From Eledone cirrhosa (Eukaryota): a DNA stretch of 64,000 nt. Of this stretch, positions 1 to 64,000 are shown piece after piece. The stretch lies in the NCBI GenBank assembly GCA_964016885.1, contig OZ024741.1, forward strand, positions 117,180,001 through 117,244,000, given 5' to 3'. The notes under the pieces are model-generated. The model was not told the origin of the DNA. It searched no databases and saw nothing but the letters and a program-made list of their open reading frames with translations. Each line of letters opens with the position of its first letter. Positions within the stretch are counted from its first letter, which is position 1. Position numbers and translations under genes: made by a program.

Positions 1-1089
1 TTTTCAGGTTATAGCTACTGTCGCTCAGAGAGTGGGATTGGCTCAATGGACAGCCTTTCCTCACTTTAAAAAATATCTTTACGCACAGGCATTGCACGAT
101 AGAATTAATTAATAATTATTAATAATGGTATATCGTGCAATGGCTATACTCGATAACGAGGGGGCAGCCATCATGTAAGTATGTTTGTATGTATGTGCAT
201 GTGTGTACAAATGTATGTAAGCATGCATGTATGTTTGTATGTTTATTTGCATGTATGTATTTATGTATGTGTGTATAAATGTATGTATATATATCTGAAT
301 TTATGTATGTATGTATGTATGTATGTATGTATGTATGTATGTATGTATGCATGCATGTATGTATGTGTGTGTGTATGTATGTATGTACTAAGACATCTCT
401 CTAGGAGAAAGTCACACTGATATAAAACCTTCGACTTCGTTTGCATCCAATGATGTAAACCAGCTCTTCTTTTTGGGTAAATGCATTCGATATTCAGAGA
501 GTGTGATTGGCCCCGTAAAAAACCTTTCCTCAATTAAAAAAAGCTTCAAGCACAGGCATCGATTGATATGTGACATTTTTTGCAATGCATGGTATTGCTA
601 GCCATAGGTAAGTCCCTTCCAGAACCAAAAAGGCACGTCTGTGATGTTCATAGTTAAGTATCAAGCGATGGTATAACGCGAAATCGAGTTGCAGCCATCA
701 TCATGTATGTATGCATGCGGGTATGTATATATGTATGTGTGAATGTGTATGTGTATACACACATACACGCAAAGTTAACTGAAGAGAGATTGCCAGCCAA
801 TAGTATATTTAAGCTCAATGTGTTTGAATCATTAGAGATAGAAATATAGAAAAATGTCATTTAAGAGCAGAAGAAAAGGTGACATATACAACACAGGGCA
901 TACACTACACATTCAGACGATATGTAAACGTTCTTGAAACATTTAATGTCTTATATTTGTTTCAATGCATCACTTGCGAAAATACAAAGCCAGGATAAGA
1001 ATAATAAAAAAAAAATAAAATAAGAAAAATATATTGAACCTAACAATTATGATTCAGAAGCATATTGATAGCTTTCACTGTAGCCTTTA

Positions 1090-1499
1090 ATCAAGAGCTT
1101 TGTGCTGCCGACAGTGCTTTACGCGAGCGAAACCTGGAAGAGCACGGAAAAGATAGAGAGAGGGCAGAACGCTTTCCACCAGCGGTGCCTGCGAATGATC
1201 CTTTGTGTGTCCTGGCGCGACCGAGTGCGAAACGGTTGTGGACTCTACAGAGAATGGTCACCGGTGCCGCCTGGCTGGCCATATTCTGCGCCTGCCCGAC
1301 GAACGACACTCGAAAACAGCGATGAACTGGACGGCACCTGGCGGCAAACGGGGGCGGGTTGCCCCAGGATCATCTGGCGACGAACGTTCTGAAAAGACCT
1401 CATTTCGAACGGACGTGAAAAAACTGCCACTGATCATGACAGTTGGCGACTACTAACTGCACGATTCGCCGAATGGCGCGGAAGAACCTAAGACTAAGA
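1090..1499 (+). mobile_element. RTE-clade LINE 3' fragment
   Basis: VLYASETW..FHQRCLRMILCVSWRDRVRN..RLAGHILRLPDER..WRRT motifs; ends in a short (ctaaga) repeat. Confidence 0.8.
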
Positions 1500-1514
1500 T
1501 ATATATATATATAT

Positions 1515-3382
1515 TGGAAAATGCTTCTAATCCCACTTGTAGACTACTGAACCCGGCGCGTACAAAGATGGGGCAAATTAGTAAAGCTATACTTAGGAAT
1601 ATAGTTAAGACTATTAGAACTAAGTCCAACCTGTCCCAATGGGAGAACAGTGAGTCTTTCGTTAAGTGGTTCAACTCTTTCAGCTCCAAAAAATCAAAAT
1701 TCACTCAATTCGACATTGTGGATTTTTATCCGTCGATCTCGGCGACCCTGTTGAACAAAGCGTTGGATTTTGCTACAACTTACACCGTCGTCCATGATTT
1801 AGACAGGGAGATCATTGCACATTGACGGAAAACTCTCTTCTTCAACAACGGAGTAGCCTGGACAAAGAAATCAACTACTTCAGAACTATTCGACGTATCA
1901 ATGAGATCATTCTATAGTGCTGATATATGTTACTTGGATGGCTTATATATTTTAGATACGTTGCGAACTAGATTCCCGGACCTCCACACGGGCTTATACC
2001 ACGACGATGGTCTGACTCCATCGAGCCATAAAAAGGGGTATAACGTGGACTGTTTTTAAAAAAGATTTAATTGTAACATTTAATGAATTAGGACTTAGGA
2101 TCATAGTAGCTACTAACCTTACTAGAATAGATTACTTAGACATAGCTTTAGATCTTCACACACATACCTTTAGACTCTTCCATAAGCTAAATGAAAAACT
2201 AAATTACATACACAAGGATTCATGCTACCCACCTACAGTTTTCAGAACCTTCGTGAAAATATCGACACTAGAATCTCTAATCTCTCTTCTAATATAACAA
2301 TTTTTGACAGAGCGGCATCCTACTACAACGCGGCTTAGCTAACTTCGGCTTCTCACAACCAATTGTTTACTCCCTTCCTAACGCCAACAACAATAGAAAA
2401 AGAAATCGTGCTGATAGAAAAATAATTTGGTTCTCCCCCACCCCTTTCAGTCAACGTTAAAACCAATGTAGTTAAACATTTTTTATCTCTCTTAGATATG
2501 CACTTCCCCATAAGTCATAAATACTGCTCCATCTTTAACAAACACAGAGTGAAACTAGGATACTCCTGTGTCAAGAATATGAAGGCCCACATCACTAACA
2601 ACCCTAAAAGCAGAACCCCACCAGGATGCTCTCGCCGAAGGCCTGAAGTTTGTCCCCTTCAACAACAGTGCATCATACCCGCTGTAATTTACGGAGCTGT
2701 AGTCACTTTTAACCGACCAAATCAACAACAAGAGGTCAAATCCTATGTAGTTATGGCGGAGGGCCAGTTTGAAGAACGCTTCCTGAATCATCTGTTGACA
2801 TTCAGACACCTGGACAAACGATCGTTCACGGAGCTCGCCAGCCACATATGATCCCTCAAGGACGCAGGCATGGATTACTCCATTCAATGGAAAGTTATTA
2901 CTAAGTCTAGGCCATACGGAAATGTGAATCAGTCTTGTGGGCTGTACACTGAAGAAAGAATCAATATCCTGAGGAGTTGGCTTTACAGTGCTTGTCTAAA
3001 TACAATGAATGAATTTTTCTCGCGTTGTCCACACGTTTCGAAACACTTATTACGTAATTTCAAAGTTCCTGACTGACTACATGACGTAATCAATGGATTA
3101 AATAACATGAATAATTTATATATATTCTGAGTTTTTCACAGTTGTCTCCCAAGCATCAATCTAACGTGAGTTGAACTCCTTCGGGAAGTGACTTCTTCTG
3201 AACATGCGTATTCGTATAAATGTTTTTCTTTTTCCGTATAATCTCATTTAAACCGAGCTGATGATCCGACTAAGGTGAAACAATTGTTCTCAGAAATGAT
3301 GAATTAACTGTTTTGAAACTACTTCTACCAAACTTGTCCCATGGACTTAGTGTTCCACTACTACGGATATAACCCACCAGTG

Positions 3383-3385
<3 letters not shown>
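1515..3385 (+). mobile_element. Penelope-like element (RT plus GIY-YIG), degenerate, 5'-truncated
   Basis: NPTCRLLNP..QFDIVDFYPSI..GLYHDDGL RT motifs; AVIYGA..SYV..FEERFLNH GIY-YIG remnant; hammerhead in the 3' region; flanked by (TA)n. Confidence 0.85.
3255..3291 (+). ncRNA. Minimal type I hammerhead ribozyme (Penelope pLTR)
   Basis: GAG-CTGATGA-tCC(gactaa)GGt-GAAA-CAATTG-TT-CTC: short stem I, conserved core, palindromic stem III, GUU site. Confidence 0.7.
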
Positions 3386-3431
<46 letters not shown>

Positions 3432-3434
3432 AGT

Positions 3435-3519
<85 letters not shown>

Positions 3520-4272
3520 TGTGTGTTTGTATGTATATATATATCCGTACATGGTTGACGGCTGAGAGAATAGAGTACACAATACCGAAGTAGAATTTTA
3601 ATATTCATCTATTAAGGCCAAATAGTGAATCTAGTTACTCTGGAGTTTTGCCTGTTTACCAAAGGGTCATCAGACATCTAGTACGATTACCCTTAATATA
3701 ATGAATACCCTCAGTCACACCTCGACATCTCACAGCAGCAATCCTCATCACGGCCCAACGCCCATCCTTCAAACCTTTGCACAAAGAAATGAACAAACTT
3801 ATACACACACGAACGCATACAAACACACACGTAGATACACGCACACATGCACACGCATGTCCACTTAAAATATACAATGATTGTCTCCTTTTCTAATACC
3901 TCTCTTTCTAATACCTAAGATAAACATTGACCAGCATTTCACCAAAATGGCTGACTGTATACTCGCGTATTTTTTCTCACAAGTGAGAGCGAGGCGGGGG
4001 GAGGGGGAGAATGGAAGACGACGTTAAAAAGATATAGAGAGTATATTAGGTTGAGCGGGTTGGTTTAATAGGGAAAGATTTAAAAAACAAATTGAGTTTA
4101 AGATAAATAAGTTCAGTATGTGTATCACGAATATAATTTTGTAGTATTTTACTGCTCGACTAATTAAAATACTGTTATTAATTAATTAAGTAATACGCGA
4201 ATACGCACGTCATACAAACATATACACACACATGCACACAAACACGCTCACACATACGTATACCACGCAAAT

Positions 4273-4308
<36 letters not shown>

Positions 4309-4384
4309 GAGCGTGTTTATGTGCATGTGTGTGTATATGTTTGTATGGCGTGCGTATTCGCGTATTACTTAATTAATTAATAAC

Positions 4385-4569
4385 TGTTTCTACGTTAGGC
4401 ACAAGGCCAGCAAATACCCAGTGCATTACTGGTACTTTATTTTATCGACCCCGTAAGGATGAAAGGCAAAGTCAACCTCGGCGGGATTTGAACTCAGATC
4501 GTAAAGGGACGTAACTATGCTGGAAAGCATGGCGTCCGACCCTCTACCGATACTGCCAATCCACCGCCC
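4385..4569 (-). mobile_element. tRNA-derived SINE (Meta-like central domain) with 16-bp TSD
   Basis: A box TGGCAGTATCGG, B box GAGTTCAAATCC, central CCTTTCATCCTTACGGGGTCGATAAAATAAAGTACC; TSD ttaattaattaataac. Confidence 0.85.
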
Positions 4570-4587
4570 TTAATTAATTAATAACAG

Positions 4588-4641
<54 letters not shown>

Positions 4642-4643
<2 letters not shown>

Positions 4644-4811
4644 CTGAAAACTGTAGGTGTATGTAATTTAGTTTTTCATTTAGTTTATGGAAGGGTCTAA
4701 AGGTATGTGTGAAGATCTAAATTTATGTCTCAGTAATCTATTCTAGTAAGGTTAGTAGGTACTGTGATCTGAAGTCCTAACTCATTAAATGTTACAAAAT
4801 GGCTGCAACTC
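4642..4811 (-). mobile_element. Penelope RT fragment related to 2070-2250, inverted
   Basis: [22 protein letters not shown] matches the element at 1515-3385. Confidence 0.7.
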
Positions 4812-4812
4812 G

Positions 4813-5326
<514 letters not shown>

Positions 5327-5588
5327 TATACACCAGAAAACCGGTCGAGTGCTTCGAATCAGTTATAAACATATATATTTGTTGAATTACTAACAAATTA
5401 AATATCTCTTTTACTTATATATATATATCTATGCGCATAGGTATGTGTATTTAGGTTACGCTCGTATGTGCGTGGGTACATGTATATATTTGCGTGGTAT
5501 GCGTACGTGTGCACGTGTTTATGTGCATGTGTGTGTGTATATGTTTGTATGGCGTGCATATTCGCGTATGCACGTGAATGTATGTATT

Positions 5589-5629
<41 letters not shown>

Positions 5630-5631
<2 letters not shown>

Positions 5632-7125
5632 TATACTTTGGGAGGGCCATGTTGCCCATAAGAAACCAATAAGAAACACACGCACCAGTTGTTTTCACTT
5701 CAATTTATTATACATTTCCGGTTGGCTGGTTGGTTCTATAACCGGATGGTTGTTCACATATTGTCAACGTTCTTTAGTCACACATTCTGTGACCTCTTCA
5801 GTGACTGGGGATTCTTTTCTTTATTTTTTATTTTGTGCCTCTCCTTTGTTCTGTCCTACGCCATCTTGTTTTTGTGTGTGTAGTGTGCTTAGTTTGCGCA
5901 TGTGTTACATCCGGGTGTCTGTGTGTGTTTTTATTTGTTTATTTATTTGTTTATTTACATGTCACTAGTTTGTTGTTTGTTCTATGTGTGTGTGTGATAT
6001 ATATACATATATACATGCATACATACATATATAAGCATATTTTTTTTGTGTGTGTCTGTATGTTTTCATTTTGTCCTTAATTATAAGTTGTGATGTTGCT
6101 ATTCCATTCATGTTTTCTATTTAATTTTGGTTGGAGTTCATTTATGTTTATTGCCTCTGTTATTTGTCTAAGCATTGCGTCTTTTCTGTGTGTAGATTCA
6201 ATTTTTATCTTTGCCCTTATGTTCTATTTTAGCATGTTGGTGGAGTATTGATGAGTCTTTTCTATCTTGAAGCTCTCGCCAGTGTTCATTTAATCGTTCT
6301 CCTATGCTACGAGCTGTCTCACCTATGTACATTATATTCTTATATTTACATTGTCCCTCAGTACATCTTATGCTATATACTATTTTCTAGTTTTACAGTT
6401 AATATGGGGGCTTAGTTTACAGATTATGCATTTCCTATCTAGACAGAGAGGTCTTTGAAGAGAGTAAGTATTACTAATTAGTGTTTTTATGGAGGTACCT
6501 GGTCTTTCCACTATCTTAATATTTAGTTTAAGTTTATCTAGAGCCCTTCTAAATTTGTAAGCTAGTTCGCCTCTAGGAGTTGTATTGATGAACATTACAC
6601 TCTGATATTTATTGCTATCATACCATGAGTTTATTTTATTAGCCTTATTCCTAGTTCTTTCTATTCTATTCCAAAATTTGCGTTGATGATATAAACATCG
6701 TAGTAAAAACACCTTCACTAGAGAACAGTCAGGAATTAGAGAAAAACACCATGGAAAGCATCCAGCAAATAGCTAACTCCATCCACCAGAGTATCAAAGT
6801 TACTATAGACTACCCAAGCAAACACCCCAACCATCAATTACATGTACTAGACACAGACCTCTGGTTAGAAACCATTAATAACAAAAAACAAATCCTCCAT
6901 TCCCATTATGCCAAACCCATGACTTCCAAATACCTGATCCACCGAAACTCAGCTGTTTCGGATCACACGAAAATCAACATACTGATTGCGGATTTAGTAA
7001 GGGTGATGAGGAACGTGTCCCGTATGTGCAACCCCAAAGAATTAGAGAAACACATACAACACTTCATCCACCGTATGCAGTTCTCTGGTTACAATCAGAG
7101 AGACAAAATCAGAGTGTATAGAGGA
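5630..7125 (-). mobile_element. Penelope-like element with inverted 5' segment
   Basis: Minus strand ~6695-6090 encodes SWY..CLDRKCIIC..YVGETARS (GIY-YIG). Plus strand 6700-7125 encodes the upstream RT part VTIDYPSKHP..LDT..MQFSGY. Same family as 43503-45148. Confidence 0.85.
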
Positions 7126-7154
7126 ACCAGAACAAAATCGGGGGGGGGGGGGTA

Positions 7155-8301
<1,147 letters not shown>

Positions 8302-8461
8302 GAGGTTATATTTAATTTGTTGGGATACAAAAAGCAAAATATTTTTATAACTGATATAAAGCACTCAACAAATTATTGGAGTAAATCCAGGAGATTCCAA
8401 CCAGAATGATTGCATTTTTTAAGGGTATGTCTATACTTATTTATAAAACTAACCTATATTA

Positions 8462-8527
8462 TATTTTATCTGATGAAAGTGCACCATAGTTTGCTCTGGT
8501 GACCCTTGAAATATGTATAATGAAATA
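8462..8527 (+). ncRNA. Type I hammerhead ribozyme
   Basis: Stem I TATTTTAT/ATGAAATA; CTGATGA; stem II AAG..CACCA/TGGTG..CTT; GAAA; TATGTA; UA site. Homologous to 5217-5277. Confidence 0.7.
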
Positions 8528-8565
8528 AATATGGTTTTATAAATATAGTTTCCATTTGTTAATAT

Positions 8566-8626
<61 letters not shown>

Positions 8627-8676
8627 ATTTATCTAATAATTTATCTAATAATTTATCTAATAATTTATCTATTAAT

Positions 8677-9290
8677 ATATCTAATAATTCTAAGGACATG
8701 ATTTATGATATATTGCTCTGATTATTTAATTTATTAATTCTTCATTGAGCCACAACGTGACCGGTTGCCACATATATATCTGTGACTTTATGTATATGTA
8801 AATCTTTATATTTAATAATCTCCCGTTGGGTTGAGATGCAATTGGGCGATATTGGGCTGCGCTTTCTAGCAACCAGCCTACCCGCCGTAAGCAACTAATC
8901 ACATTCTTTCTAACTTGACCACTGCCACGTCCCGATTCTTAGCCATTTTTGAATCTATTTTTGGCGCGATCGCTTTGGAAAATTAACTGTCCAACTGAGT
9001 TTGTCTCCTGATGAGTCTGTTACTCTAGGTTCATCCTTAACAGTAGGATATCTAAAAATACGGACGAAACTATGGTAGAGATGTAATTCTTCTTCTAAGT
9101 TTAAATTTACACCTAATTGTGTATGGTTGACGGTATATTTAGTCAGTTTCTACATGCTGTTGAAATGTTGGGTAAATACTCTATTGGGGTCACCGCTTTC
9201 GGTTATTTATCAAATATTTCTTCATATGAGCCTTTATTCTTATAGCCTGGTCTAATTGATTTTATCTAATAATTCTAAGGACATGATTTA

Positions 9291-9298
<8 letters not shown>
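8677..9298 (+). mobile_element. Solo Penelope-type pLTR with ~37-bp terminal direct repeat
   Basis: tatctaataattctaaggacatgatttatgatatat occurs at both ends; contains the hammerhead at 9003-9082; embedded in (TA)n. Confidence 0.6.
9003..9082 (+). ncRNA. Type I hammerhead ribozyme with extended stem II
   Basis: GTCTC-CTGATGA-GTCTGT...(ATCCT/AGGAT inner hairpin)...ACGGAC-GAAA-C(TATG)G-TA-GAGAT; GUA cleavage triplet. Confidence 0.8.
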
Positions 9299-9331
<33 letters not shown>

Positions 9332-9588
9332 AATAAATATATATATATAGGAAAAGAGTCAGGGCCCCGACGGCTGAGCCCCGGCCGTTTCGACAGCTAG
9401 ATCCGAACTAAAACCTTTTCCTATTACCCACTCTACTACCCTAAGTATCGAGTACTCTGGTGCGTTATAGTCCACCTGGTTCTTATCACACTTTCTTTGT
9501 TACATATATATATACACCACCTCCACCACCAATTGATTTGATAGATGTCTTTAACCCATTTATACCAAGCATTATTTGTACAGTAGTT

Positions 9589-9804
9589 GAGGGCGGTGGA
9601 TTGGCAGTATCGGTAGAGGGTCGGACGCCATGCTTTGCAGCATAGAGTTACGGTTCTTTATGATCTGAGCTCAAATCCCGCCGAGGTTAACTTTGCCTTT
9701 CATCCTTATGGGGTCGATAAAATAAAGTACCAGTCACGCACTGGGTCGATTTAATCGACTTTCCCCTCCCCCCAAATTACTGGCCTTGTGCCTATATAAG
9801 AAAC
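9589..9804 (+). mobile_element. tRNA-derived SINE with 19-bp TSD
   Basis: Same family as 4385; TSD cattatttgtacagtagtt. Confidence 0.85.
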
Positions 9805-10366
9805 CATTATTTGTACAGTAGTTCGTGCGTATATGTATGTAATATATATATATAGATAGATATATGATTGTGTGTGTGTGTCTATATATGTATGTTTGCA
9901 TGCATGAATGAATACACTAAGCTTTAGATTTAATAGAATGTACAACCACTGATTCCAGCTATTTGCACTATCATATATTTTGGTTTCTATTCATTCCCTG
10001 GGGAATTGGTTGACCAAATGATTTGCTTAATTGTTTTATTACTTTTAGTTTTTAATTATCTTTTCTCTTAGACTTCAGGTATTTTTTGAAAGCAAAGCAT
10101 TGACTCCTAAATTACTACAGTGGGCCCTGCATTGCTACTGTGGACGCTTATAATACTACCGTGGGCCCAGGGGTCCACTTGCCATTGGGCAACCTGGCAA
10201 CCTGACCAGTCTGCCACTCTCTGGGAGTGTTGCAGGGATCCATAGCCAGCAGCCAATTCATCTTCCATACAATTCATGGCATATATTTGGAATGTAGCAT
10301 TGGATTTGCAAACCCTCGTGACTTCTTTATGCCTAAAAGGTTTCTAATCAAGAAAACCCATTATCA

Positions 10367-10590
10367 ACGGCGTTGCATTATTGGCAGAATCGGTAGAGCG
10401 TCGGACAATATGCTTAGCGGCGTAGAGTTATGGCCCTTTGCGTTCAGAATTCAAATCCCGCTGAGGTTAGCTTTCCTTTCATCCTTACGGCGTCGATAGA
10501 ATAAAGTACCAGTAATGCACTGCGTCGATTTAATCGACTTTCCCTTTCCCCCAAATTGTTGGCCTTGTGTCTAAATTAGAAACCAATATT
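10367..10590 (+). mobile_element. tRNA-derived SINE, same family
   Basis: TGGCAGAATCGGTAG A box, B box and central domain. Confidence 0.8.
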
Positions 10591-10619
10591 TAGGCATAGT
10601 GTATCTTGGAACACATTAT

Positions 10620-10905
10620 CTAATGTGGCTGAATAGATAAGAAATTCCCTTCGTAATAATTAGGTCTCGGGTTCGATCCTACTGCGTGGCATCTTGCACT
10701 TGTGTCATTTATCACAGTCTACAGTCGACCTCTATCTTGTGAGTAAAACTAAGTAGACGGAAACTGTCATGCTAAATATCTCTCAGAATTATGTTAGGGG
10801 TACACGTGTCTATGAAATGCTAAGCCATTTAAACGTTAATTTCACGAGCAGGCTGTTACATTCATCGGATAATTGAAACATTCGCCACAGAAAGCGACGG
10901 AGATC
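10620..10905 (+). mobile_element. Second tRNA-derived SINE family, degenerate
   Basis: GGTTCGATCC B box and ctgcgtggc..gacggaaactg; similar to 61326-61640. Confidence 0.6.
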
Positions 10906-11712
10906 ATTCAACATAATCTAATATGCCAAATATTTTTCTAAGATAAGTAATATTTGACTGCTATTTCTAACAAGTAACTACATAGAACCTGTTCACATTG
11001 GCTTGTGTGGGCTTGCATATTTTGTACTATAAATGTATCGATATGACAATACACTAACGGCAAAAGCGTTTGTTTGACGGCTGTGTCGACTTGCCGGTTT
11101 CATTCGGCTCTGTCCAGCCATTTTCAGTTATATTCGGCTATGTTCGATTATGTTCGGTTAAGTTCGATTACGTTCTGGCTTGTCCAATTTCGGCTTTGTC
11201 GGTTGGTCGGTCAGTCGGCGGTCTATTGTATCGTCTATATAGTTAATATACTCTGCAGTAAGCTATCGTGTGGTTGTGCCGATAAACTGATAAACTGTAC
11301 AAAAATATATTGATTGATAGGCTTAACATCAAAAAGGATTTCGGCGAATGAAAACTGAACGTCGTTAATACAAAAAGTACCCCGCAGACAGATTCGTTCG
11401 TGATAAAGTCAGCTTACGTTCCACTTTCCTCCGTTTCAGCTATTCTCATGCATAATCGATGATCTGCTCCAATTGTAACTCAGTGAAACTGCAAATCTTG
11501 ACTCTTTTCAACTCTTTTCCTCCATTTTGTTGAATTGAATGTGTATTACTATCTCTATAACATGTATGTATGTATGTATGTATGTATGTATGTATGTATG
11601 TATGTATGTATGTATGTATGTATGTATGTATGTATGTGTGCATGTATGTATGCATGCATGTCTGCATGTATGCATGCATGTCTGTATGTATTCATATATG
11701 TGTATATATATG

Positions 11713-11772
<60 letters not shown>

Positions 11773-11798
11773 TATATATATATATATATATATATAAT

Positions 11799-11830
<32 letters not shown>

Positions 11831-11955
11831 AGATATATGTGTGTATTGTACCTAGATTTGTAGATTATTCATGCACGCAAATACACATACACATAAATAT
11901 GTGTATGTATATACACATGACATATACATATTATTTATATATGTATAAGTGTGTG

Positions 11956-12035
<80 letters not shown>

Positions 12036-12091
12036 CATATATATATTGGCATATATACACCCAGGTATATTTCAACGTTTTTATTTTAATA

Positions 12092-12275
12092 ATTGTTTCT
12101 ACTTTAGGCACAAGGTCAGCAATTACCCAGTGCATTACTGGTACTTTATTTTATCGACCCCGTAAGGATGAAAGGCAAAGTCAACCTCGGCGGGATTTGA
12201 ACTCAGATCGTAAAGGGACGTAACTATGCTGGAAAGCATGGCGTCCGATCCTCTACCGATACTGCCAATCCACCG
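12092..12275 (-). mobile_element. tRNA-derived SINE with TSD
   Basis: Near-identical to the 4385 copy; TSD gtttttattttaataat. Confidence 0.85.
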
Positions 12276-12505
12276 TTTTTATTTTAATAATGAATGAATG
12301 CACATGCGTGAGTAATGCATATTATTATTATTAAATCATTATTATTATCATTATTATTATTGGAATGCGTAAGTAACGCTTTGAAATATATAATATAAAG
12401 GCGTATTCGCGGATATATGTACATACTTGCAAATATTCATGTGTTTATATAAGGTTAGTAAATATTTAGTAAATATATGTATGTATATATATATATATAT
12501 ATATT

Positions 12506-12552
<47 letters not shown>

Positions 12553-12618
12553 ATGTATATATGTATATAATATGAACCCATATATATGTATATACCATGA
12601 TCACATACACACATATAC

Positions 12619-12691
<73 letters not shown>

Positions 12692-13519
12692 CGCCTATTC
12701 TTGTATATGCAGATGTCTGTGTATCTGTGCACGTTTTCATTCCATATGTTTGTTTAAATCTATGCCTGTCTACTCTTATGAATCTTTCATATTGTTTTAA
12801 AGACTTGGGGGTCAAACTTAAGGCAGGAGTTCCGTTAAGGTTGATGGGTCATCACTGGAGGTTTCTATGGACTATCAAGAACAAGTCAGCTGACAATTTC
12901 TATATAATCCAAAATCTTTCCGGATTATAGTGAAAAGAAGTGTAGAACTCGCCACTGCATGCTAATGGAACATTCGCCAGCATTACATTGCTGCCACTGT
13001 TTTCAACAGTCATTGTTTTGGAACATGGCGGCGTATGTATTTGCATCTATATTTTATCGGACCCCTAGAGAGTTTGAGTGTGCGTGTGTCTGTGCATGAG
13101 AGTGTGTATATGCATGAATGTCACTTCCGTCAATGAGTGTTCAGTAGTTCGAACGACAAAACAACCTGCTCCTGAAGTTAACGGGCAAGTGTACACAGTC
13201 ACGTGTATACTTAATGTTGTTTTCCGGTAGATTCAGTAGGATACAAGCTTGGTACCTTAAATTACAGGTACAACACATTTTTGCCAACAGAGTCGATTGA
13301 AGCAACGGGAAATAAAATGCCTTGCTTATGTACACAATGCGCTGCCGTTAATCGAAATCACGATCGTAAGCCGAACAACCTAACCACTAAGCCACGTGTC
13401 TTCATCCTTGACACATCACAACACCAGTGACAGGATAGATTTGATAGATTTCTACTAGTTAGCCGATTCGGCGCCATCTGTCTCACTCGTCTCTAAGAGT
13501 CGAGAGATAGATGAATGCT

Positions 13520-13765
13520 ATGGATGTGCAGCTTTGCCAGGAAATTCATATGACAGACATGTTGTAATGCTTTGCAGATGTCGAGGACAACATTCCTGTT
13601 TTCATCAAACTTCTCGAGTGTAGTTCTTCACCAGTATGAATTTATGAAATTCAGGAGAGATATTCTATATCGGAGATTATTGTTAATGGCTTTCCAATTG
13701 GACAAGAATTGTCAGGATCAAATATATTTCCCTTGTCGAGAACGCGATACACTATTGTGTGTTTC
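13520..13765 (-). mobile_element. Old LINE RT fragment (CR1/Jockey-like)
   Basis: VLDKGNIFDPDNSCPI resembles KKGD..PSNYRPI, and VVLDICKALQHVCH resembles LDISKAFD.V.H. Confidence 0.5.
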
Positions 13766-13948
13766 CCAAAATTGGAAATATCTTTAGAGAGAGAAATAAC
13801 GAGGGAGAAAGATAGAAACTGTTTTATCGATTGGCATTTATTTCATCAATCCCTCGAAAGGGTGAAAGACAAAATAGACCTAAGGTGTATAAGGCAAAGG
13901 TAAAAATTGCATAAAAGACAAGACTTAAATGTTAAGAATCAATTCATT

Positions 13949-13967
13949 TTTATTTTATTTCTTTATT
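13949..13967 (-). terminator. Candidate polyadenylation signals of the VWA gene
   Basis: Clustered AATAAA (aaaataaagaaataaaataaaa) about 85-100 nt after the stop codon. Confidence 0.45.
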
Positions 13968-14049
13968 TTGTATTTTTTCCATAGTAATGAACCGTCGTTA
14001 TTATTATTATTATAATTATTATTATTTAAATAACGTAGTTCTCTTACAT

Positions 14050-14606
14050 CTAACATGCAGCTCGGAACAATTCCGAAGTGATTTTATTCAAAGTGCTAAA
14101 ATCATTAACCATGAAAATATGATTTTTGTCTGATGCGATGTTTTGAAGTTCTGTTCTGTCTACAGAATGACCAACACCTATCGAAATAACAGATGTATTA
14201 GGAAGCTTATGTAAAAGGGAAGCTTCTGTTTTGGTGCTGGTCTTGTCATCCGACTGACCATCTGTGATCACTATCACAACCTGCTGAGCATTCTTCCTTT
14301 TGCCATGAATTAAACTGTTAGTACGAACATATTTCAGTCCGGCAGCTGTTTTAGTGCTTCCCGGCTGTCTATGAATTCTAAAAATAGCATTTAAGATCGT
14401 TTTTTTGTCAAGGTAGACGTTCATGTTGAATTGATTGCTAACAACACTGGAGAAAAGTACTATACCAATTTGGGTTGAATTTGTACCGATCATAGAGGCG
14501 TTTACAAATTTCCTCACAAAACCGAGTTGAAGATCAAAATTTGTCGATGAAATACTTCCGGAAGCGTCAAGGAGAAAAACGATGTCAGTTGGGGTAACAC
14601 CACAAA
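14050..14606 (-). CDS. Exon 5 (last coding exon): VWA domain 3
   Basis: ctcttctttgcag| acceptor; CGVTPTDIVFLLDASGS..GSTKT..VITDG..SIGVG..RAAC then TAG. The summed exons give 1818 nt, i.e. 605 aa plus stop. Confidence 0.9.
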
Positions 14607-14832
14607 CTGCAAAGAAGAGAATAACACATAAAAGGTTTTTTAAAAAAAACAACACCTCCAGGAAATTATCGGAGTAGTGGAGACATCCCAGATTTTAGAA
14701 TTCGTGTATCGAACCGTTTTAGCTGAGCCCTGTTTGCTTTAACTATTATCTAGTTGCACATGTTCAATGTTGACACGACCAACTGATTCTCATTTGACGG
14801 TCATGCAGTTACACACACACTCATATTCACAG

Positions 14833-14914
<82 letters not shown>

Positions 14915-14917
<3 letters not shown>

Positions 14918-15000
14918 GGGCGGGTAACATTCCCGAGTTCCATGGACGAGTTCTCTCCAACGGTCTCTGTCCCTCATCATGTCTGTCCTTAAGGCATCAA
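14915..15000 (-). mobile_element. RTE LINE extreme 3' end
   Basis: [14 protein letters not shown]-terminal motif followed by (TA)n; same family as 23040-23130. Confidence 0.6.
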
Positions 15001-15009
15001 CATATATAT

Positions 15010-16725
15010 GGGGCAGACAACATCAGACAGCTATTAAGCAAAAGTATGAAGTCCTGGGAAACAGAGTTAACATTCAGGTGGAGAATCCTTGGGAGGCGTG
15101 AAGATCAAGAGAGGTATCTTACAGGGAGATAGTTTGTCCCCTTTGTTGTTTGTCCTTGCCCTGATACCCCTGTCCATCATATTGCGAAAAGTGAGAGCAG
15201 GATACAAGTTGGGAAGAGGAGAGTTTATCATCAACCACCTCCTCTTCATGGACGATCTTAAACTCTTTGGGAAGAGTGAGAAGGAGTTGGATGTACTTGT
15301 TGACACTGTCCGTATTTTCAGCAGTGATATATGTATGGAATCTGGTGTTAATAAATGTGGAGTCCTAGTGATGAAGAGGGGTAAATTGAGCAGAAGCAAC
15401 GGAATCCAGGTACCAAGAGGTCAGATGATAAAGGAAATTGACATTGAAGAGGGATACACATATTTAGGTGTTCTGGAGGTAGATGACATCAAGAACAAAA
15501 AAAATGAAGGAATTGATAAGATCTGAATACATAAGGAGAGTAAGGAACATATTAAAATCACATCTAAATAGTAGGAATGTCATAAGTGCAGTAAATTCCC
15601 GAGCTGTGTCTATTATTAGGTACAGTGAGAGAATTCTGAAATGAGATGTTGCTGAACAAAAAGAAATGGATAGGAAGACTAGGAAGCTATTGACTATCTA
15701 CGACATGTCCCACAAAAGGGGTGATGTTGATAGGCTCTACTTAAAGAGATCTGAGGGTGGAAGAGGTCTTATCAGCATAGAGGACTGTGGTCAGGTGGAG
15801 AAAAACAACCTGCACAAATATGTGGCTGATAGTAGGGAGAAGACAATAGATCAGGGGGATGTCCAAGGAGGAAATAACAACAAGAGGGAAGAGCAACCTT
15901 CATGAAAAATCCCTTCATAGCACCTTTAAGAAAACGAATTTAGAGATCCACAGACATGGAACTGGTAAAAAAGAGGAGACCCTGAAAAAGCTACAGAAAA
16001 AATGGTAATCGCTGCGTAAGAGCAAGCTCTCAGAACGAAGTGGGTGAAACACCATATTGACAAGGAAGAGGCTAGCTCACTATGTCGGATCTGTGGAGAG
16101 AGACAGGTGTCTGTGGCTCACATTGTATCCGAGTGTAAACACCTAGCCCAGACTCACTATAAAGGCTGGAGACATGATGTGATAGGCAGGGTGATCCACT
16201 GGCATGTATGCAAAGTAAACAATTTACCACATTCTGAGAAGTGGTATGAGCATAAGCCAGAGTCGGTGATAGAAAACGATCAGGTGAAGGTGCTATGGGG
16301 TTTTAGGATACAGACAGACAAGAAATTAGAACACAATAGGCCTGACCTGGTGGTTTGGGACAAGGAAAAAATATCGTGCCTGATTGTGGATGTAGCCTGT
16401 CCATTTGAGACAAGAGTGCAAGAAAAGGAGAGGGAGAAAATTAACCGATACCAGGATTTAAAGTGGGAGGTAAAAAGGATTTGGAACTGCCATGAAATCG
16501 GGACGATTGTTGTCATAGGCGCACTAGGTACTATCTCAAAGAGTTTCCAAGGATGGTTAAAGAAGAATAGTCCAGCCCCGCTTTTTGGAACACTCCAAAA
16601 GGCATGCTTGCTAGGAACAAGAACCCTACGATACATCCTGAATGTCTGAGGCTGCAGATAGCGGCTTGATATTCATTTCAACAAACCTTCCCATTTAAAT
16701 AACATCAATGACTGAGTCTCAAAGA
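15010..16725 (+). mobile_element. R4/Dong-clade retrotransposon family A, 5'-truncated, degenerate
   Basis: GILQGDSLSP, LFMDDLK, CRICGE..H..EC knuckle, RHD..RPDL..D..KINRY restriction-like endonuclease (RLE); (TAA)n tail. Confidence 0.9.
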
Positions 16726-16727
16726 AC

Positions 16728-16778
<51 letters not shown>

Positions 16779-16779
<1 letters not shown>

Positions 16780-17265
16780 TATGAGCATAAGCCAGAGACG
16801 GTGATAGAAAACGATCAGGTGAAGGTGCTGTGGGATTTTAAGATACAGACGGACAAGAAACTGGAACACAATAGACCTGACCTGGTGGTTGTGGACAAAG
16901 AAAAAAGATCGTGCCTGATTGTGGATGTGGCCTGCCCATTCGACACGAGAGTGCAAGAGAAGGAGAGGGAGAAAATTAACCGATACCAGGACTTAAAGTG
17001 GGAGGTAAAAAGGATTTGGAACTGCCATGAAGTCAAAGTGGTCCCGATTGTCATAGGCGCACTAGGGACTATCTCCAAAAGTTTCCAGGGATGGTTAAAG
17101 AAAATTGGCCCCTTCACGCTTTTTCGAACGCTTCAAAAGGCATGCTTGCTGGGAACAGCAAGAACCCTCCGATACGTCCTGAATATCTGAGGCTGCAGGT
17201 AGTGGCTTGATATTCATTTCAACAAACTTTCCAGTTAACTAACATCAATGACTGAGACTCAAAGA
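16779..17265 (+). mobile_element. R4/Dong family A short 3' copy
   Basis: YEHKPE..RPDLVVVDKEKRSCLIVDVACPFD RLE between two (TAA)n tracts. Confidence 0.9.
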
Positions 17266-17291
17266 GTAATATCAACAATAATAATAATAAC

Positions 17292-17379
<88 letters not shown>

Positions 17380-17384
17380 GCAGG

Positions 17385-17828
17385 CATACAGGACTTTAAA
17401 AAGAGGGTATGCCGGTTAATTGATATGTCCGTTCCAATAGACAAGAATGTATCTATAAAAACATTTGAAAAATTGAGCAAGTTTAAGGACCTGGAGATAG
17501 AAATTGGAAAAATGTGGAAATTGAGAGCTAAAACAATACCAGTGGTTGTAGGTGCTCTAGGAATGATACCTAAGAGGTCTAATGATTGCTTATCGCAAAT
17601 CCCAGGAAACCGGCGTATAGGAGAAATACAAAAGATAGTACTAATGGGAACTGCCCATATACTAAGGAAGATTCTGTCAATATAAGTACATCAAAAGTCT
17701 AAACACCTAAAGATGCATGTGTGTGTATGTATGTTCTTTCTTGAACATGGCGGACCTTGTTGTCTCTTGACGTCACTGGTTGTGACTTGGTGATAACTCG
17801 TATGAACATAAAGCAAGATAAATGCAAC
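17385..17828 (+). mobile_element. R4/Dong family B short 3' copy
   Basis: DFKKRVCRLIDMSVPID..KDLEIEI..PVVVGALG plus 3'UTR matching 26370-26513. Confidence 0.88.
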
Positions 17829-17837
17829 TATAATAAT

Positions 17838-18024
17838 TGTTTCTACGTTAGGCACAAGGCCAGCAATTAACCAGTGCATTACTGGTACTTTATTTTATCG
17901 ACCCCGTAAGGATGAAAGGCAAAGTTAACCTTGGCGGGATTTGAACCCAGAATGGCAAGGGCCGTAACTCTATACATCAAAGCATGGCGTCCGACCCTCT
18001 ACCAATACTGCCAATCCATCGCCC
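17838..18024 (-). mobile_element. SINE inserted at the 3' terminus of the family B copy
   Basis: TSD taaatgcaactataataat duplicates the end of the R4 element. Confidence 0.85.
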
Positions 18025-18517
18025 TAAATGCAACTATAATAATAATAATAATAATAGGTTGACGAGACTAGCATGGGTTTTCTTGCTAGTACCGGTTTCA
18101 TCTCAGTGTACTCAATAGGTAATGTTAAGTAAACTCCCAGAGTAGACACATAGTTATTCGCTATAACACAATACACGTAAATGGGTACCTTCAATCAATA
18201 CCCATACTCGAGTTTCTGCCACACTTAATGCAGTAAGAGAGTGCACAGCATTCACTGTCTGCTTTTATTATGCAACAATGCACAATCGGCGCATATTGCT
18301 TCATCAGCGGGTTTCGCCTAATCAATAACCAATTGATCGACAGAATTCGATTCCAGTCCGTGCCGGCTATGACTGAATGTAACGGCCTACAGTAAAACAT
18401 TAGCAACTGAAATCCCTACTCGTCATCACAATGTCGTCAGTCGATTGGCCATTGGTTCAGAAATATAAATTCCGGGAACCTGTAAACTGAGACAAGCAAT
18501 AGAGAGTAATCCAAGCA

Positions 18518-18669
<152 letters not shown>

Positions 18670-18905
18670 TTGTGTGTTTGTGTGTGTGTGTGCGTGTGAA
18701 GGCAGACCTCCTGTGTTGCTACTGAACAACATTCATTGATGATTCATAGCCGATTTCAGGATTACTTTGTAACTAAATGTTAAATATAAACTAATTATCC
18801 AAGTAAATGAATGGCATGATTCACTCATCCATCTGTGACGTTCAGAGCTTCATGATATCATGTCACTCCGTAAACCCCCCCCCCCCCCTCTCTCGCTCTC
18901 TCTAG

Positions 18906-19059
18906 AGTGAACAACACAATATATAACTACACCATTACTAAAGGTTTCAGGACCCTAGACAATGTTGACATCAGACAGATGAGCGAACTAGACTTATGTT
19001 AACATTGTCTAGGGTCCTGAAACCTTTGGTAATGGAGTAGTTGTGTTGTGTTGTTCACT
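18906..19059. repeat. Fold-back (~65-bp arms) with degenerate hammerhead
   Basis: 18906-18971 is the reverse complement of 18996-19059; contains CAGATGA..CTAGAC/GTCTAG..GAAA-CCTTTGG-TA. Confidence 0.7.
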
Positions 19060-19129
19060 TTCTAATTAAATAGCTCTGTTTTATACATCGAGCACTCTTT
19101 TTTCCTTAGCTATATCTTCGGAAATACTT

Positions 19130-19167
<38 letters not shown>

Positions 19168-19380
19168 AGAGAGACGGAGAGAGAGAGGGGGGGGGGGGAG
19201 AGAGAAAGACCATATGAAGTTGTGTGAAGGTATATTTTCATCTCCATTATATCTATTTTGCTGGTGTGCTCCACTTCCTACCCACTCCGTCGGCCTGAGG
19301 TCGTCAGATGTTGTAAACATATTTAGACAATTTCAAACAACTTTAAAATGTTTTATGGTATATATATATATATATTATAT

Positions 19381-19515
<135 letters not shown>

Positions 19516-19667
19516 TGAGACAGTAAACAGAACACAAAAAAATGTGGAAGCGAAGAGGCAGTACAAATGTTATTATTAGTTTCACCCTTGAGAGTACACG
19601 CATACATACATATATATGTATATAAACATATACATATATATATATATATAATATATATATATAAATG

Positions 19668-19711
<44 letters not shown>

Positions 19712-19726
19712 CATATATATATATAT

Positions 19727-19771
<45 letters not shown>

Positions 19772-19821
19772 ATGTATGTATGTATGTATTCATATATACA
19801 TATACATATATATGTATGTAA

Positions 19822-19909
<88 letters not shown>

Positions 19910-20089
19910 AGAGAATGTGGAGAATCCATAAAAAGCGTAGAAATAGTTGAAATATTCAGTTCCATATGTATCGCGTCTCGAAATTGCAATCTTCTTTTTT
20001 CCCATTTTACTTTTTATCTAAGGACAAGGAGTAAACAGATCAAGGATGGGTAAGTAAAGGAAAAAAAAAGATTTAAAAATTTCAGTTAC

Positions 20090-20671
20090 CTGGTGGTGGA
20101 GGTGTTGTTGCACAAATTGTATTCTTCAGTTGATCTTCTATTGTTTTCAAAGCATTGTAATCTTTTACCATGAAAACATTATGCCTTTTGTTCGAAGAAA
20201 TCATCTCTAACTCCTTCCTAGCAATATGGGTTCCTACTCCGATGGAAAATATATTAATATGAGTCAAGTGAATCAATTTGGATTCTCGGACAGTTTGGAA
20301 TGCTTGATTAGAGTTTCCGTCAGTCAGAACCACCAAGATCTGTGAGGCGTTCGCTCTTCCTCCGTTCTTAGCGCTGAATCCTTCTGTTCTGACAAAATGG
20401 AGTCCCTTGGCTGTCAATGTCAGTCCATGATCGTACTTGACAGTTTTGATGGCTTTAATAAGAGAATCTTTATCGGAGAATTTATTCAATGGAATTTGAT
20501 TCCTAACTTTCGTTGAAAAGGTTATCACTCCAACCTGGAGATTATGCGAGCCAACAATAGAATCGGCGACAAACTGACTGACGAAAGCCAAAGCTTCTCT
20601 AAAATGTGCAATTTTCACACTGCCAGAGCTGTCAAGTAAGAAAAGAATATCGGTAGGCTCAGCACCACATC
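20090..20671 (-). CDS. Exon 4: VWA domain 2
   Basis: tttatttcag| acceptor; CGAEPTDILFLLDSSGS..GLTLT..VLTDG..SIGVG..ICATTPPPP; donor G|GTAACT; phase 1-1. Confidence 0.92.
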
Positions 20672-20893
20672 CTGAAATAAACAAAAGAAAAATATATATC
20701 CCAATTAATAATCCCTAAAAAATTTACCAACGTATGTTCGATTTTTCTAGAAAATATAAAATTAAGAAACATGTTTGATTTTTCTAGAAACAAAACTAAT
20801 TAATTAATTTTTAAAAAAGAATTGCAACCATAGTCTCCTGTCCTTTTAACTTTCTGCTTTGGATTAAATATTCATAATTTTATAACGTAAAAC

Positions 20894-21195
20894 ATTGTTT
20901 CTACTTCTGGCACAAGGCCAGCAATTTGAAGGAAAATGGAAAGTCGATTAAATCAACCACAGTGCGCTACTTCTTTATTTTATCGACCCCGTAAGGATGA
21001 AAGGCAAAGCTAACCTCGGCGGGATTTGAACGCAGAATGTGAAGGGCCGTAACTATATGCCACAAGGCATGTTGTTCGATGCTCTACTGAGACTGCCAAT
21101 CTACCACCCTTGTCATGTGCAATAATGGTTTCTGATTTAGGCACAAGGCCAACACTTTTGGGGGTGGGGAAGTCGATTAAATCGACACCAGTTCA
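20894..21195 (-). mobile_element. SINE copy plus adjacent partial copy
   Basis: Same central domain and tRNA head as 4385. Confidence 0.75.
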
Positions 21196-21599
21196 TTAGA
21201 AGAAGAAGAAGAAGAAGAAGAAGAAGAAGAAGAAGAAGAAGAAGAAGAAGAAGAAGAGCCTTCGATATGTAATCATATATTACTTAAAATACATTTGCAA
21301 CTAAGCATATGTTATCATAGTTAGTGAGAGTTTCATGATAGTAGCCGATTAATCGTAGCAAATTAATATTGTGTGCACCATAAAGGCTGAAGATTAATGA
21401 TGTACGCGAGATTAATCTGCTACAATTAATGTGTTACCATCATGAAACTTTAAGTACCTACAAAAATATATGCACATATGTCATGAAGTTTAAGTAATAT
21501 ATACATACATATATATATATATATATGAGGCTACTCAGCCGATGTGTACTTAAGAAAATACTATATATTTTTAACCGTTCAACAGACTGGCAGAGGTAT

Positions 21600-21642
21600 A
21601 CAGTCCTGATGAAGGGTAATGACCCAGAAACATGTTGATTGT
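21600..21642 (+). ncRNA. Minimal type I hammerhead ribozyme
   Basis: ACAGTC-CTGATGA-aGGGT(AATG)ACCCa-GAAA-CATG-TT-GATTGT. Confidence 0.7.
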
Positions 21643-21821
21643 TCCTCAAAGCCAGTGTTGAGCAAACAGGTGACGATCGGTCACCAGCACGGCACAGCTT
21701 CAAATGAGACAGTTTGTTTACAAACGAATCGATCATTATTATTAATGTTCCATATAACCCATACGTACATATGTATATGTGTATGCGTGTGTATATATAT
21801 GAATATTTATATAAATGTATG

Positions 21822-21907
<86 letters not shown>

Positions 21908-22006
21908 AATGACTAGTTAATTAACTAATGCAATTAAAATAAAATCAATGAATAATAAAATCTTAAAATAAAACATAAAAAGCACAAAATCATTTAACTG
22001 TCTTAC

Positions 22007-22349
22007 TGGGAGCAATTGTTGCACAAGCCTTCCTCTTGACGGTTCCTTCAATTGTCTTGAGAGCATTGAAGTCATTTACTTGGAAGACATTGTCTTGAAC
22101 TGAGGCAATGGTATTAAGTTCATTATGGTGTATTCCTTTGCCAACTCCAATGGCAAATACATCTATACCAGTGTGGTGAATGGAGTTAGAAGCCTTCTTG
22201 GTTAACTTCGGGTTTGTTGAAGCACCGTCTGTTATCACGATGAGAACCTGTTTAGCGTCATGTCGGGCGCCATGATTTGGTTTATTGGAATGGGTTCGAA
22301 TGAAGTCAAGACCGAGGTTGGTCATGGTTACTCCTCCACTTTGGACAAC
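22007..22349 (-). CDS. Exon 3: VWA domain 1, C-terminal half
   Basis: ttttttaacgtaag| acceptor, phase 0; VVQSGGVTMTNLGL..VITDG..FAIGVG..KACATIAP; donor A|GTAAGA, phase 1. Confidence 0.9.
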
Positions 22350-22384
22350 CTTACGTTAAAAAAGCAAAATAAAAGGAAAAATAT

Positions 22385-22826
22385 TTTAGGCACAAACCCA
22401 GCAATTTGAGGAGAGGGGAAGTGATGAAAGTTTATCACAACACCCCAAGTACTCTACTGGTACTTTATTTTATTTACAGCAGAAGGATGAAAGGCAAAGT
22501 TAACCCCGGTGGGATTTGAAACTAGAATGTAGAAAGTCGTGACTAAACACAGTAATGCAATGTGTTCGACGCTCTAACGATTCTGCTAATCCAGCACCCT
22601 ATAATACCAATAATAATTTAAATACAAGGCTAGTAATTTGAATTGAGGTGCGGACAAATTCGATTAGATATACACGAGTTCATGACTAGTACTTTATTTT
22701 GTGAACCCTGGGAGGATGAAAAGCAAAGTTGACTTTGGCAGGATTGGAACTCAGAGCTGAAGGGGCTGTAACTAAATGCCGCAAAGAATTTTATCCGACG
22801 CTCAAACAATCTGCCAATCGAACCCC
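22385..22826 (-). mobile_element. Two tandem older SINE copies
   Basis: ggatgaaaggcaaagt..gggatttgaa motifs occur twice. Confidence 0.7.
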
Positions 22827-23039
22827 AAAATATAAATAATAATTAAAACCAAAACAAAGAAAAGATTCTTATATTTGTAGAGAAAAAGATGGTTTATAGA
22901 AGAAAGATGGATTCACTTGAATCAATCCTGTCTGTTGTAATTTAGCCTAAAAAGCAGGAATCGCCAAGTTCTTTTTGTAATTTCTCATTTTTTAATTTAT
23001 TTTTTCTCTTGCTCCACCTTCAACCATATATGATATATG

Positions 23040-23130
23040 TTGGAGATGCAGGACATGGCAGCGATAATGAGGGACAGAGACCGCTGGAGAGAACTCGTCC
23101 ATGGATCTCGGGAATTTTACCCGCCTTAGA
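23040..23130 (+). mobile_element. RTE LINE extreme 3' end
   Basis: [20 protein letters not shown] followed by a tail. Confidence 0.6.
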
Positions 23131-23268
23131 TAGATATATATATATATATATATATATATACTATAAATTATGTCCATAGAATCATTTGATAATATATATA
23201 CACCATTTCCTCTCCCAATTAGCATAATCAACCACACAAAAATCCAATTAATATATATATATATTTCA

Positions 23269-24082
23269 TTGTTGTAGTGGCTGTTGTGGTATTCTTTACA
23301 TAGCCACAGTCTTCAATTTGTCACACCTTTAACGTATGTTTATTACTCTAAGAATTCATTTATCGATTTATCGATATCATCTTATCGAATGCTTGTGCAA
23401 GCTTCTGAGGATCCCTCTTTCGAGAGATGCTGCTATAGCTTCAACTTCGATTTTATTCACTATTATCATTATTATTCTCTCCTAGCCTTTATAATTAATT
23501 AATTGATTATTGATTGATTAATTTGTGTTTGTTTGATAACCTGGTCGAGAGCTTCAATTCAGAAGCTGTGAATTGATCCCTTTGTTCACACTTCGAATTT
23601 TCCCGCCAAAAACCTGGATTAATTCTTCTTCATTCCCTGAGAAAGAACACGTGACCCCGCTGCTATAGTTGATACTATAGTATTCGCATCAGTCACATTG
23701 CACCGAGCGGATGGCACACAGAACGAAATTCCTGTTGATAAAGTGATTCCGCGTTCGATCTTGATACAGTACAGATTGGCGCATTGCGCAATCTATGCCG
23801 TTGATTTAGGATTTCACAGAAACTATTCGAAGATACTTTCTAATATCTATGGATTGGGTCCAGGTTCGTATTAACTTGTTTGTATTTTCGTTGTTGCAGT
23901 GGCTGTTGTGAAATTCTTTACCTATTCCCAGTTTTCAATTTGTCAACGTATGTTTATTAATCTAAGATTTAATTTATCGATATATCGATATCATCTTATC
24001 GAGTACTTGTGAAAGCTTCTAAGGACTGTTCTTTCGAGAGATGCTGCTACAGCTGCAACTTCGATTTTACTCATTATCATTA
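23269..24082. repeat. ~200-bp diverged direct repeat pair (23269-23472, 23891-24082)
   Basis: ttgttgYagtggctgttgtg..tctttcgagagatgctgcta..cttcgatttta shared by both copies. Confidence 0.8.
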
Positions 24083-24219
24083 ATGGCTAAAAATGACTCG
24101 ATGTAATTGTTTTAGTCTCAATACATGATCGCAGATCAAGTAATATCCCAGACAAGTGCTATTCCGAAAATTAAACGAAAATACAAAATGAGTGAAAAGG
24201 CTGTGCCATATATATATAC

Positions 24220-24449
24220 CTTGCCAATGGCGGCCAATAAACTGGCTTTGTCGTGGTACTTATTCAAGTGGAACTGGTTGTGCACTTTACTACTGTAAGT
24301 TACTAAGCTTATTTGGAGATGATTAGGACCAATGACAGAGTCGCTCACAATTTGTTTTACAAAGCTCAATTCCTTCGCAAACTCGGCCTGTGACATGCTG
24401 GAAGATGCATCCACCAAAAACATCATGTCAACTTTTGTGGTTCCACAAT
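24220..24449 (-). CDS. Exon 2: VWA domain 1, N-terminal half
   Basis: T-rich tract and tag| acceptor; (D)CGTTKVDMMFLVDASSS carries the MIDAS DxSxS motif; ends AAG|GTATAT, phase 0. Confidence 0.9.
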
Positions 24450-24649
24450 CTACATATAAAAAAATAATAATAGTATTAGTATTAATAAGGTTTTCTGAAA
24501 GTCACGTCTATGTTTATGTATGAGTAAATGTGGAGCACTGGACTGGCACCTATTTTAACGACACCTGGAGGAAATGTAAAGTTGGCCTCAATTAGAATTG
24601 AACTCAGGATTCACAGACAGGCAACGTGACCAATATATAAAAATAAAAT

Positions 24650-24805
24650 AATTGGTTCTACTTTTGGCACTTTATTTTATCAATCCCGGAAAGATAAAAA
24701 GAAAAGTTGATCCCGGTTGGATTCAACCTCAGAATGTAAAGTGTCAGGACAAATACCGTAAAGCATTTTGTTCGACTTTCGAAAGATTCTGCCAACCTAC
24801 CACCC

Positions 24806-24806
<1 letters not shown>
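24650..24806 (-). mobile_element. Old SINE copy
   Basis: Degenerate central domain and tRNA head. Confidence 0.6.
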
Positions 24807-24889
<83 letters not shown>

Positions 24890-24891
<2 letters not shown>

Positions 24892-26512
24892 GATAAATGC
24901 GCCAAAGCAACGTTCACGACTAGATAAATGCGCCAAAGCAACGTTCACCAGAGGAAAGCTGCTGAAGAGTTCAGACATTAATCTTGATCGGGGGAACGTG
25001 ATAAGAGAACTTGATCAAGAAAAAACTTACAAATATCTAGGTGTTTGTGAAGGAGACGGAATCAAGCACTCGACAATGAGGGAAAGGATAAGGAAGGAAT
25101 GTTACCGCAGAGTAAGAGCAATCTTAAGAACGGAATTGAATGCAAGGAATAGGATCGATGCCATAAACACGCTTGCCATACCAGTAGTAACCTACAGTTA
25201 CAATGTCATCATCTGGTCAAGCACAGAGATCCGTAGGCTCGATACAAAAATTCGAAAATTCTTAACCATGCACAGAATGCATCACCCTAAGGCAGATATA
25301 GATAGAATATATCTCCCTAGGAAAGAAGGAGGACGTGGGTTAATCCAGTTAGACATTGCGTTGAAAACTGCAACAATTGGATTATCTACATATCTAAGGG
25401 AATCACATGATTGGATGATCAAACTCGTTTTGAAACACGAAAGCATCAAAAGATCATATTCCATTACAAAAGATGCACAAAGATACAGTAATGGACTACA
25501 AATTTCAGAAGTCCCATTTACTGCTGAAATGGAAAACACAGAAAAAGCAAAGCAGGTAAAAGTAACTGCAAAGAAAGAATTGCTACAGAAACTGGCTGAG
25601 AAATGGCAAGAAAAGCCTCTGTATGGAAAATACCCAGAGCGAGCTAACAATCCTGATGTTGACAAAACTTTAACCCATCAGTGGTTGGCATCCTCTGGAC
25701 TGAAATCGGAGACTGAAGGACTGATTATATCAGCACAAGATCAGTGTCTGCCAACAAAAAATTACCAAGCCAACATAATAAAAAAATGGATGCAGCCCAT
25801 TATGCCGTGTATGCAAAAAACAACCAGAGACCATTGACCATATAATTTCAATGTGCAGTCCTATAGCTCCAACCGAATACCTAAACAGGCATGACAGAGC
25901 TGCACAATACATACATTGGATAATGTGTAAGCATTTTGACCTGCCCCATCAAAAGAATTGGTGGGAGCATCAACCACCTCCCATACCTGAAAAAGATCAC
26001 ATCTCAATCTTGTGGAACTTTAGCATCCAAACAGACCGAAAAATAGATGCAAATAGACCTGATATAATATTGAAGGACTTTAAAAAGAGGGTATGCCTGC
26101 TAATTGATATGTCTGTTCCAATAGACAAGAATGTATCTATAAAAACATTTGAAAAATTGAGCAAGTATAAGGACCTGGAGATAGAAATTGGAAAAATGTG
26201 GAAATTGAGAACTAAAACAATACCAGTGGTTGTAGGCGCTCTGGGAATGATACCTAAGGGGTCTAATGATTACTTATCGCAGATCCCAGGAAACCCGCGT
26301 ATAGGAGAAATACAAAAGATAGTACTAATTGGAACTGCCCATATACTAAGGAAGATTCTGTCAATATAAGTACATCACAAGTCTAAACACTAAAGATGCA
26401 TGTGTGAGTATGCATGTTCTTCCTTGAACATGGCGGACCTTGTTGTCTCTTGAGGTCACTGGTTGTGACTTGGTGATAACTCGTATGAACATAAAGCAAG
26501 ATAAATGCAACT

Positions 26513-26513
<1 letters not shown>
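24890..26513 (+). mobile_element. R4/Dong family B, 5'-truncated (RT C-terminus, CCHC, RLE)
   Basis: YKYLG..DIDRIYLPRKEGGRGL..CRVC..H..C..RHD..RPDI..D..KY; one frameshift at an A-run near 25780; (TAA)n on both sides. Confidence 0.92.
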
Positions 26514-26579
<66 letters not shown>

Positions 26580-26826
26580 TTTCTTTATTAACCACAAGGG
26601 TTTACATAAAGTAGACATTAAGGACAGTGCAGGACAATGCAGGACGGTACAAATGGGCATTTCTGCGTGTAAAAAACAAAAACAGAGGATGTAACAAAAA
26701 TAACAATGAAAAATTCCCCAATAGGGGGGAGACTTCGGAGGGACATTTGTGGAGAAAGCCCAGTAAAAAGCCACAATGACCCTGACCACCAAGGCAAGTG
26801 CCCTCTCCCAGTTTTCCACCTTTAGT

Positions 26827-29800
26827 TTACAGATATATACTCAGAGTCGGCCCATTCACTCGGGCCATTCTTGCTTCTCTCACCCATCTTTCAACAAAAT
26901 GCTGGGAAGAGAGCACTTCCCTCTCTACTCTGATTTTCCTTTTCAAATGAAATTTGAAAAAGTCAATCAGAGCATCACCGAAGAGGTAAGTGCTCGTCTT
27001 CAGCCCTTTCAAACGTGTCCACCATACTATCTCTTTCACCATGGCCACCAGACAGATAAAAACTGCCTGCCCTTCCCGGCTAAAGGAGGAGGGCGGGGCA
27101 ATCCTCACGATGGACTCAGATGATAGCTGGATCCGTCCTAAACGCGACAGCAGGTGTTCGACATAAACCCACAAGTCAGCAATTTTCGGACACTGGACGA
27201 GTGCGTGCAGGACGGTTTCGTCGCCCTGCGCGCATCTCGGACATACCCGGCTGACGGCACCTCCATGCCTGTAGAGTTTATCCCGAACTGGCAAGGCTCC
27301 TCGGTAGCACTGCCAGGCCAGAGATTTCTGGAAGTTGTCCATAGGCCCTGGCCCGAAAGTTCTTCCGAAGAGATTGGCTAGTTGATTTTCGTCGACGCCT
27401 AGAGTTTCCCCAAGTACGTCGTCGCTCTTCCCCTCCACTAATCCTCTATAGAACGCCGAGGTGGAGTTTCCACCGATCACATTGCCCGATTGGTCGAGGG
27501 CTGTGAGCGCCTGAAGACATTCCAGTCTCCAGGCGCTCCCTCTCGGTCTTCGCTTGACCCAGGACTGCAGCTCCGTCAAGGAAACGAGCTGGGGAAAAAC
27601 GCGTCTAGCAAACGGCGACCACACCTGATCACCGTCGAGGAAGAGGTGGAGATGTCGTAGCCTGAGCGCGTGCCTGCGCATCATCAGCCACGGCATGCCC
27701 AGCCCTCCACGTAGCGGGTGTTGACAACAGATGGACCGCCTGACCATCGGAGCACGTCCCTTCCACAAAAAGCGAAAGAGCAAACGCTCCAGCGCAGTCA
27801 GGCGAGGCTTAGGACAAGGTACGACGGTTAGGCGGTAGCAGATGACAGACGCGATGTACGCGTTAGCCACCTCCGCTCGACCTTTCAGGGATAGCTTCCT
27901 CTCCGCCCATTTCTGGGTGAGAGAAGCCACCCTGCTCGTCACCTCGTCCCAGTTTTTGTCCGTCTGGAGGTCCGGACCGAACCAGACCCCTAGCAATTTA
28001 ACCGGTCCGTCCGTCCAGCGCCCGACGACGCTGTTGGACGGCATGGACCTGCCTCTCCAGGTGCCGAGCTGCAGGCCCACTGACTTTTCCTGGTTGATCA
28101 TTGCTCCTGTCACCGCTTCGTATTCTCTTAGTGTAGTGCCGATCGCCTCGATGTGTTTGGCGTTCGACACCACTACGGTGACATCGTCCGCATATGCTGA
28201 CACGGATCTTCCGCATCCTAGTTCGCGGACTCCCCTCAACGTCTCCAGTTTGTGCAGTAATGGCTCGAGAGTCAATACGTACAAGAGGGACGAGAGGGGA
28301 CATCCTTGGCGGACCGAGCGCATGATGTTGAACGGTTCCGACAGGTGACCGTTCACTCTCACCACAGAGCAGATGTCGCTGTGCATGGCAGCGATCCAGC
28401 CTCTGAAGACGGGCCCAAAGCCAGCCGCCCTCAGGACTGCCGCTAGGTAACGATGGTCGACCCTATCGAAAGCTTTCGACTGATCTAAATTGATCAAGGA
28501 CCCACCCGTGCCAGGTTCCCTAGCTACCCTCTCTACGATGTATCGCATGAGGTGGAGGTTGTCGTGGATGGATCTGTCGGGAATGGCGCATGTCTGCGCC
28601 TCTCCCACCAGACCACCAACGACAAGCGCCAACCTCTTTGCTAGCACCTTGGCCAAAATCTTAAACTCTGTGTTTAGCAGAGTTATGGGCCGGAAATTGT
28701 CTATGTTATCCCCCTTGTTCGGATCCTTTCTCAGCAGTGCCACCGCTCCTCGGCTCACAGAACTGGGAATTCTCCCGTTCTGTTGCCAGTTGCAGTAGAC
28801 GTCCGCCAAGAGGCCTCCGAACAAGTCTGGCATCTGTACGTAAAGTTCATAGGGCAGACCATCCAAACCAGGCGATTTACCCCTTGTGCAGCCAGTCATT
28901 GCCTCCCGTACTTCAGCGGCTGTTATCGGCTTTTCGCAACACTTCGCCTCACTTTTCCTGGTTGATCATTGCTCCTGTCACCGCTTCGTATTCTCTTAGT
29001 GTAGTTCCGATCGCCTCGATGTGTTTGGCGTTCGACACCACTACGCTTACATCGTCCGCATATGCTTACACGGATCTTCCGCATCCTAGTTCACGCAGGA
29101 CCCCCCCCCCCCTCAACGTCTCCAGTTTGTGCAATAATGGCTCGAGAGTCAATACGTACAAGAGGGACGAGGGGGGATATACTTGGCGGACCGAGCGCAT
29201 GATGTTGAACGGTTCCGAAAGGATGCCGCTGTGCATGGCAGCGATCCAGCCTCTGAAGACGGGCCCAAAGACAGCTGCCTTCAGATAACGATGGTCGACC
29301 CTATCGAAAGCTTTCGACTGATCTAAATTGATCAAGGACACATCCGTGCCAGGTTCCCTAGCTACCCTCTCTACGATTTATCGCATGAGGTGGAGGTTGT
29401 CGTGGATGGATCTGTCGGGAATGGCGCATATCTGCGCCTCTCCCACCAGACCACCAACGACAAGCGCCATCTCTTTGCTAGCAGCTTGGCCAAAATCTTG
29501 AACTCTGTGTTTAGCAGAGCTATGGGCCTGAAATTATCTATGTTATCCCCCTTGTTCGGATCCTTTCTCAGCAGCGCCACCGCTCCTCGGCTCACAGAGC
29601 TGGGAATTCTCCCGTTCTGTTGCCAGTTGCAGTAGACGTCCGCCAACAGGCCGCCGAACAAGTCTGGCATCTGTACGTAAAGTTGATAGGGCAGACCATC
29701 CAAACCAGGCGATTTACCTCTTGTGCAGCCAGTCATTGCCTCCCGTACTTCAGCGGCTGTTATCGGCTTTTCGCAACACTCCGCCTCAGTGGCCGAGAGC

Positions 29801-31081
29801 CGCGGCAGTCCGTCGAGGTAGACACTAAAGTCCATCCCTCGATCCGGCCCGCCGATTCCCCCGAACAGCTGAGCGAAGTGTCGCTGAAAAGTTTCACACA
29901 TTTGCCCGGGATCGAGTAGTATGCGCCCGTCGTGGTCCACCAAAGACCTGATCGTGGATTTGTTGCCACGACGCGCCTCCACCACTCGGGCCCATTGAAC
30001 GGCTTTCGTCCCCTTGTGTCTGAGAGCACGCACCCCAGCTCTGACAACGCAGCCTTCGTGCTTTGAATTGAAGAATTGGTCAAGGGCCAATTTCGCCGCA
30101 AGTACGTCGGTCGCGATGCCTTTGCTAAGCGCCTCGTCTAATTTTCTAACTAGTTCTCCCTCTGCTCTATTTTTCTGTATAGCTAAAGCCTTACTAAACC
30201 TAATGGACTCTATTCTAATCGCTCGTTTCAGAGCAAACCACCACTTGTTGTTGACGATGGGCCCCGTCAACGCTCGCTTAACTAATTCGCTAATCCGGTC
30301 TCTGTAGGCCTTGCGCGCTGGTAAGGACGCGTTTAGCTTCCAGTAGCCCTGTTCCTCGTCTATGAAGCCTATCTAAGTCAAGCACAGAGATCACGAATTT
30401 GTGGTCCGTGTAGCTGACTATCTTGAATTGTGGACAGCCTATGCTAGACCTATCTATTTCCCTACAAAATACTTTATCTTGATATGATCTGGATGACCCT
30501 ATGCGGTTTGTCCAAGTCCACATTGGCACATTCGGGAAATCCAATCGGTACCTGTCAGACAGTTCAAAACGCCTGAGCAGGTTGGTGAGGCTCTTACACC
30601 CTCCTCCCTTCTCCGCTAATCCCACACAGTCCCAGCGTGCATCTAATATCCCGTTCCAGTCGCCCACTAACACTAAAGAGCGATACGTTCCTAGAAAGGT
30701 CTTCTGACGCGGGAAGAAATCAGGCCGCCCTGCTTCTGTCGGGGCATAGACGGCCACTAGCCTGAAAGCTTGCCTGTCTCCGCTGGTCACGCCCAGCACC
30801 ACCAACTTACCTTCTGGGTCCAGGAAGATGGACCGTATGGCGAGATCCAAACCTTTCCGAAAAAGCACAGCAACTCCTCCCCCCGATCCAGGACGGCTGG
30901 GAGATGCGTACACATCGTAGCCGCCGAAGATCGGTGCAAAGCCCCGTGCTTCGGAGATTCTCGTCTCGCTGATGGCCACTACATCTATGTTTAGTGACAT
31001 GAGGTCGTTGAGCAGGTGGCCCTGTTTCCATGACGACGCCAAGCCACGCGCATTTATGCTGCCTATTCTGAATGAGGTCAT
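26827..31081 (-). pseudogene. Tx1 ORF2 (APE-RT-Cys) with internal RT duplication
   Basis: ORFs 31081-30290, 30270-29371 and 29341-29066, plus an open 690-aa ORF at 28899-26827. Confidence 0.9.
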
Positions 31082-31115
31082 GTTGAAATGGAGTGGAAAA
31101 GATGGGAAAGACCAT

Positions 31116-33077
31116 TTACCTTACTTCTCGTAGAGGAAGGATGGTTTCTCCATCCTTTTCACTGCTCGTGGCCTCCTCCGGAAGGATGTCCTTATAAATC
31201 CTCCTAGAGAGTGCTTGTCGGGAGTCTCCGATGTCTTTGGGGAATTTTTGTTTTAGTGTCGTGTACGTTTTCTGTGTGATGCGAGTGATTTGTATGTGTG
31301 GAGGTGGTGTGAACTTTTGGGGTGTTGTGTAGTCTTTTTCTGTGATGCTGGTGTTGTGTTGGATGTAGTGTAATAGTTGGTTGTTGTTAAAATTTAATGC
31401 TGTGTAGTGTGTATCGTTTTGGTTGTTTTGTTTTGTTTGCGTTTGTTGTGGGTTTGTTTCTGTTTCGCTTTTTGGTGACTTTTGTGGTGTTGGTGATGGT
31501 GGTGTTGGGGTTAATGATGGTGATGGTGTTGGTGTTTGTGGTGATGGGGTTGGTGATGCTGGTGTGGATGGTGGCATAGCTGTCCTAACTTTTTTGTTTG
31601 ATAGTTTATTTGTTTCCTTCTGTATTTTGTTTTTGGAGGGGGAAGGAAGAGAATTTTTTTCTTTTTTGGCTTCTTTTTCTTTTTTTCTTTTTTCCTGATA
31701 CCATTTCCCACTCCTCGTCGTCACAATCTGTCTCCAGTTGCGATAGGTCGGGGAGTCGAAAATCCTCCACAGGCGTTGGTTTTAGTTGTGGCGTGGTGGA
31801 TGGTGTAGGCGCTGGTGCTAGTTCTGGCGCGTTGGGTGGTGGTGGTGGTGTTGGTTTTTCTACTGTTGCTGGGGTTGTTACTGCTACAGTTATATTCTGT
31901 TGTTGCTGCTACACTTGTTGCTGCCATTTCTGCTGCTGGTGGTGTTGATGGTTGAGTCACCGGGGTGGGTAAGAGAGGTGGTCACAATTTGTTAGCCTGA
32001 GGGCAGAAAGCCCTTAGGTGGGTTCCTTCACCACAAACGACACACCTAGGCCTTCTACTCTCGACGATTACGGTGAGGTGGCTGCCGTCAGTGAGGTCTA
32101 TTACCTCTGGGATCTCAATGCTTTCTTGGTCCGCTTGGATCAGGAGCTCCATCCCAGATCCTGACCAATTCTCCTGCTTTTCTTTTGCTATTTCTATTAT
32201 TTTGGTGTTGGCCTCGATGCCGGCGAGGACGGCAGCCATTAGCCAGGGAATTTCGATGGCCGGTGGAACGTGGGTCACCCTGATCTTTAGGAGTCTCTGG
32301 CCACAATAGCTTGGGACGAGTGTGAACTCGTCGCTTCTTAATGGGGCCATGGAGTGCTCTCTGGCCTCCTGGGGTGTTCCAAAGAACACGTCCACGGTTC
32401 CATATTTCTGCCCGCGTCTGATGTGGTTTTTTTTTGCCCATACATGTCCCAAAGCTTTTTGGATTTGGGACTCGGATGCCCGTTCCACTCGGCGCGATTT
32501 TATGTTAATCGTCCGATAAGACACGGTGCATAGGCGCCGATGCTCCATTTTATTTTTTTTTGGGGGGGGGGGGGGGCTGACCCTGTACCCATCTTTCTTT
32601 ACCATTCTCTTGGCTTCATCTAATTCCTCCTGAGTTACCTGGATTGTTTCGTATTTTTTGGCTGCGTGGCAAACGACACGGTGTTGTTATTCTCATTGTT
32701 GTTGTTGCTGTTGTTGTTATTGTTAATTTTGTTATTGTTATTTTTAGTTTCAGTTGTGGTGGTGGTGGTGGTGGCGTCAGTGGTGTTCGGTGTGGAAGAG
32801 TCGATTCTGGGTGAATCGATTTCGATGTCACGAGATAATTTATTTTTTTCTTTTCTTTCTGTTGTCGCTGTGGTGGTGATGGGGTGGCGGCTTCAACACC
32901 TGCAGTCATTGGTAATGGCGGGAAATGAATGTCTGCATGAGACCCATTTAAATTATTGCTACTGCTTATATTTTTAGTGTTGGCAAACGTAGTAATATTT
33001 ACAATGGTGGTGTTGGTGTGAGATGTTAGTTTGTGAGGAAGGCTCTCAGCTGTTTGGTGTAGCTGTGAGTCGTCCAT
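31116..33077 (-). pseudogene. Tx1 ORF1 (frameshifted)
   Basis: Low-complexity N-terminus, RRM-like region, RRPRCVVCGEGTHLRAFC knuckle and K/P/T-rich tail. Confidence 0.8.
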
Positions 33078-33291
33078 GATTTTTTCAAAGAAATTTTTTG
33101 TTTGATAATTATAAAAGTTTAAATTTTGGGCTCAAGGTCCCAATCTTTTTGAGTGTCCTTTTCCGAAAGCAAATTTTGTGACTTTATAAACAGTTAACAA
33201 CAAAAATTTTCCATAAATGGCAATTTTAAACAAACGAAAACAACAAACCTTTGCGGAGCTCACGATGATACGATTTCCTACGTAGGTCGCC

Positions 33292-33330
<39 letters not shown>

Positions 33331-33334
<4 letters not shown>

Positions 33335-33856
33335 GAAAAAGATCACATCTCAATCTTGTGGAACTTTAGCATCCAAACAGACCGAAAAATAGATGCAAAT
33401 AGACCTGATATAATATTGAAGGGCTTTCAAAGGAGGGTATGCCTGCTAATTGATATGTCTGTTCCAATAGACAAGAATGTATCTATAAAAACATTTGAAA
33501 AATTGAGCAAGTATAAGGACCTGGAGATAGAAATTGGAAAAATGTGGAAATTGAGAACTAAAACAATACCAGTGGTTGTAGGCGCTCTGGGAATGATACC
33601 TAAGGGGTCTAACGACTACTTATCGCAAATCCCAGGAAACCCGCGTATAGGAGAAATACAAAAGATAGTACTAATGGGAACTGCCCATATACTAAGGAAG
33701 ATCCTGTCAATATAAGTACATCACAAGTCTAAACACTAAGGATGCATGTGTGAATATGTGTGTTCTTTCTTGAACATGGCGGACCTTGTTGTCTCTTGAG
33801 GTCACTGGTTGTGACTTGGTGATAACTCGTATAAACATAAAGCAAGATAAATGCAA
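33331..33856 (+). mobile_element. R4/Dong family B short copy
   Basis: WNFSIQTDRKIDANRPDI RLE plus 3'UTR, between (TAA)n tracts. Confidence 0.9.
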
Positions 33857-33875
33857 ATAATAATAATAATAATAA

Positions 33876-34900
33876 TAGACTCTACCTAAGGAGATCTGAG
33901 GGTGGAAGAGGTCTTATCAGCATAGAGGACTGTGTTCAGATGGAGAAAAACAACCTATACAAATACGTGACCTATAGTAAGGAGCCAATGCTCAGAGCTG
34001 TACTGAAGGAGGGGACAGTAGGCCAGGGGATATCCAAGGAGGAAATAACATCAAGGAGGAAGAGCAGCCTTAAGGGAAAATCCCTTCATAGTACCTTCTT
34101 TGAGAAAACTGAATTTAGAGATCCACAGACATGGAACTGGTTGAGAAGAGGAGACCTCAAAAAGGCTACAGAAGGAATGCTAATGGCTGCGCAGGAGCAG
34201 GCCCTCAAAACGAAGTGGTTGAAGCACCATATCTACAAGGAGGAGGCTAGCCCACTGTGCAGGATCTGTGGAGAGAGAGAGGAGACTGTGGCTCACATTG
34301 TGTCCGAGTGTAAACACCTAGCCCAGACCCACTATAAGGGCTGGAGACACGATGTGATGGGCAGGGTGATCCACTGGCACCTGTGCAAAGTAAACAATCT
34401 ACCACATTCTGAGAAATGGTATGAGCATAGGCCAGAGGCGGTGATGGAGAACAGTCAGGTGAAGGTGCTGTCGGATTTTAGGATACAGACGGACAAAAAA
34501 CTGGAACACAATAGACCTGACCTGGTGGTTGTGGACAAAGAAAAAAGATCGTGCCTGATTGTGGATGTGGCCTGCCCGTTCGACACGAGAGTGCAAGAGA
34601 AGGAGAGGGAGAAAATTAACCGATACCAGGACCTAAAGTGGGAGGTGAAAAGGATTTGGAACTGCCATGAAGTCAAAGTGATCCCGATTGTCATAGGCGC
34701 ACTGGGGACTATCTCCAAAGGTTTCCAGGGATGGTTAAAGAAAATCGGCCCCTTCACGCTTTTTGGAACGCTTCAAAAGGCATGCTTGGAACAGCAAGAA
34801 CCCTCCGATACGTCCTGAATATCTGAGGCTGCAGGTAGTGGCTTGATATTCAATCCAACGGACTTTCCAGTTAACCAACATCAATGACTGAGATTCAAGC
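33876..34900 (+). mobile_element. R4/Dong family A 5'-truncated copy
   Basis: DRLYLRRSEGGRGL..CRICGE..RHD..RPDL; (TAA)n tail. Confidence 0.92.
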
Positions 34901-34938
34901 AATAACAATAATAATAATAATAATAATTGCCATAATAA

Positions 34939-35722
34939 ATCAGCACAAGATCAGTGTCTGCCAACAAAAAATTACCAAGCCAACATAATAAAAAATGGAT
35001 GCAGCCCATTATGCCGTGTATGCAAAAAACAACCAGAGACCATTGACCATATAATTTCAATGTGCAGTCCTATAGCTCCAACCGAATACCTAAACAGGCA
35101 TGACAGAGCTGCACAATACATACATTGGATAATGTGTAAGCATTTTGACCTGCCCCATCAAAAGAATTGGTGGGAGCATCAACCACCTCCCATACTTGAA
35201 AAAGATCACATCTCAATCTTGTGGAACTTTAGCATCCAAACAGACCGAAAAATAGATGCAAATAGACCTGATATAATATTGAAGGACTTTAAAAAGAGGG
35301 TATGCCGGCTAATTGATATGTCTGTTCCAATAGACAAGAATGTATCTATAAAAACATTTGAAAAATTGAGCAAGTATAAGGACCTGGAGATAGAAATTGG
35401 AAAAATGTGGAAATTGAGAACTAAAACAATACCAGTGGTTGTAGGCGCTCTGGGAATGATACCTAAGGGGTCTAATGATTACTTATAGCAAATCCCAGGA
35501 AACCCGCGTATAGGAGAAATACAAAAGATAGTACTAATGGGAACTGCCCATATACTAAGGAAGATTCTGTCAATATAAGTACATCACAAGTCTAAACACT
35601 AAAGATGCATGTGTGAGTATGTATGTTCTTTCTTGAACATGGCGGACCTTGTTGTCTCTTGAGGTCACTGGTTGTGACTTGGTGATAACTCGTATGAACA
35701 TAAAGCAAGATAAATGCAACTG
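34939..35722 (+). mobile_element. R4/Dong family B 5'-truncated copy
   Basis: SAQDQCLPTKNY..CRVC..RHD; premature TAG at 35486-35488; (TAA)n tail. Confidence 0.92.
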
Positions 35723-35741
35723 TAATAATAATAATAATAAT

Positions 35742-38224
35742 AGAGTCAGTCAGTATAAACAGAACCGCATGTTCGACAACAACCAGAAGATGCTGTTTGC
35801 ACAGCTTGAGGGGAAAGAAAGAGGCAACGACTTGATCCCTGAGGCGGAACAAACTAAAACATTCTGGAGAGGAATATGGGAGCAGGATGTTAGACACCAG
35901 GCAGGGTGGATTGAGACAGTACAGAGGGAGATTGGTGAGCAGGCACACCAACAAACTGATTTGAGTATCACAGTTGAAACTCTTAAGGGGCAGGCCAAAA
36001 AACTAACCAACTGGAAATCACCAGGCGCAGATGGTGTGCAGGGGTATTGGTATTAAAAATATAACATCCCTCCACCCGAAACTGACAACCATGTTCAATG
36101 ACTGCTTGATGTCAGGTGAGGTACCAGAGTGGTTGACAAAAGGTACCACAGTTCTGATAATGAAAGGCAGAATCAAGAGTAATGATGTTACCAACTATAG
36201 ACCTATCACATGTCTGTCCGTAATGTGGAAACTGTTGACGAGCATTGTGTCTGAGGAAATCTACCATCACCTCCACACAAACAACTTGTTACCGGACGAA
36301 CAGAAAGGATGCCGAAAGAAGTCACGTGGTACAAAGGACCAGTTACTTATTGATAAGATGGTAATGCGGAACTGCAGGAGGAGACACACTGATCTTGCCA
36401 TGGGATGGATAGACTACAGAAAGGCATTTGACATGGTGCCTCATTCTTGGATCACCAAAAGCCTGGAGATCTTCAAGGTGGCAGATAACATCAGACAGTT
36501 GTTGGGCAAGAGTATGAGGTCCTGGGAAACAGAGTTGACATCAACTGGAGAATCCTTGTGAAGCGTGAAGATCAAGAGGGGTATCTTCCAGGGAGATAGC
36601 CTGTCCCCTCTGTTGTTTGTCCTTGCCCTGATGCCCCTGACCAGTGTACTGCGAAAAGTGAGAGCAGGATACAGGTTGGGAAAGGGAGGGCTTACCATCA
36701 ATCACCTCCTCTACATGGACGATCTTAAGCTCTTCAGGAAGAGTGAGAAGGAGTTGGATGTGCTTGTTGACACTGTCCGTATTTTCAGCAGTGATATATG
36801 TATGCAGTTTGGTATTAGTAAGTGTGGAGTCATTGTGATGAGGAGGGGTATGTTGAGCAGAAGTAACGGAATCCAGATACCAACAGGTGAGATGATAAAG
36901 GAAATTGACTCTGAGGAAGGATACAAGTATTTGGGCGTTCTGGAGGCTGATGGCATAAAGAACAAAAAAATGAAGGAATTGTTAAGAAATGAATACATTC
37001 GGAGAGTAAGGAGCGTATTGAAGTCACATCTGAACAGCAGAAATGCCATAAGCGCAGTAAATTACCGAGCTGTGTCTATTATTAGGTACAGTGCGGGAAT
37101 TCTGAGATGGAATGTTGCTGAACAAAAAGAAATGGATAGGAAGACTAGGAAGCTTTTGACTATCTACAACATGTTCCACAAGAGGAGTGATGTCGATAGA
37201 CTCTACCTAAGGAGATCTGAGGGTGTAAGAGGTCTTATCAGCATAGAGGACTGTGTTCAGATGGAGAAAAACAACCTACACAAATACGTGACTGATAGTA
37301 AGGAGCCAATGCTCAGAACTGTACTGAAGGAGGTGACAATAGGCCAGGGGATGTCCAAGGAGGAAATAACATCAAGGAGAAAGAGCAGCCTTCAGGAAAA
37401 ATCCCTTCATAGTACCTTCTTTGAGAAAACTGAATTTAGAGATCCACAGACATGGAACTGGTTGAGAAGAGGAGACCTTAAAAAGGCTACAGAAGGAATG
37501 TTAATGGCTGCGCAGGAGCAGGCCCTCAAAACGAAGTGGTTGAAACACCATATTTACAAGGAGGAGGCTAGCCCACTGTGCAGGATCTGTGGAGAGAGAG
37601 AGGAGACTGTGGCTCACATTGTATTCGAGTGTAAACACCTAGCCCAGACCCACTATAAGGGCTGGAGATATGATGTGATGAGCAGGGTGATCCACTGGCA
37701 CCTGTGCAAAGTAAACAATTTACCACATTCTGAGAAATGGTATGAGCATAAGCCAGAGGCGGTGATGGAGAACGATCAGGTGAAGGTGCTGTGGGATTTT
37801 AGGATACAGACGGACAAGAAACTGGAACACAATAGACCTGACCTGGTGGTTGTGGACAAAGAAAAAAGATCGTGTCTGATTGTGGATGTGGCCTGCCCAT
37901 TCGACACGAGAGTGCAAGAGAAGGAGAGGGAGAAAATTAACCGATACCAGGACTTAAAGTGGGAGGTAAAAAGGATTTGGAACTGCCATGAAGTCAAAGT
38001 GATCCCGATTGTCATAGGCGCACTGGGGACTATCTCCAAAAGTTTCCAGGGGTGGTTAAAGAAAATCGGCCCCTTCACGCTTTTTGGAACGCTTCAAAAG
38101 GCATGCTTGCTGGGAACATCAAGAACCCTCCGATACGTCCTGAATATCTGAGGCTGCAGGTAGTGGCTTGATATTCATTCCAACGGACTTTCCAGTTAAC
38201 TAACATCAATGACTGAGATTCAAG

Positions 38225-38226
<2 letters not shown>
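35742..38226 (+). mobile_element. R4/Dong family A long 5'-truncated copy (RT, CCHC, RLE)
   Basis: NYRPITCL, DYRKAFDMVPH, QGDSLSP and YMDD motifs; 528-aa open stretch to ..RYVLNI*; long (TAA)n tail at 38226-38316. Confidence 0.95.
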
Positions 38227-38316
<90 letters not shown>

Positions 38317-39747
38317 GGGAAGAAGACGCACATGGTGGAAAGAAGGTCATGAAATCGCTCCCGTAAGTTTTTGATTTTTAACATATTTAAATCAATTGTG
38401 AAATAACAATTCTTAGTACAAATGATGCATAAAGCACCAGACTCAAATCTCAGGAAAATTCAGATCCATAATATATTGTTATATCGCTCAAATATTCAAT
38501 TTTGTAATATACATTTTACATTCAAAAAAGAAAATGGTTATAAATGGAAGAAAACCCCCTCTGTCTACACTATATAGAACAGCCAAATAACAGCAATTTC
38601 ACCAACACCACAAACTAGATACACCACCTACCCCATCACTCCTCTGTGTACACTAAATACAACAGCCAGATAACGGCAATTTCACCACCACCACCACCAC
38701 CACCACCACCACCAATCCCAGCATAATAATTATAATTACTATTATTATTGTCTCAAGTTTTCACAAAATGTTTAATTCCAATATTAAGTAAATATGTCAA
38801 CACATATACGCGACTAACCGCATAGATTCACCGATCAAACAAAAATACAGTCTAATCAACAAAACTCAGTAACGACAAGGCCATCACTACAGTCACCGCC
38901 GCCACCACTCATCCATCATTAATACCACTATCCCATCACCGCCGCCACCACTCCTTCATTGCTACCACCGCTATTCCCCCATTACCTTCTGTTAACTTAC
39001 GAAAGGGGAAGATGGCGGTATCACTAGACAATATTAATAAACAATATTAATATTTAATTTTGGATCAGGAATGTTAGAGTCGAAAAGGAGAAAAATGGCA
39101 AAATGACTAAATAGCTAAAGATAATTTCACCACCAACACCACCACCACTACCACGCTAAAAACTCTGGTCAAGTTGCCTCAACCGCTATTTCTACTCCAA
39201 CTTCAACACCATCACTACAGTACTACGATCACATCACCACCATCACTGCCTCATTATCGCTACCGCCGCTATTCTCTCCCACTACCTCCTGCTAGGTACT
39301 ACTAGCACAGTACCGCCACCACCACCACCACCACTGCCTCATTATCACTACCGCCGCTATTCTCTCCCACTACCCCCTGCTACATCATAGTGTCCCCACT
39401 AAAAGAGGAAGGCATCAAAATATATAAATAGACTGAATTGATGACCCGGTCAAAATCAAAATACCAAAAATCAAAATCAAAGCAGCACAGCAACAACGAA
39501 AAACGTAAAGAAAAGAAAAATGAAGAGAAAAACAAACAGACGGACAGAGAAGGGAAGGGAAAAACTAAGTCAGACATTCAAACACTACATCACTACATTA
39601 CAATGAAACTTATGCTTATTCATTTTTTTTTGGGGGGGGGGGGGGGGTGCCTGTTTGTTTGTTTATTTATGTTCGTGATAATGCCACACAAAAATCACCG
39701 GTGGTTATGCAACCATACATTCGCCAATCCTCGATAAGAGTGTTTAA

Positions 39748-41886
39748 ATGTCGAACCTAAACAGTTCGAATAACGGTGAAATGGAGACTAGAATGTCATG
39801 TGACAGACTCTCACCCAACAGGTGCTCCCTGGCTCAGCAGCAGGGACCTGGCTGTCAACCAAATACTGCTGGTGTCGGAGGAAGAAGAAGAAGGAAAGGG
39901 ACCAGAACCAACTGGACGAAAGAATTGAATAGAACTGTTATGCAAAGTTACCTGAAGAGTAACCCCAAGAAGAAAGGCTATAGGAAACGGATGCATAACA
40001 TCTGGAACGAGATTGGTCTATTTAAATTAGATGAACAAAAATTGGCCGGGCAGGCTCGGGTAATAAGAACTAATGGGTGGATAAGCGAGCTGGAACTGGA
40101 GGAACTGAGCAGAGAGATTAGCTTGGAAATGGAGAGTGGAGTATGCCAGGCAAACGAGCCAGTGGGAAATGAAGGTGAAGAGGTCGAGAGAACGGAGGAA
40201 CCACCCGAAGCAGACAATGATCTGAATGCTGAGATAAATAATACCTGGAACAGAGATACGGCCACTGAGGAGATGAATGCTGACGGGCTAGGACAAGATT
40301 TGGTTGATATCCTAAACTTAGTGGTAGATGAATTGAACAATGATAGTGGGAAACCTATGACTATAAGATTTGTAGACAGGAAAAAGTTAAAAGAAACAAC
40401 AGCTAAGGTAAACAAAGTCATCCCATACCTTGAGACGAGGAGCCTTCACCAGTGCAACAATATCCTCAAAGCAACAGCAAATACGGTGAGTAAACTACTT
40501 GGTATAAAAGCGAGAGGAAACAACAAACAAGAAAGATCAGAGCCTTGGTGGAAGAAACGACTGAGTGGTCAAATCAGGGAAATGAGAAATGACATTGGAA
40601 AGCTTGAGTCCCTACTGAATGGGACACTAAAAAACATAGACACTAAAAATAGACTGGAAATAAAGTACAAAACTAGGAGGAAAAGGCTAAATATTATCAT
40701 AGAGAAACTGAAGCAACGCATTGTAGCAAAGAGTGCAAAAATCAGGCGATACGAGAACAGAGTCAGTCAGTATAGACAGAACCGCATGTTCGACAACAAC
40801 CAGAAGATGTTGTTTGGACAGCTTGAGGGGAAAGAAAGAGGCAACGACTTGATCCCTGAGGCGGAACAAACTAAAACATTCTGGAGAGGAATATGGGAGC
40901 AGGATGTTAAACATAATGACCAGGCAGTGTGGATTGAGACAGTACAGAAGGAGATTAGTGAACAAGCACACCAACAAACTGACTTGAGTATCACAGTTGA
41001 AACTCTTAAGGGGCAGGCCAAAAAACTAACCAACTGGAAATCACCATGCCCAGATAGTGTGCAGGGGTATTGGATTAAAAATATAACATCCCTCCACTCG
41101 AAACTGACAACCATGCTCAATGACTGCTTGATGTCAGGTGAGGTACTAGAGTGGTTGACAAAAGGTACCACAGTTCTGATAATGAAAGACCGAATCAAGA
41201 GTAATGATGTTACCAACTATAGACCTATCACATATCTGTCCGTAATGTGGAAACTGTTGTCAAGCATTATGTCTGAGGAAATCTACCATCACCTCCACAC
41301 AAACAACTTGTTACCGGACGAACAGAAAGGATGCCGAAAGAAGTCACGTGGTACAAAGGACCAGTTACTTATTGATAAGATGGTAATGAGGAATTGCAAG
41401 AGGAGACACACTGGTCTTGCCATGGGATGGATAGACTACAAAAAGGCATTTGACATGGTTCCTCATTCTTGGATCACCAAAAGACTGGAGATCTTCAGGG
41501 TGGCAGATAACATCAGACAGTTGTTGGGCAAAAGTATGAAGTCCTGGGAAACAGAGTTAACATCAACTGGAGAATCCTTGGGAAGCGTGAAGATCAAGAG
41601 AGGTATCTTCCAGGGAGATAGTCTGTCCCCTCTGTTGTTTGTCCTTGCCCTGATGCCCCTGAGCATTGTACTGCGAAAAGTGAGAGCAGGATATAGGTTG
41701 GAAAAGGGAGGGCTTACCATCAATCACCTCCTCTTCATGGACGATCTTAAGCTCTTCGGGAAGAGTGAGAAGGAGTTGGATGTGCTTGTTGACACTGTCC
41801 GTATTTTCAGCAATGATATATGTATGCAATTTGGTATTAGTAAGTGTGGAGTCCTTGTGATGAAGAGGGGTAAATTGAGCAGAAGT
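39748..41886 (+). mobile_element. R4/Dong family A copy with intact N-terminus, 3'-truncated
   Basis: Open ORF from the ATG: Myb-like WTKELN..GYRKRMHNIW..EQKLAGQARVI, PWWKKRL, and RT through FMDD; breaks at 41886. Confidence 0.93.
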
Positions 41887-41982
41887 CCTGAAATTATCTA
41901 CGTTGTCCCCCTTGTTGAGGTCCTTTCTCAGCAGCGCCACCGCTCCTCGGCTCACATAACTGGGAATTCCCCCGTTCTGTTG
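41887..41982 (-). mobile_element. 96-bp Tx1 RT fragment
   Basis: About 90% match to 29527-29622 (QQNG.IPS.VSRGAVALLRKD.NKGDN.DNFR). Confidence 0.85.
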
Positions 41983-42561
41983 AAAAATATCCTCGCTTGG
42001 CCAATCCACGAGAGTATCTTAGTCAGCGTATGAACTATTCAGCCAACACTCGTATACAACAGGTAAATAAAATGTATGATTTATAGTGATAACTTTAATT
42101 TATAGTGATAATTTTAATAAGATATATATTTCTGTGTTTCATTTACTTATATGAGGTTTACATTTTCTGTAATTTCGTTATTGTTTGAAATGGTCAGCTA
42201 ACTGTGTGTGTGTATGTGTGTGTGAGTGTGTGATTATGTATGTGCGTATGTTTGTAGATATATCTATATATAAGTTGTATAAGTGTCTCTTGTGAGTGTG
42301 TGTGTATATATATATATTTCTCTCTCTCTCACTCTCTCTCTCACTCTCTCTCTCTCTCTCACTCTCTCTCCCTCCCTCTCTCTATCTCTCTCTCTATATA
42401 TATACATATCACACACAGATACACACTCACACACTCATACACACACACACAGACTCACACACGTGTGTGTGTGTGATTATGTATGTATGCATGATGCATG
42501 CGCGTATGTATATAGATATATAGATATATAGATAAATTGTATAAATATATATCTCTCTCTC

Positions 42562-42614
<53 letters not shown>

Positions 42615-42757
42615 ATATTTATATATACATATCACTCACACACTCACACACATACACATATATACATGGGTGTGTGCCTGTGTGTGATATATATATATAT
42701 ATATGGCAAGTAAGTATGTGTTGAAACAGTGAGCAGGTTTGAAATTAGAAAATAGAA

Positions 42758-42897
42758 TAGCTTTCACCGTATTTTTGACTAAAGGAATTTTAGCCTGATA
42801 ATGGGGTTTAGAACCCTCAGATAAATGGAAAAAGATGAGTATTGACGTACGTCAATACTCATCAAAATTCCTTTAGTAAAAAATACGGTGAAAGCTA
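42758..42897. repeat. Fold-back with 34-bp arms and an internal perfect 30-bp palindrome
   Basis: Arms 42758-42791 and 42864-42897; GATGAGTATTGACGTACGTCAATACTCATC at 42834-42863; degenerate CTGATAA-GGG..CCC core. Confidence 0.8.
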
Positions 42898-42947
42898 ATA
42901 TATATATATATATATATATATATCAAGAAACTTTGAAATTAGTTTAC

Positions 42948-43053
42948 CTTGGGATGTAGACGGAGTGGTTAACATATATGGCAAAGAACTTCCATACTGG
43001 ACGGTCAAAATGACCAGTCCAACAATACTGAGCAATTGTGTTGGCATCCTCAT
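42948..43053 (-). CDS. Exon 1 (signal peptide) of secreted 3xVWA protein
   Basis: ATG at 43053 gives MRMPTQLLSIVGLVILTVQYGSSLPYMLTTPSTSQ with a hydrophobic N-terminus. The CAAG|GTAAAC donor is phase 1 and matches the next acceptor. A TATA/Inr pair lies just upstream. Confidence 0.8.
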
Positions 43054-43078
43054 TGTTACCAAATCAGAATATCCTACT

Positions 43079-43116
43079 AAACTGACAGAACAACTCACAA
43101 GCGATCTGGTTATAAA
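43079..43116 (-). promoter_or_regulatory. Core promoter of the VWA gene: TATA box plus Inr
   Basis: Minus-strand TTTATAA, with TATAA starting at 43114, lies 31 nt upstream of the A of TCAGTT (Inr consensus TCAKTY; A at 43083). That A is 30 nt before the ATG. Confidence 0.65.
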
Positions 43117-43386
43117 CGCTCAGAACAAACAGAAAACATCGACCTTGAAGTGTTATAATCGCTTTAATAGATAGCTTGATGTCTGTTGTGGATATATTTT
43201 TGGTGATAAGAAAAATACAGATTAAAAGTTTTTAAAAAAAGAGACGTTAAATATCTAATACTGATTGAGTGTGTAATATGCACAGATGTAGATGGATGTA
43301 AAATGTAGGCGGGAACTGCACTCATAGACATCTACTACGTAGATAAACATATAACAAATATGGTAATCAACAGATTATTTTTAAGA

Positions 43387-43462
<76 letters not shown>

Positions 43463-43502
43463 TTTTGCGAGGTTTTTGATATGAAATCATGTGTCGAAAC
43501 AA

Positions 43503-45141
43503 ATATTATTATACTTGGGGAGGGTCATATTTGTGTAATATTGCCAGAATTAATAACAGAACACACTCACTGTTTGGTTGGTTTTCGCTTCTGTGTCTTT
43601 TATATCGGTTAATTTAATTTATTCGGTCCTCAATGTTACCATTGACTGACCAACGGTAAAAAATACAGATACAATATAGACACAAACACATATATATAGT
43701 CTATCAAAGTTCTTTCGTTGCACATCTGCAACATCGTCAGTGGTGCTTTATGTTTCCTCCCGTTGCATTGTATGCCTACGCCATCTTTATTTAGTTTGTT
43801 TATTTATTTATTTATTTGTTTATTTTTTGTCTTCTCTGCGCATGCGTTTGCGTGTGTGTATAGTGTTTTGTTTGATGTGTGTTCGTGTTTGGGTGACTGT
43901 GTATTGGTTAATGTATTCTATCTTAGTTTACTAGTGCGTGTTTATATGTTTGTTGTTATTGTGCTTGTGTATGTATTTCTTTATTTCTTTATTTCTTTAT
44001 TTCTTTCTTTATTTATTTATACTTTTCTTAGGTCAGTGTTGTTTGTTTGGGTGTTGTTGTTATTCCATTCATTTTTTCTGTTTAGCCTTGGCCTTCTAAG
44101 TTCTATTTCCCTGGCCTCTCTGATTTGCCTATCTGCTGGGTCATTTCTATGTTTAGATATTATTCTAACTTCTATGTTGTCTGTGTTACCGTTGTGTGGT
44201 TGTCTGGCATGTTCGTATAGTACTGAACCGTTTTTTCGTCCTTTTAGTTCCCCAGTGTTAGTCTATCCTTTCACGTATGCTACGAGCTGTCTCGCCTATG
44301 TATGTTGTTGTCATGTTTCTGCAAGTACCCTCTGTACATCTTATGCTATAGACTACATTTCTAGTTTTACAGTTTATCCGGGGGTTTACTTTACATATGA
44401 TACATTTCCTATTAGTACAGTGGGTTTTCTTAAAAGGGTAGGTTTTGCTGATCAGGGATTTTATGTTGGTTCCTGGCTTTTCTACCACCTTAATCTTTAA
44501 GTGGGTCTTTCTCAGGGCCTTTCTACACTGGTTAGCTAATTTCCCTTCAGGGGTAGCGTCCAGAAACATGACACTCTGGTATCTCTAGCTGTCGTACCAT
44601 GAGGTGGCTTTCCCTATCTTATGTCGAGTCCTATCTAAGCTATTCCATGATTTGCTCCTGTATAATGGGCAAATTCCTTTCATGTCCAGTTCTATGAGGG
44701 TCTTATACTTCTCCGTGGCTCCTTCGTATACTCTGATTCTGTCTCTTTGGTTGTAGCCAGAGAACTGCATGCGGTTGATGAAGTGTTGGATGTGTCTTTC
44801 CATTTCTGTTGGGTCGCACATGTGGGACACGTTCTTCATCACTCGTACCAAGTCTGCGATCAGAATATTAAACTTAGCACTACTGGACATTGCTGAGTTT
44901 TTGAGTATCAGGTATTTGGAGGCCATGGGTTTAGCATAGTGTGAGTGGAGAATTTGGGCTCTCTCGTCTATAGTGTTAATCCAGAGTTCCGTGTCTAATA
45001 CAGGTAGTCTATTGTTAGGGTGTTTGGAAGGGTAGTCGATAGTTACAGTTATACTCACAAGAGAAAACCAACCAAACAATGAGTGTGTTCTGTTATTAAT
45101 TCTGTAAATATTATTACACAAATATGACCCTCCCCAAGTAT

Positions 45142-45148
<7 letters not shown>
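43503..45148 (-). mobile_element. Penelope-like element, 5'-truncated, with ~80-bp inverted copy of its 3' terminus
   Basis: VTIDYPSKHP..LDT..MQFSGY..CTNRKCIIC..VVYSIRC..YIGETARS; terminal inverted repeats 43508-43586 and 45063-45148; lies in (TA)n. Confidence 0.9.
43703..43744 (-). ncRNA. Minimal hammerhead ribozyme (Penelope pLTR)
   Basis: CTGACGA-t-GTTGCA(GATG)TGCAAC-GAAA-GAAC-TT; weak stem I; degenerate homolog at 5762-5805. Confidence 0.65.
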
Positions 45149-45215
<67 letters not shown>

Positions 45216-45477
45216 ATTTATAAGTATGTATGTGTATATATATATATGCATATACATATACATGCATATACATATATAAACATGCATATACATATATGTA
45301 CATACATATACATATATATCCACATACACGCGCCCATGTATATAAATACATTTATAGGCGTGTGTATGTGTTTTGTTTTTATCTACTAATTCGTACACTT
45401 TAATGAGGTTGTTGGGAGAACAACATATGCCCAGAGATGAGCTGTTGCTGTTGCTGCTGTTACTGCTGCTGCTGCTG

Positions 45478-45510
<33 letters not shown>

Positions 45511-45558
45511 TTGCTACTACTACTACTACTACTACTACTACTATTACTACTACTACTG

Positions 45559-45589
<31 letters not shown>

Positions 45590-46020
45590 AAATTACTCTA
45601 TTGGCTAAGCACAGCAGCAAAATCTACCCCAAGTCACGCCGTACCATTTTAAACTCCTTTAATTAAGGTAGGGTCTATTATATAGCATTGTCTTCGTTGT
45701 ACAATTTCTGAAGATATGCAGGATTATCAGGGCTGGAACGCCGATGATCAAGGGTCAAGGGTCAGTCTAGATCTGGATATAAACCACAGCATCTAAATGT
45801 AATTGTGTAGACAGCGAAATGTCCAATGAGTCTAGAGTGCTTGAATGGAGGTAAAATGAGATCAACCAGATCAGAGAAGAGGAGGCCACTGCAATAAAGG
45901 TAGAAATGGCAGTGAAATGAGGCAGTACGACTGTTGACTGCTTCAATAAGTTTTTGTGTAAATAGTTATGCTTGAATGTGGTATCTTGTGAGTGTGTAAT
46001 GTAGTATGTGTAATGCGACT

Positions 46021-46300
46021 GTCCATTAGCTGTGAAATTGTGAAGGTCTATCTAAAGTGCGTTTTATAAGTCTATTATATCTAAAGTAGGTCTTATAAGT
46101 GATATCTAGTATATGTCATTAGATGTGAAATTGTGAAGGTCTATCTAAAGTGCGTTTTATAAGTCTATTATATCTAAATTGCGTCTTATAAGTCTATTAT
46201 ATCTAAAGTGGGTCTTATAAGTGATATCTAGTATATGTCATTAGATGTGAAATTGTGAAGGTCTATCTAAATTGCGTCTTATAAGTGATATCTAGTTTAT
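46021..46300. repeat. Minisatellite (~95-bp unit built from ~29-bp subunits)
   Basis: cattagatgtgaaattgtgaaggtctatctaaa..ttataagt repeated 3 times. Confidence 0.8.
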
Positions 46301-46959
46301 ATAAAGATATTTAATGTCAGTGCCAATCTAGATTGGTGTTTAGTTCACGCCCTGTTATGTGTTGGCTTAGTGTGGGTGGACTTTCTACAACGGGTTATTA
46401 TGACTTTGTCAAGACGTGTGTCTCTATTTTAGCAATGTCGGTCCAGCTATTTAGGTAGCTACAAGATTTATTAAATACTTGCAAATATGTATGCATTATT
46501 CACTGTATAAAGTTAGCATTTTCTTACTCCATATCTATATGGATTTCATTTTTCAAGTGCATTCTACCTGACATCGTAAGACAGTGCCAGATATCACCGC
46601 CATATGTAGTCTATGAATTAGGGAGCTGCACTCTTTGTCCACAAATCCAAGTTTAGTCATACTTTGGTCCAAGCGGGTTGGTATATAACCTGTAGCTCCA
46701 ATAATAATGGGTATGAAGCTGAAAGTGTATCTTGGATACTTGATCTACAAACTCCTCTTCAATGGTCCGGTATGTATGTATGTATGTATGTATGTATGTA
46801 TGTATGTATGTATGTATGTATGTATGTATGTATGTATGTATGTGTGTATGCATGTATGCATGTGTGTATGTATGTCTTTGGAACCAGGTGGGGAATTAGA
46901 AAAGTGACACAAATTGCAGTACACATAGCATGTGTTCTGTCTATTCTCTTATAGTCCTG

Positions 46960-47460
46960 TGAGATATACGTTGTCTAACACAGACACATTAAACTCATCG
47001 AACGCTGGGGATACACCCCAGCGTTGTCTGTGTGACATTCTCGGAGTTCACTGAAGTACACATACAGCAGGTACGGAAGTATTACAAAATGTAGGAAAAG
47101 TCAACAGTGAAGCTCACATTCACTAGCACCGACATCGATGAGAAGGCCTTGTTGTTAGATCTGATGACAGTAGAATCCCAAAGCAAGTCCTTTATGGTGA
47201 GTTAATACCTAGCGCAAGTCCACAACACAAACCAAAGCTACGTTTCAAGGATTGGGAGAAGATTCCATAACACAGTCTAATATTGACCCGTCTTGCTGGG
47301 AGGTCATAGTATTATATAGAATCAAGTGGTGTATTACTATATCTAATTATGTAAGACTTTTTTCGGGAACATGATAGGGAGTGGACTGACATTCATCGTA
47401 CAGCTTCGAAGGCCAACACGTGGATACGTATGTATCTCAGTTTGTATGCAATGTATGTGA
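46960..47460 (+). mobile_element. Old RTE LINE 3' fragment
   Basis: QRCLCDILGV and DSRIPKQVLYGEL..KPKLRFKD motifs. Confidence 0.7.
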
Positions 47461-48282
47461 CCTACAGGACCGTAATCAAATACCCCAAAGTATTTTACCC
47501 GATTCTCTAACAGTTGTCACTCCATTAACCTCAATGAGAAGGAAATTAGTATTTATTCTATTGGGGTTATTAAACAGGAGTTCAGTATTTGATATTTCTA
47601 ACGTTTATGAGCTCGAGCATGCTTTCTGGCCTTTTGTAATTATTAGTATAAATAAAAAAAAATGTGAAACAAGTTGTTGCTTAGCCCCAAATCAGCCCTG
47701 ATCAAACAGATTTTTGATCAAAGCTTTTCAGCTATAGTATATCTAGGACTACATTATCAAATATCTTCTTCATTGTATTAAAACGTTGGTAGGGTGCTTT
47801 TTTACGTGAATATAACTGCTATTTCTAGCAAATCGAGCGACCATGTAGATGTTCCCTTACTGGCTCGTGTAATATACTAAGGGATGATTCAATCCCTTAG
47901 TATATTCAATGCCACTCTCCCTAGGAACATGTGACGAATCAAAAGTCATAAATATTCATGAGTTTGAGAAAGTTTTTATTTATTTCTTCATTTTTAATAT
48001 AGAAATAAGTATACATTTTATCTATATTTTTATGAAAGTTTTAAAAAGCAAAACTATATTTCACTATAGCATAAAAGACACCGAGGTGATCTCCCTTTTA
48101 AATCTGGTTGTATCTGACAGTCTGCAATAAGAACCTTCTCCACGGGAGAATGTAAGGGACATAACTTTAAGATGTGTCTTAATAGTAATCTACCTTGGTT
48201 ATGCAGTGCCGACTCCAATAATGCTGCAAATAGATTATATATATATATAATAGATAACATGGCTCAATTAATGATATTATTT

Positions 48283-48497
48283 ACACACCTAACAGCAAAT
48301 AATTGTTTCTACTTTAGGCACAAGGCCAGCAATTATCCAGTGCATTACTGGTACTTTATTTTATCGACCCCGTAAGGATGAGAGGTTGACTTTGCCTTTC
48401 ATCCTTACGGGGTCGATAAAATAAAGTACCAGTAATGCACTGGATAATTGCTGGCCTTGTGCCTAAAGTAGAAACAATTATTTGCTGTTAGGTGTGT
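48283..48497. repeat. Perfect 99-bp-arm palindrome made of a SINE 3' half
   Basis: 48283-48381 is the exact reverse complement of 48399-48497; 17-nt spacer. Confidence 0.92.
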
Positions 48498-48754
48498 TTA
48501 TATTATTATCTATCAATATAAGGAAAAGGTATGAAAACCCGATTTGCTAACTTCCTCAAAATGAAGTTGTTACTTGAAGGGAACACAAACATCCATTTGT
48601 ATTTCCGAACGATATCCAGTTTTGTTAAGGCGGCAGATTAGCAGAATGGTTAGAAAGTCGTTGGATATAATGCTTTGCTGTAATCGTTTCGGCTTTTTGC
48701 GTTCTTAGTTCAAATCCTAATGAGTTCATAAATAAAATATCAGTTCAGTCCTCA

Positions 48755-49020
48755 TAGTTGTAGGAGTGTTGGACGTACGATCACAATGCGTGGGTACTAT
48801 TCCTGGGCTGGGTTGCATATTGTATTCTTGAGCAAAACCGTTCATTTCACGTTGCTCGAGTATACTCAGCTGAAAATGAGTACCAACAATAGCTGTGTGT
48901 TTAACCCTGAGATGGACTGGCGTTCTATCCAGCGGTGGGAGTCTTGCATTTCGGACGCTTTATGCCACGAAACCGGGATAAGCATCGGCATAAGAAGCCT
49001 TCTGGCTTGATACAGACTTT
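48755..49020 (+). mobile_element. SINE with V-domain-like motif
   Basis: ttcttgagcaaaacc..aaatgagtacc..ccctgagatggactggcgttctatccag. Confidence 0.55.
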
Positions 49021-49559
49021 AGTCCACAAAGCCGCGAATTCAATTTCTTAGTTATTCAGCCATACCTACGTCCAATCAATCATGACTTATATATTAGGAC
49101 TTTTCAATCACTGTTAACCTTTAGCAAAAACAACAAGGTTCTCTTTTATTTTAGGTCTTTCAATATTTCATTCTTTGCATTTTGATCTTTTATTTAGAAT
49201 ATTTAATACATTCTTGGCTGGACAGTATTAAGCGTTAATTGTTGGCTATCAATTGGACTGGTTTCTTTTGTATATTTCTCGTTTACTGGTCGATACTCAC
49301 TGCTATCACTCACTCACCTATGGCGAGAGGAACCACAGAATATGATAAATTATGGGATTATAAATACCCCAGAGCATTATCTATCCGGTGTTTGTTTTTT
49401 TATTTTATTCTTTTACAATTACATTTGTGCTGGTATATTGTGTAGGTACATGTGTGCATAAGCTATTACTATTCACCCATGATACATGCACAGACAATGT
49501 AGAAGAACGCTTTCTGGTGTGCGAAACACTAAGTGCATACTGTAACGTGGTCCCAACCC

Positions 49560-49930
49560 GAAAAATGGAGAAAGCATTACTCCGGAAGATAGCGAGTGAG
49601 GCTCTTTGAAAAAGCCATTCCAGCATACAGGACTTACCCTTGCGGATAGACAACTCCGCCTCGATAGCAGTGAGTGGGTAAGTTTCCACCGCTATAGGTT
49701 TAAAGACAAACCTATTGAAAAACGACTGATATTTCAACAGCTTGCGATCTTCAGTTTGCCAGGTAACTAAAACATGGTTTTGTCACTGAATGCACCACGT
49801 TCTCAGAGGAGAAAGTGTCACTACATATCGCATCTCAGATGGGAGCTTATCACCACGGAACTGGAAGATTGTGATGCCATCTGGACTTTTGCCGGCTTCT
49901 CGATATAACCTCGCCACCTCAACTTGCGAA
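49560..49930 (-). mobile_element. CRE-clade non-LTR RLE fragment
   Basis: GKSPDGITIF..FKPIAVET..WLFQRASLAIFRSNAFSI. Confidence 0.65.
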
Positions 49931-50169
49931 GGGCTAGGATAAGTGTTAGTGCAGGTAAAAACAACATTTAGGAATATCAACTGTTTTTGCATTCTAAATT
50001 ATCCATATGTAAAATAAGGAAAGTTGTGGTTCGCTGTTACAAAATTTCACTGCGTCAAACAGGCAGCTCCAGTGTGTGAAGCCTGTATACTAAAAGATAT
50101 TTGATATATATAAGAAGCATGAAGATTTAAAAACATTCGTATATATTATTATTAACCTCTGCTTAATTT

Positions 50170-50510
50170 GAAATCAGAAGGCAAAACAAAAGTAACTCTA
50201 TGCTGCAAAGTATGTTATCCGACACTCTACCGATACTGCCAATCTACCGCCCTCATCCGTGTTAATAGTATCAACAGATACTATTAACATTCACAGTAGG
50301 GTGGTGTTTATTGCTAAAATTGGTAGAGCGTCAGATAAAACGCATTGTGATATTTATGCTGGCTCTTAACATTCTACATTCAACTCTCGCCGAGGTCAAT
50401 TCTGCCTTTCAGAATTGACCTCGGCGTTGATAAAATAAAGTTCAAGTCAAATCATCAACTTTATCCCCTGCCCCGACCATGTTGGCCCTGTGTTTATATT
50501 AAGAAACATT
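50170..50510. mobile_element. Two head-to-head SINE remnants
   Basis: tRNA heads at 50170-50252 (-) and 50298-50510 (+). Confidence 0.6.
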
Positions 50511-50654
50511 AATGGAAGTTAACGGAATCAAAAAATATTTGGATATGAACAAAAAACAAAACAAAAACAAAAACAAGCCAAAAAACCCCAGTATAACGCC
50601 TCTGTCAATAGCAGATAAGAGGGGATTTTACTACTGTATGTGTGTGTGTATGTG

Positions 50655-50762
50655 TCGGTCTGTCTGTCTCTTTGTCTGTCTGTCTGTCTGTCCCTCTGTC
50701 TGTCTCTCTCTCTGTCTGTATGTCTCTCTCTATGTCTCTCTGTCTGTCTCTCTGTCTGTCTC

Positions 50763-50817
<55 letters not shown>

Positions 50818-50860
50818 GTATGTCTCTCTCTATGTCTCTCTGTCTGTCTCTCTGTCTGTC

Positions 50861-50895
<35 letters not shown>

Positions 50896-51218
50896 GTATG
50901 TCTCTCTCTATGTCTCTCTGTCTGTCTCTCTGTCTGTCTGTCTGTCTCTCTGTCTGTCTCTCTGTCTCTCTCTCTCTGTCTGTCTCTCTGTCTGTCTGTC
51001 TGTATGTCTCTCTCTATGTCTCTCTGTCTGTCTCTCTGTCTGTCTGTCTGTCTCTCTGTCTGTCTCTCTGTCTGTCTGTCTCTCTGTCTCTCTCTCTGTC
51101 TCTCTCCCTGTCTGTATGTCTCTCTCTCTGTCTCTCTGTCTGTCTGTCTCTCTCTCTGTCTGTCTCTCTGTCTGTCTGTCTCTCTGTCTGTCTCTCTGTC
51201 TCTCTCTCTGCCTGTCTC

Positions 51219-51253
<35 letters not shown>

Positions 51254-51308
51254 GTCTGTCTTTCTGTCTCTCTCTCTGTCTGTCTCTCTGTCTCTCTGTC
51301 TGTCTCTC

Positions 51309-51341
<33 letters not shown>

Positions 51342-51396
51342 CTCTGTCTGTATATATGTCTGTCTGTCTGTCTGTCTGTCTCCCTGTCTGTCTGTC
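50655..51396. repeat. Compound (TCTG)n/(TC)n microsatellite, ~740 bp
   Basis: Direct inspection; abuts the Tx1 5' end. Confidence 0.95.
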
Positions 51397-54300
51397 GTTG
51401 ATAGTAGACGTCTTACACGTCGGCTCTTCGATTTTGAATCTTTACTTGGTTATTTGTGAGTGTATTATTTAAATTGTTTTACTATTATTGACTCTAACCC
51501 CTCGTCTAGGACTGTAGACGTAGGGTAAATATATTTTCGCCCCTTTTGGGGTGAAAAAATATTTAATTCAAAATGTTTATCGATATCGTTGAAAACGAGG
51601 AAGCCATATTGGAAGCTAACGCCACGCCCACCAAAAAAAAAGCGAGAAAGAGGGAACAACAATTCAAACTGTTGAACTACCCCTCCTCTCCAATGGAAAA
51701 AAGACTGTTAATTCGAGTGAAAACCTAAATTTTGTCAAAAATAACAAGGAAATAAACACCACAAAAGATGAAACCAACAACATTGCAACAACAAGCAACA
51801 ATGAACGAAGCGAAAGCAACAAAGACAACAAAGTTTCTTTTGCTCAAACGGTCAGGAAAGCTATCGAGTACAAGCCCATAGACATTACAAACGCTAAGCA
51901 GAACTTGTTAAATGCCAGAAAATACGTATCTTTTGGGGAGGATGGTTCTTTTACGATCAACTCCCCAGAAGAAGTTCGTCAACAGGTATATAGGAATACC
52001 ATAACCTTCAGGACTATATCCAACGCAACAAGAAAGCCAGCTCAATTGACAGAAAGTCAAATTGAGCTGGTTCTGAAAGACATAAAAAAAGACATACTCT
52101 TTATTGAAAGAGGAAAGCTGTATGCCAGCATTATGGTCCGAATGAAGGACGAAATGCTGGCTCAAAAATGCTCGGTGGCACCTATAGTGTCACCACAATA
52201 CACCTTCTTCCCCACATATAAGGGAAGAAGAACACAAAGACTAAGAATGTGGAGCTCAACGCCAGAAGTAAACATCTGGTCAGTCCTGACAGGATTTACA
52301 GACCTAAAAAAGGACATCCTAATACCAGCAGGGGAGTCCACCAGTGGACTGTTCGGGGGGAAAAGTCTGGAGGTTCTCTTACAGATGACACCTGAGAGAA
52401 TCGCCGGAATACCCGACCGAGTCCTACTGGATGGTCGAACCTTTATTAATATTACGGTGGAAGGCAGGAGGCCCTCATGTTACCACTGCGTTGGCAGAGG
52501 TCACCTGAGGACTGCCTGCCCTCTACTAACAACAAAAAAAAACACTGCTACAAACACCACAACAAAAAACAACCAGCACTACCACCACAAAAGCAACAAA
52601 ATACACTACCATCACCACCACAACGACAACAAAAACCAACAACACCACCTCCACCACCACCACCACAACAACATCAACAACAGCTCAAGAAAACAACCCA
52701 AAACACGGTCCCACCCAGCCCCTCCCCACAGAACACAAATACAAAAACACACGCAGTTCATACACAACCTGGAAATATACCCCTCCCCTCCAATACGGAA
52801 GAGGAGCTCCTATCCTCGGAAGACGAGGGGGCTCCCTTCCAAAAAGTGAAAAGGAAAAAACGTACACACACCACACAAACAAAAATAACCCCACCTGACA
52901 ACACAACACAGACAACAAAACGCAAGCTCACTCAAGAACAACAAGCAAAAACAAACACAACACAAAAACTCTACACATACAAAAACAAAAACAATAAAAA
53001 CTTAACAGAAAAAAATAGACAACAACCCTTCGGTACAAACCGAAGGGCCGAATTTTGCAATGGCAATGGGACTCCCTAACCTGAAAATGGTGAAAGTCCC
53101 ACTTGACATTTTCAAAATATTGAAAAACAATTACCCTGAGGACGTGGGGCCACCCTGCACCAGGCCACTCATCCGCGTCCTCCTGAAAGGTTTTCCCCTC
53201 CCCTCCTCAAACACCCACACAATTCCAAACACCCCAACCCCTCCACACACTAATACCCCCACACTACCACAAACCACCACCCCACCCAACAACCCCTCCA
53301 CCAGCCCCATGGAAACTGAGCAGCCCGGACCCCGGGACGCAGAGAGGTAGGTGCCTCTTTCTTTACCACCAACATGGCTGTGTTAAGAGTAGGTTGTCTA
53401 AATGCGCGTGGCCTGGGCTCACCTTGGAAGCAAGCTAAACTTCTAAATGACCTCAGGTCACAATGTATAAATGTGATGGTTATTTGCGAGGCCCGGATCA
53501 GCAGCGTGCGACAACTAGCCCCCACCTTTGATGACTTTGAGATGCACGCATCTCTCTGTCAGCCCGGAGGTGGGGATGGGGTTGTCGTTCTGCTGCAAAA
53601 ACATCTGGGTCTTGCTATACAGACAGTACACTTGGACCCGGAGGGTCGACTCGTGGTTCTGGACCTTGGCAGTGGTGAAGGCGAAGATTTTAGGCTTGTC
53701 GCCGTATACGCCCCTTTTGGGGGCAATGCGGTCGGACTTCTTCCATCGTCTGGAGACTTTTCTAGGGACGTCCCGCTCCTTGCTTTTAGTGGGGGACTGG
53801 AATGGTATCCTAGATGCACGTTGGGACTATGTAGGGGCATGTCCCGATAGAGGGGGGTGTAACAGCCTCAAGGGGTTAATCGGCCGATTTGACCTGGCCG
53901 ATATATATCGACTAGATTTTCCGACTGTGCCAACCTGGACTTGGTCAAATAACAGTGGTCAATCTAGATCGTACCTAGATAGGTTCTTAGTTAGAATTAA
54001 GGATAGGGACTTTTTAAGTTGTCCAGAAATGCTCATGGTGGGCTATTCAGACCACAAGTTAGTGACCTGCGTAGTCCACCTTCACAGAACGCATAGGCAG
54101 GGACCCGGTTACTGGAAGCTCAACTTGTCCTTACCGGCAAGTAGAGCTTACAGGGACCGGATTAGAACCTTAGTTAAGGAGCGGTTGATGGGCGCCATCG
54201 TCAACGGCAGGTGGTGGGGCTCTCTAAAAAGAGAGATTAGAGTAGTTTCAATAGGAGTTAGTAAGGAGTTAGACTCAGATAGAAATAGGAAGGAAAGGGA

Positions 54301-56980
54301 GTTGGTAGTTAATGTTGAAGAGGCAATGAGAAGCGGCAACGTGGCCAGAGTGCAAGCGTCGAGAACGGCCTTGAGCCAGTTCTTCGACGCGAAACACGAA
54401 GGCTGCGTTGTCCGAAGCAAAATACGTGCTCTGGGAAACGAGGGGACCAAAGCTGTTAGCTGGGCCCGCGTGACAGAAGCCAAAAGTGGGATTAGATTCA
54501 CTATCCGGTTGTTGCGAGACCAGGTTGGACGGGTGATCCTTGAACCTAAGCAAATGTGCGAGGCCTTTCAAAGGCATTTTGCCCGATTGTTCGGGAGGGG
54601 CGGGAGGCCGGTTGGAGATGTGGATTTCGGACCATACCTCGACGGCCTTCCGCGTCTTTCGGACAAGGAGGCGAGGTCCTGCGACGGGCCGATCTCAGCT
54701 GCTAAAATAGGGGACGTGCTGAGCCTATGCGGCAAACGCAAATCTCCAGGGCTCGATGGTCTGCCCTACGAATTATATATTAACATGCCGGACTTGTTCC
54801 CCGATCTCCTCGAGGATGTCTACTGCAACTGGCAACAGAACGGGAGAATTCCCTGTTCTGTGACCAAGTAGTCTCGCTAGTGAGGAAGGACGAGAACAAG
54901 GGGGATGACATTAGTAATTTTAGGCCCATAACTCTGCTAAATGCAGAGTTAAAGATTTTGGCCAAGGTGTTAGCGAAGAGGTTGGCGCTTGTCGTGGGGG
55001 CCTGGTGGGAGATGCGCAGACATGCGCTATCCCGTCCAGGTCCATCCACGACAACCTCCACCTCATGCGATACACCATAGAGAGGGTTGGGAACGAACCC
55101 GGCTTTGGTGGGGCCCTGATAAATTTAGATCAGTCTAAAGCTTTCGATAAGGTGGACCATGGTTACCTGGATGCGGTGCTAGCGGCGGCTGGTTTCGGAC
55201 CCGTTTTCAGGGGCTGGATCACTGCCGTGCACAGCAGCCGCATCTGCTCTAGAGTCAAGGTGAACGGCTACCTCTCGGAGCCGTTCGAAATCACCCGCTC
55301 CATCCGACAGGGGTGCCCTCTCTCCTCCCTTCTGTATGTATTGGCTCTCGAGCCACTACTGCGGAAGTTGGGGTTGTTGCAGGGCATCCCTTTGGAACCA
55401 GGATTGCGCAAAGCGGTGTCGGCCTACGCCGATGACGTAACAGTAATGGTGTCGACCACCGCGGAAATCGAGGCAATCGGCACCTTACTGGAGGAGTACG
55501 AAAGGTTGACAGGGGCTAAGCTGAACCGGGAGAAGTCAGTTTCTTTGCAACTCGACGAGTGGAGGGACAAACCGATGTCGTCCGACGGTATCGTCGGACG
55601 GTGGACGGAGGGCCCGGTGAAGTTGCTTGGGGTCTGGTTCGGACCGGACCTCCAGGTGGAGAAAAACTGGGGTGAGGTGACGAATAGGGTGTTTGCACTG
55701 ACCCAGAAGTGGGCCGATTGCAAACTATCCCTGAAAGGTCGGGTAGAGGTGGCGAACGCTTACATAGCGTCCGTCATCTATTACCGCTTGACTGTGTGCC
55801 TGCCTGGGTGAGATCCTCGCCAAAATGGAGCGCGCACTCTTTCACTTCCTCTGGAAGAAGGGGTCTCCCCTGGTGAGGAGATCCATCTGCTGTCAACACC
55901 CTTTGAAAGGAGGGCTGGGGATGCCGTGGCTAAAAATGCATAAACACGCATTGAGGCTACGGCACCTCCACGTATTCCTCACCGGTCAACCGGTGTGGGC
56001 CCCGTTTGTGAGGCGAGCCTTCCCGAGGCTCGTCTCGCTCACCGAGCTGCAGTCCTGGGTGAAGCAAAGACCGAGAAAACTGGGTGACTGGCACACCGAG
56101 TGTGCCCAGGCGCTCACGGCTCTCTGGCAGGCGGACCCGGCTATCGGTGGAGACTCCACCTCGTCATTCTATAGAGGGCTGGTGGTTAGCAGGTGCGACA
56201 ACGCCTTCTGAGAAACCCTAGGCATGGAGGAGGACGAACTGGCCAGCCTATTCGGTAGGACTTTCGGCCCGGAACCTATGGACAACTTCCAGAAGTCCTT
56301 GGCTTGGCAGTGCTACCGAGGGGCTCTGCCCGTTCGGGATAAGCTCTACAGACACGGGCGCCCGGGTAGGGACCCTTCGAAAAAGATCTGTCCCAGATGC
56401 GTGCGCGACGAGGAAACCGTCGCGCACGTATTGGTGCACTGCCCGGGCGTTACCGATCTGTGGGGCTATGTCGAACAACTGCTGTCACGGGTGGGACCAA
56501 TTAGGTTGACCTCCGAGTCCATTGTAAAAATGAAGGAGAGGCGGTCTTCCTCTGTGTAATAGCCATGGTAAAAGAGATTGTATGGTGGACGCGTCAAAAG
56601 GGCTGAGGTCGGACACCTTTCTTTCCGGCCAACAACTGGTCCTTTTCTTCCGATACCATTTCGGAAGAAGGATCAGGATGGAGAGAGAGGTGCTCCACCC
56701 CAGCCAGTTTTATGAAAGGTGGGTGAAAGTTGTGAGAATGGCCCGTGTGAATAGGCCTTCTCTCTACCTCAGCCTCTAGGTGGAAAAGGAAGAAGGGAGT
56801 ACCCTCTCTTTGTGCTCCCGTGGAGAAGGGTCGCATATTTTTTTCGGGGGTGTGTGAGACCCCTATTGAGGACCTATTTGTTATAATTTTATTTGTTATT
56901 ACACTTTTTTACTCGATTTCTATGTAAACATGTATGTATCCCTTTCTTTTGTGCCCTCGTGGCAAATAAACAGAAATTTG
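51397..56980 (+). mobile_element. Tx1-type retrotransposon, apparently full length, degenerate, in (TCTG)n
   Basis: ORF1 with RRPSCYHCVGRGHLRTAC; ORF2 53374-56779 with APE (CLNARGL, GDWN, YSDHK), RT (QGCPLS, YADD) and CPRC..H..C; AATAAA then (TCTG)n. Confidence 0.93.
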
Positions 56981-57653
56981 TCTGTCTGTCTGTCTGTGTA
57001 TCTGTGTACACAGGAAACGAAATTTTGAAAGTATTTTAATAAGAAATATCTTTATTTTTAAAGTAAATATATGTTAATCAAATCTAGATAAGTTATCTTG
57101 GAACAAGATATAAAGATTCAGTAAATATCTGACGAATAGTAGGACAGTATTTGAACCAGTTTTAACCAATCAGCGTGATTGGACTGTCAGTTTATATGAA
57201 TAATATGGGTTTGGACCCCTAAATCCGGGTAGAGTCGTCGGGCCGCCGTAATGATATATAGTGTGTCTTGTATATTTTAAACTTTGTGGAGCCCACACTC
57301 TCTAAAGGTTAGATGTATAATAGGGATGTCTTATAGAGGAGGAAAGGGCCCAACGTTTTATGGAAGAATGGAAATGAATGCGATGTTATTTGTGTTACGG
57401 GGATTGTGGCTAACCCTATATCTGTTTGGATGGTGGTAGAGCTGGTGTGACTGGTCCCTCGCAATATTGCTTCAGTGCTTGGAACAATTGCTGTGGTTGT
57501 TATTCTTGTCATTGTTGATTGTGGTTATGGTGCTTCCCTTATTGCAGTTGCTGCTGTTTTATTTTAGTTGCGGGTCCTGGCAGAGGCAGGGAAAGAAAGG
57601 AGGGCCTCCTGTTCTTCAGTATTTGGTGGAAGATAAGAAAATGTCTGGCATGC

Positions 57654-57654
<1 letters not shown>

Positions 57655-57684
<30 letters not shown>

Positions 57685-58165
57685 AAGAAGAAGAAGAAGA
57701 AGAAGAAGAAGAAATGCACAAACGAGAACACGTTGATGTGAACAAACAGCAATACCAACAGCAGCAATAACATCAACAACACCATCAACGACGTAGCAAC
57801 AACAACGGAAACATCAAGTACAGTAGCAACAATATCATCATCATCACCAACAACATCAATAACAACTCCAAGGACATTAACATCAGCAACAATAATATCA
57901 TCATCATCAGCAACATCAGCACCAACAACATCACCATCAACTGCAAACATCACCATCAGCACCACCAACCACCACATCAAAACTACATCATCACTACCAA
58001 CAATAACTACGCCATGACCAACATCACAAGGACGACGAGCATTACCACCACTACTACCACCACCAACTCCACCCCCACCAACACCACTATCACTACCACC
58101 ACCACCACCACCACACCACCACTACTAGCACCACCACCACCACTACTAGCACCACCACCTCCACC

Positions 58166-58196
<31 letters not shown>

Positions 58197-58260
58197 CTAC
58201 TGCCACACCCATCACCACCAATACCACATCTACCACCATTAATATTGCCACATCCGTCAC
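57655..58260. repeat. (GAA)n followed by CAA/CAT/CAC low-complexity tract
   Basis: Direct inspection. Confidence 0.85.
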
Positions 58261-58321
58261 ATGCACCGTGGACTCCTTTGGCCTCCACCCGCTTTCCTGT
58301 CGCTACAGTGCCATAAGTATT

Positions 58322-58760
58322 GCTTGGATGCTGCAGGCTTCCCCTCCCAGCTCCAGCCAGTGGGGCTGGATCAAGGGGACGGCAAAAGGCCAGATGGTAT
58401 GACCATCTTCCGCGGTGGCTAACCCCTCGTCTGGGATGCCACTTGCACCGACACTTTCTCCAGTCGGAACCTGGTGCAGTCTGCGACTAACCCAGGTTCT
58501 GCTGCACTTCAAGCTGAGGAGGGCAAACTCTCCACGTATCGGTCGCTCTCCGACAGGTTTGCAGTCGTGCCCCTAGCAGTGGCGACTCCAGTGTCCTTGG
58601 TCCTAGGGCTACCTCCCTACTTACCACCATAGGCGCTGAGCTGGCCAGCCGCAGGTGTGTGCCTCGCGAGATGGAATGGCTCTTCCAGCGCATCTCCCTT
58701 ACCATCCTCCGGGGAAATGCCTTCTCCATTCTGTCAACAGAGAGATGCGGAGGGCGAGAG
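58322..58760 (+). mobile_element. CRE-clade non-LTR RLE fragment
   Basis: GLDQGDGKRPDGMTIF..LVWDATCTDT..EWLFQRISLTILRGNAFSIL. Confidence 0.75.
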
Positions 58761-59099
58761 AGATGGACGCGACGACAGTGTACAGCTTCAGATGTCCGTA
58801 GGGAGGTAGTGGTTTGTACTCAGCAAAGGGTTTTAGAACCCTGTGTTTGCGATTCCTGTATGTATTATGAAGATCTGACTTCTCTATACTTCTAGATTAA
58901 ATTTCCCCAGGCCAACAACAACTATTTATCACTTTTTAACATATAGTTTATTACTTTCTAGATTATTAGATCAGTGCTTAATACCGACATATCAACCAGT
59001 GTAGATATTGGTCAACTCTGTTATGTCTAGACTACTCGTGCTAAAACTTTATATCCAGAGATTAAGCGGTCCCCTATTTCAATCTCATTATGAATTTTT

Positions 59100-59510
59100 A
59101 TAACTACAACTACCAACACAACCATTACCACCATTCCCGCTACCACCACCACCAACACTACCACTACCAAGATCACTACCACCACATCCACCACCACCAC
59201 TACCACTATCACCACAATCACCACTACCAACACCACTTCCACCACAACCACCACCACAACCACCACTACCATCACCACCACCACTGCCGCCATCACCACC
59301 ACCATCATCACCACCACTACCACCACCACCACCACCATCACCACTACTACCACAACCAACACAACTACCACCACCATTGCCACTACCACTACCACCACCA
59401 CCTCCACAATCGCCACCACCATTACCACCATCCCTACCACCACTATCACCAACACCATTACCACCACTACCACCACCGCCTCTACCACCACCATCACCAC
59501 CACCAACAAC
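59100..59510. repeat. Degenerate (CAC)n low-complexity tract
   Basis: Direct inspection. Confidence 0.85.
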
Positions 59511-59774
59511 TGAAATGATTCCTTCGCGTTTCTCAAGAATTCCACTTACCGTGTTATACTCTGAAATGTTGAACCTTATCAGTACTAAATCCAGACCAGA
59601 CGTTAGCAAATCTAGTGAACCGTTGAGATTGGAACATGTCTTCTGTGTAAAGCTTTCTTGGTGGCTGTCCTTTATTGCAAATATTTCTAAGACGTAGATG
59701 CCCATATAGGACATTACACAAGGCCGTATTGTTCACGCTATATGCAAATGAGCATCTTGTTGCGAGAAATTATT

Positions 59775-60280
59775 GGATTGGCAGTATCAGTAGAATGTCG
59801 GACAACATGTTTTGTGGCATATAGTTAAAGCTCTTCTCTTTCTGAGTTCAAATCCCGTCGAAGTTAGCCTTGCATTTCATCTTGCGGTGTCGATAAAATA
59901 AAATACCTGTAACCAGGGGCCTCGTTTGCCTTTAAAATGCGAAGGGGGAGGGGGGGACAAACCAACATTTGTTGATTCTTAAAGGAACATATTAGTATTG
60001 TTTATGGCGCCTTTCCCGGACCCTATCACATAAATAAAATTTTACGCTAATTAAATTTTATATTTTCAAATGAAGTTCAGATCCCAAAAAAATAAGCTTA
60101 AAAAGAATTTATTATATCAAATAAACAAAAAATAAAACAGACGTTTGAAACAATGGGCGGAGGGGACTTTTTCCCTGGTACCCCTCTGAAACAAGGTCCT
60201 TGCCTGTAACGCACTGTAGTCGATTTAATCAACTACCCCGCCTCCCAAATTGTTGACCTGGTGCCTAAATCATAAACCAT
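59775..60280 (+). mobile_element. SINE interrupted by a MITE
   Basis: tRNA head and central domain up to 59913; the SINE resumes at 60203. Confidence 0.75.
59914..60202. mobile_element. hAT-type MITE (289 bp)
   Basis: 8-bp TSD CCTGTAAC; imperfect TIRs CAGGGGCCTCGTTT / CAAGGACCTTGTTT. Confidence 0.8.
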
Positions 60281-60449
60281 TAATGATAATCTTCTTCTTC
60301 TTCTTCTTCTTCTTCTTCTTCTTCTTCTTCTTCTTCTTCTACCGAGAGGGTCATGGGTGTATAGTCCTCAGAGCATCTTCATCAATGTATTATTTGCAAA
60401 AATCTCTATATAAATTACCAGCTTATTTTACCACTTTACTGACCGTGTA

Positions 60450-60498
60450 AGCGTCACTGAAGATGGATAAAGATCCTGAAATACTAGTATTTGGCGTT
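60450..60498 (+). ncRNA. Minimal type I hammerhead ribozyme
   Basis: AGCGTCA-CTGAAGA-tGGAT(AAAG)ATCCt-GAAA-TACTAGTA-TT-TGGCGTT; palindromic stem III. Confidence 0.72.
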
Positions 60499-61091
60499 CT
60501 CACACGATGACTGAGGTAGTTGTGACATAATCACAGCCTAAAATACCCACGGTAAGAGTTATGTATATGTATTATGCATAAATACATTGTATATGCTTTC
60601 ATATTTTATTATGAGAAGAAGAAGATCGTAAAGTTGACTTTGGTGGGATTTGAACTTTGAGCGCAGTTAGCCAGAAGAGCGATCACCACATGACAGTGTA
60701 TCCGACGCACAAACGACTCCCAAAATCCAGTTCGCCTTCTTTTAACCGACTTCGTCCTACCCTAAAATATGCAGTATTGGATTAAAAGTGTGGGTGTGAT
60801 GTGGTAATGATAGGGTTAATGATGATATTTAGTCCAAGCTATTATCTACTGTGTATTTCCTCGCTTAACCCAGCAGGATGTAATTTGAGGGAGATTTAGC
60901 TACTATTTTTAGCAGACTGAGCGAATACATAGAAACTGCTTCTATTTTATGTGTTTGTTGGTAGCTAGATAAACCGCAATACCATCTTGCTTTTCCCAAA
61001 CTGTTATCTGTTCTATCTTATGTTATCTTTTCCTGTGTAACGTATAAGCTCTAAATACAGACAAATTAAATGTATTTATCTGTCTATTGTA

Positions 61092-61303
61092 CAGGGTGAC
61101 CTCACAAACACACCAGTTACGTTGTTGTGGAGTGAACGCCACCTTGAATTACACTGTCATCTAACGGACCGAGTGAATTCTGCAAATGAGGAAGGAAACT
61201 TTATTAGGTTATGTAACTGTAGCCACCAATATTGTAAGAATATTCATCTAAGTTCTGATACTATAAGTATTTGAAATCAAGGGGTGTTTTTGTGGTCACC
61301 CTG
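61092..61303. mobile_element. Tc1/mariner-type MITE
   Basis: Flanked by TA; TIRs CAGGGTGACC..CAAACAC and GTGTTTTTGTGGTCACCCTG. Confidence 0.8.
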
Positions 61304-61325
61304 TATATATGGTTGTGGTACGCAA

Positions 61326-61640
61326 CATGGCCGAATGGCTAAGAACTTCGCTTCGCAATAATTATTAGGTCTTGCGTTCGATCCCACTGCGTGGCCTCTT
61401 TGTCAATCATCATTTACCATAATTTTGGGTCGACCCAATCCTTCTGATTAAAATTGGGCAGACAGAAACTGTTTGGAAGCCTGTCGGACAGTCAGTAACT
61501 CAGTAATTTGAATGGTCAACTTTGTCACGCTGAATCTCCCTGAGAATTTTACATTATGTGTAAACGTATCAGTGGAATACTCAGCCGCGTACAAGTTAAT
61601 TTTTAGGGAAGACGGTTCCGTTGATCGAACAATAGGAACA
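61326..61640 (+). mobile_element. Second-family tRNA SINE
   Basis: TGGCCGAATGGCTAAG A box and GTTCGATCC B box. Confidence 0.7.
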
Positions 61641-61674
61641 CACATCATCAAAACTGCGGAGGTTAATTCCATTC

Positions 61675-62543
61675 CTTTCACAGAACTTATATTCATCGAT
61701 TTCAGGGACTTGACTCCTTCTTCCTCACTTTTCGTTGCATTACCATCTTTGATTGTTTACAGTCTCGCTCGTTCCCCTTATTTACGTGTCCCAACGACTT
61801 TCTTTAGCCGTTGCTCGCACCAACCGGAGGTATATGGTCTTTAAAGCGACGAAATACCAATGAAGGTTGGAAGATCACCGATGAAGGACTAAATTTATTC
61901 ATATGTAACCCATTTACAACCACGCAGCACGCTTGTTTTCATATTCACACATATATATTTTCCTCCGTTGTGACCCGTCTGTTTCTTTCTTACTGCTTCC
62001 TCTTTTCTCTGTATCTCTCACTTCCCTTTACCCCCTCTAACAGTCACTCTCTCTGTTAGCCTCTTCCTCGCCTTTCACTCACTCGCTCTCTGCTACTCCC
62101 TCTCCTACTTCTTCCCGTTTGATCTGTGCGAAATTCTTTCCTCACGCACACTTTGACCAGGTCGGTTGTTCTTTATTCTCTCTCGTCTACGATTTCACAG
62201 AACTTATGTTCACCGATTTCAGGGACTTGTCTCCTTCTTCCTCCCGTTTGACCTGTGCAAAATTCTTTCTTTACTCACATTTCGACCAGGTTTGATGGTC
62301 TTTATTCTCTCTCGTCCACGATTTCACAGAACTTATATTCATCGATTTCAGGGACTTGACTCCTTCTTCCTCACTTTTCGTTGCATTACCATCTTTGATT
62401 GTTTACAGTTTCGCTCGTTCCCCTTATTTATGTGTCCCAACGACTTTCTTTAGCCGTTGTTCGCACCAACCGGAGGTATATGGTCTTTAAAGCGATGAAA
62501 TACCAATGAAAGTTGGAAGATCACTGATGAAGGACTAAATTTA

Positions 62544-62548
<5 letters not shown>
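61675..62548. repeat. Local duplication (~225-bp direct repeat plus partial internal repeats)
   Basis: tttcacagaacttat..gatgaaggactaaatttattcatat at ~61675-61903 and ~62321-62548. Confidence 0.85.
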
Positions 62549-62582
<34 letters not shown>

Positions 62583-62585
62583 CAC

Positions 62586-62817
62586 AAATTTAAATTTTGA
62601 AGACCAACACAATGCGTTATGAAGATTGTTAAAATTGCCAAGATAACACTGCTCCCATACAAACAAGTCTACCCGATCAATTTTTATGGGGTCACTCCCT
62701 TGATAATGGGTTTTTAAACCTGAAAATATTTGGGATCGTTAAATTTGCTAAGGTAGGATTCTTGGCAATTTTAACAATCTTCATAACGCATTGTGTTAGT
62801 CTTCAAAATTTAAATTT
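62586..62817. repeat. Fold-back (58-bp arms) with degenerate hammerhead in the spacer
   Basis: Arms 62586-62643 and 62760-62817; TCCC-TTGATAA-..GGTTT/AAACC-GAAA-ATAT-TT-GGGA at 62696-62735. Confidence 0.75.
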
Positions 62818-62861
62818 ATGTTTATTAAACACGCAAGCTACAAAACTCTGTTATATATATA

Positions 62862-64000
62862 CAGGGTGCGGGTGGTATTTAAGGACACATGCATTTTTAG
62901 TCATTATTTTATTTGACTAATTTTTATTGAACTTCTATTTCAGAAAATAACAATGAAAATAACTATGCTTACTAATGAAATGAAAAGTCATGCTGTGATT
63001 GTGGTTTTGAAGGCTAAGCATGGGGATTTAAAAATTTCTCGTTTTTTGAAAGTCGCAAGATCTTTTGTCCACAAGATTCGGTGTGAATTAGAGAAAGAAG
63101 ATGGAAGCGTATTACCTGTATCAAAATGTTAAAAAAAACATTCCAAACACTCTGATTCTATCAGGACACCTGAATTTATTCAGGAAGTTAAGCAAAACAT
63201 TGATGGCAATCCAGGAAAATCAATGAAGTCAATTGCAAAAGATTTCGGTGTGTCAGAAAAAACAATCAGAAATGTTGTGCATGAAGACATCTGATACAAA
63301 TCTTACGTGGTGAGGAGAGGTCAATTCATGTCAGAAAAACAAAAGAAAACCATTTAATCAGATCCAAAAGATTTTTTTAACAAACTTAAAAGTCCATCAG
63401 AATATGGTGTGATTTGTTTTTTCTCAGATGAGAAAACTTTGACCAGGACCAGAAAACTAACAGAAGAAATGACAGGTGGCTATGTGCAGACCCTTCTGAG
63501 ATTCCAAGAGTAATGCACACACAATTTCCTGCAAGTGTCATGGTTTTTGGTGTTGTTAGGAATGAAGGACATGTAATGCCTCCTCACGTTTTTCCACAAG
63601 GCCTTGGGGTGAATGCTGTTGCGTATATTGAGGTTCTGGATAAAGTTGTTAAGCCTTAGATCAACAGTATATGCAATGGAAGGCCTTATTCAACAAGATT
63701 CTGCACCATCACATAAGGCGCAAATGACACAAGAATGGATGGCCATACAAATGCATGATCACATCACCCCCAACATTTGGTCTCCTAATTCTCCAGATCT
63801 CAATCCACTGGACTACTATGTATGGAGCGTCGTTGAGAAAAATGTCAATGAACACCTCCATAGCACCAAATATTCTTTGAAAGCCGCCATAATTCGAGTC
63901 ATGTCCGATAAGAAGGACCACTTAATCTGAGCTTGTAAACGATTTCGACCCTGTGTAGAGGCAGTTATTGGATGAAATTATGAAATTGATAATTTAGCTT
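62862..64000 (+). mobile_element. Tc1/mariner DD37D (maT-type) transposon, defective transposase (~62953-63930)
   Basis: TA|CAGGGTG left end; HTH region SIAKDFGVSEKTIRNVV; FFSDEK; QQD-x37-D (SPDLNPLD); stops and frameshifts. Confidence 0.88.

What the first reader, a model, noticed from the sequence alone, without database searches (positions are those of the whole stretch)
24808..41982. 17-kb retrotransposon stack on a (TAA)n landing pad in one intron
Seen order: (TAA)n-B-(TAA)n-Tx1(-)-(TAA)n-B-(TAA)n-A-(TAA)n-B-(TAA)n-A-(TAA)n-unknown 1.4 kb-A. All six R4-type copies face the same way, antisense to the host gene, and have different 5' truncation points, so they are independent insertions rather than a tandem duplication. 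Known: Dong/R4-clade RLE elements can target TAA repeats. Inference: each insertion regenerates target through its (TAA)n tail, giving a self-propagating array shared by two R4 families and an unrelated APE element. The array accounts for about 90% of intron 1.
Basis: partly seen in the sequence, partly recalled or inferred. Interest (0 to 1): 0.75.

Follow-up and report, generated by a model that had tools for sequence, protein, structure and literature searches.

The report
Retrotransposons stacked on both TAA strands
Eight separate jumping-gene copies of three families lie end to end at short TAA repeats and fill 93% of a predicted intron, two families facing one way and the third the other; stacks of this kind and size are common in this genome, likely because each insertion leaves fresh repeat on both sides for the next one.

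Summary
The stack is real and built by independent insertions, but it is ordinary for this genome and three details need correcting. (1) The 'unknown 1.4 kb' is the 5' UTR of the last A copy, which is 5'-complete and 3'-broken, with no TAA at the right end. (2) The 'Tx1' is two copies of different age plus a 96-bp scrap. (3) Tx1 is itself a specialist of the repeat, on the opposite strand: 41 of 42 full 5' ends sit in (ATT)n, against 50 of 53 A/B 5' ends in (TAA)n and 0.3-0.5% by chance; an abundant SINE behaves alike. Around ten other long B copies, stacks measure 8-20 kb, median 14. TAA targeting is known for Dong/R4; the ATT target of a Tx1 lineage was not found in my searches. A and B (about 41% amino-acid identity) share and have exchanged their 5' heads, giving multi-copy hybrids. 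The scan had already noted both the polar stacks and the head exchange on other DNA of this genome. Long-read spanning and an empty site could not be tested.

The parts
24220..24449 (-). Predicted host exon 2 (first half of a VWA domain)
   Evidence: AG acceptor and GT donor, phase fits exon 1; further VWA exons at 20082-20714 and 14050-14694 hit Pfam VWA; no RNA evidence
24640..24805 (-). Decayed SINE whose head abuts the first TAA run; oldest member at the left edge
   Evidence: 70-76% identity to other copies
24806..24889 (+). (TAA)n run 1, 84 nt
24890..26513 (+). B1: 5'-truncated R4/Dong-type family B copy with a 31-bp duplication at its 5' junction
   Evidence: 99.4% to dispersed copies
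26514..26576 (+). (TAA)n run 2, 63 nt; tail-to-tail junction of B1 and young Tx1
26577..28951 (-). Young 5'-truncated Tx1-type copy (RT, zf-RVT, 3' UTR with AATAAA)
   Evidence: Pfam RVT_1 and zf-RVT; 99.8% to L210
28952..33291 (-). Older Tx1-type copy, 5'-complete and 3'-broken (5' UTR, ORF1 with CCHC knuckle, APE domain, start of RT)
   Evidence: Exo_endo_phos, knuckle, about 95-96% to dispersed copies; overlaps the young copy by about 870 nt of element sequence at 90.5%
33292..33330 (+). (TAA)n run 3, 39 nt; head-to-head junction of old Tx1 and B2
33331..33855 (+). B2: 5'-truncated family B copy
   Evidence: 99.8% to L007, 97.1-97.7% to in-stack B copies
33856..33876 (+). (TAA)n run 4, 21 nt
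33877..34900 (+). A1: 5'-truncated family A copy
   Evidence: 99.9% to L076, 96.2% to A2
34901..34927 (+). (TAA)n run 5, 27 nt with one TAA>CAA unit
34936..35722 (+). B3: 5'-truncated family B copy after an 8-nt spacer
   Evidence: 99.4% to dispersed copies, 98.9% to B1
35723..35740 (+). (TAA)n run 6, 18 nt
35742..38225 (+). A2: 5'-truncated family A copy (RT, CCHC, RLE)
   Evidence: best 97.1% elsewhere
38226..38315 (+). (TAA)n run 7, 90 nt
38316..39747 (+).
   Evidence: followed by the A ORF in 26 of the 30 loci; 81% to the B head over about 700 nt
39748..41886 (+). ORF of A3 from ATG into the RT domain, 3'-broken, no tail
41887..41982 (-). 96-bp Tx1 scrap fused to the broken end of A3
   Evidence: about 90% to Tx1 copies
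42948..43053 (-). Predicted host exon 1 (signal-peptide-like 35 codons, phase-1 GT donor)
   Evidence: prediction from sequence only

Best explanation
The 17 kb are eight independent LINE insertions of different ages (six R4/Dong-type on the TAA strand, two Tx1-type on the ATT strand, plus a SINE and a Tx1 scrap at the edges) that likely piled up because two unrelated endonucleases nick opposite strands of the same microsatellite and each insertion likely leaves repeat on both sides. Shown: strand-specific flanks genome-wide, clustering, age spread, target-site duplications for Tx1 and the SINE. Inferred: the RLE of A/B nicks the (TTA)n strand and primes on a UAA-ended RNA; the APE of Tx1 nicks the (AAT)n strand and duplicates roughly 11-19 nt of target; the SINE borrows Tx1 proteins; runs lengthen by tail synthesis or slippage. 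The two junctions without TAA (young/old Tx1 at 28951, A3/scrap at 41886) likely mark deletions at or after insertion. Growth was likely internal: the five youngest copies (99.4-99.9%) sit at runs between older members.
For: Full-length 5' ends: A 38 of 40 and B 12 of 13 next to (TAA)3+, Tx1 41 of 42 next to (ATT)3+ on its own sense strand; random 36-mers 64 and 95 of 20,000. 3'-intact, 5'-truncated copies: A 39 of 45, B 29 of 44, Tx1 8 of 15. Element ends touching a TAA run in searched loci: R4 314 + and 4 -, Tx1 126 - and 0 +, SINE 36 - and 0 +. Another member directly behind the tail in 25 of 29 B, 22 of 29 A, 20 of 29 Tx1 loci, while 40 arbitrary 10-kb stretches held A in 1, close Tx1 copies in 2, B in none. 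Runs between two elements median 36 nt (n=208), unoccupied runs in arbitrary DNA 15 nt (n=11), p=0.001. Non-repeat TSDs for Tx1 at L047, L064, L085; 30 of 34 full SINE copies end at ATT/TTA and 15 of 34 have an exact TSD of 8+ nt. Dong targets TAA (PMC1635306, PMC3812793, PMC7998251; passages).
Against: Loci were the best-scoring hits (at most 40 per search), biased to young copies. In the raw set only 11 of 60 'truncated' Tx1 5' ends had ATT (it includes low-complexity hits and annotation breaks), and 7 of 15 in the cleaned set lack three units, so truncated Tx1 copies fit less well. No informative TSD was found for A or B, so tail versus split run cannot be told apart. No nicking or RNA data. 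No empty allele seen. No short-read contig bridged the A3/scrap junction (the tool warns that holes prove nothing).
Confidence: 0.85

Rival explanations
1. Tx1 and the SINE have only a weak AT-rich preference (ATTAT), and long (ATT)n flanks arise afterwards by slippage of their short duplicated targets; only A/B are true microsatellite specialists that then colonise those runs.
For: Most SINE copies in arbitrary DNA sit at short ATTAT motifs, not long runs (27 of 74 full 5' ends with three units); three Tx1 copies lie in imperfect sites; the first run here abuts an old SINE.
Against: 41 of 42 full-length Tx1 5' ends are in three or more units; young Tx1 copies often sit directly in A or B tails (10 of 29).
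Confidence: 0.2
2. The array is a passive graveyard: insertions are tolerated in this intron and stack by selection or low recombination, with orientation set by the host gene.
For: Both stacks in this gene (15012-18056 and 24806-41982) have R4 copies antisense to it.
Against: Orientation follows the TAA strand in 476 of 480 element ends in searched loci; Tx1 with its AATAAA lies sense to the host; junctions fall at the repeat, not at random.
Confidence: 0.05
3. The array is an assembly artefact: repeat contigs joined at microsatellites.
For: No long reads available; short-read contigs do not bridge internal junctions and leave 41889-41915 uncovered at 99% likeness.
Against: No N in the window; flanks are consecutive in-phase exons of one gene; copies differ in age and breakpoints; strict polarity and 5'-junction duplications are not what mis-joins give; both unique flanks are reproduced by short-read contigs with 0-1 differences.
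Confidence: 0.04

Closest known systems
Dong (Bombyx mori), DongAg, DongBg, Darwinula Dong1/2, Rex6; R4 clade (PMC1635306, PMC3812793, PMC7998251: passages read)
   Same: Single ORF with RT, CCHC knuckle and RLE; insertion into (TAA)n, said to hold for most insects, molluscs and cnidarians.
   Different: Here two families of about 41% identity share the target with a Tx1 lineage, form multi-family stacks, and exchange 5' heads; no HDV-like ribozyme found at the 5' end, whereas B. mori Dong has one (PMC3774820, passages).
Microsatellite-specific Tx1 elements Kibi (TC)n, Koshi (TTC)n, crocodilian Tx1 in (TTCC)n/(TTTC)n, and SINEU mobilised by Tx1-Mar (PMC4494074: passages read)
   Same: Tx1-type ORF1/APE/RT element with a repeat target, TSDs, tandem insertions, and a SINE sharing the target.
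   Different: The target is (ATT)n, which is not among the targets named in the passages read, and it is the other strand of an RLE element's target.
TRAS and SART in (TTAGG)n of Bombyx mori (PMC7265360: passages read)
   Same: Two LINE lineages insert into one repeat in opposite orientations.
   Different: Both are APE elements of one clade at telomeres; here an RLE and an APE element share dispersed intronic and intergenic microsatellites.
5' UTR recruitment and exchange among mouse L1 families (PMC3600994: abstract only)
   Same: Families swap or recruit 5' UTRs.
   Different: L1 families are close relatives; A and B have no DNA-level similarity in the RT region apart from two short weak matches, yet carry heads as little as 0.01-0.03 changes per site apart.

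Membership tests
R4/Dong clade (families A, B) | One long ORF with RT followed by CCHC knuckle and restriction-like endonuclease (RHD, PD..D) | tested here: met
   1244-aa open frame in B copy L126 with YMDD, CCHC, RHD, PD..D; same motifs in A2; best solved relatives are R2 proteins, E 4e-25
R4/Dong clade (families A, B) | No N-terminal zinc fingers (unlike R2) | tested here: met
   No C2H2-type motif in the first 450 aa of B; A not scanned
R4/Dong clade (families A, B) | Insertion into (TAA)n in the TAA-sense orientation | tested here: met
   50 of 53 full 5' ends, 68 of 89 truncated 5' ends
R4/Dong clade (families A, B) | RT phylogeny groups with Dong/R4 | not tested
   No named Dong or R4 protein among the 120 listed homologues; placement rests on architecture and target
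R4/Dong clade (families A, B) | HDV-like ribozyme at the 5' end (shown for B. mori Dong and R4; not known to be universal) | tested here: inconclusive
   No Rfam ribozyme hit; no hit with my own pattern in six heads, but it had no positive control
R4/Dong clade (families A, B) | Divergent N-terminal SANT/Myb-like domain (PMC7998251) | not tested
   No profile comparison run
Tx1 clade | Two ORFs: ORF1 with CCHC knuckle; ORF2 with APE, RT and C-terminal zinc domain | tested here: met
   Knuckle; Exo_endo_phos, RVT_1, zf-RVT
Tx1 clade | Target preference (more than 20% of flanks, criterion of PMC4494074) with TSDs | tested here: met
   41 of 42 full 5' ends; three non-repeat TSDs
Tx1 clade | RT phylogeny groups with Tx1 rather than L1 proper | not tested
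   No tree built; label rests on domain layout and recall
Tx1-mobilised SINE | Same target and TSD pattern as the partner LINE | tested here: met
   ATT-starting TSDs and the same strand
Tx1-mobilised SINE | 3' tail shared with the partner LINE | tested here: inconclusive
   Only the last 6-7 nt look alike by eye (AGAAAC-ATT versus AGAAA[A/T]C-ATT); other LINE families were not compared

The most novel reading that the evidence does not exclude
The TAA microsatellite is a strand-partitioned, self-expanding niche whose head-to-tail stacks are also where co-targeting elements trade parts: R4 families only 41% identical have swapped 5' heads more than once, both hybrids replicated (head C on B in 25 of 25 loci examined, on A in 8), and the head itself may descend from a Tx1 leader.
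Probability: 0.35. Interest if true: 0.7.

Novelty: new variant of a known kind. Interest (0 to 1): 0.45.

Why it matters
As a locus it is ordinary for this genome. As a genome-wide pattern it gives a sequence-level cause for part of the intron and genome growth and of the TE hotspots described in octopods (PMC13282606 reports hotspots and recently active Dong-R4 and L1-Tx1 families; 'nested' does not occur in its main text), adds (ATT)n to the Tx1 targets that I could find in print, and offers a testable pair of unrelated endonucleases reading opposite strands of one trinucleotide repeat. The head exchange makes promoter swapping between distant LINE families testable.

Tried and rejected
Tandem duplication: rejected. 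Separate unknown 1.4-kb element: rejected. One full-length Tx1 with an internal duplication: rejected, since the halves differ in age. HDV-like ribozyme in the head: none found (no positive control). Head derived from Tx1 leaders, a lead from earlier notes: local scores 40-54 for the best pairs against shuffle means 24-31 and maxima 33-56, with shared GCTCC..GTAAG and CAAATAT motifs; suggestive only. TSDs for A/B: all automated hits were repeat or tail sequence. No relatives of the genome are held, so no empty site. Clade placement by named homologue failed; the Atlas gave no result. The neighbour tally was faulty and is replaced; rows L155 and L163 had wrong coordinates and are ignored. Paper searches for a Tx1 lineage in ATT/TAA repeats or for shared opposite-strand use and for 5' UTR exchange between distant LINE families found no such report; Kojima and Fujiwara 2004, Repbase entries and all supplements were not seen and may hold it.
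Full report
Observation. The window has no N, and seven (TAA)n runs of 84, 63, 39, 21, 27, 18 and 90 nt lie between 24806 and 38315. The host is a predicted secreted VWA-domain gene on the minus strand: a 35-codon signal-peptide-like exon (42948-43053) splices in phase to a VWA exon ending at 24449, so intron 1 is about 18.5 kb and the array fills 92.9% of it. This gene model rests on sequence alone. The genome is 3.0 Gb in 1796 contigs; that it is octopod-like is my recall of the SINE plus earlier notes, not a result of a call.

Corrections to the anatomy. The 'unknown 1.4 kb' begins right after a TAA run in other copies and is followed by the A ORF in 26 of the 30 loci; two more continue into B sequence, one jumps to A's 3' part and one was not typed. 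It is A's 5' UTR. The last A copy is thus 5'-complete and broken inside the RT domain at 41886, where it joins a 96-bp Tx1 scrap with no TAA. The Tx1 block is two copies: a young 5'-truncated one (99.8% to L210) and an older 5'-complete, 3'-broken one (about 95-96%), overlapping by about 870 nt of element sequence at 90.5% identity. A decayed SINE (about 75%) abuts the first run. The count is eight LINE insertions, one scrap and one SINE.

Independence and age. Best match elsewhere versus in the stack: B1 99.4 vs 98.9, B2 99.8 vs 97.7, B3 99.4 vs 98.9, A1 99.9 vs 96.2, A2 97.1 vs 96.2, A3 97.2 vs 95.1. The oldest pieces lie at the edges and in the middle, the five youngest at runs between them, which fits growth from inside (inference; best matches come only from the loci fetched).

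Targeting across the genome. I searched G000 with element ends free of TAA (40 scored candidates each, 30 loci kept) and fetched 20 longer B loci and 40 arbitrary 10-kb stretches. With the window's own five loci left out, full-length 5' ends had three or more units within 30 nt in 38 of 40 A and 12 of 13 B cases (TAA on the sense strand; A and B heads cross-match, so 50 of 53 pooled is the safer figure) and 41 of 42 Tx1 cases (ATT on the sense strand); intact 3' ends 58 of 60, 40 of 40 and 40 of 44; random 36-mers 64 (TAA) and 95 (TTA) of 20,000. Raw truncated ends scored 51 of 76, 37 of 53 and 11 of 60, a set that includes low-complexity hits and annotation breaks; limited to 3'-intact copies of 88%+ identity the figures are 39 of 45, 29 of 44 and 8 of 15, a few window copies included. 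Among ends touching a run, R4 copies faced the TAA strand in 314 of 318, Tx1 faced the other way in 126 of 126 and the SINE in 36 of 36; in arbitrary DNA 3 of 3, 3 of 4 and 8 of 9. At least three further, likely Tx1-type 5' ends recur at runs in the same polarity.

Stacking. Directly behind the tail lay another member in 25 of 29 B, 22 of 29 A and 20 of 29 Tx1 loci; the 400 kb of arbitrary DNA held A in one stretch (two copies, themselves stacked), close Tx1 copies in two, no B, and 61 SINE hits. Ten of the 20 long-B loci, extended to 30 kb, gave stacks of 7.9-19.5 kb, median 14.0, two at or above 17 kb (anchors were long copies, so this is biased upward). A second stack of the same polarity lies at 15012-18056 in this window. 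The locus is typical.

How target is renewed. Three Tx1 copies in imperfect sites carry non-repeat duplications of about 15, 19 and 51 nt, and at L064 no ATT repeat follows the element at all. Of 34 full SINE copies in arbitrary DNA 30 end at ATT/TTA and 15 have exact TSDs of 8 nt or more; one at 17838-18027 duplicates the end of a B copy with its first TAA units. So the APE side renews target by duplication. For A and B no informative TSD was found; their 3' ends run into TAA through shared imperfect lead-ins, which suggests a templated UAA end, and runs between elements are longer than free runs (median 36 vs 15 nt), but tail addition and run splitting with later slippage cannot be separated here. 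Which strand each enzyme nicks is inferred from orientation and standard target-primed reverse transcription.

Head exchange. A and B proteins are about 41% identical, with only two short weak DNA matches in the ORF, yet their first 400-700 nt are about 81% identical. In a tree of 57 heads (38 on A, 16 on B, 3 untyped) well-supported branches force at least 3-4 changes of body label; one 100/100 clade holds the B copy L126 and eight A copies, while another group of A heads lies about 0.4 changes per site away (alignment). A search across L126's head-body junction gave 40 matches at 94-100%; all 25 loci examined (the query included) continue into the B ORF and 23 have TAA at the 5' flank, so this hybrid replicated. 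That the exchange happens inside stacks, and that the head is a promoter, are untested. I saw the shared head before reading the scan's notes on it.

Assembly check. Short-read contigs of one sample, possibly the source, match the left flank (23857-24795, 0 differences) and the scrap/unique boundary (41927-42195, 1 difference) at single-copy-like depth, but none spans the stack and none covered 41889-41915 at 99% likeness. This neither confirms nor refutes the internal junctions.

Comparison with the literature. Dong and Rex6 insert into TAA repeats (PMC1635306, PMC3812793, PMC7998251; passages). Tx1 lineages target (TC)n, (TTC)n, (TTCC)n and (TTTC)n, and one mobilises SINEU (PMC4494074; passages). 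TRAS and SART use one telomeric repeat in opposite directions (PMC7265360; passages). B. mori Dong has a 5' ribozyme (PMC3774820; passages); I found none here, without a positive control. Mouse L1 families exchange 5' UTRs (PMC3600994; abstract). An Octopus vulgaris repeat annotation lists active Dong-R4 and L1-Tx1 families and hotspots, and mentions microsatellites only in a legend (PMC13282606; first third and passages). PMC3747384 (passages) added nothing. My searches found no report of an (ATT)n-specific Tx1 lineage, of opposite-strand sharing with Dong, or of head exchange between R4 families; key subscription papers, Repbase and supplements were not seen.

Verdict. Real, correctly sensed, partly mis-parsed. 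The self-feeding stack on TAA works like Dong targeting and like TRAS/SART sharing; the new variant is the cross-clade, opposite-strand use of dispersed microsatellites and the swapped heads. This scan has reported both on other DNA of the same genome (unreviewed notes, not counted as support). Interest 0.45.

Noticed in passing
window 15012-18056: Second, smaller stack in another intron of the same predicted gene: old A, young A, B and a SINE with an 18-nt TSD made of B's 3' end plus TAA; same polarity as the large stack.
   Followed up: partly
window 24890-24948; L038, L051, L133, L136, L142: Short duplications of element sequence at R4 5' junctions recur, sometimes with TAA between the copies; they likely reflect template jumps during second-strand priming.
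   Followed up: partly
window 38356-38368; Tx1-type heads at L129, L134: A GCTCC..GTAAG motif resembling a splice donor about 44 nt into the A/B head also appears near the start of some Tx1-type leaders.
   Followed up: partly
L206:1910-2926; L175, L176: Head-to-tail SINE arrays (six copies in L206) separated by ATT-starting TSDs: the same self-feeding habit on a small scale.
   Followed up: partly
L016, L113, L010, L015: Some R4 5' junctions lie in (GAA)n next to TAA; either a tolerated target or slippage of the head's own GAAGAAG start.
   Followed up: no
window 51400-57200: A second Tx1-like family (about 70% to the stack's Tx1, + strand) that is not flanked by TAA; it follows a long TC/TCTG-rich repeat at 50600-51400.
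   Followed up: no
window 26580-26600: The young Tx1's AATAAA lies sense to the predicted host gene inside intron 1 and could act as a premature poly(A) signal.
   Followed up: no
window 6655-7155 and 44585-45217: Two diverged ORF fragments (75% alike at the DNA level) with no Pfam hit, recalled as Penelope-like RT C-terminal regions.
   Followed up: no
L045, L059, L069, L079, L118, L134, L172, L210; L099, L117; L125, L129; L053, L088, L182, L198; L095, L104, L119: Further recurring element ends at TAA runs (three likely Tx1-type 5' ends and two unidentified ends), so the niche has more members than A, B, Tx1 and the SINE.
   Followed up: partly
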